A DNA stretch of 53,554 bases, filler included, from Jimgerdemannia flammicorona (GCA_003990765.1; 3 parts of 3 records of this genome joined end to end with filler, not necessarily neighbours in it), one strand, 5' to 3'; counted from the first letter of the whole stretch, positions 1 through 53,554 are shown. The notes: generated by a model not told the origin, from the sequence alone. Numbers and translations: made by a program.

Positions 1-58
<58 letters not shown>
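1..58. repeat. Poly-A run at contig end
   Basis: Homopolymer that abruptly truncates the LINE RT motif LDQEKAY; probably an assembly break. Confidence 0.9.
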
Positions 59-60
<2 letters not shown>

Positions 61-3000
61 GGCCTTCTCCTGATCCAGAAAGACCAATCTCCTATCCAGT
101 CTACAGACTTGAGCTTCTTCAATGATACTATGAACATAAGCTGTATCATCCCAAATGAGCCAGCCCCCAATGAAGCCCATTGCTTCTCACTCAATACTTG
201 CTAAGCCACCCTCTGTAGTCTTACAAAATCATCTTAGTGACTATCTTCCTATCCATATCCAGGAGTATGAATGGTCACCAGTTCTTCTAATCCTCTCTCC
301 TATCCTTGTCCTTATATAATAATGCCACCAATCCCTGATCTTGCCCTCCCACTCAGTTCTCTGAGTATAGTACTAAGTTACAAAGTACTGTCATCTCTCT
401 GAGCACCCCAGAAACATCCACCATCTTCTTCCAGAAGACCTAGAGCAGACCATCCTTATCTGGTATAGTGCCTAGCTTAGTCACAGCAAGAACCTGATAA
501 ATCTCCTCCTTCTGAACTGATAGTACCAAACTGTCAAGCCCATCTACTTGTAGAGGGAGCCAATCTTCCAAAGTGTATTAAATCTCAGTAGCATCAGTCA
601 CACCCTCCTCCTCACTCCATAGACCACTCTACCTCTTCTTCAGAGAATCTAAAATATTTTGTAAGCCATGCACCAGCAGACCCTCAGAATCCAGAACCCT
701 CTCCCACCTCTATCTCAGTCTCCTTACCTTAAGAAGCCATGAGAGATACTTAGAGAGCCTCTCCTCCTCCTCAAGCCCCTACCAATGCAGCTATATAGCC
801 ATTCCTCTCATCAGAGTCTCCTCCTCCTCTCTCAATTTCTGTTGTAACTTAATAATCTCCAGCTTTACTTGCATCAACCTCCAATCCTCTACTCTATCCA
901 AGGTCAAAAGAATAGTCCATTTCTCCTGAAGCTGGACCAGTCTAGCAGAGGCCCAGGCCACCATTCTCCTCTATTATCTTTCTGCTACTCTGCCAGCCTC
1001 ACTTCAGTAAGCCCTAGCAGTCTCCTTTAACCTCACCCATCAAATACCCACTAGAGTACCCTCTTAGATCCAATAATCTACTTTCTATCTAATACTCTCT
1101 TCCTAAGTATCCCACAGCCTCTTCTTAGCTAGCAAAGAGAAATTGAGGCACCAATGTCTAGGCCCATCCCTACTTCCCCCAAACTGACCCTGCCCTAACA
1201 AGCCCTAATAATCTGACCATAGATACCACTTAACCTCCAGAGACTTCCAGACATCTAGGCCCCAGCAATCAGCTATCAGCACTCAGTCAATCCTAGTCCC
1301 CAGGCTATCTATCCAATGAGTATAGACCCTCCTATCTCCCCACATTGCCCAACCAGCATCCACTGAGGAACTAAGTCACTCTACCTCCTCTTAACCCTCC
1401 AGGCCACCACTCCTGCCCTCTACATTTCTCTCCTTATCTGTTCTGTCCAACTGTGCCAATAAACTATATTGAAGTATCCTCCAAGTGCCTCCACTCCTGC
1501 CTCTGCAAGTACTCTACTATCCAAAAGACCATTAATCCACTCCACATGCTTACTCCTAACTGCAGGACAGTAATAAGATCTAATCATAATTGGCTCCTAT
1601 CTAGGCTGATACCATACTCTCCAAACTATCCAATCTCTCTAGTTCCTGCTTCTATATATTTCACCTTGCTCTTTTTACACCAGTAGCCCAATCTTACTAT
1701 TTCAAACTGCAGCTCCATCCCATTCCCTCATCCACTCCTGTTGATCAAGATTCTCCTCATATTGAATATTCTACAGAAGAAAGAGATCAGCCTCTAATCT
1801 CTTCAATTAAGTAAAAATATTATGTTGCCTCCCAGAACCCCTCAGGCCATTCACATTCAATAAAAAAATATTAATTATATTATTTATAGAGAATAATGTT
1901 GAAATAGACATATTCTCTTCATAGCTCCATATTCACCTCCTCTCTATCTAAGTCCAATTTATGCTCAGCAGTAGCCTTCTCCCCCTCAACCTGCTTAGCT
2001 TCCAGTCCAATAAAAAGCTTATCCATTGCTATATCATCCATCATTCATCTCTTCCTGGTAATTCAAGCAAGCCCCTTATCAGATTTCCAGTCAATATCTC
2101 TGTTCTCACTAGAAGACTATATACACCCTAGTAGCCACTGCTATCTCTGTCTTCCTCACATCATTTACTGTATAACTCTCCTCATCCAGATACACTACTA
2201 GCACCTCTATCACCAGTGCCTCAATAATACCATCTCTCTGCATTATTCTTACCCAGTACTCCTTACTGATAACTTATAGTTCTACATTCACCAACTCCTC
2301 AGCTATTAAGTTATTCATTATCTGATATATTCACTGCAGATCCCCTTCTTGCCTCCAGAGATCACTGGTCAGCCAGCTCTGAGCATCATAGTGTCTGCTC
2401 CAGCACTTGCAGACTCATCCCACTTCTCCTCAGAAATATCCACCAGCTCATCCTCTTCAACCTCAACCATCTACCCCCACTTGCCACCTTAGGTACTTCA
2501 AATTGAATACAGCAAGTCCCCAACATCTCTACATTCTCACTAGTCTTCAGCTGTATGCCTCCAGCCTGCCTTCTTATATACTCACTCTCCTCTCATATCT
2601 CTAGTATACTATTATTATAGAGAGCCTGATATCTCACTCTCTAGCTCCAATCTCTAGCCTTTGAACTCCTTTCCACCTCCTCATCAGTCCAGACACTCTC
2701 CTGAGTATCCTCAATAGCCTTATCTAAACTGGATAATGCCTTTTCCTTTTTCTTCAAACTAGCCAGTAACTCCTTCTGCCTCTTATACCTCTGAGCCCTC
2801 TCCCACTATCCCTTATCCACTCAAATGTACTTTCTATTCACTACCTCTAAGTGTATTGAGTTTATATAGGCCTACCATGCCTTGGTCTGCTGCTCTACTG
2901 CTCCACTGAGCTCCTCCAGTACCTCTACCAGATTCTTCTCCTCCTCTATACTCCTATTCACTCTCATTATTTTATAGATAAATGCCTTCCACATCATCAC

Positions 3001-4050
3001 TGAGGGCCAGTCCCTCAGCTTCTTTATAGCCTTCTTCTCAGCCAGCTAAAGTCTGATATATATCCATATCTTCTGTCCGAATGAAGTCCCCTCCCAGACC
3101 TGAAAACCAATATTGACTATCTTGCTATACTCAGCTATAGTCTCCTCTACCCTCCTCCTTATCTTGACCATCATCATTATGAGCACTCTCTTCACTAGTA
3201 GCTGGATCACTCTGGGGTCCTATCTTAGACAGCAAACTATTAGAACTACTATCTTACCTATAGTCAACCCTATCTTCAATATCTCCTCTAAGGGAGCAGT
3301 CTTCTCAAAGCCCACCTCTACTCTCTCAAGCCTCTTCAGGAACTTCACCAAGGCAGCTCCAGCCATCTGCTTTAAGATCAGCCCCAAAACTATCTTTACT
3401 ATTACTGCTAAGCTCTGGAAGCACAATGTGATTACAAACTCCAAGATTGATTTCTTGAGTAATGGGGCCCCTGCTAGACTTATTATACTATCAGCCAGAT
3501 TCTCCTACTCCTGACTATCCCCTGTACTATACTTCTCTCAGCCATTATATCTCTTTTTTTTTCTAGATTTCTCATTATACTGTTATTAGCAGTCACATCA
3601 CTTCTCCCAGCCACCGTCTCTCCTGCTCCTACACTTGCTCCCCTAAGCAGAGGACCTCCTGCTCTTGCCAGATTAGTCTTAACTTTCCTCTCAGCTACAC
3701 CAGTCCAAGTATCTACCAGTCATCCCCTCCTCTTCACCTTGTCAGTAAAGCTAGGGGGCCCAGACCTACTCTTATTTCTACCAGATACTGGCCCTCCTCC
3801 AGACCTTTTATTACTATTTATACCTCCAAAATCACCCATCCCCAGACTATATGTAACTCCTCTCTATATACTGTCAGCTAAATGCTCCAAGTCCACCTAA
3901 CTCAGTATATCTATTGGGACTCTTGTTTGATATATATTACTAGTATCTTTTCTCTGAGTTATATCAAAAAGTATTGTCTAAAGTTTATACGTATAATATG
4001 AATTGTACTAGAGAAAAAGGTGAGGATTCTTCTTTTGATGAGAGTAGTCC
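59..4050 (-). mobile_element. Degenerate L1/Tx1-type non-LTR retrotransposon (LINE copy 1), cut inside RT by the contig end
   Basis: Minus strand: ORF1 remnant (~3940-1930, homologous to the ORF at 41578-40724), APE endonuclease start LLNVNGLRG (~1865-1838), RT start RLVFLDQEKAY (~90-59). Many stops. The 5' head (~3950-4030) matches the heads at ~41570-41641 and 44755-44828. Confidence 0.9.
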
Positions 4051-4379
4051 TTGTAACTGAGTGTGAATTAGAGGTATTAGGGCTCATCATATAAAACTGA
4101 TAGTAGAAAAACTAACTAAGTTACTGATATAGTCTATGTATATACTTGATTGAATGTGACATATACTCAGTCTCTAAAGGGGTATATAAATGTTTACTGA
4201 AACATACTAACTGTTTACTACTTAGAGCTAGTATTTGAAGTATAAAAAAACCGAGACTAAGCTAAATATTATATATAATATCTAAATACTAAGCTCAAAA
4301 CTAACTAGTATTACTAATTATATGAGTAGTATTGTATATGGCTCTAGTCACTTTGCTGAAGTTTGAACTATATTCATAA

Positions 4380-7267
4380 ATCTAAAGAATTCAAAGTAAT
4401 TATCAAGAATGAGATAAGATATAGAGTATACACTATATAATCAGATAATAGATATAAATATATCAATAATATATTCAAGCAGTTCTTGAAAAAATACCAT
4501 ATATAATATCAAATAATAGTTCTTTATATATCTCAACAGAAAGATATAACTAAGTAATTTAATTTTATGATAATTTAAATAGCTTGAATGATTATTAATA
4601 CTACTAGATTATTATATTCTTATTAGACTGAAACTATTAACATAATAGTATATATATATAATTGGTATATTTCTTGAGTACTCAGTAAGAAATCTGGTAA
4701 CAATAAGCATAGAGATGATGATCTTATCTCTAAAGAATTATAGAGTATATCTAAGCTAGATATATCCCATCTATATATATTCAGATGCAATATATAGATC
4801 CTTGATAAGAGCAATATCAATTGGTACAAATTTGAGCTGAAAGCTAGCAAGTTCATATTTCTTGAGTATTTCAGCAAGGTATATTGACTCTGAGATCTAT
4901 ACAAGTTGTATATAGTTATTTTGTATAATATATAATTCAGAGAAAAAGAAAGTCAAGAATTCTGTATAGATTTACTAATCAAGACCTCTATATCTATATA
5001 CCAGTTAGTACAAATATAGCATATAAAGTAATAACTATTATCAATCTCTCTGGTAGTCAATCAAAATTATTTTCAACTACTATATATATCTGAGCCTGAG
5101 CCAGAGTTACTTGAGTCAAGAATAATGGAGATCAAAGATGAAGATAACAGTGAGTCCTCCAGTAATGAGAGATTCTCTATAAAGAATAAGTAAAAGTATT
5201 CAATATTTACTGAGAAACTCATTTGGAATTTAGAAAATTATTAGAATATACTAGTAAGCTCTAGATAATGATAATATATAGACTATATAAGTTATACTAA
5301 AGTATATGAATGTATATATATTGCAAAATATTCTGATAAGCCAAGTATATATAATGAATCTATATATAATCAGCTCTAATAGTAAGAAATAGAAATGAGC
5401 CATAGATGAAGAATATGATTCACTTATCTAGAACAATATATGAGATTTAGTATCTCTTTTATCAATTTACTAAACAATTTGATCAAAGTGAGTTTATAAA
5501 ATTAAGTACAAGAGTGATAGAAGTGTAAAGTAATATAAAGCTCATTTTATTACTAAGAGTTGCTTATAGAATTATAGTATAGACTATAATAAAATATTTT
5601 AACTAGTATTTAAGCTTACTTTGCTTTGAATACTCCTTGTGATTAGTATTGTATAGAATCTTGAAATCTAACAAATAGATATAAAGACAGTATTCCTAAA
5701 TAGTGATATAGATACCAAACTATATATCTATCAACTACAAATAAAAATAGTGAGCATATATGCAAATTATGTAAAGAACTATATAGTATTAAACAAGCAG
5801 TACAATTATAGAATAAAAGGATTGATAAACATCTTCTTTAACAAGAACAGACTTAATGAAGTCAAAGAAGCCCTATACTGAGAGTTCAAGATGATAGATA
5901 TAGGTGATATATTCTTTCTTTTGGGATATCTATTATATATATATGATAGGAGCATATATACTATATATCTCTTGTAAGTGATATATACTCAAGAAATTCT
6001 TGAATATTGCAATATGAGTGAATGTAAGCTCATTGGTACTTCTATAGATACTTCTATGAAGTTAAGAAAGCTGAATACTATATCTGAGAATGATGACAAT
6101 ATATCTACCAAAAACAGTATTAATGATAATAATATTCTCTATCAATAAGTAGTTAGTTCTCTTATATATCTTATAGAAATAAGGTCTAATATATCATATG
6201 CTATAAATAAGGTAGTATAGTATTCCTCCTACTATGATAACTTATATTGAAGTATAATTAAGAGAATTTTCAGATATTTAAAGAGATTAGCATATTATAT
6301 ACTTACTCTTAGTAGATTAAGTAGAAGCAATGATAAGAGAAATAAGAACTAGCTATCTAGTATATGTGATACTAATTGGGCAGATGATCTAGATGACCAC
6401 TGATCTATAACTAGGTATCTTTTCTACATCAGTGACCAAGGGTCTATTATTTTATAGTAAATATACAAGTAATTATCTATAGCAATATCATCAATACAGG
6501 TAAAGTATCAGATATTGTCATTAGTGATAAAGGAAGCTGTTTGGCTCTACAAACTATTAAAAGAGCTTGACTTCACTCAGAGAAACCCTATGCTTATTAA
6601 GTAAGATAATTAATTAATAATAGTACTTGGCAAGTATCTAGTATATTATAGTAGAATGAAATATATTAATATATAGTATCATTTTATATAGAAATACATA
6701 GAAAAAAATACTATATACTTAGAATACATCTTCATAGAGTATATAATTATCAATTTACTTTCAAAAGCTCTTTCAAGGCTGAAGTTTGAGTAATATATTA
6801 ATAGAATAGATCTTATATATAAGTAGTATACCAATATTTAGATAATTTCAGGGTACTTTTTGGGATACTTTTCAGGCTGTAAAAAGCCTCTCTTACTGTA
6901 ATATATATTTTACATCTATATTGGTTATATCTCTCATCTATGAGTAAATTATATGAATTATATATATTATTTTTTTTTTAGATATTTCAGAAATATTTCA
7001 GAGTACTTTTCTACCCACAAAAATTTACAGATAGTTATAATTCTGGGTTACATACAGTTCTAGTTTTTGCATACATTATATATTGCTTTTTACTCTAGTT
7101 TATATTTCTTTTTAGGTTATATATCTCATTGAGCAAAAGTATTGAAATAGTAAATCAATATATTAGTATATGACTTATACTATTTTATCAGTTTTATGTC
7201 ATTTATATATCAGTAACATATGAAATATACAATCTATGTAACTTCAATAAAATGTCTCTCTTTACAA
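4380..7267 (+). mobile_element. Highly decayed Ty1/copia LTR retrotransposon, 3' half (integrase-RT-RNase H-PPT-3' LTR)
   Basis: Decayed motifs: FKVIIKNE..SDN (IN, ~4390-4450), AIDEEYDSL and VYKIKYKSD..YKA (RT, ~5400-5550), DTNWADDLDD (RNase H, ~6368), decayed KHIDIRYHF (~6660-6690). PPT-like gagcaaaag at ~7131, then a short LTR with AATAAA ending ...ttaca(a) at ~7266. Confidence 0.85.
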
Positions 7268-9335
7268 TAGTTAGAAAGATATTTAGATTTAAGAGATTAA
7301 AAATATACTTTATATAGTCTATAATAAAAACTATGCTTCTCTATCTGGATCAGTTTATTGTATAATTACTGATATTAATATTAATGTTAACATTGATACT
7401 ATGTATAATTGAAATAGATAATATCTTTGCTGAACTAGATTAACATATGTATATTCTACAACAATAAAAGACAAAAACTGATAATAAATCTTAAGCAAGA
7501 AGTAGATACTTATTTAAAAAGTAAAATTGTTAAATTTTAATTACAAGTGAGTTGGGTTTTCATATTTAAATTTAGTCTATATATTTCAAAAGTTTTTCTA
7601 ATTAATTTAATTTATTGAGAATATTAAAGCTATAGTAAAGATTTCCAAAATCTAGCAAAAATTATATATAACTATTTAGCTATCCCAGTAATAAGTGCTC
7701 TCATTGAGAAGGTTTTTTCAAGTAGTACAGATCTTGTAATACTTAAAAGAGATGCTTTAGAACCTGAAACAATTTATGAATATATATATTTAAAAGTATA
7801 GCAAATAGTTTAGTATTTTAATTTTAAAATATAGTTTTCTTCCAATCTTAAAATATAGTATAATCTTAAAATATAGTATAATCTTGAAATATAGTTATTT
7901 AAAATACAAAATATATATATATCTAATTATTATATCAGAATTCTAAATAATAAAGTATTACTAATTAGCTATTTTTGAAGCTCTCAGCTTACTTATCTAT
8001 ACTATATTAGCTCACTATATTACTGCTGAAACTATTTGTCTATACTATTGATACTGCTAAAGCATTCTGATAGCATTACTACTTCAAAGCTCTCATTACA
8101 TATCTGCTCTATACTATATTGGGTCACTATATCACTATCAAAGTTATCTATCTATACTATATTAATACTACTAAAGCTTCTTGATAGTATCACTACTTCA
8201 AAGCTCTCAGGCTTACTATATCACTATCAAGGCTATCTGTCTCTACTCTTATCTTTGAATTTATCAACTATTCTAAAGTTGTAAGCTTTTTAGGATACAT
8301 ATATAGTCAAGAGTACTATATTGTACTGCTAAAGCTTCCTGATAGTATCACTACTTCAAAGCTCTCAGCTTGCTATTATATTTGATTACTACTATATTTA
8401 AAGCTTTTAGTATCATACCATACTTGAAGCTATGTATCAGATAAAAAATATAAAAATAGGCTATCTAAGCTATACTTCTGTCTGTATTTTTAGATAAAAA
8501 AAATATATAAAAATAAAATAAGTGCTAAATTTCTAATTACCTTCAATATTTGACCTTCTAAGTTTATCTTAAAGACTTGTCTGAACACTTTGAAGAATTG
8601 AACAAGACCATCAGAAAAGGTTTCAAATAGCTAAATAATGATATATAATAATGATAAGACTGATGAAGAATATAAGAAAAACAAGAAGAAAATAGAGAAA
8701 GTACTTGAGAGATTTATCTTAACCACTCACTCTGATCTTGCTCCTTCTGGTCCTACTAGTTCTACTGGCTCTGCCAGTCCTCAAGTCTAAGCCTCTGCTG
8801 GTACTCAAGCCCAAATTCCTATTAGTTATCAAGTCCCTGCTGGCCCTCAAGCCCTAGCCCCAAAGTCAAGAAGAGAGTGATATATTACAAGTTACCATAA
8901 TTGTAAAGTATATAGTAAAACATGCTATACTATTCTCAGGATTTATCAATATCTTAATCTATCTCTGATCTTTCTTTAGGTAAAAGATTATATAATAATA
9001 TATATTAGATAATAGCTACTATAGCTAGATATACTAGAAATACTTAAATGAATATATGTCAGATATCAGGATTGTGAATGAATAGAAATAGGAGAGATAG
9101 AATAGAAGAAATAGTATAAAAATAAATATATTATAATTAAAAAGATTAGTAATATAATATTTGAATCAAATCAAACCCTTAATTCAATTTGATCAAATCA
9201 AATTAGACCTCCAATTTAATTCTACTTTGATTCAATTCAACTTTGATTTGAATCAAAAAATCCTCTATTCAATTTAACTTGAATCAACCTCAATTTGATT
9301 TAATTTGAATTGATTCAATTTATTTGAGAGTACTA
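7268..9335 (+). mobile_element. Decayed hAT DNA transposon, 3' part (hAT copy 1) with right TIR
   Basis: hAT dimerisation domain FQNLAKIIYNYLAIPVISALIEKVFSSSTDLV...LEPETI (~7640-7800), preceded by a gtgagt intron. Subterminal TTGAA/TTGAT pentamer repeats at ~9160-9325. The terminus reverse-complements to tagtactctcaaat, similar to the TIR at 19163. Confidence 0.8.
7970..8430. repeat. Imperfect tandem repeats (core ctgctaaagcttcctgatagtatcactacttcaaagctctcag) inside hAT copy 1
   Basis: Core repeated about 3-4 times; an 18-bp aatcttaaaatatagtat unit occurs x3 at ~7845-7897. Confidence 0.75.
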
Positions 9336-9866
9336 TATACAAAATTTAAAAGAAAGATCCAGAAGGATCTTAGAATAAAAAGAAAAGTCAAGAAAATACT
9401 TCTTAATAAAGATAACTAAAAGAATTCTATAATATTTCAAATAGTTCTATAACTAGCTAAGATAAGATACTTAGTGTTAAGAAAAGACAAAAATATTCTA
9501 GTAAAGTCTTGATATTAAGAGAGAATTTCTAAGTATTCTGAAGATATTGGAATATTGTAGAATATTTAAGATAAGGTAGAAAAAGGATAGGAGAAAAATG
9601 TAAAAATATACTCTAACTAAGATATAAATAAGAAATTATTATATCTCTCCTTTCTTAAAAATTAACATTTTTATTAAATTTTAAGATTATAAGAATAACT
9701 ATACTTAACCAAAAATTCTCAAACTTATATAAATATTACTATAGAGAGTCAGCTGACTTTATATAAAATAAGAGCTAAAGACTTAATAGTTGGATATTCA
9801 AACTACTAAGAAAAAAACTCTCTTTATTTTAAGTAAGTATGTTAGTAGTGACTATATCTATTATTA

Positions 9867-11480
9867 TGTAGTAGTCGCTGAGTCCTTTAAATATGTCAGA
9901 TTCTCTCCAAGGTGTATCTCTTAGACTAACTATAAGTTTGTTATAAGCAAATTCTTATTGAAGTATCTTCCTAAGGTCTTATAGTCCTCAAACTTCTTAT
10001 CTTTAAACTGTCTTGTTATCTCTTAGATTGCTTGCATAGAATTGAGAGTAAGTGAACTGAAACTGACTTTATTTTAAAGGAAATAAGAGGGGTATTTATA
10101 CAAAATATAATTCAATGGTTACTAAGTTATAAAGCTAAATATAAATTCCAATAACCAATTAAAATACTGGAACACAGAAAACTATAGTTGTAAGTTCAAG
10201 TTCAAGTGTCTGTATAAATAGTTGTATAAGTTTAGAATGTCAGTAGAATTTCGGTAGTACAGGAAAAGGACACCAGAAGAATTTCTGAGTTACACAAGAT
10301 CAGAATATCAGAAGAATAACAGTTATACAGAAAAAGAATACTGGTAGAATTCAGTATTATCAAGAACTTAAAGCAGAATGTTCAGGACCATGGGGGCTTC
10401 ATCTTCATCACTATCATTAAGGTCAGAGGTCAGAGACAGGATGTCTTTAAAGGAGATGAGGTCCATGAACATTTCATCCATTTCACATATGTTGTATATT
10501 TCATATGCTTCACACATATCGTGTGAGATGATATTATTGCCAATGATATTATTGTGGGTAATGTCATCTCATTCAGCAGTGACAGGGGCTCTCCAATCTA
10601 TATCATTCTCTTCTACAAAATAAGGAACAAATGTGAGGTCTTGGAGAGATCTAACCTGGATGCTGGGGCCTTAGAATGCTGAGATCAATCCTTGTATGAA
10701 TTGATCTGGGTTGTCCTAGAGGATGGGATACCAGAAGTTCTCTATCTTATCACTATTGAGGGTGATAGTGAACTGAGCCTCTATAGCCACCATGGCCTCT
10801 AGTGCATCAGTGCAGCAGGCTGACAGTTTCTTGAAGTCTGAGATTCTAGTATACTCCAAGTTGGGGATTGACCATGATGTATGTCTGAAGATCTGATGAA
10901 TCATCTTTGCTATCCTTATTTCATATATATCCATGGGAATGGTATCTTGAATCTCCTGGGGACTGGCCTGCGGGAACTCCCAGCAGCAGAGAAGGTTTTC
11001 TATTTCATACTTCTGCTATATCTAGAGGTATTCAGTAGCAATGGTGATCCTTGTTTCCATTTTACAGCAGTAGAGAATATAATGATAAGAGTCATCAGTA
11101 TCCAGATTGAGACTAGGAGTCCTTTTTGTACAGGTCCCCATGGCTCTCCTGATGTCTTAGAATATCCTATTCTAGACTGAGGGGCCTTGGTGGTTCCTGG
11201 ACCTTGAGGTTTGGTGAGTGGCAGGTATTTTGTTTATAGTAAGTCTTTAGAACTATTTCTGTAAGCTTTGTTTAGATTGCTGCTACTGTGGTTTCTTGAT
11301 TCTTCTTTTATATTCCTCAAGATATCTTTCTTATAGTCACAATGACTCACAGTTGGTCATCATTGCTCATCTTGTAGCTCAGATGAGTTATACCATATAA
11401 TCTTCTTATACTCTAATCTGATGACTTGTAAGGAAAGGCTGTCTCCTATACTGAATCATCATTTTGAGATCATTGTTACA
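9867..11480 (-). mobile_element. Long LTR-like insertion (TGTAAC...TACA) containing an internal ORF
   Basis: Minus strand starts tgtaacaatg (11480) and ends cgactactaca (9867). TATA box gtataaatacccc (~10090-10102) and AATAAA (~10068-10073). The flanks rejoin chromovirus B 3' UTR. No clean TSD. Confidence 0.65.
10370..11240 (-). pseudogene. Retrotransposon accessory ORF (~290 codons, several stops) with acidic C-terminus
   Basis: One frame reads ...QKYEIENLLCCWEFPQASPQEIQDTIPMDIYEIRIAKMIHQIFRHTSWSIPNLEYTRISDFKKLS...SDEDEAP; aligns by eye to ORF3 at 35224-35645. Confidence 0.6.
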
Positions 11481-12437
11481 CTATATATAAAAGTATATTA
11501 AGTCAATAAGTAGAGACAGAGGTGAGTATTTTTATTTCAAAGTCTTAGATGAGATCTTGTATATTTTTGAGATTAACTAGTAGTTTTCAGATAGTATTCA
11601 GAATAGTTTATTTATTTAACTAGATTTTCAGATTAATGATAATAGATTCTTTTATTCAACTTTATACTTGATATGGTCTTCAATAATTACAGGGGCAGAT
11701 GGTTTAAAATTTAACCAAAGTAGAGTAGTGACTTATTTCAGATCTTGAGATAAGATATATAGAAGACTGGATATACTTATATAGCTTCAGTAGGAGAATA
11801 TAGAGACTTATTCTATAATCTCAAAGGATTCAATAAACTCAGATTGAAATTTGTTCTATAGATGGTTAACTTAAGATAATATCTTGAGATTCTTAATAAA
11901 TAAAGAACTAAATTATTAATAGTATAAGTAATATCATAGTATTTCTTATTAGTATATTTGACTTAATACTATTAAGTCTTCTAAAGATTTATAATAGTAA
12001 TCAAAAGTAGTTTATCTATCTTATCAATAAGATTCTTAGTAGTGAAAACTTATATTTAATTATTTTCTGAAAGAAAAATAGACTTATAAAGTCTCAGGAT
12101 CTTTATTGTAAAGTAGCCAAAAAGGTGAAAGACTAGTAGATAATTATACTATATTATTATATATAAATTCTATATTGATCAGATAGTAGTTCTAATTATC
12201 TTACTTATAAAAAATATAGATTCTAAGTATCTATTTAAGAGTACTGTTCAAGTGCTCAGTTTTTTCATTAATTTGAGAGTGAAAGACTATAGATATAATA
12301 ATTTGAGTTTTCAGAGTCTTAAAAAGAGCTTGCCAGAAGTGAGCAATGAATTTAAGATCTTGATTACTAATAATAACTCACAGTAGACCATAATGCTAGA
12401 AGATTGACTTGAAGAAGATTCTTGCAATCTTGGATAT

Positions 12438-15400
12438 TATAATAGTTCTAGTTTCTTTAAGAGGAAGTGGCTAAATCTGAAAGTTCTAGTTGTCCTAAAG
12501 TAGCTCAAAGAGATACTCAAAGGTTCAAGTGTTCTTGAAGAATTTCTGAAAGAAAATATTCTGAGTTTTATTCAGACAGAGAATAAGGATATTTATACAT
12601 GATCTAAAAGAAAGATCTGGAAGAATCTTAGAAAGAAAGAGAAATACCAAGAAATAAGTTCTCAGCAAAGCTGACTAATACTATTCTACAATGTTCTGAA
12701 AGGTTCTATGACTAGCTAAGATAAGATACTTGATGCCAAGGAAAGATAAGAATGTTCTAGTAGTGTCAGAGTATCAAGAGAAGGTTTCTAAGTAAGTAGA
12801 AGGTGGTAGAACATAGTAGAATGTTCAAGAAATTAAGAAAAGACTAACTAAAAGACACAAAAATGTACTAAGACTAAATATGACTGTAAAATTATTACAT
12901 TCCTCCCTCCTTAAGAACCAATATTCTCATTGAGTTCTTAGGTAACACAAGACTAGATATACTTAACCAAAATTTCTCAAACTTATATTGGCACATTGGC
13001 AGAGATTGGTCATCCTTATTTAGGTCAGAGGGCCTATTATCAGACTAACCAACTGGGAGGAGTTCAAATTCAGCTAGTAGCTTCATTTTGGTGGACTTTT
13101 TATTCATTAAATATTCTGCTAGTTCCAGAGTCCCAAAGTAAACTTCTGATGTATAAGGCACTGATCATTGCTATAGGTCATCAACAATTCAAGAAAGTCA
13201 CTCTAGAGATTGAGCAATATATTTTACCTTAAAGTCTTGAACTGGATCTTGAGAGTTCTTGAGGTTGACCAGTAGTTCCCAGGTAGCATCATATTCAGAG
13301 TAACCCATCAACTTGACTAGGTATTCAGGATGGCAGTAGTAGATTCATTTGTTAAGGATTTTCTCAGCTTTATACTCAATATGGTCTTCAATAATCACAG
13401 GGGCAGAAGGCTTAGGAATTTGACCAGAGTAGGGTGGTGACTGGTTCCAGGTCTTGAGATGTAATATATGAAAGACTGGGTGTACTCTAATGGTTTCAGG
13501 TAACTTAAGGTGATAGGAGGACATAGAGACTTATTTAGTAATCTTGAAAGATCCAATATACTTGGGTTGGAACTTGTTTAAAGGATGGTTGACTTGAGAT
13601 TATATCTTGAGGTTCTCAGTAGATAGTAGGACTTGATCTCCAACAGTGTAAGTGACATCACAGTATTTCTTGTCAGCATACTTGGCTTAATACTATTGAG
13701 TCTTCTGAAGATTCATAGTAGCAATCTTGAGTAGTTCATCCATTTTGTCTGTAAGGTTCTTAGTGGTTGGGACTTATATTTGACTGCTTTTCTTAAAAGA
13801 GAATAGACTTGTAGGGGTCTTGGAATCTTGACCATAGAGTAACTGGAAAGGGGAAAGACCAGTAGATGATTGGATGGCATTATTGTATACAAACTCTATA
13901 TAAGTCAGATATGTAGTGGTCCCAATTATCTTGCTCATAAGAAACATAGTTTCTAAGCATTTGTTTTAGAGTTCTGTTCATATGCTCAGTTTGTTCATCA
14001 GTTTGTAGATGAAAGGTGATAGATATAGCCAATTGAGTTCCCAGGGTCTTGAAGAGAGTTTGCCAGAAGTAACTAGTGAACTTTGGGTCACAATTGCTAA
14101 CAATTACTCATGGTAGGCCATAGTGATGGAAGATAGACTTGAAGAAGATTCTTGTAATCTCAGGTATAGTAGCCTTAGTAGTAATTAGTTTAGCACTATA
14201 GTCTTGGTTTGGTTAATGAATATGACAATAGCATCAGTATCAGATTGAGTTTGTGGTAGTTGAGTTACAAAGTCCATGGTAACTTACTCAAATTTCTTAG
14301 TAGAAATTGGCAGTAGTTGTAGCAAACTAGCTGGTGCTTAGTTGATAGACTTGTTGCACTGGCATAGATTACAGCTGACAATATAGTTCTTGATTTCCTT
14401 GACCATGCTTGGCTAATAGTAGTGGTATTGAATGTTCTTGACAGTCTTCTTAATTCCCAGGTGACTAGTAAGAGAGGAGTCATAGTGTTCTTATAAAACC
14501 TTATAGTGTAGGTTTATGTTTTCAGATAGATAGACTTGATCTTGATGATAGATCAGATTGTTCTCAATAGTATATATATCCTTGAGCTTGTTCAAGAAAA
14601 CTCTAGTAGCAACTGTGTCTTCTTTGTAAGCTTGCCTGATTTGGTCTAGGAATTTTGATATCAAGGTAACTTACATGATTGTAGCAAGGTCAGGGTATCT
14701 TGATAAGGCATCTGGTACTACAAGTGTCTTGTCAGGCTTGTAGATGATTGTTGGATTGAAGGTTTGAAGCTTGAGGCTCCACTTGGCTTATAGATATAAC
14801 AGAGTAGATTGGGTATTGATGTACTTGAGAGATTGATGGTTGGTAATGATATCAAACTCAATATCTTCTAGATAGTATCACCAGTAGTCTAGTGTATATA
14901 TTATTATCAGTAGTTCCTTCTTGTGAGTGACTAGCTTTTATTCTGCTAGAGTCAACTTGTGGGACTCAAAAGTAATAGAACAATGTCCTTTGCCATCATC
15001 TTATGATAGGACTGCTCTAATGGCAAAATTTGATGTATCAGTGGTGACCATGAATTTTAGGCCTTGATCTGCATTATGCAGGACTGGAGCATGGGTCAGG
15101 CAGTTCTTGAGTTCTGAAAAGCTTGTTGATAGAAGAGGTCTCAGGTGTAGGATACATAGTGGTCTGAGTGTGGGGCCTTCCCCATGAGGTTAGTCAGTGG
15201 CTTGACAATACCAGAGAAGTTTCTGACAAAGTAGTGGTAGTAGTCAGCTAGACCAATGAAGGATCAGAGTTCTGTGAGGTTTGATGGAATAGGTTATTCT
15301 TCAATTGCTTCTATCTTGTATAGGTCTACTTGAATTCCTTGTATAGAAACAATTTTGCCAAGATATTCGACTTGTTCCTTGAGGAATTTACACTTCTTGA

Positions 15401-16807
15401 GCTTAGCATAAAGCTTGTGTTTTCACAGAATCTCCAGGACTATTCAAATGTATTTGAGATGTTCTTCTTTAGTTATACTAAAGATCAGGATATCATCAAG
15501 ATATACCAACAGAAAAATAAATAATTGGTCCTTGAATATCTTATTCATCAGGGTCTAGAATGTAGTGGGTGCATTAATGAGACCAAATGCTAAGACAATG
15601 AATTCATAGAGTCCAAAGGGGGTCATGAATGCAGTCTTGGGAATATCTTCTGGCTTGATTCGAATCTGGTAGTATCCTGACATGAGGTCTAACTTGGTGA
15701 AGTACTTGGCATTCTTGAGAGCATCAAAGATTTGATCAATCAATGATAGTGGATAGTAGTTCTTGATAGTGAGTTTGTTGAGTATATGATAGTCTATATA
15801 TATTTACAGGGTACTATCCTTTTTCTTGATGAATAAGACTGGTGAGCCATAAGGAGATTTGCTTGGCTGAATGGCTCCTCATGCAAGCTTCTAATTTCTT
15901 CTTGACTGCTTCAATTTCAAGTAGTGACATGCAGTACATGTGTTTCTTGAGTGATATAGCTCCTGGGGTCAGTTTAATTTTATAATCAACTTCTCATATA
16001 GGTGGTAGACCAGGTAGCTTATCTGGAAAGACATCCTTGAATTCTTCTAGCAGTAACTTGACACTTTTATTGACTGATAGTCTCTTGGCTTGTTCTTGGA
16101 ATAGACCATTATAATAAAGATACATATACATTGCCTTTTTGAGTGCTCTCTTGTACTATATAGCTAACAGTATTGCAATCTGGGTCTTCCTTATAGTCTT
16201 GTCTATCTTGATAGTGATATTGGCTCTATCTTGAAGTAGGGTGACTTCATTCTTGCACAAATTGATATCTGAGTTGTGTTATATAAGCCAGGGTTTTCCT
16301 AAGATCAGGTCATGATCTCTTAGTGGTATAATCTCAAAGTCTACTCATTCCCAATATTTCTGGATCTTAAAGGATAGTTTGGTGGCAATTGACTCAATGG
16401 GGTACAGAGTACTATCTATAGTGACTATACTATTGTTCTTGGATATAGGCTTGGTAAAAATCTTGAGACTTTTGATGAGATTCTGATTGATGAAGTTTCC
16501 TATAGCTCTGCTGTCTATGAGTACTTGAACTTCTTTTCCTTTGACTAGGCCTTTGAAAATGAGTATAGCTTGAGCTCAATTTTCACTAAGAATTGCTGCT
16601 TAATCAGTGCTGCCAAAACCTTTTTGATCTCATTTAGTTTTAGAGAGTTCTTGAACTTCTGTAATTTTGAGTTAACTGGCTTTTTCTAGTATCATTTATG
16701 CAACTCAGTCTCCTTCCTTGACTGTGTAGTCTTGATTCTTCTGGTTGATAAGCAGAACTTAAACTTGTCCTTGAAAGTCTTGATCAATGATATCAGTATC
16801 TATATCT
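12438..16807 (-). mobile_element. Chromovirus (Ty3/gypsy) copy A: protease-RT-RNase H-integrase-chromodomain-PPT-3' LTR; gag lost
   Basis: VLIDSRAIGNFI (protease, ~16525-16490); [25 protein letters not shown] and VYLDDIL (RT, ~15700-15490); TTDTSNFAIRAVL (RNase H, ~15045); integrase ~14500-13480; chromodomain EYKAEKILNK...EYLVK...DATWE (~13380-13270); PPT 12900-12913; LTR 12438-12899. Confidence 0.92.
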
Positions 16808-17284
16808 TGTGACGGTACAGCCAGATTTGGAAGAAGGAAATAGGGAATAGACACTTGATCGCACCCATTCCCAAAGTAGTATAGCATTATAAGTTAGCAG
16901 TCCTCGATTTCGACATTGTCTAATTTCTTAGACATTGTCTAAATTTTAGACATTATCCAAATCGAATACCCCAATGTAGTATAGCATTTAGACATTGTCC
17001 AAATGTTTCGACAAAGTCCAAATGACTCATTTATTACTTAGCCACCCTCTCATAGCTAGCAAACTTGTATAAATAACCCAGTATCTTCGAGTGAATAAAC
17101 CTCAGATCGAAATAGTTCAAAGCAAAGAGATAGCAAAGGAACTAGTAAGCCTGCGGGCAGATACACTTCAAACTCACCCACTCTCCCCTGCAACTTCAAG
17201 AGACTCTGCAAGAGTCAGAACAGTCAAGTTTTCAAGATACAGAAATCCGACGTACTTTCAAGAGTAAGCGTCTGCTATATTACA
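16808..17284 (+). mobile_element. 5' LTR of a second gypsy family (copy C), inserted in antisense into chromovirus A
   Basis: TGTGACG...TATTACA ends; tandem gacattgtc(t/c)aa units; gtataaataaccc followed by gtgaataaa; followed by a PBS and gag. Confidence 0.85.
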
Positions 17285-17287
17285 ACT

Positions 17288-17304
17288 TGGTGCCCATTGG
17301 CTGG
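17288..17304 (+). promoter_or_regulatory. Primer-binding site (TGGTGCCCATTGGCTGG), tRNA not assigned
   Basis: TGG begins 3 nt after the LTR-terminal ACA. Confidence 0.7.
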
Positions 17305-17398
17305 TGATTCAAGATGAATCCCTCACTTTCAAGCTGAACAACGAACAACTGCCACCACCCAAACAACCATACAAACCAAGCCCCAATACCCAGACAAG

Positions 17399-17785
17399 AT
17401 GGATATGAGACCGCCAGTATTCCATAGATATACCTCAGATGAATCAATCATCACCTTCATTGATGATTTCAAGCAGTATGCTGCCATAAGGACTCTGACA
17501 GCAGCACAGCAAGTAGCCCTCATGCTCTTCAGCCTACAAGGCCCTGCCAGAGCAGCATTCACAGCCGCAACTTATGCAGGAAATGATGACGATGCTATAC
17601 TGACAGCACAGAAGACCTGGCTCCGAAACACATATTACATAGACGAGATCAAGCAAGCCCTGAAGGATCAGCTCAACACAATGTGCCAAGGAATGAGTGA
17701 GGATCCAAACACATTCTATACCAGGATTCAATATCAGATAATCCTTGCAGATTATGCTGCTGCTACCCAAGATCAAGTAGCCGAA
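17399..17785 (+). CDS. gag: Gypsy Gag N-terminus (partial, runs into gap)
   Basis: MDMRPPVFHRY...FIDDFKQYAAIR...LQGPARAAF, homologous to MATSLPTFAGY...FLDGIEGIAVLR...LREPARGIF at 28660. Confidence 0.8.
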
Positions 17786-17885
17786 NNNNNNNNNNNNNNN
17801 NNNNNNNNNNNNNNNNNNNNNNNNNNNNNTTAATTAATTAANNNNNNNNNNNNNNNNNNNNNNNNNNNNNNNNNNNNNNNNNNNN
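17786..17885. other. Artificial contig-join spacer (44 N + TTAATTAATTAA + 44 N)
   Basis: Six-frame stop linker at 17830-17841. Confidence 0.97.
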
Positions 17886-19162
17886 TTTTTTTTTTTTTTT
17901 TTTTTTTTATAGTCACTTGAACTTCCCTTTATTACTGCTATCTATAATAATAATACAATCTCACCCCATCACCTAACTGATACTCCTTGGATCCACTCCC
18001 CCTCCCTCCACCCCTTTCTACCAGTAGACAATCTAACCATCCACCACCTGAATCCTCCCACCACTCTTCTGTACAATATACTGTACCAAACCCCTATAAC
18101 TCCCCCCCCCAGGCCCCCACCCTTACCACCAGCCATTCAAAATATCCAATAGTAACCATTTCCAACATGTCACTCTATCTCCAATCTCTCTCCACTGACC
18201 CCTCTCAAATACATATGTCCAATGCTCAGCCATCTCAACTCATATAGCTAGAGCCCAACTGAGGGTCAGCTATTCATCCCCTACCCCTCCAACCAACCTG
18301 TGACAAAGCTCTTCCCACCTCCCCCCTTCCACTCCCTCCAGAACTTGCAACCTTAGACAATCTGTAATATGATACCAAAATACCTCTAAGATATCACACT
18401 CACCAAGCCAATGTTTAGGCATTTATATCACTCCCCCTTCCTGTCCAACACCAAAACATTCTTCATACTCAAATGTACCACTGGCCACCAAGTATCCAGA
18501 CCAGTAGTTCAACATCATATTCTACTACAGAACTTGCCACCATATCATCCAGAACTTGTGGGGTAGCCACTGTATCACTCACTTACTTCACATCTAGAGA
18601 TCATTCCAGTCCCACTCTTTGTTAATCCCAACCCTCTGCCAGGCTTCAGGCCAAAGGTCCCTACCCAAGCCCCACAAGCACTCCATTCCATCACTAAGCT
18701 AAAAGTCCTCCACCAAATCACTGCCCAGCAGTAGCCTATCCCATCTCCACATTTGTGGTCTCCAATCCTCCTCTCTCTCCTCACCCCATCTGAAGTCTAA
18801 TTTTCTTAGCACTATCCACCACCCTCCACCAAAAGCCCTTATACTGTATCCTTCTGCTCCCATCCATGGCCACCATTGCCAGCAGGTCTCCTGAATCACC
18901 ATGGGGGGAATACCGGACCTCCCACACCCTCTGTATGAGTGGCACCCACTTCTGACCCCTTAGTTCACTTGCTCTCCTCAGCCACCAGGCTCTCAAGCAG
19001 TAAAGATGGTTAGAAAAGTCCACTAAACCCAGTCTGCCTCTTTCCACTGAGAGGGTAAGGACCTCCTATCCTATCTGACTTTGCCGCCCTGCTCAGATCC
19101 ACAATCTCGCCAACTTCAATAGTCTTCTGACCACCCAAGCTGGGAAGTCCAGATGATACCCC
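17886..19162 (-). mobile_element. LINE copy 2, 3' fragment with poly-A tail
   Basis: Poly-T 17886-17908, then tatagtcacttgaacttcc as in copies 3 and 4. Translation LGLVDFSNHLYCLRAWWL and a C-terminal Cys/His knuckle. Ends at the hAT TIR. Confidence 0.88.
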
Positions 19163-19453
19163 TAGTGCTCCAAATGAATGGAGTTAATCTGGATGAGATT
19201 TGATTCAGATTCGTCATGTGATGGATTCAAATCAACTTGGATTGGTCTCATGATCTGATCCGAATTGATCCAGATTGATCTGGATTAATCCATCTGGATT
19301 GATCCATCTGGATTGAAATCTTTGGTGACATTACCCTTTCTTTTGTTCATTTCACTCTTGTTTTTTTTTTCCTATCATACTTTGGTAACATTACTCTTTT
19401 CTTTATTTTCTCTCTTTTCTTTGTTCTTTTTCTTTATTCTTTCCTGCTACATC

Positions 19454-21594
19454 ATGAGCAAACAAAACAGCAGCCCTTAATTCATACATTGGTCCAGTCT
19501 ACTCATTTTTCACCTTGCAATAATTGTCAAAAGAGAGAGTATTTGAGGTGGAAACTTACTCTCTGCTGATAATATTAGATTCTTTCTCATATGGGCAGTA
19601 CACAAGCTGCTCATTGAGAGCCAAAGGGGTGACAGTAGTGGCGATGGTGATAGTGATGGTGATGGTGATGGAAGGGATAAGGGTGAATTCTGGCAATAAC
19701 TCATAGTGGTCCTTTAGACCTCAGAATTCACAGACCTCACAGCTATGTATGTGGCAGCCTTTTTGGAGCAGCCAGTAGTAGATATAGGTTGCTCTTTTCT
19801 GCTACTACTTTTTACTTATTTAAATTCCCCCAGTATGACCCAATTCACCTCATGCTCTTCTTAGGGTCCACAGCTCTACAGTGAGATCTGCTGACTTTAT
19901 TTATAATATCTGGTCAAGATGAAGAAAGGTTGGAGGACATTGTAGGACATATCTTTAGTGGCTGAGCTATTGAGTCAATGCATTGTAGGACATATCTTTA
20001 GTGGCTGAGCTGTTGAGTCAATGCATTGTATGGTAGAGGTCTCAAAAGGAATAGAAGCAAGCTTTCATGAGCAATCTTGTACAACTCATGCAACTTGTTG
20101 GCATGTAACTCATTGGTATACAGCTTACTCACTCACTCACTCATACTCTTTTTCTGAAATACCCATCTCTGTATTTTATTTAATTTCATTTTTTACATGG
20201 TCTCTCTCTAAAAAATACCCACACCTACATGCAACCTGCTCACATGCAACTTACTTACATGCAATCCATTTGCACACAATCCGTCTGCATATAACCCATC
20301 TGTACACTTATCTTGGTCCCTCAGATCAGGGCTCAGTTCTATTGGAAAGGAGAGTTCAAAGTTACCTGAATTCAACCATGTCTAGCATCTGATCAAATAG
20401 AGAAATTTGAGGGCAAGATGTTCAGCATAAGCAGTACCAGTATCATCATTAAGACTTGGGGGTCTACATTCGAATCAGAGCCAATTATACTTGACCAAGG
20501 AGTCCATTGGCCAGCAAGAGTAACCAATGATGAAGAGAATCATATCTTTATTAACAAACATGAAGAGGTAGTTGTGGTGATGATAAGAAACCTCTATAGT
20601 AATGAGCTTCATCACTACATCAATAAGATTTGCAAGGATTGCATCAAATACTGGGTGGCAGAAAAGAGAGGGTGAAAAAAGCAAGGAGGGGGGGTTTGGA
20701 CAGGAATTGGATATACTTCAACACTAGTGAAGGGTGGGTTTCGGAGTTCCAAAATTCCCCACACTTATCTCTCCCTTTTTTTTTTCTCCTCTCTAGATAA
20801 ATCACACTCTTTGCCAACATACTCTTTTTAATACAATTCTAGAGATACACAAGATTCTGTACCCCTACTGGAACTTTAGAAATACTGTTGAAGAGCAAAC
20901 TGCATGTGAGCATGATACAGTCTATATGGCAATGGTGGCTATGATCTGGGGTTCTTTGAGTAGATTGATAGAGTATATAGCAGGCCAGCTTAGTAGTAAT
21001 CTCAGCACAACTATACATACATTCTTGGTATAATTTAGTATGCCATATAAGGTTGAGGAGCTCCACTTTTTTGGGGTGCTACAGCCCAGGAGATTTCTGC
21101 AGCCTGGGGGGTTTCTGCAGCCCAGGAGATTTCTGCCCTCTTGTATGCAAAAAAGACTGACCAGTTGCCATCTGTTTTGATAGGTTTCCAAGTCAGGACT
21201 CCCAGGGCTGGACCAAGAGCAGGCATCCATCAGTACAGCCTAGCAGTATGAGGTTCTGGGCCAAGAGTTCACCCAACCATACACTTGTATCACATTAGAA
21301 TATGTTAGGTGCAACATTTCTCTGCCTATACACACAGATAACAATATCATCCCAGTAATGTTTTACATCCTAGAAAGGAAGGGCCCAACCTGGGAGGATA
21401 GCAAAGGAGTCTGGTATGACCTCACCTACAGTTTCAGGGTCCTGTTTGCAGCCAATACAGCTGTCCTCTTCCAACCACATGACTACCACAGTACCATTGC
21501 CTTTGAGGAGAGCTTAGACACAACAGTCATCATACTCACAACAGATGATAGGCTCATCAAGGTCTGGGACTGGCAGGTGGAGCAGTTTTTGTAA
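19454..21594 (+). pseudogene. Spliced TET/JBP-like 2OG-Fe(II) dioxygenase pseudogene (cargo of hAT copy 2)
   Basis: Exons 20325-20733, 20843-21051 and 21184-21594 join in frame through GT-AG introns (343 codons, 4 stops, no frameshift). Motifs: VVVVMIRNLY...EKRG, TGIGY, QPYTCITL..CNISLPIHTD (HxD 21331-21339), GVWYDLTYSFRVLFAANTAVLFQPHDYHST (distal His 21487). Upstream exon(s) from ATG 19454 are uncertain. Confidence 0.7.
19938..20030. repeat. 43-bp direct tandem duplication (cattgtaggacatatctttagtggctgagct(a/g)ttgagtcaatg x2)
   Basis: Directly visible, one mismatch. Confidence 0.9.
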
Positions 21595-21847
21595 GAGTTA
21601 GGTAATCTTTTGCAAGGGATAGACAGTCTTTTATAAGGGTTAGGCAGTTATTTTGTATGGGTTGAGCAGTCTTATGTAGGGGGTTGGGCTAGGTGCCTCT
21701 TCTGTAGCACTAGCTTAGCCATTATACAGAGCCCTACTGGCCCCTCAGCCCTGCTCTGTAGTGCCACTGGTGCAGCACTGTAGCACAGGGCCAGGGTACC
21801 CATGGGACCTGAACCAGTGATAGGGCCTAAATCTGTGGTAGACTTCG

Positions 21848-22690
21848 ACTGCCAGAAGCACCCTCTGACTACCGGAAATGCCCTCCGACCACCAGAAGCA
21901 CCCTCCAACTACCAGAAGCACCCTCTACCCCAGACTCCTTGATGGCTTGGGGCTGCCCCTATGCTACTGGCAGAGGGCCACAAATTTTGCATACTCCCTC
22001 TATCTACCCTGCCTATTCCAGACACTTGCAGCTTGGGGCTGCCCCTTGCTGCTGGTGGAGGGCTACAAATTTTGTGCACTCCCTCGCCAACCTCATGCTC
22101 ACCAACCCTGCCAACTGACCCCATCCACTGATCTGGGCACTAACAGCTTGGGGCTGATAGCTTAGAGCTGCCCCTTGCTACTGGCAGAGGGCTACAAATT
22201 TTATACACTCTCTCCACCTACCCCACTTGTCCCAGATACTTGCAGCTTGGGGCTGCCCCTTGCTACTGGCAGAGGGCTACAAATTTTATATACTCCCTCC
22301 ACCAACCCCATGCCCACCAATCTCGCCGACTGATCCTGCCCACTGACCTGAATACTGACAGCTTGGGGCTACTCCTCACTACTGGTAGAGGGCCACAAGT
22401 TTTGCATGCTCTCTCTGCCAACCCCCCCTCCACCAACCCCCCCTCTGCCAACTCCCCCTCTGCCAACCCCTCTGACCAGGACACTTGTGGCTTGGGGCTA
22501 CCCCTTGCTGCTGGTGGAGGGCCACAAATTTTACATGCTCTCTCTGCTAACCCACCCACTGACCCAAGCACTGACAGCTTGGGGCTGCTCCTTGCTACTG
22601 GTGGAGGGCCACAAACATTGCATACTTCCTCCACTACTACTGCCAACTCTGCCGACTGCTGCCCACTTGAGCTGCAAACTCCAGGCTGAG
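21848..22690. repeat. Compound minisatellite between cargo gene and transposase
   Basis: 19-bp ccagaagcaccctc units x4 (~21850-21927), then about 7 units of 85-130 bp with core gcttggggctgccccttgctactggcagagggccacaaattttgcat. Confidence 0.9.
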
Positions 22691-22787
22691 TCCTCAGAGT
22701 TTTTTACCTTTTTATTATTTTTGAAAGGTATTAAATATTCCACAAGGCCAACCAACTTATCCGCAAACCCCCAGGACTTACTGAATT

Positions 22788-24560
22788 TTAGTGGCCTGAG
22801 CCCCACCAAGACTTCAGATACATATATGCCTAGATTGTCTCAGTATTCAGTACACACCTCTTTGGGGCAATGAGGTCTACCCCACCTGAGAACACTTGCT
22901 TGACAGGAGCGCTAGAGGCAGGAATCACCAGGTAGTCCTGAGCTATGCTACACAGACTGAGGAAGTTCATTTGACACAGCTATATGCCCCAGTAGATAGA
23001 TCAGTAGTTAGATTGGTGGGTTAAATTGGCCCAACACCCACCTGACAACTCACCTTCTACCAGTTGAGTACCTCTGCACCCTCCAGCAGGATCACACAGT
23101 TACTGGTGAGGTAAATGGTAAGTTCATCTATTGATAGTAGCTCTTTTACTGACAGCTCTCTCTTCCTCTTTCTGCTGAAGTAAATGTGGGACAAAAGGGA
23201 TCCCTCAGCATATTTATCTGAACTTTGGCCAGAATCTTGTAGTGGTGTATAGTTTTTCTGGTACACTTTGATTATGGCCTACTTGGTTCTCTCAATGAAG
23301 TACTGCTCCCAGCCCTGATCTTTATGGTATTGTAGCTTTAAGCATGAGTTCAGTACTGTTCAAAGAAAAGGAGAGAGTGAGTTTTTGCAGAGGTTTCTCT
23401 ATTTTGGAAGGGGCAATGGCCACATGCTGACATCAACATATCTGTACTGATTGAGTATATGGCAGTATCTGTTTGGGAGTAGTACTTTCTGAGCTTACTA
23501 AGAGCAACCTCCATGGTATCTCTCTGATCCAGGCTCAACTGTAAATCACCACAACTCTCCAGTCTGTTCTTGAGCTTATCCTTTAGCCAGTCAATCAGAA
23601 GGTTGTATACTAGTATTGCTGAGCTTATTATCAGGGTCATTTGTTTGACTATATCCTTTATACAATCATTGAAACACTGGTAGTTATATGTGGTGAGATG
23701 TTATATTGTGCAGAGGTAGACAAAACAAGTATGGAGGCTGACAAAACAAGTGTGGAGCCAGAGCAATTACCACTTACTTCCAAAACTCTGACAATATTCC
23801 TAAGTATATCCTACTTGCTTTTATCTAGAGCCTTGGCCTGTATTTCCTTGTCAGCAGTCACTGTTGAATCTATTGGCTTTTTTTGTTTTTTGTTTTTTTT
23901 TTTAAAATAAATCTTCAATCATCCAAAATAAGTTGCTTCAGCTGACTGAAGAAAAAAAGAACACATACTACAGCAAACTCCAGCACATGCTGGATCATTG
24001 CAAATATTGAGTTCCAATGTATACAGACATCTAATATAAGCTCTTTCGGGGCTAAACTGATTGCTCTACACTGTGTAGTGAATTTGTCTTATTGTTGTAG
24101 GGACAATTGGACTGACACAATCAGTTTGCATAGCTTGGAAATTATACTCAGGGCCCCTCCTCTCTCAGATGTTTTATCTATGTACATAAGATAGTCCTGA
24201 ACAGCAAGGTTTAGTATATGGGCCTGGCATCATATATAGCAGCTTTCTGTACTGAAGGCTATATTTTCCTGTTTGAGGCTGGCTACTAAAACTTTGAAAA
24301 ATGTTGAGTTGTTTGTGGCATTATTCATTGTAATGGTCAAAATCTGTACTTGAAATATTTGGTTGGTGAATTTATGTAAAAATAAATAACCAATAAAATC
24401 TGGTTTGTTTTAGAATCTCTCTCAAAACACTGATCTGACAGTAAGCCCCCCTTTTTTTACCTTAGTTGTGATTCCAAGCTCCCAGATACAACTAATAAAA
24501 GCATCTGCAATATTGTCTCCAGAATGAGGGCCAGCAAGTTTAATGAAGTCAAGCAGATAA
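22788..24560 (-). pseudogene. hAT transposase, C-terminal half, intron-containing
   Basis: LLDFIKLAGPHSGDNIA; ITTK|ILTITMNNATNN across a phase-0 intron 24460-24344; CQAHILNLAVQ; LILDVCIHWNS (from DVxTRWNS); dimerisation domain with intron 23053-22980, then SIAQDYLVIPASSAPVKQVFSGG...LKSW. Confidence 0.92.
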
Positions 24561-26619
24561 ACTGTCTTTCTGGTGATAACCTTGGCTGAGTATAAGTCTA
24601 GATCACTGTAGTCTTTACTATTGCTTTCTTCTTCAAAGTCTTCAATAGAATAGACTTCAGTATTCTTATACTGGGTTTCATTCCTTTAGTTTGGTAGTTC
24701 TGAGTCCCTTTGGTTACTTATTTTGTTATTACATTCAGTGGCATAGTATCTAAATTATCTACAGTAGAAGTATTGGACTTGAGCTCTGTTCTAGACAGAG
24801 TATCTTCTTCCTTCTTACTGGTAGCTCCTATTATCTCTGAGTAGATAACCTTAGTTCCTTTATGGTGCATACTCTCTATTGTCTTGTGAGTAGCTCTGAT
24901 TTTTATATGTAGTGAGTTTTTCAATCTGTCCCACCAATTAATCCAACTTGGAGCTGAGATCTTGAATTTTATTTCTATCTTTCTTCTATTCTTTAGCTGG
25001 TTTCCTTTCTTTAGATCTTTCCTATCCTTAAAGAAGTTCTTGTAGAGCTTTGATCAGGATGTCTTCTTTGTTATCTTTCTTATTATGATCACTCTAGATA
25101 AATTTTTGTCTGATATCAAAAAATCCTTGGCCTGCATCTACTTATTCCTCAGATCTTCTGATGTCTAAGGTGTAGATATACTGAGCAATATTTGGAGAAA
25201 TTCCATTTATGAAGATCATTGGACCTATGATGTCTTGGTTAGCAGCATTGAACCTGGCAGCATATATTCTCTTTTGAATTCTTATAAAGAATGCTCTGGA
25301 CAATTATTTAAGATTTATCTTCATTCCTATAGTAGATTCTTATATTTTGTAGCAGGTCTTGTTTTCTGTATACTTTTTAATAAATCAGTAGGTCATGGTC
25401 TCATACTCTGCTAGCCAGATTGGTGCTGTATTGATGGCTGCTCTAAGGTCTGAGTTTAGGTTATTTCTTGCTTAGATAAAAATTCCTTTGGCTGGTTCTC
25501 TGAGTTGGGCCTTATAGATGACAATTTTCCTTTTGGGAGAAAGGTTCTTCAGAGCTGATATTTCTTTAATTCCATTAAGGAATTCTCTTGGGTCTTCTTC
25601 TGGATATTCTGCAAAAGTTGAGAGTAGGGTGGCCATTTCATATATTTTAATTCTAGTTCTGATTCTGACTCTGGTTCAGATTTGTATTCTGGTTTACTTT
25701 CTAAGTTGTTGCTGGAGTTTGGGACACTTGGGTATCTTGAGAAGGATGTTGGAGACCTTGGACAAAGTAGAATAAGTCTGGATATTTTTAAAGAAGCTAC
25801 TTCTTAATTTTCTTATTCTATGACAGCTGGTAGTAGAGATTCAATGGGCAAAATTAATGGAACTTCTGTAGGAAATTGAACTTGTTCAATAAGATCCTCA
25901 AGTTGTTATACAAGCTCATCAAAAACTCTAATAGGGCTACCTGTATAATCTAGTTGATCTGGTTGATCTAGTAATAAATCTATTGGTATGTACTGGCTAG
26001 AGATTCTATACTATACTGGCTTTTTGTTGGGATCTTTCTGAAGCTAGATAGTTGATAAGTCTTGAAGTAATTACTTCTCTTTCTATTTAAATACTGGTGA
26101 TGACTAGTTCTTCTATAGTGATAGAGATTGATATTATATCAAATGTATCTAATTTGACTATGGGTTCTTATGAGCTGAAAAGTTATATTAATTTTGAAAT
26201 CTTCCCAGTTAAGTCTCAAATATAATATACCTAGCTCAATAGAAGCAAATTACAAGGTTGGGAGTTGATATAGTTTAACTTGAGCCCCTAGTTACTTTGT
26301 CAAAAGTAATAAAATATTCTAAAATTCCTAGTATCCTTATTGATATTTACATAGTAGTATAATAGTCAATTTGAATATAATGATTAATTTATATTAATTT
26401 TCTTATTGGGATGGTTTTCTGAATATAGTGACAATTTGTGTATATATAGTATGAGTGGTTTTCTTATGTATAATGATCTGATAATTTGGTAGTTCTTCTT
26501 ATATGATTTCTGTGTAATAATCTCTTATATAGTATAATAATCTCTATATAGTATAATGATCTCTGTATAGTACAATGATCTTCAAAAATATATAATTTCT
26601 AGTAAAATGATCTTAGTAG
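24561..26619 (-). mobile_element. Older, more decayed copy of the dUTPase-gypsy family (partial 5' LTR, PBS, gag)
   Basis: Reverse complement is colinear with ~27750-29735. Confidence 0.9.
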
Positions 26620-28114
26620 TATAACAGACTAAAACATACTACCCGAATTATAACTTAGCCAGATGACGCGAACAATTAGCATACTTACTCAGCATGATGT
26701 GACTTCCAGTGTATCATAATTACTCATGCCCACCATACTTATAATTAGCCAAGACACCAGATCAGGATTGTTTACCTGTATCCTGAGGACACACTCATGT
26801 CCTGCAGACACACTCATGTCCTGTAGACACACTCATGTCCTGCAGGCACACTCATGTTCTGTGGACACACCTGTACCCAGAGGACACACCCAAACATTAC
26901 TGAAGATAGCAAATCTATAGTTAGCCACATAGTAATCAGATAGCAACCAACTTGTATAAATTACCCCAGAGGCGAGAGTGAATAAAACCTCAGTCTGAAT
27001 TGAAGTGCAAACCAAAGAAGCCTCTAAAGATTGAGCAATTGGTCCCCTTATTCCCACTCTGGTCCACTTTCTGATACAAAGCTGATTTTGCTGCCAAGTT
27101 CAAGAAAGAACTTCGCCGCCTTTGGAACTATTAGTTCGCTTACCAGATAAGCCTGAAGATTTGCCACCTAAGTTCAAGGAGAACTTCGCTGCCTTTTGAG
27201 TAATCCACCGCTTAAGGAATAAGCCGCCATTTTCAAGAAGTCCACCGATTCAGGAAGAATCTGCATCATCTGCCATTTCCAAGTTATCCCTCACTACATT
27301 CTCAGAAAGCCACCTTGCTCAAGCCAGTTTCTGATGCAACTTCGCAGTGATCTGTTGTGCAAACGAAGTCAGTCCTTAATGCAACTTTGCCAAGAGACCC
27401 TTTCCAAGAATGCCGCCAGTTGTTTGTATTCTCAGTAGAAGCCCGCCGATTCAGGGAGAATCCACGTCATCCCGTTTCCCAGTTAAGAGCCTGCTGATTC
27501 AGGAAGAATCTGCATCATCCAAGTTACCCGAGTTATCAAATTATCTGCCTCCTACGACATCCAAGTTATTCACCATTCTCAGTGAGCCTGAGTTATTGAG
27601 TTATCTGCCACCCAAGATAATTCCCAGTTGAAGCCACCGAGTTATCCGCATTCCCCGAGAACCCCGCCATTTCAGGAAGAATCCGCACCATACAATTCCC
27701 AGTGAGCCAAATTGAGTTATCTGTCAAATTATCAGAATGCCCCACATAAGGAACCTGCCGCGCTACACAAGAGATCATCATGCAGAAATCAGAGACCATC
27801 ACCCAAGAAGGAGAACCACTAAATTGCCAGACTGTCACACCCAGAAATTGCATACTTTTGGAGATTGTCACGCTACACAAATTATTGTAGCATTCCCAGT
27901 TGATCCAAGAAGGAAGTCCATTTACACACAAATCGCCACTACACCCAGAGAACAGTCCGAATAAGGAAATCGCTCACAGATATCCAGCTTTGACTATTAT
28001 ACCACTAAACACCAAGAACATTTTGTTGCTTTTTGACAAAGTAACTGGGGGCTCAAGCCAAACTACATCAACCCCCAACCTTGTAATTTGCCTCTATTGA
28101 GCCGACACATTACA
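26620..28114 (+). repeat. 5' LTR (~1.5 kb)
   Basis: Starts tataac (decayed tgtaac) and ends cattaca; homologous to solo LTR 51437-52795; 19-bp gacacactcatgtcctgca array at ~26787-26890. Confidence 0.85.
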
Positions 28115-28116
28115 TT

Positions 28117-28134
28117 TGGGGGCTCAACTGGGAA
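28117..28134 (+). promoter_or_regulatory. Primer-binding site, tRNA-Pro type (TGGGGGCTCAACTGGGAA)
   Basis: 2 nt after the LTR end; resembles the canonical Pro PBS TGGGGGCTCGTCCGGGAT after CpG decay. Confidence 0.8.
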
Positions 28135-28150
28135 TAATTTCAAAATCAAT

Positions 28151-30109
28151 ATGACAGTCAAACTGGATACATTTGATACAACACCAACCTCTGCCACTAC
28201 AGGAGAACCAGTCATCACTAGCATTTGGATAGAAAGAGAAGTAATTACCTCAAGACTTGCCAACTACCCAGCATCAGAAGGATCCCAACCAGAAGCAGGA
28301 GGCAGTATAGCCCGAAATCCTCAACCAGATCAACTAGATCAACCAGACAATACAGGCAGCCCTGCTGGAGATTTTGGAGAACTTGTACAGGAATTAGAAG
28401 ACTTTATTACCCAGATCCAACACTTTACAGCCAGATACCCCACACCAGTCCCACCAATCTCACCAATAGAACCCCTACCACAACCTCTTGCAGAACCAGA
28501 AGTAGCTTCTATAAGGATACCTAGGCCTATTCTATCTCACCCAAGGACCAGAACACCATCTTTGGAATACCCAAGCTCCCCCACCTCTAGTGACAGTTCA
28601 GAAAGCGAATCAGAATCAGAATCCAAACCTGAACCAGAATCAGAAGAAAGTGATGATGAAATGGCCACTTCATTGCCAACCTTTGCAGGATATCTGGAGG
28701 AGGACCCCAGAGAATTCCTTGATGGAATTGAAGGAATTGCAGTCTTGAGAAACCTTTCAGATGAAAGAAAAATAGCCATCTATAAAGCCCAGCTCAGAGA
28801 ACCAGCCAGAGGAATTTTCCATCGAACAGCAAACAACCAAGATTCAGAACTAGCAAGACAGATATAAGCAGCAATGTCTTATAAGCTAGAATATGAAGCC
28901 ATGGTCCACTGGCTCATCGAAAAGTATGCAGGAAATGAAACCCGCCACAAGGCTCAGGAATCTATCATAGGGATAAAGATAAATCTTGGAGAATCACCCA
29001 GAGCCTTCTTCACAAAAATCCAGAAGAGAATGCATTCTGCCAGGTTCAATGCCACCAACCAAGACATCATAGGTCCAATGACCTTCATGAATAGAATTCC
29101 TCTGAACATTGCCCAGCATGTCCATACTCTAGGCATCAGAAGGTCTGAAGAGCAAGTAGATGCAGCCCAAGAATTCTTTAATGTCAGGCAAGGAACTACC
29201 TGGAGTGATCATGATAAGAAGGAAGATAAAGAAGATATCCTAATCAAAGCCCTGCAAGGACTCCTTTAAGGACAAGAAAGATCTGAAGAAAGAAGGCCAG
29301 TCAAGGAAGGAAAGAAGAACAGAAGTGAAATCTAAGACCTTAGCTCCAAGCTAGATCGATTGGTTGGCCAAATTGAAAAACTCACTACACATGAAAATCA
29401 GAGCTACCAAGACAACAGAGGATACCCATCACAGAGGAGCCAAGGTTATCCACCAAGAGATAACAGAAATTACCAGCAAGAAGAAAGAAGGTACCCTGTC
29501 TGAGACAGAGCCCAAGTCCAATGCTTCCACTGTGGACAATTAGGATACTATGCCACTGAATGTAACAATAAAAGAAGTGACCAAAGAGACTCAGAACCAC
29601 CAAACCGAAGGAATGACACTCAGTACAAGAAGACTGAAGCCCATCCTGTTGAAGATTTCGAGGAAGCAAGCAACAGTGAAGACTACAGTGACCTAGACTT
29701 GTATCCTATCAAGATTACCACCCAAAAGACAGTCTACCCAGCAGAAAAAAGAAAGAGACCTGTGGGAAGACCCTCCAGGAACATCAGCAGGAGAATCATT
29801 CAAGAAGAAGATGAAGAACATAAGGAGGAACAAGTTGAAACACCTCCCCGAACCCCCCCATCTTTTGTGTCTGAGACAAATGAACTGCCACCAGAAGATG
29901 AAGAAATGGAACAAGAAGAATGGGAACCTGCTGCTATAAAGTCTAAGAAGAAGTACACCCTGAAGACCATGCTTAGGGATATTTACAATGAAGCCTGGCA
30001 GAAGATTCAAGAAGCCAAGATGGAAGTCCCTCTCCTGCAGTTCTTGCAACTGATACCAGCTGGAGTCCGAAACAAATTACTGAGAACCACCAGGTCTAGC
30101 ACTGGCTGA
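28151..30109 (+). pseudogene. gag: Gag with long acidic/Pro-rich N-terminal extension
   Basis: ORF pieces 28088-28867, 28874-29269 and 29699-30109; capsid-like LPTFAGYLEEDPREFL; CFHCGQLGYYATEC knuckle. Confidence 0.85.
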
Positions 30110-31849
30110 GTTCCAATCCCACAACAAGAACCAGCTTCCACCTCAGTTCAAGCAGCTGAAAGACATGTCAGCATCTACTTATATAGAGATATTGGAGGAC
30201 AAAAAGTGAAAATCCTCATAGATACAGGAGCAGCTGTCTGTGTCATTGCCAAATGATTCTTGGACACCCTCCAATGGCCCATTGATAGACCATCCAACCT
30301 CAGCATCATAGTAGCAGATGGAGCCCAAACTCAACCCCTTGGAGAAGTATGAAATATCACCATCTCCCTTGGACACATTCAGTTCTCCATCCTCAAAGCT
30401 GTTGTCACTGAAGCTGTCACCTATGACATGATTCTTGGTACCAACTGGATGAAGGAAATGAATGCAGTTGTTGATATTGGCCAACAAGTACTCAAGTTTG
30501 ACTACCGAGACAAGAAGTATAGAGTTAAGGTGACCAGCTATGAGCAATCAAAGAAGAAGAAGAAGGTTACTATTCTAGAAGAATATGCCAGCAGTGAGGA
30601 GTCTACTACAGAAGAGGAAGAAGAATACGAAGATGGAAATGATCCCAGACTCAATCCACGAATTAACCTAGTGGATGACAGACCAGAAGACAATGTGTGG
30701 GCTAAGAACGCTATCCCTATCACCATCAGAGCCATCGCAGGAGAAGCCAAAGGATGCCCTACATGCCTCAAGAGACACAAGTGTCCTGAGCACTCCTCCA
30801 AGATCATGGGAAAAAGGAAATCGCCTGGTGCAGCCTGCCCAGAATGCAGAAGAAAGAAGAAGAAATGCAGACATGTTTCAGAAATACCTGTAACCGAAGC
30901 TGCAGAAGTACAAGCAATTTGGGGTCAAGAATCATCTAAGGAAGAAGAAACTTCTGACCAAGAAGTTCCTGAACAAGAAGCATCTGATGAAGAAGAAGTC
31001 CCCAAACTCATCCCCTGGGATGACCCTTGCTGGACACCACCTGAAGACAATGACCCCTGAAATACAGAGGAAGGACCCAGTACCATCACCATTATCCCCA
31101 AGAAAGAAACCCACCAAGAGAAAGCTTTCTGGCTAGGAAGGTGTCCACATCAAATGGTCTTCCACTCTCCCCGAGACTATTGCTATTAGTGTCATCTGTT
31201 GGACCAACAAGAAAGACAGAGACCCCAGAGACCAGAACTCTCAACTACTCTTGTACAGTCTACCACCTTTCAGGAAGTCACCACAAGGTTACAAAGTCAA
31301 TTTAGAGGACAAGGCTTCTTTACCCAAACAGAAATATACCCCTTGTCTACCCTTCCCCCAATCTACGATTAAGATGGGTACCAATTCCCAAGACAACAAG
31401 AGATAAATAGCAGGGAATATCATTTCCGAGCAATGGGATATTGCAACCATGAGAGACACCCTGACTGCTGAGACTGCAGACATCAGAAGATTCATCTCAG
31501 TCATGATGTTGCGGTGCACACCTTGAAGAAAGGAGATAACCGAAGCCAGATTCGAAAAAGTCAGATTCGAAAAAGCCAGACCAAGAAGCCTGGAAAATGA
31601 ATTCTCAAGATCTACGATTTAGGAGAAGACATTCTAGTTCTCATCAGACATATAACCTACTAAGGATGGGCAGAAGATGCCACCAACTTCATGGAAGCCC
31701 TTGACCCTACAGAAAGGAGGGGAATCAATTACCTCCAAGACCCCTCTACTGGAGCCAGATGGCCACACCTCAACCTTAGAGCTTGGAGGCTTTCTGCTAG
31801 TGGAGCTTCAGCCCTAGGAAAGCCTGAACTCAGCAAGGACATTGCCCAG

Positions 31850-32250
31850 TATGCCCTGCTGCACCCCAAGGCCAAACCCCCAACCAAAGCCCACCCAGAG
31901 GATATAGGATATGATCTTTACAGTCTGGAGGATGAATCTATCAAGCCTGGAAAAACCTTCATGGTCAGAACGGGATTAGCTATGCAACCACCTCAAGGAG
32001 CTTAATTCAACTGACCTCAAGGTCTGGACTTGCCAGACAAGGGATAACTATAGAAGGAGGAATCATTGACCCTGGATATACAGGTGAAATCAAGGTTATC
32101 CTATACAACAGCAGTGCAGAATGGCACCGAATCATTAGAGGACAGAAGATTACCCAAGCAGTCTTCATGAAGGTCAAGACCCCACAGTTACAGGAAGTCT
32201 CTAGACTAACCAAAGGGACAAGACAAGCTGAAGGATTTGGGAGTTTAGAC
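31850..32250 (+). pseudogene. dut: Trimeric dUTPase domain within pol
   Basis: All five motifs present: DIGYDL, SRSGLA, GIIDPGYTGEI, ITQAV, RQAEGFGS; one frameshift at ~32003. Confidence 0.93.
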
Positions 32251-32799
32251 AGAAAAGAGGTATATCTCCTTTAAGTCAACCACCTCAAGAGGAATGTTCC
32301 CCAGCAAGTATATCGGCAACCAGTCAGACTACACAAGAATCTCATCCTGGAGCCTGGAGAACAAACCACCTTCGAAATATTTGCACCACCCAACCCCAGG
32401 AACCTTTTCTTTGAACCCAAGGAAGATATCCCACACCTAGACATAGAGGGATATACATTCCCTGACAAGATGAACCCAGTACACTCCTGAGCAACCAACC
32501 AAAGTTGGGAGACCATCATCCTGCCAAAAGGAACTATTATAGGACATCTGGTGCCTTTTCTCAACTGAACTCATAGGGAAGTTTATGAATTAAACCTATC
32601 GGGAAATGGCAAAAGGTCCCAGAAGAAAGGAAAGGCCCCTCTGCGACCCAGGAGACAGTGAAGCCTTCCACCAATATTGGAGAAGAATTGATACCTCAAC
32701 AATAGCAACAATTAGTAGAACTTCTCAACAAATATCAAGATATCTTCACCACCGATTATGGCAACCTGCCATACAACCCATAATATCACCACAGCATAA

Positions 32800-35148
32800 A
32801 TACAGGAAGTGCAACACCCATCTGGCAGAAACCCTATAGAATACCCCATCACCTGAAAACATTCAAAAAGGAGTACATCCAAGAACTCTTAGACAATGGA
32901 GTCATCCGACCCTCTACCAGCCCCTGGGCCAGCCCTATACTTATTGTACCAAAGAAAGGAGGATGGAGACTCTGCATAGATTACAGAAAACTCAACTCAG
33001 TTACTGAAAAGGATGCTTATCCTTTGCCCAGAATCAATGACCTTTTGGACCAGTTACAAGATACCAGATACTTCAGCAGTATGGACCTCTTCACAGGATT
33101 CCATGAAATCTCCATAGACCCCAAAGACATTCAAAAGACAGCCTTCCTTGCTCTAGAAAAACTGTTTGAATACCTCCGAATGCCCTTTGGACTTTGCAAT
33201 GCACCCCCCACCTTCCAGAGGATGATGAATTCAGTCTATACCCCCTTGATCCACCACTGTCTGATTGTATATATGGATAATTCCAACATCTATTCAGCAA
33301 ATTTCGAAGAACACCTGCACCACCTAGAGGAATTCTTCAAGCTCACCTGCAAGAATTACTTGAGACTGAATGCAAAGAAATGCTACTTTGGAAAACAGAA
33401 ACTCGAATTCCTGGGATTCATGGTTTCAAAAGAAGGAACTCATACAGATCCAAAGAAAACCAAGAAGATCAACAATTGGCCGGTACGGAAGACTCCAAAG
33501 GAAACACTATCATTCTTGATGCTAGTATCCTACTACAGAAGGTTTATCAAAGATTTTGCCCAAATCACTGCCCCAATCTGAATCCTTCTCAAGAAAGGAG
33601 TGCCATTCAAATGGACAGAATCACAAGAAAAAGCTTTCAGAGAACTCAAGAACTGCATGACTATAGCACCAATCCTTGTGTGCCCCAATCTACAGAAGCC
33701 ATTTATCTTGTATACAGATGCTTCTAAAGATGGCCTAGGGGCAGTTCTAGCCCAAGAAGGACCTGACCAACAGCACTATATGATAGCTTATGCAAGTAGA
33801 GCCACCAACCAGCAGCAGATGAACTATGGTAGCACCAAACTGGAATGTCTTGCAGTCATATGGGCGATCACCCTGTTCAAGCATTACCTTATCAGAAAAA
33901 GGTTCACCCTGATCACAGACCATGCAGCTCTCAAATGGCTATTCAACCACAAGGAACCTGCCGGAATCCTAGCCCGCTGGATCCTTATCCTTCAGGATTA
34001 CAAAATCACCATCATTCACAAAGCAGGAAAAGCCCACAACAATGTTGATGTACTTTCCCACCAGCCCCAATGAATCAGATAAAGGGTGTCCTGAGGAACT
34101 ATACCCTAAAGGAAGCTCCTCAGACTATCAAAGCATGAGAAGATCTCATCCGAAAAGAACATCAGAAAGCCCACCAAGGATAGACAAATATAGAAGACAG
34201 GATTCGAAAACAATATCAACATTGGCCCCACCTCAGAACTCAAGTCCGGGACATTATTCAGAAATGTGACATCTGCCAGAAGTACCAAGGAAAGAAGAAC
34301 TATCAAGCCCCTCTGCAACTGATCCCCCCACCCACTCACATCCTTCAAAGATGGGGAGTAGATGTAATTGGACCTCTACCAGTTACACCAAGAAGAAACA
34401 AATACATCCTTGTATTTGTAGAACATCTGACCAAGTGGTCTGAGGCTTTCCCAATGGAAATCGCAGATGCCTTAACCATTGTAGGCCTCCTCCATGGACT
34501 CACACTCAGATATGGACCTCCAGGAGAACTCATTTCTGACTGAGGCACAGAATTTATCAACAACATAATCACAAGTTATGCCCAAATTCACAAGATCCAC
34601 CTCAAAAGGACCACATCATACTACCCCCAGACCAATAGTATGACAGAAAGAATGAACCAGACCATCAAGAAAGGACTTGCCTGAGTCAATCCTACCAATT
34701 GGGACCTCTGCTTACCTGAGATCCTATGGGAAATTCGGAATACCCCTGCCATGTCCACCAAACAAAAGCCATTCAAAATGATGTTTGCTAAGAAAACCAG
34801 AACTGCTGACCAGGAGAATCTCAGAGACCTCCTCAAGAAGGCAGAACAGTTATGAAATCAAGCCCAAGGACAGATTATCAAAGCCCAGGAAAGACAAAAG
34901 AAGTACTATAACCAAAAATAGAAGAATCAGGAGATCAAGATTGAAGATCAAGTCCTAGTTTGGAGAAGCATGATTGAGACAAACTTTGCCACCAAACTGG
35001 AACCAAAATGGGAAGGACCTTATCTTATACACAATATCAGAGGAACCAGCATCTATTTAAGAAGCATGGATGGATGAACCCTGAGAACACCAGTACACAT
35101 CAATCGCCTCAAGACATACTTCACCTCATACCATGAATCAGAGAATTG
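32800..35148 (+). pseudogene. pol: RT - RNase H - integrase of the gypsy element
   Basis: SPWASPILIVPKKGGWRLCIDYRKLN, MPFGLCNAPPTFQR, YMDN (decayed YMDD), LYTDASKDGLGAVL, KCDICQK, WGVDVIGPLP, YYPQTNSMTERMN, KLEPKWEGPY. Confidence 0.95.
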
Positions 35149-35223
35149 ACAACCACCTCCAAACTCTTGTTCTCAGTTTCCTCTAAGCCCTACCAGTTCC
35201 CCTGCCTCAGTTCTGGGAACCCA

Positions 35224-35645
35224 ATGGAACCTATCTTCAGAGAATCTGAGTTCATCAAGAGAACCTCACTTTGGCTGAAAGGCTACTCCAGGTCCACCAG
35301 CTGTAGGCATATTATGCAATTGGAGAACAATTGCAGAATCTTCCTCTCCCTGACCTAGCCTATGTCCAAAACACCACTGGCCTGAACAGAAGGAATACTA
35401 CTGCTGCAGACAGACTATATACAATATATAAACAAAATCCTTCTATCTTAATCCAAGCCCAGTTTTCCCTGAATGACCTCCAAAGGATGATACTACCCAC
35501 CTACCTCAGCATTATTCACCAAGTGGAGACCCTATTTCCTGAGGAAGAAGAAGAGCCCCTGGAATGGAGTGACCGCAGCTCAGATGATGATGATGGAACA
35601 GGTATAGATGCAGAAGCTGCTTATGCCTATTGGGATGATGACTGA
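35224..35645 (+). pseudogene. ORF3: accessory protein downstream of pol (~140 aa, one frameshift), acidic tail
   Basis: MEPIFRESEF...IMQLENNCRIFLSL / AYVQNTTGLNRRNTTAADRLYTIYKQNPSILIQAQFSLNDLQRM...EEEEEPLEWSDRSSDDDD. Confidence 0.7.
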
Positions 35646-35670
35646 AGAATAGTCTGGGACAGACTACCCT

Positions 35671-35770
35671 NNNNNNNNNNNNNNNNNNNNNNNNNNNNNN
35701 NNNNNNNNNNNNNNTTAATTAATTAANNNNNNNNNNNNNNNNNNNNNNNNNNNNNNNNNNNNNNNNNNNN
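35671..35770. other. Artificial contig-join spacer (44 N + TTAATTAATTAA + 44 N)
   Basis: Linker at 35715-35726. Confidence 0.97.
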
Positions 35771-38700
35771 TTATAGTCACTTGGACTTCCTTCCTTTATA
35801 ATGCCCATTTATCCCATACAAATACAGTGATCCCACCTCCTATCCAATCTCCCTAGGGGGCCCCCCCCTTACTCCCCTACCCCTATCTGACAAAAGGCCA
35901 CTTTGTCTGATACTATCTCCACTCTCCCACCACTCTGTTCACAGATCCTTGCCACCAAACTGTGACATCGCCCCCCCTGAGGACTCCAACCCACCCACCA
36001 TCCAGTCAGCAGATCCCCCAACAACTCCTCTCACTGTAATATCTTCTCCTGTAGCCCCATCTACTACCCCTCCTTGAATACATAAAGCCAATGTCCAGCC
36101 AATCTCACCTACACTACTAACACCCACCCTACAGTGAGCCAACTATCCTCTATACCACCTACTAGCCAAGATCTCAAGTCCTCCCGGCAGCCCCCCTCAC
36201 CTGCCAGCCTTTGCTCCACACCCAGTCTATTTCCTATCTCTCTCCAAAAGTCTCCCAAAATCTCACACTCTCTCAGCCAATGTTCTGGTATCTGCACAAG
36301 TCCCCCAGCTTGCCCTATATTGTAACACTCCTCACAATCCAAACGGCCACCATCTACTAGATGCCCAGTATGAAAATTCAATATGACATTTCTCCACAGC
36401 ATTCGCCACCATACCACCCAGAACTTGGGAGGGAGCTACCTCTGCACCTCAGCACTCCAAGACCAGATACCTGCCCAGTCCCACTCCTCACTGATCTCTG
36501 CTGCCTGCCAGCCCCTTGGCCAAAGATCTTGGCCAAGACCCTACTGACACTCTACTCCATCCCCAATATCAAACTCATCAAGTAAAGTACCCCCTAGGAA
36601 CAGTCTATCCCATCGCCACATATCTGTACCCCACACTATCTCCCCCTCATTGCCTTGCCAGCATAGGTCAATTCAGTGTGCTCCATCTACCACCCCCCAC
36701 CAAAAGCCCTTAAATCACAGCCACTGAGTTCTATTCAGCCCCACCAAAGAGAGCAGGTCTCCTGAGGACCCTCAAGGGGAGGTTCTCATCTCCCACACCT
36801 TCTGTAGCAGTGGCACCCAACTCTCTCCCTGTAGTTCAGCAGCTCTCTTCAACCACCAGGCTTGCAAGCAGTACAACCTCTTAGGAAAATCCACAAGACC
36901 AAGATCTCTCCTGATCACTGGTGTCACAAGAGTATCCCAACTGATCTGGGATCTCCTCCCTGCCCAAATCCAATCTCTAGTCATCTTTGTCAGCCTTTTT
37001 ACCACCCAAGCTGGGAAGTCTAGGTGATAGGCCATATGCCATAGCTTGGAGAACCAGTAGATATTCAGAATTGACACCCACCCTGCCAGAGAGATATAGT
37101 GGCCTCCCCAACCTTGAAGGGCCTCTCCCCAAATAGTCACCCTGCTCTCCCACCACACTCATGGCAAGACAGAACTATATACAGAAAGGAAGATTCCCAG
37201 GTACCACACCACCTCACCAGTAGGGACAATTGTTCCAATAACATTCCCACCCACTAGCCCATTCCCTAGCACTATTATCTCACACTTATGCCAGTTGAGC
37301 TTCACCCCAGAGTGAGCCTCATACTATTCCACTGTCTCTTTAAGTATCTTGACATCTGCCACAGACCCAAGTCCAACCACTATATCATCAGCAAAGGCCC
37401 CCACCTTCCACACTATACTATATATAGAGAGCCCTGCCACTCTCTGACAAATCCTATCCATCAAGGGCTCTAATAAAAGAGTATAGAGAATAGAGGACAG
37501 AGGGTCTCCCTGAGGAACTCCTCTTCCCAAGGAGAATGCCAGACCTCGGTAGCCATTATACATCAGTGCCACCTGACTGCTCTCTAGTAGACTCAACATA
37601 GAAGCCTGAAATCTTAGGGGAACCCCAATTCGATCCAATACCTTGCCCAGCCAAACCCACTGTATATGGTCATAGGCCTTCTCCTGGTCCAAAAAGACCA
37701 ATCTTCCATCCAATCCACAAGCCTGGGCCCCTTCAATGACACCATACACCCATGCAGTCTCATCCCTTATAAGTCTGCCCCCAACAAAGCCCTGCTTCTC
37801 CTCCCCCAGCACCTGTTGGGCAACTTTCTGCAGCCTTGTGACAATCACCTTAGTCACCATCTTTCTGTCCATATCCAGAAGCATGATTGGTCTCTAATTT
37901 TTCCAGTCTTCTCTCCTATCCTTGTCTTTGTACAGTAAGGCTACCAGCCCAAGGTCCTGCTCTCCAACCCACTCACCACTCTGAAGAACATGGTTACAGA
38001 GAGCAGCCATCTCACTCAAAACTCCAGGAACTGTTACTATCTTCTTCCAGAAGTCCCATAGTAACCCATCCTCTCCTGGTGCCATTCCAAGCTTAGTTGC
38101 TGCAAGGACACTCTGGATCTCCTCTTCTTGCACTAGTAAGATCAAGTCACCCAGCCCTGCTACTTGTGGCAGCTCCCACTCCTCCAGTGTTTCTTCAATC
38201 GCCTCCTCATCAGCACCCCCTTCCCCCTCACTCCACAAACCCTGCCATCTCTTCTTCAAAACCCCTAAGATTTATTGTGTGCTATGCACCATGTCCCCCT
38301 CGGTATCTAAGACTCCATCCCACCGATGTTGCACCCTTCTAGCTTTGAGGAGTCTTGACAAGTACCTAGTAGGCCACTCACCCTCCTCAAGTCCCTGCCA
38401 CCATAACCTGGCAGCCATTCCTCACATATGAGTCTCCTCCTCCTCTTGCAACACCTGTTGCAGTTCCACTATCTCCAATTTCACCCATGCTAACCTCCAA
38501 TCCTCCACCCTATCAGAAGTAAGCAAATCCACCCAATCCATATGCAGTCTCCTCAGCCTGCTGGAAGCACATCTTCTCTGTCTCCCAGCTTCTCTACCAG
38601 CTTCTCCCCAATAGACCCTCACAGCCTCTTTCAATCTCATCCAACAGACACCCACAGACAAACTCTCATGCCTCTAGATAAAAATCTTCACCTGAATGTC

Positions 38701-41660
38701 CTCCACCCATGAGTCCCACAACCCCTTCTCAGCCAGCAGAGAGGAGTTAAGGCACCAATATCCAGGTCCATCTCTACTCCCCCCAAACTGCCCCTGCCCC
38801 AAAAGTCCCCAGTGATCAGACCATGGGCACTACTCTACCTCCAATGTCTTCCAAACATCTGACCCCCAATACTTGGCCATCAGAATCCAGTCAATCCTGG
38901 TACCCAAGCCATTCACCCAATGTGTGTAGATCCTGGTATTGCCCCACTATGTTCTGCCCATATCCCCTAAGGAACTCAAATTCTCCACCTTCTCCCATAC
39001 ATCCAGATCTCCACTTCTCCCCCCTGCATTCCTCCCTCCATCAGTTCTGTCTAGATGCTGATCTTGAATCATATTAAAGTCCCCACTGAGAATATCAACC
39101 CCTTTCTCCAAGAGAATACCCTTCTCCAGCAGCTCCTTAATCCATGCAGTCCTCTCACCCCTAACTGCTAGGCAGTAGCAAGAGCCAACCCTCACTAACT
39201 CCCACCCAGGCTGATGCCAATCTCCCCAGACCAAGTGATCACCCCAGCTCCTGATTCCCCCCAAGTCTCCTCTACCCTTCCTCACCAGAATTGCCACTTT
39301 TCCAAACCAAGCAGTAGCCCTACCCCATTCCCTAGTCCACTCTACCCGATTATCCTCATCCTCACACCATATATTCTATAGTAAAAAGATATCAGCCTCC
39401 AATCTCTTGAGCCAAGTAAAAATGTTCTTATGCCACCCAGATCCCCTTAACCCATTCACATTCAAAGAGAAAATATTGGTTATACTATTTATAAGAAATA
39501 ATGTTATATAACAATCTCTTTCTCTATAAGTCTACATTTGGCTCCTCCTGCACTAAGTCCAAGTCATATTCAGCAGCTAGTTCCCTTTCCCCAGCTTCTC
39601 GTGCTTCCAACCCTCCCAGAAGTTCCACCATTGCTCCATCTTCTCTCTTCTCAAAGTCCTCATAATACTTCAGACAGGCCTCCTGCCAGAGCTGCAAACT
39701 ATGATGCTCTGCCCAACAGTAGGCAGCCCACTCACCAGCAACAACCACCAGCTCCACCTTCCTCACCTCATCAACCTCATAACCCTCCTCCTCCAGGAAG
39801 ATTACAAGAATCTCTACCTTCAGCACCTCCACCACTCCATCTCCTCGCAGAATCTATGCCCAATGCTCCTCAGGTATAACATAGAGGTCTACTTCTCCCA
39901 ACACCTCAGCTGCTAGGTTATCCATCACCTTGCTCATCCACAGCAGGTTCCCCACCTCCTTTCCTCCCGGAGTCCCTGGCTGCCCTGCATCCAATATTAT
40001 GGTATCTGCTCCTATACTGGCAGCCTCATCCCACTCCTCCTCTGGGATATCCACCAGCTCATCCTCACCAACCACTACCACCTGGCCCCCTTTCACCACA
40101 TCTGGAACCCCAAAGTGAACATGCTGAGCTCCCTGCATCAGCACATCCTCTGCTGCCCCTCTCTTCCCAATTGGGCCCTTCCTGATAAGTGGGGGGGGGG
40201 TGCTCTCCAACTCCTACTTCCAAACCTCAAACATACTATTGGCATAGGGATTCTCACCCAAAACCTTCCCAACTCCTCCCTTGTTCACCTCTACCTCCTT
40301 TCCTCCTTTACTAGCCCAGACACTGACTTTGATGTCTCCAGCCTCCACAGCCCCATCTACCTTCTTCTTTACTCCTCCTGTCATACTTGCCAAAAGCTCC
40401 CTCTGTCTCTTTCACCCCTGGGCCCACTCTCACTGCCTCTTGTCTATATAGATATACTTCCCCTCCACAATCTCCAGGTGCATCAACTCTACATATTCCT
40501 TCCAGGCCTTTGCTCTCTACTCAACAGCCCCACTCATCTCTTCCAAAGTCTCCAGTAGATTCTCCTCCTCCTCCTCACTCCCTTTCACCCTCAATGCTCA
40601 ACAGCTGAATGCCCCCCACATCATCACCACTGGCCAGTCACTTATCTTCTCTATAGCCTCCTTTCCTGCCAATCTAATCCTGACATCCACATCCTCAGTA
40701 CTTATAGCAGTCTCCTCCCAAATCTAGAAACCAATATCCACTACATCACCATACTCAGCCATCACCTCCTCAACCCTCCTCCTTGTCTCAACTGCTGTCA
40801 CCATAGGTACTCCCTTCACCAGCAGCTGTACCACCCTGGGGTCCCACCTCAGGCAACACACCATAGAGACCACCATCTCCCCAACTACCACTCCAGCCCT
40901 CAGAGCCTCATCCAGCATACCCACCTCCTCAAAACCCACCTCAACCCCCTCCAGCCCCTTCAGAAACTTCACTGAGGTGGCTTCAGCCACCTGCTTCAAG
41001 ATGAGCCCCAATATCATCCTTGCTGTCACAGCCAAGCCCTGGAAGTACAAGGTGGCTGCAAACTCCAAGATCAATTTCTTGAGTAATGGTGCTACCACTA
41101 GCCCCATTACACCATTGGCCAGATCCCTCTTCCTCTTCAGGCCTATCTGCCCAGCCCTCGCATCAACAGTCACATCTGGATTTTTTTCCAGATTCCCCAT
41201 CATGCTACCATCAGCAGTTCTGCCACTACCACCAGCAGCTACTCCACTTCCTCCACCTCCCACCAGCAAAGGCCCAGCTCCCCTAGCCTTTCCAACCTTC
41301 TGCTTCTTCTTCCTATCTGCCTGTCCACTGCAGGCTCCTATCAGCCAACCCCCAGTCCTCAGTGTATCCACAAAACTCCTTCTCTGCTGCCCTCTAGCCC
41401 CCCCACCAGTGTCTCCTCCACTGCCCAAGCTGCTCTGCCCACTTGAGCCACTGAAAGATCCCATTCCCAGCCCATACCCTCTCTCAACATATTGCCAGTC
41501 AAAGGCTCCAGGTCCACCTGACCTAGTATGTATATCAGCTTGCTTGCTGGTTGACATTGCCTTAATATCTTTCTCCAATAAACAATATGAAAGTATGTTA
41601 TAAAAGTGTGTGTAATGTGAATTGTAGTGGAGAAAGATGACTCCTCCTCCTCCTGATCAT
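35771..41660 (-). mobile_element. Near full-length L1/Tx1-type LINE (copy 3, ~5.9 kb), inactivated
   Basis: ORF1 ~41578-39524. ORF2 from TNIFSLNVNGLRG (~39480): SGDFN and SDH (APE); LDQEKAYD, GVPQGDPLS, AFADD (RT); CEEC...EHWLREC C-terminal knuckle. 3' terminal motif at the contig edge. Confidence 0.95.
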
Positions 41661-42065
41661 CCAAGTCTCTAGTCTAATCAATATTATATATATTGAATAG
41701 TTATATACTATTTTTATTATTATTATTATTACTCTCACTCAATTCACTAAGAATAAGTATATAGTATATATATTATATCTTTAATATATCTGAAAATTCT
41801 CTTAATAGTACTTCAATAAAAATTGTTATAGTATGATGAATTCTGTACTATTTTATTTATAGTATATGAGATATTAGATCTTATTTTAAATATAAGATAT
41901 ATAAGAGACTCAACTACTTACAAATAGAGAATGTTTATATAGTTAGTGTCATTATCAGCCTCAAGTTTCCTTAACTTACCAAAGTTCTATAAGAGTATTT
42001 ACTGGCTTATATTTACTTATATTAAATTATTTAAAAATATATAGCTTAGATATAAGTTAATTGTG

Positions 42066-42099
<34 letters not shown>

Positions 42100-43412
42100 T
42101 ATACTCTTATTATATATATATAATAAATATCTTCAAAAGAAAGAATATATCACTCATATTGATCATCTGGAATTTCTTATATAAGACTTCTTTGACTCTA
42201 TTAAGCTTACTTTTTATTATAATAATAATTATATTATCTACTTAAATATCTATAAAAGTTACTCTATCAGTATATATAGTATTATATATATATATAATTA
42301 TCCATTTTACAGTATATGAAGCTATTATTAGAAAGTTATTTATTATTATTCTATTCTACAAATAGGCTGCTTGCTTAATACTATATAATTCTTTATGTAG
42401 TTTACATATATATGAGATTATAATTCTGCTTATATCCTTATAACTAGTAAATATATAGCTTTATATCTATATTACCATTGAGAAAAGCTATTTTTACATC
42501 TATCTAATAGATTTTCAGATTTTATATAGTACTTATTTCAAGAAACATTCTTAAAAGAAGTGAGCTTGAATATTGGTAAAAATGTCTCATCATAGTTTAT
42601 ACTATAATTTTACAAATAATCCTTAGTAATAAAATGAGCTTTAAATTACTCTATACTTCTATTACTCTTGTACTTAATTTTATAAACTCAATGATATTTT
42701 ATAGCTTATCAATTGGCCAGAAGAGATACTAGATCTCATATGTTATTTTGATAAGTAAATTATACTCTTTATCTATGGCTTACTTTCATCTCTTATTATT
42801 AAGAGAAGTTATTGCTTCATTATATATACTTCTATATAACTCATATGGTCTTTGTATTATTATCTGGAGTTTGCTGGTATATTCTAATAATTTTTTAAAT
42901 TGAAATAAATCTTGTTTCTAAACTTATACTTTAGCTATTTCTTATTCTTAATAGACTCTTTATTGTTATTATCAGTCTTATCATCCTTAATTTCCATTAT
43001 TCTTAGTTTAGGCAACTTTGATTTAAATATATATAGCAGTTGAAAATAATTTTTCTTTATTGAAGAAATTAGTGCCAGATATTATACTTATACTAGTTAA
43101 GATATATATATTGAGGTAGAGATTGAGATAAATATATTTATATAAGTCTCCTTATTATTTTCTTTTTTTTTAAACCATATATTCTATAAAATTACTATAT
43201 AATTTATATAGATCTCAAAGTTAATACACTTTGTCAGAATATTTAAAAAATATATACTTGCTGACTTTCAGCTTAGACTTATACTGATTAGTATTGCTCT
43301 TATCGAGAATATTTATATTGTATCTGAATATATATAGATATGATATATCAGGCTTAGCTATAGTCTATAATTTCTTAGAGATTAGATCATTATCTCTGAA
43401 ATACTTATTATT

Positions 43413-44838
43413 TTTTTTGCAGAAATTTAATGTCATTTATTTTATTTTTTTTTCTTAGTGTGAATCATTTATTAACTATCTATAACATGCTACATATCCT
43501 CATACAACATCAGTAGTCCCATTCTACCCCAATCTCAACCCACTCCCAGCCTTGTATCTTTAGGGTGTGAGTTGCAACCTCACTGCCCAAGTAACTAGAT
43601 CCTCCTACCCAGCCTGCCCCACCCAGTGGGTATGGGTTGTGAGCCCCAACCACCTCAAGTACTTGGCATCTAGTATACTTGACCTACCCCTATTAGTGCC
43701 TCCTGTCTTACCCATCTAGCCCATCTTGCCCACCCATATTGCTCATGTTGCCATCTTGCCATCTTGCCCATCTTGCCCGTCTTGTCCATCTTGCCCACCT
43801 GTATTGCCCATGTTGCCTGTATTACCTGTGTTGCCCGCCCGTATTACCCATATTGCTTATCTTGCCCATGTTGCCCATGTTGCCCATATTACTCATCTTG
43901 CCTATCTTGCCTGTCTTGTCTGTCTTGCCCACCCATGTTGCCCATATTACCCATATTGCTCATGTTGCCTGTGTTGCCCATGTTGCCTGTTTTGCCTGTT
44001 TTGCCTATCTTGTCCATATCGCCTGTCTTGCCATCTGCTCGCCTTGCCCATGTCATCCATCTTACCATCTTGTCCTTCTTGCCTGTCTTACCCACCCATG
44101 TTGCCCATGTTGCCTGTGTTGCCCATGTTGCCCATGTTGCCTGTGTTGCCCGTGTTACCTGCCTGTGTTGCCCATGTTGCCCATATTGCTCGCCTGTGTT
44201 GCCCATGTTGCCTGCCCATATTGCCGGTGTTGCCAGTGTTGCCCATTTTGCCCATTTTGTCCATTTTGCCTGTTTTGCTCATTTTGCCCATCTTGCCCAT
44301 GTCTTCTGTCTTGCCATCTACCCATCTTGCCCATGTCGCCCATCTTGCCATCTTGCCATCTTGCCTGTCTTGCCCATCTTACCCGTCTTGCCTGTCTTAC
44401 CCATCTTGCCTGTCTTGCCCATCTTGCCTATCTTGCCTATGTCGCCCATCTTGTCATCTTACCATCTTGCCCATCTTGCCCATCTTGCCCATCTTGCCCA
44501 CCCATATTGCCCATGTTGCCCATGTTGCCCATATTGCCCATGTTGCCCATGTTGCCCATGTTGTCCGTGTTGCCCATATTGCCTATGTTGCTCGTGTTGT
44601 CTGTGTTGCCTGTATTGCCCATGTTGTCTGTTTTGCCCATGTTGCCTGTCTTGCTGTCTGCCCATCTTGCCCATGTCACCTGTCTTGCCATCTTGCCATC
44701 TTGCCCATCTTGCCCATCTTGCCCATCTTGCCCATGTTGCCTGTGTTGCCCATGTTTGTTTCTCTGAGTTGTATGTAAAACCATTGCTTGAAGTTTGTGT
44801 AACGTGAATTGTACCGAAGAGAGATGACTTTAATGTCG
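43413..44838 (-). mobile_element. Non-autonomous LINE-derived retroposon (LINE 5' head + 9-bp minisatellite + unique 3' region + poly-A)
   Basis: 17-bp TSD ctgaaatacttattatt (43396-43412 / 44839-44855); inner 9-bp TSD tttaatgtc; head 44755-44828 homologous to LINE 5' ends; AATAAA (~43467-43472) and A-rich tail 43435-43453. Confidence 0.85.
43705..44753. repeat. 9-bp minisatellite (ttgcccatc / ttgcccatg / ttgcctgtg variants), ~1.05 kb
   Basis: Directly visible; occasional 8-bp ttgccatc units shift the register. Confidence 0.97.
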
Positions 44839-45727
44839 CTGAAATACTTATTATTACTAAATTCTTTACTCAATACTCAGAATATATATCAGTTATATAT
44901 ATACCACTATATTAATAGCCTCAGTCTAATAATAATATGATAGTCTGGCTACTTTAATTAACATATATACTATTTCTATAGTTATATAGTTAAATTACTT
45001 AGCCATACTATTCTGCTGAAGTATATTGAGTTATTATTTAATAGTATATACTATATTTCCTCAGATACTGCTTAAATGTACCATTGATATATTTATATCT
45101 ATTATCTGAATATATAGTATATATTCTATATATTGTTTCATTTTTCATAATTGCTTTAAATTTTTTAAATTTATCCAGAGCTTCATTCTTTGCTAACAAG
45201 AATTATATATATATTTTATATATATAATTATTAATAAATGTAATGAAATATCTCTTTCTATTATAGGAAGTAGTATATATCAGACTATATAGATTAAATT
45301 GAGTATACTGGATATATATTTTGTTCATTTTTCAAATAGATATCTGGTTGCTTTATTTATCATACATATAGTATAGAAACTCTTAGGATATATTACTAGT
45401 AATCCTTATATAGATCTGTTCCTTATTATTCTTTTCAGACTCTTATTGTCTATATGTCCTAAATATTGATATTATGTATTGGACATATCAGGCATAGTTG
45501 TTATCTATATAGAGACTTTTGTACTATTTGGTATATTATTAATTATATAAATATTACCTTATTTTGACACTATCATAATCTCCTTATTATTCTTCAAACT
45601 ATATACCATTGCTCCAATTATATATATATATTTCTTTATTACTATAAGCCATCATTTTACCAATTGAGAAGAGATTCTTACCTATCTTCAAAGTATAAAG
45701 TATATTCTAAAAAGTACCATTAGACTC

Positions 45728-48700
45728 TTTTTTTTTTTTTTTTTTTTTGTTTTTTTTTTATAATTACTTAAACTTCAGCATTATTATCAATCTATCTATA
45801 CTGATATATTATACAAGATCTACTCTACTATCCAATCTCCCCACTGGGTCTACTTTATAGTTAAAGATAACTACATCACTGATAGTCTAGGTTCTCTCTC
45901 CACTTCTTATATATATTCTCTCTTCTAATCTATAATATCTACCTCTCCTAGAACTCTGCCCTGCCTACTATTTATTTAACAATTCTAACAAAAGCCATTT
46001 CTATCTTTCCACTCTCACTCCTAGTATTGACTGCCTACTATCCTTAAAAATATACAACTAGTGATCAGAGAGATTAATTCAAACTACAAGAGTCTATCTA
46101 ATAAGAGCTACTCATCACTAACTCTATCTACCAGTTATATTTAAGAGCATCCTACTGCCTCCCCTCTACCTCTCCAATACTCACACCCTAAGTCAGTTCA
46201 CAATTTCTGATCAGAAATCTAACAGTATCTTGCACCCCTCTAGTTAATATTCAGGAGTCTGTACTATCTCTCTCTTTTGTTCAATATTAAAATATTTCTC
46301 ACAATTGAAGAAACCTTTATCTACTAAATATCTCAACCTAAAGTTCAGCATTTTATTCCTCTATAAGAGCCTCCATCATATCACCCAGAACTTGAGTGAG
46401 AGCTATCTTAACACAACCTCACTTTATGACCAGATACTGGTCTAGTTCTATATTTTACTAATGCTTATCACTTGCCAACTTTTGGGCCACAGATCTTCAC
46501 CCTATTCTCATTGATACATTATATCATCCTCAAGTCAGAAAACATCTACTGGAGTAAGAGACAATCTCATCTCTACATCCTTAGTCCTCAGGTCTCTCTC
46601 CCCTCATCTTTATATTAGTAGAGTTTGATCCTATGGGCCCCATCTACTACTCTTCACCAGAAGTCCTTATATTATATATAATGGCTCTCCTTCAATACTA
46701 TCAGAGATAGTAAGTTACTAGAGATCTCTCTGGAGGAGAATTATATCTCCTACATCTTCTAAAAGATACCCAACTCTGACTCCTAGGCTCACTAGCTTAC
46801 TTCAACCACTATACTCTCAAAAAATGCAGATACTTTGGAAAGTCAATAAGACTAAGTTCTCTCCTATTCACCAGTAGTATCAATACTTCTCATCTTATCT
46901 AACTATGCCAGCTAGTCCAAATCTAAGACCTTATTCATTTTCAGAAGTCTTTTTACTATATATATCAAAAAATTCAAATAATAACTAAGATACTATAGCT
47001 TAGATAATCAGTATATATTCAGTACCATAACTCTTTCTACCAATGAGATATAATGACCACCCTATCCTAGGAGAGTATTTCCCCACTTTGCCAGCTTCTG
47101 CTCTCATATATTTTGAATAGCAAAGAACTATACACTATGAAAGAAAATAAACAGATATTAAACTGTCTCTTCTACTAGAACAATTGTTCCAACCATATCT
47201 CTACCTACTACTCTACTATTGAGCACTAAGGTCTCACATTTGTTTCAGTTGAGCTTGACTCCTGAGCACTTCTCATACCACTCTATGGCTCTCTTTAAGG
47301 CTACTATATTCTCTATAGAGCTCAGCCTAACTATGTTATCTATAAAGACTCTAATCTTCTAATTCACTTTAAAAATTATCAGCTGCCCTACCTTATACCA
47401 AATTCTGTTCAGTAAAGACTTTAATGAGAGAGTATAGAGAATTAGTAACAATGGATCACTCTGCAGTATCTCTCTACTTAGAGGAAAAGAAACCCCTCTA
47501 TAGCTATTAACCAAGATAGTCATCTGACTTCCCTCCAACAAACTGATCAAGAACTATCAAAAGCCTGAATATATTTTAGTGCTTTATCTAACCACACTCT
47601 CTATACTCTGTCATATACTTTCTTCTAGTCTAGAAACACCAGCTGACCATCTACCCCTATAGCTCTAGCTCTTTCAATAATACTATGAATCTAGGCTATT
47701 CTATTTCAAATTAGACAGCTACTGATAAATCTCTATTATTTCTCTCTCAATATCTGTTGAGTCACTCCCTACAACTGGATAATAATAATCTTTATAACTA
47801 GCTTGCAATTTATATCTGGAAGTATTATTGGTCTCTAATTCTTCTACTTCTCTCTCCTTCTCCTCTATTCTTGAATAGAAAAGCCACCAGATCAGATATT
47901 ATCCACCTATTTATATCTCAGAATTAATGGTCTTATTATATATCTGTATTATCTCTCTCAATACTATCTCTATACTAGCCATTCTCTTCCAGAAATCTCA
48001 AGATAAGCCATTCTCTCCTAGAGCTGTCCCAAGACTAGTCTCTACCAGAACTCTGAGAATCTCCTCTCTTTGAATTAGTATCCTTAGTTTTTTCAGATCT
48101 TCTACTGGGTTTAAGTGTCAGTTCTCCAGATATTACTCAATAGCCAGTGTATTCTCTCTATCTTTCTTCTCACTCTACAGTGAACTCTACCACTCACTCA
48201 GCTGCTCTAATATATTCTGAGTCTTCACTACTAACGTTTTTGCCTTATCCAATATACTATTCCAGTAGCTTCACCCTTCTTACTCTGAGAAGTCTTAATA
48301 GAAATTTTGTCAGCCACTCTTCTTTCTCCAGGCTCTGCCATTGTAGCCTAACTACTATATCCTATACTTGTATATTCTTCTCTACTCTCAGTAGACTCTG
48401 TAGTTTCTTTAACTCTAGCTAAATATACTGGCTCCTCTAATTCTCTATCTTCTTAACTCTCAATAGACTGGCCCACTCCTTCAAGAGCCTTTTCAGTCTA
48501 TATAAGACCTACTAATGTTCTCTCCTCTGAGTACTCTGGAGCCTCCTGGTCTCTTCTCAGATATGCTAAGTATCAGACTTTAGCCTTTATCACTGATCCC
48601 CTATTATAAGATCTCTCTCTCTCTAGATAAGAATTCTGGACCCAATGTCTGCAATCCAAGAGTCTACAGAGAGAGTATATTCAGTAAGAAAGAATTTAAT

Positions 48701-49261
48701 ATCAATGTCCAGACTCTTTCCTATACTTTTCAAATCTCCCACATCTTAAGAGATTTCAGTAATCTGATCAGAGGTATTACTCTACCTCTAGTAATTTCCA
48801 GATATCACCTCCCTAGTACTCAGTAGTCAGGATCTAATCAATTCTTGAGTCAAGTCCATCTACTTAGTATATGTATACCTGATAGTCACTCCAATCTCAT
48901 CTGCTTATATTTACTTAATAACTAAGTCATTTAATTTCCCTTTAGTAGTTTAGTTCCCACTTCTTTTAGATAGAACCCTCTCACTATCTATCCTGTCTAC
49001 TCTGCCATTATAGACTATATTAAAGTCTTTCTTAGATAGTTAACCCTAGCCTCCACTAGCTCATCTGAGTCTATAGTTCTCATATCTACTCTAATTAGAC
49101 TTTTTTCTCTATCAGATAATAATAAGATCTAATTACTACTAGGTCTCAGCTCTATCTCCTCCAAGTCTCTCACACTACTCTCTCTCTCTAATATCTGATT
49201 TTCTCAATATCTCTCTTTCCTTTTCTAACTAAAATACCTATCCTACCCTATCTCTCTCCTA
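45728..49261 (-). mobile_element. LINE copy 4, 5'-truncated within the endonuclease domain, heavily decayed
   Basis: Poly-T 45728-45759; TSD taccattagactc (45715-45727) / taccagtagactc (49262-49274); RT remnant EILQSDPLL; the copia reading frame resumes across the insertion. Confidence 0.88.
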
Positions 49262-50573
49262 TACCAGTAGACTCTATAATGCTTCTATAGAGATATATGT
49301 CAATATTTTCTCTTCCATGAGTATATATAATTTATTATTATCTAACTTAATTTGTACTAGATACTCAAATAGCTTATATATAGAGAACTGTTCTTAGTAG
49401 GCTATTATATATTATATAGCATCTGAATTTATAAGTTATATATCATTATCATCAGCTATATTGATATATACTTTACTTATATTATTGTTTTTTACTAGCT
49501 CAAAAGTATATAGCTTAGGTATAAATATAGATGTCTTCTTCAGATATTCAGTATATATTACTTATATATAGAATATGCCTCTATCTTGATTATTATCAGT
49601 TTTGACAGTATTTGAATTATATTGCTCTTTACTATGATTCATTTTACTATACTCATATTGCTAATACTGGCCTCTATATATATTTTTATCATTCTCTTTA
49701 TCTTTATGATAGCAATCATTCTATATATATTTATACTTACTATAGTAATGACAATTATTGTCAAACTTTGTAGATTTATATTTTTGACCTTATTTGTACT
49801 TCTTGCCTTATCTATATATATATATATAACCCATAGAATGCTTTCTCATCATTATTGTTACCACTGTTTTCTTGATATATCTCTTTATTAATGAGACTCA
49901 TTATTACATAGATGTAGTCTGTAAGTTTTCTGCTCTTATATATAGCTGTTATTATGATATTATATATCTTAGAGAGATCTCTTATAAGGGTCAGTACTTT
50001 ATCTTCATCACTGATACACTTTGTTGACATACTTAGGAAATTCACTTAATTTACCAGATTGTTAATATAATTAATATATTTATAGATACTCTCCTTAGAT
50101 TTCATTTATAGATTAAATAATAAGATTTTGATAGAATTGATTTGATGAGGATACTTATATATGATGATTGCATAGAGTCTCTTACATATTATGGACTATT
50201 GTAGTATATATTATAAGCTTTGTTTGCTGGTTTGATAACATAGAGATAATCTCTCATAATGCTCATTAATTATTTATAGCATTATAATCTTGAATCTGTA
50301 CTTGTAGTTTCATATACTCTATTAAGCTATATTCTTTCAGAATATTGCTTATATGGAATACCCAAATGGTATAATCCTTACTATCAAAGATTGGAATTGA
50401 CCTCTTGGCTGTATTTATAGTTATTATGGGAACTGTGACCATTATTCTCATTCTGGAGTTATCTATGTCTGCTGTGTTTGGTATGCTTGTACTGACTCCT
50501 TGATTTGTCTATTGTAATATCTTGGCATAAAGTAGTATACAGTCTTTGAGAGGTATTTCTTATTAGCCACTAA

Positions 50574-50590
50574 CTGGGGCTTATAACTTT
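50574..50590 (-). promoter_or_regulatory. Copia PBS of the GGTTATGGGCCC (half initiator tRNA-Met) type, decayed
   Basis: Minus strand reads ...cacaaca aaagttataagccccag directly after the LTR end. Confidence 0.65.
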
Positions 50591-50899
50591 TGTTGTGAAT
50601 AAGAAGTGGGGAGAAGTGGAGAGTATTGTTTATTGATTGCTTGTGTTTTTATACATCAAGTGACATAGCTTAAGGATGATGTAGTTGTTATATATAAGCC
50701 ACATTATTGAGATGTCAAAATAATAGAAATTTTAACAAATAGTAATACATAGATTAGATAACAAAATAAAAGTGACAATAATCCTGTTCCCATCCACTCT
50801 TCTACCATCCTCACTCTAGTAATAGTAACTGTCTAATAAAGATCTCAGTTGTTCCCTTCCTTTATTCCTGAACCCCTCACCCCCTTCACTCCTCTTCTC

Positions 50900-53545
50900 T
50901 TCTACTACAATTCTATCATCATTCTATGACCATCCAACAATTAGCTTCCGCGCATCTGCTCTTGTTCCTAAAGCGGCTTCATCCTTGAAATTCTGCGGTA
51001 ATGATAGTGAGGTAGGCATAGCAAATGTAATTATGGGTATTTTTGGGACACAGTAGAATTCCCCTCATTGTGCTGTTGGACTCGGTGCTCTAACAATACC
51101 GTACACACACCCTACTCACCTCCTCTCCTTCTGTTACGCGCACACCCTGCCTCGTCTGTCCATCAATCTAATTCTCCATCAGTGGAATTGATACTGACGC
51201 TGGCTGAAATGAGTTCGAGTTGTAATACTGGTCGTGGTTCAGGCAGATGGTGGTGTCGGCGAGCCAGTCAAGGCTAATGGCTGTGGATTTGTTGGGGATG
51301 GCGATATTTAGCAAGGTATGCTCAATCTTCTAAAATGACAAGGGATGCCCGCCCGGCTCCATCAATCTCTACCTACTCACTCTCCACCTTTGCCACTTTC
51401 ATAAACATGTTTCTCTCCAAAATAGACTCTACCTACTGTGATGAGCAACAGAAATCACACTATCAGAAAATAACTGCATATCATAGCAAGCGCAGTTACA
51501 GGCACAATAAGCAGTCAAAAACGTCCAGGGATATCTAGGACTGCTTTGTCTTGCCAACTTGTATAATTAGCCAGAGATACCAGAAGAGTATATTTACTGT
51601 ACAGACTCTGCATACCATACAGACTCTGTACACTGTACAGACTCTGTACACCATACAGAATCTACCTACCATAAATAGCATTCTATACTTAGCCACATAG
51701 CAACCAGATAGCAACCAACTTGTATAAAATACCCCAGAGACAAGAGTGAATAAATCTCAGTCCGAAATTCCAAACACATTTCCTGCTCCGGTCCACTTTC
51801 TGATACAAAGATTGCCTGAGATTTGCCGCCAAAGTTCGAGTAAAGAACTTCGCCACCATTTGAAAAGAAACCTGCAGCTTAAGGAAAAGCCGCCATTTTC
51901 AAAAGAAGTCCGCCACGTTTTGGTCCGCTTGCCAGATAAGCCTGAAGTCCCTCTTGCCACAAAGCCAGTCTATTTGATGCAACTTCGCAGTGAACTTGTT
52001 CGTGCAAACGAAGCCAGTCTTTGATGCAACTTTGCCCAAGAATCCGCCATTTTCGAGAAGTCTGCATCTTGTCACAAAGTTAGTCTACCTGATGCAACTT
52101 CGCAGTGGAGCCAGTCCTTCGACGTAACCCCACGCAAATGAAGCCAGTCTCTGACATAACTTTGCCAAGAAGAAGAATCTGAGTTATTATTCAAGAAGTC
52201 CGCCAATTCAGGAGAATCCGCGCCATCCGAGTTATTGAGTTATCCACATCCAAGTTACCAAGTTATCCATTATCCAAAATATTCAAGAAGCCCGCTGATT
52301 CAGGAGAATCCGCGTCATCCACCGTTTTCAAGTAATCTGCCGATTCAGGAAGAATCCGCGTCATCCGCCAAATCGAGTTATCCACCAACCCGCTGTTTAT
52401 TAAGGAATCCACTCACGCTACACAGAGATTGTCACGCTACACAAGAGATCATCACGCCACACAGAGACCGTCACGCAGAAATCGCCTAAAAGAACCTGCT
52501 TGCGCTACACAAGATCGTCATGCCAGAAATCACATACTTTTGGAGAACGTCGCACTACACAAAGATCATTCACCATCATACAAAACCGCCGCTTCACCCA
52601 AGAACCGTCCCAATAAGGAAATCCGTCAGAATTGACTGCTGTATCCAGATTTGATTATTATACCACTAAACACCAACAAGGATACCAGAAATTATAGAAC
52701 ATTTTGTTGCTTTTTAACAAAGTAACTGGGGGCTCAAGCCAAACTACATCAACCCCCAACCTTGTAATTTGCCTCTATTGAGCCGGCACGTTACACTACC
52801 AACCGCTAGGGAACACAAAAATATTCTCCTTCCCATTTGGTTTAAAATTCCCTGGAAAAGTTGTTACCCTACCAGGGTAACAAATGTGATTATATGAGAA
52901 GTTCAGGGTTTAAGAAATTCGAGTCGAATTTCAGGCTTGACGGATTGCCTTGCGACACTTAATTTATTGATTTACTGGGCACTCGACCGCTTTTAATTTG
53001 TTAGCGGCTAATTTCTTATGGACTGGCTTGGTGACGACCCAAATCCCAAACAAGCAATGTCAGCCGTGTGAAAAACCGAAAAATGTCAGATCTCTATGGT
53101 GAGGGCAGCGGTTTGTGCGAGCACATTTTTGACTTTTATTCATAAAATTCCAACCACAATCCCCTGCTGATTATTATGGAGAAAGGCATATAAATTGACA
53201 AGTTCGTTCCAATTTCGGGTTCCATATGACTGGGTGGCTGTCTCTCTGCTGACCTCGTGGCAAAGTTTTCGGTATGATCCTCAACCGGCTCCATGCGATT
53301 CAAATTGTCGAAGTAAGACAGCTTAGATTCCAAACAAATTGATGCTACTAATAGCAGAATTCGTTAGCCTGTTCTCCATGACATATAGCCTCTTTGGCTA
53401 TTCGGCGTCAGTGATGTAATATGTAGTAGGGCGGCGAGCTACAACGTTGACAAGGCTCAACCCATTCAACTCATTGGGGTCTTAACGCACCACAGGGTGG
53501 AGATGATTCCTTGAAGAGTAATATGCGCATCGTTTCGACTTGAAT
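50900..53545 (-). other. CpG-rich non-repeat DNA, possibly a spliced host gene or pseudogene interrupted by the solo LTR
   Basis: Normal CpG content; minus-strand donors gtgagt (~51390, ~51119), acceptors ttttag (~51330) and ccgcag (~50993), ctaac branch (~53363-53367). No recognisable protein family. Confidence 0.35.
51437..52795 (+). mobile_element. Solo LTR of the dUTPase-gypsy family
   Basis: TGTGATG...CGTTACA ends; 4-bp TSD ctac (51433-51436 / 52796-52799); homologous to 26620-28114; no PBS follows. Confidence 0.93.
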
Positions 53546-53554
53546 TTTTTTTTT

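Follow-up and report, generated by a model that had tools for sequence, protein, structure and literature searches.

Our preferred reading, held with moderate confidence, is that positions 19163-24557 of the window (the whole stretch of DNA analysed, 53,554 nucleotides including filler, from Jimgerdemannia flammicorona, GCA_003990765.1) are a dead hAT DNA transposon, of which the right-hand two thirds survive, lying in an older repeat and holding a spliced gene for a Tet-like dioxygenase. What the data support is a genuine spliced gene, now decayed, that sits between a terminus of hAT type and the remnant of a convergent hAT transposase, and it is plausible that this gene was cargo of the hAT element.

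Architecture of the hAT remnant

The features of the locus are given below, with the strand where one applies.

18375-19158: older repeat flanking the hAT end and serving as its insertion site, 66% identical to 36244-37029 over 804 nt
19163-19320: hAT-type terminus TAGTG... with subterminal short repeats (homology break; D7 repeats)
19919-20077, plus strand: candidate first exon (ATG 19919), with a frame-shifting 43-bp tandem duplication at 19938-20030 and three further stops
20325-20733, plus strand: exon 1, encoding a strand, a helix and the ...RG-x-KKQGGGVWTGIGYT loop; in-frame stops TGA 20367 and TGA 20673; BLASTP match to P0004
20734-20842, plus strand: intron 1, GT..AG, 109 nt, phase 1
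20843-21051, plus strand: exon 2, encoding a helical insert; in-frame stop TAA 21031; BLASTP match to P0004
21052-21183, plus strand: intron 2, GT..AG, 132 nt, phase 0, containing an 18-nt tandem repeat
21184-21594, plus strand: exon 3, encoding the beta-rich core, including HTD (HxD) and the distal His (YHST); in-frame stop TAG 21241, terminal TAA 21592
21846-22650: repeat spacer from gene to transposase, tandem and interspersed (D1/D4 families, 6-7 copies at ~85-129 nt spacing; 20-nt and 15-nt arrays)
22788-24557, minus strand: hAT transposase remnant, reduced to its C-terminal part and interrupted by several stops and frame changes (PF05699)
24558-25900, minus strand: fragment of Gypsy gag in inverted orientation, directly next to the truncated transposase (end approximate, from a gag-like ORF at 25472-25675)

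The homology of the flanking repeat breaks at about 19160, just ahead of TAGTG, an end that we take to fit the YARNG end of hAT elements, and the subterminal region carries 2.8 copies of a 14-nt repeat, ATCTGGATTGATCC, at 19278-19316. On the minus strand, the transposase remnant closes at a stop codon (22790-22788) and contains the hAT C-terminal dimerisation domain PF05699 at approximately 22806-22973 (E 1.1e-6, 28.8 bits against a cutoff of 21.4); the motifs CQAHILNLAVQD and HWNSIFAMIQ, presumably typical of hAT transposases, are readable in a three-frame translation. The domain, the stop codon and the homology break uphold the preliminary description of a hAT end at 19163 and a minus-strand transposase ending at 22788. 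What had been called the right TIR is, however, a single end, because its partner is found nowhere in the window. Terminus and transposase stop lie 3.6 kb apart, and the convergent spliced gene is held between them.

A complete hAT transposase (BED finger, full RNase-H-like core) is not present at the locus, where the frame begins abruptly at 24557; we attribute this to decay of the remnant and not to membership of another family. No other DNA-transposase or Helitron domain was found in the 89 ORFs scanned (136 ORFs of at least 75 aa in total). At the rearrangement breakpoint 24557/24558, the transposase frame continues straight into the inverted Gypsy gag, and ORF 24422-24685 reads gag residues and then hAT residues in one frame. 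The sequence at 24558-25500 is 77.3% identical over 948 nt to 29736-28797. Truncation of the transposase at this junction agrees with the earlier view that the left end of the element is deleted.

A decayed, spliced gene

The joining of 20325-20733, 20843-21051 and 21184-21594 as exons, proposed before this analysis, is confirmed: they join in frame across GT..AG introns, the 409-nt length of exon 1 giving a junction codon G|AG and exon 2 ending in phase 0, and they are collinear with the intact 374-aa protein P0004. The exon translations match residues 92-166 (E 4e-8), 168-227 (E 1e-7) and 238-345 (E 9e-16) of P0004 in BLASTP, and the metagenome homologue L001 shares both introns in position and in phase (1 and 0). 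Exhaustive phmmer searches with exon 3 found P0001 (E 5e-59, 75% identical), P0002 (E 3e-25) and P0004 (E 8e-8); P0005 was also found (E 2.8e-5). Four in-frame stops and the lack of a Pfam domain are what one would expect if frames simply happened to be open in decayed repeat DNA, but the two strongest phmmer matches are to independent database proteins, all three exons follow a single 374-aa protein and the intron positions are conserved in L001. We have rejected a chance origin, whose probability we regard as negligible.

The encoded protein probably had roughly 350-370 residues, three exons being certain and a fourth, upstream, probable. The candidate for the latter, at 19919-20077, is tentative: the upstream exon of L001 gives a weak tblastn match to the window (E 0.09 at 20007-20075) and does not align with the N-terminus of P0004 in BLASTP.

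It had been argued that all the stops are one C-to-T step from CGA, CAA or CAG. The same holds for every TGA, TAA or TAG, and the argument therefore carries no evidential weight. Opposite TAA 21031, P0004 has Gln; opposite TGA 20673, three homologues have Lys; and opposite TAG 21241, P0001 has Trp, a G-to-A change (TGG to TAG). The observed/expected ratio of CpG is 0.06 in the element and 0.03 in both gene and transposase, with TpG and CpA raised. The gene bears at least four premature stops and, probably, the frame-shifting duplication, while the transposase is missing its N-terminal third and is broken in the remainder. Both genes are pseudogenes, and the copy is dead.

A probable Tet-like dioxygenase family

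The protein family of the window gene is tiny and unnamed. P0011 matches P0004 with E 8.8e-59, and L001 and L002 are each ~48% identical to P0004. TET/JBP membership is not established by sequence models, because the Pfam search was empty: neither Tet_JBP (PF12851), the profile to which the preliminary description had pointed, nor the fungal 2OG-FeII_Oxy_6 (PF20515) nor any other Pfam family matched the three exons or the homologues P0001, P0002, P0004 and P0005 at E up to 10, in a search whose HMMER filters discard most matches above about E 0.1. Neither P0004 nor a profile of the family matched a PDB sequence. We infer that the family consists of Tet-like 2OG/Fe(II) dioxygenases from three weaker lines of evidence, namely the conserved HxD...H, fold searches and protein-language-model neighbours.

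The His pair of the predicted iron-binding triad (P0004: H283 and H335; window: HTD and YHST) is invariant in six of six rows, and its Asp is present in five of six rows of alignment A2 and in all six covering rows of alignment A5, although this triad is common to the whole 2OG oxygenase superfamily. The last-strand Arg expected after the distal His, where it would bind 2-oxoglutarate, is absent throughout the family; at the aligned position the window, P0001 and P0002 have T, P0004 has H, and P0011 and L001 have N, so that a caveat first raised for the window gene is family-wide. In the window clade there is an Arg ~21 residues past the His (..DDRL), and R298 of P0004 is invariant in the alignment.

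Fold searches used an AF2 model of P0004, of low confidence (mean pLDDT 40.2), against 48,161 PDB representatives; a second model reached a mean pLDDT of 36.1, and both are poor. With this low-confidence model, the great majority of the best 50 of the 48,161 chains are Fe/2OG oxygenases. NgTET1 (5cg8, 4lt5) ranks second of 48,161 (Z 10.1, 180 residues aligned, rmsd 4.8), tied with prolyl hydroxylases such as the viral enzyme (Z 10.4, 141 aligned, rmsd 3.3), since the differences in Z are under 1. Human TET2 (9hxv: Z 8.4, 188 aligned), CcTet (7vpn: Z 8.1, 177) and CMD1 (7cy4: Z 7.1, 189) also fall, with NgTET1, within the top 41 chains. These four solved enzymes have the double-stranded beta-helix and the N-terminal strand-helix extension of the predicted P0004, at a sequence identity of 8-14% that amounts to no sequence-level match. 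Foldseek returned nothing at E 1e-3 or better, its best rows being P3H1 and P4H. The structural comparison suggested earlier favours an oxygenase fold and leaves TET level with prolyl hydroxylases.

Ranked by features, the four best named ESM-Atlas clusters for P0001 are Tet-like without exception: PF20515 occurs in two of them (score 0.91; 178 and 167 features shared), a third goes by the name Tet-like (score 0.89) and the fourth, mostly viral (67%), has Tet_JBP in 11% of members (score 0.88). The first three draw on Basidiomycota more than on any other phylum. The Atlas's own model of P0001 (pLDDT 0.69) has as a structural neighbour a cluster in which 28% of members have Tet_JBP (TM 0.61); another structural neighbour carries the name prolyl 4-hydroxylase.

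Could the product instead be a 2OG/Fe(II) oxygenase with a substrate other than DNA, for instance prolyl-4-hydroxylase- or PHD-like, and that merely lies in or beside the transposon? The prolyl 4-hydroxylases and PHD2 (4j25, 5c5t, 5ox5) share the fold and the HxD...H triad and give the best Z (10.3-10.5; 4j25_B 10.5, 5c5t_A 10.4, PHD2 about 10), and the Foldseek rows, the one Atlas neighbour of that name and the absent Tet_JBP match point the same way. However, these Z values are tied on a low-confidence model, the alignments to TET structures are longer (177-189 residues against 141-175), none of the nearest named language-model clusters is P4H, the motif likeness seen by eye is to the transposon-borne PE type discussed below and not to P4H, and the P4H-type Arg is likewise absent. 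The solved hydroxylases align over 141-150 residues and are not known to be linked with transposons. We consider a protein hydroxylase unlikely and retain the Tet-like assignment; the TET/JBP identity proposed earlier draws support from the conserved triad and the Tet-like affinities, and lacks the Pfam match and the last-strand Arg.

The gene as possible hAT cargo

Cargo status is unproven, since the window shows a single terminus and has neither a TSD nor a second copy. The gene might belong to another element or to the host and have come to lie beside the hAT remnant through nested insertion and deletion events. The region is indeed rearranged, as the fusion of transposase to inverted gag shows, a single hAT end is visible, and 1.2 kb of tandem repeats lies between gene and transposase. 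L001 and L002, the other genomic copies compared, bear the homologue, but their flanks, within 1.7 kb downstream, have neither a hAT domain nor similarity to hAT. Yet the gene lies in the interval bounded by a hAT-type terminus and the stop of the transposase, in which no boundary, pair of TIRs or other transposase was found, and CpG decay is equal in gene and transposase. There is also a precedent for TET genes inside hAT elements in a 2025 survey (PMC12730594). We judge a separate origin of the gene somewhat unlikely and favour its having been carried by the hAT element.

Comparison with published TET-carrying transposons

That survey (Kojima 2025, PMC12730594) reports 20 TET-encoding hAT families ('hAT7') from six Puccinia species and ten further TET-carrying transposon lineages, and puts forward an identical anti-silencing hypothesis; the function of these families is predicted. 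The statement in the preliminary description that no hAT association had been described is therefore mistaken, and the claim to novelty fails with it. As at our locus, hAT7 combines a hAT element with a TET/JBP-like gene beside the transposase, CpG hypermutation and a proposed anti-silencing role. The details differ. In the three hAT7 families compared, TET is upstream of the transposase and in the same orientation, whereas the window gene is downstream and convergent; the hAT7 termini start CAACGG or CAGCGA, whereas the window end is TAGTG; and hAT7 has a 7-bp TSD in place of the 8 bp of other hAT elements, whereas the window locus has one end and hence no TSD pair. The hAT7 enzymes are of the PU type (GG.MW..GWR, H.D, R.G.S.Q), which by eye is more distant from the window protein than is the PE type.

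Among the transposon-borne TET/JBP-like enzymes of fungi, to which the window family is most similar, it is the PE type that comes closest, in a likeness judged by eye rather than computed, but with HxD (HTD, HVD) in place of the PE hallmark HxE (PMC12730594). The conserved blocks have the same order and wording (E.V.V.IRN, LPR.D, YG.R....N(T), HGT, final ...RL), as is seen when PE sequences of Table S1 are set against the window family (ELVLVVIRN: EVVVVMIRN, LPRMD: LPGLD or LPRLD, YGIRV..AANT: YSFRV..AANT, WHGTS: LHGT or YHST). The PE type, too, reportedly all but escapes sequence profiles (HHpred E 1.4 to CMD1), and the PE rows compared likewise vary at the last-strand Arg; hAT is absent from the PE carriers listed (PMC12730594).

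These likenesses allow a tentative suggestion, in which we have rather less than even confidence: the window gene, P0001, P0002, P0004, P0011 and L001/L002 may constitute a fourth lineage, so far unnamed, of TET/JBP-like dioxygenases associated with transposons, an HxD sister of the PE type that is invisible to Pfam, lacks the last-strand Arg and was captured by hAT downstream of, and convergent with, the transposase. If true, this would be a pairing of carrier and enzyme absent from the 2025 survey (PMC12730594), and would hint at another way of holding 2-oxoglutarate.

Proposed role

An intact enzyme would be expected to bind Fe(II) via His-x-Asp and the distal His, and may have oxidised 5-methylcytosine, or another methylated base, in DNA. 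Such oxidation could relieve methylation silencing and slow the CpG-to-TpG decay of the carrier element. Transposons with their own methylation-erasing enzyme would represent a striking counter-defence against genome silencing, and the locus is likely to be a further example, with a divergent enzyme lineage missed by current domain libraries; as such it should be useful to annotators of fungal repeats and to those surveying TET-like enzymes. It opens no new question, as both the idea and the association with hAT have been published and the copy is a fossil. The element had been proposed as a candidate anti-silencing system; the window copy cannot work as one, because both of its genes are pseudogenes. 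The near-total loss of CpG indicates that at this locus the defence won.

The spliced gene and its homologues

The gene proposed for a TET/JBP-like dioxygenase is, judged by its sequence relationships, real. Its coordinates proved accurate on re-check, the preliminary description as a whole is confirmed as an observation, and the three exons form a single frame after removal of a 109-nt and a 132-nt intron, both GT..AG.

20325-20733, plus strand, exon 1 of the described model
20843-21051, plus strand, exon 2
21184-21594, plus strand, exon 3, with the terminal TAA at 21592

The exons match collinear stretches of P0004, an intact database homologue of 374 residues (residues 92-166, E 4e-8; 168-227, E 1e-7; 238-345, E 9e-16), and on these matches the junctions fall exactly where they had been placed. 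In L001, a metagenome contig locus, the two corresponding introns of the homologue coincide with those of the window gene in both position and phase (1 and 0). The L001 gene also has an additional upstream exon, and because window positions 19919-20077 are a weak counterpart of that exon (tblastn E 0.09), with an ATG, three further stops and a frame-shifting tandem duplication of 43 bp, we suggest that a first exon is absent from the described model. The joined exons carry in-frame stops at 20367, 20673, 21031 and 21241. It had been noted that a single C-to-T change would make each of them from CGA, CAA or CAG; this holds for every stop codon and is no evidence. TAG 21241 stands opposite a Trp of the database protein P0001, a G-to-A change, and TAA 21031 opposite a Gln of P0004.

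When exon 3 was run exhaustively with phmmer on 1.84 billion cluster representatives, ten matches came out at E 1e-3 or better, four of them true relatives: P0001 (136 residues, 75% identical to exon 3, E 5e-59), P0002 (E 3e-25), the full-length P0004 (E 8e-8) and P0005 (E 2.8e-5). We discarded the remaining six (P0003 and P0006-P0010) as spurious: each is a long protein in which the match is scattered over 3-10 short stretches, and the two inspected, P0003 and P0010, are internal-repeat proteins. In a word-indexed protein search with exon 3 at longer lengths, none of 114 candidates scored; with P0004 as query, the same kind of search returned P0011 alone, and a profile of the family alignment A2 (8,000 scored) recovered P0001 and P0004 and nothing further. 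Since sequence models are silent and these two further searches add only P0011, the family must have very few members in public data. Among the metagenome contigs scanned, two loci came up, L001 (1-3666) and L002 (1-2870), 99.0% identical over 2,717 nt and about 48% identical to P0004. Both are of 34% GC with CpG not depleted (observed/expected 1.2), and their homologue has four exons, intact in L001 and with two in-frame stops in L002. The plus-strand ORFs downstream in L001 (2320-2601, 2661-2945) have no Pfam match.

Fold and identity of the product

The lack of recognisable family profiles made the protein harder to assign. With E allowed up to 10, no Pfam family, Tet_JBP and PF20515 included, matches the exons or the four homologues (P0001, P0002, P0004, P0005), so that the Tet_JBP profile comparison proposed earlier came out negative; a PDB sequence search with P0004 or the family profile likewise gave no match. 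Three sub-cutoff Pfam rows were dismissed as weak (WelO5, E 0.2; Iron_permease, E 0.006; MFP2b, E 0.16). The family keeps an HxD and a distal His, both His being invariant and the Asp present in five of six rows of one alignment (A2) and in all six covering rows of another (A5). The last-strand Arg, whose apparent loss had been entered as a caveat, is indeed absent throughout the whole family. Two other Arg residues, R298 of P0004 and that of the ..DDRL motif, are candidates for contact with the C5 carboxylate of 2-oxoglutarate.

AlphaFold models built from shallow alignments were poor, with a mean pLDDT of 40.2 for the first and 36.1 for the second (10 rows). Despite its pLDDT, the first model, which was used for the fold searches, draws almost exclusively Fe(II)/2OG oxygenases. 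Foldseek returned nothing at 1e-3, and all the matches listed are of this class. A search of 48,161 chains independent of Foldseek placed a viral prolyl hydroxylase at Z 10.4 (141 aligned), NgTET1 at 10.1 (180), TET2 at 8.4 (188), CcTet at 8.1 (177) and CMD1 at 7.1 (189), and re-scoring of Foldseek's own matches was consistent with it. Because rows no more than 1 Z unit apart count as ties, the modelling supports an Fe(II)/2OG oxygenase fold for the P0004 family without separating the subfamilies. The structural comparison suggested in the preliminary description, made here on P0004, returned oxygenase folds, with TET/JBP and prolyl hydroxylase tied on a model of low confidence.

The ESM Atlas entry of P0001 (model pLDDT 0.69) is a separate source: by language-model features, its best four named clusters are all Tet-like, two of them carry PF20515 (score 0.91, 178 and 167 shared features), and one structural neighbour cluster has Tet_JBP in 28% of its members. 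These neighbours, which are leads and not tests, point to a Tet-like identity. We conclude that the product is probably Tet-like.

Comparison with known transposon dioxygenases

TET/JBP genes have been reported inside eleven DNA transposon lineages, among them 20 hAT families ('hAT7', 7-bp TSD) in six Puccinia species, and the enzymes were proposed to counter methylation silencing and C-to-T hypermutation (PMC12730594). Because that paper holds both, the hAT link and the anti-silencing idea are already published, and the suggestion that the association was undescribed is not supported. The same paper describes a very divergent 'PE type' of TET/JBP-like domain (HHpred E 1.4 to CMD1), with HxE as its stated hallmark. 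By eye, the PE rows of its Table S1 that were examined resemble the window family block by block, and the 'PU type' rows of hAT7 are more distant.

Blocks of the PE type (PMC12730594, Table S1) and of the window family, compared by eye
First strand: PE type ELVLVVIRN; window family EVVVVMIRN
PE type LPRMD; window family LPGLD or LPRLD
PE type YGIRV..AANT; window family YSFRV..AANT
PE type WHGTS; window family LHGT or YHST
Closing block: ..RL in both

The two differ in that the PE type has HxE and the window family HxD; the last-strand Arg is variable in the PE rows examined and absent from all of the window family. A second difference is that the abstract of PMC12730594 does not name hAT among PE-type carriers. 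We raise, tentatively and with more doubt than conviction, the idea that the window family is an HxD-bearing lineage without a name of its own, placed next to the PE type and in a new pairing with hAT.

Relation to the hAT element

PF05699, the hAT C-terminal dimerisation domain, identifies the transposase: it scores E 1.1e-6, past the curated threshold, in a minus-strand frame that ends at the stop 22790-22788. Further on, stops and shifts of frame interrupt the transposase several times, and at 24557/24558 it abuts an inverted Gypsy gag fragment (24558-25500 against 29736-28797, 77% over 948 nt). Since it runs directly into this fragment, its N-terminal third and the left end of the element are gone. 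We regard this junction as a rearrangement breakpoint; an assembly join is less likely. The gag regions 24558-25900 (minus strand) and 28037-29736 (plus strand) lie head to head and are 77% identical. Between gene and transposase, 21846-22650 is a composite array: a unit of about 100 nt occurs six to seven times, with spacings that alternate between 85 and 129 nt, and arrays of 20 nt and 15 nt accompany it.

That the dioxygenase gene is cargo of the hAT element is plausible. The flanking stretch 18375-19158 is another copy of the repeat at 36244-37029; similarity between the two breaks off at about 19160, directly before a TAGTG end with short subterminal repeats; the gene is placed between this end and the transposase stop, and CpG decay is of equal depth in both genes. 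Of 136 ORFs at least 75 aa long, 89 were scanned with Pfam; they gave retroelement domains alone and no second DNA transposase or Helitron protein. The other 47 were the three exon ORFs, which the exon scan covers, overlapping or antisense frames (Gypsy, 36-41 kb) and the low-complexity stretch between 43.7 and 44.9 kb. Against cargo, the window contains no partner terminus, TSD or second copy, the region is rearranged, and the two genes are 1.2 kb apart with tandem repeats between them. The flanks of L001 and L002 show no hAT domain or similarity, the stretch at 1.2-1.4 kb downstream included, which corresponds to the place of the hAT domain in the window. In the hAT7 elements examined (PMC12730594), moreover, the TET gene precedes the transposase and shares its orientation, whereas here it is downstream and convergent. 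The original interpretation is thus supported in part: the gene is real and probably Tet-like, and its carriage by hAT is a possibility. Flanking inverted repeats of a second element enclosing the gene were also sought; only short pairs of 74-94% complementarity appeared (e.g. 19766-19781/22634-22649), which we take as chance.

If the gene is cargo, an intact element would have two products, its transposase and a Tet-like dioxygenase encoded on the opposite strand. Such an enzyme would hold Fe(II) through the HxD and distal His and, with 2-oxoglutarate, might oxidise a methylated base in DNA, 5-methylcytosine or another, which could weaken methylation-based silencing and reduce the ensuing CpG-to-TpG mutation. 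Both genes of this copy are pseudogenes, CpG observed/expected is 0.06 in the element and 0.03 in the gene, and TpG and CpA are raised; at this copy, host defence has won.

Other repeats in the window

As a whole, the window is eukaryotic DNA of a fungal type and rich in repeats (38.6% GC, CpG observed/expected 0.13), and no Rfam family matches anywhere in it. Its retroelements are as follows.

28000-35650, plus strand, Gypsy-type LTR retrotransposon in several broken frames (gag, RT, RNase H, integrase zinc domain, dUTPase)
31664-32271, plus strand, dUTPase domain of this element (PF00692, E 1.8e-17)
32784-33578, plus strand, Gypsy RT
33582-34070, plus strand, Gypsy RNase H
34184-34540, plus strand, Gypsy integrase zinc domain
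15558-15803, 37327-37893 and 49815-50045, all minus strand, remains of other retroelements, namely two fragments of reverse transcriptase (E 1.4e-10 and 3.5e-19) and one weak copia-type gag match (E 1.9e-4, below cutoff)

Four runs of 44 N (17786-17829, 17842-17885, 35671-35714, 35727-35770) form two pairs with 12 bases inside each; the pairs are 17,885 bases apart, each close to retroelement gag-like sequence. At 43683-44869, three plus-strand frames stay open over 352-374 codons rich in Leu, Pro, Cys and His; we rejected these as a gene, the block being a degenerate short-period repeat. GC skew is strongly negative (-0.4 to -0.55) at 1-4000, 18001-19000 and 36000-41000, where CpG observed/expected is 0.02-0.05, and kilobases of C-rich, G-poor plus strand in these tracts leave several phases open over long stretches rich in Pro, Ser and Leu. 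The skew could reflect strand-biased hypermutation of old repeats.
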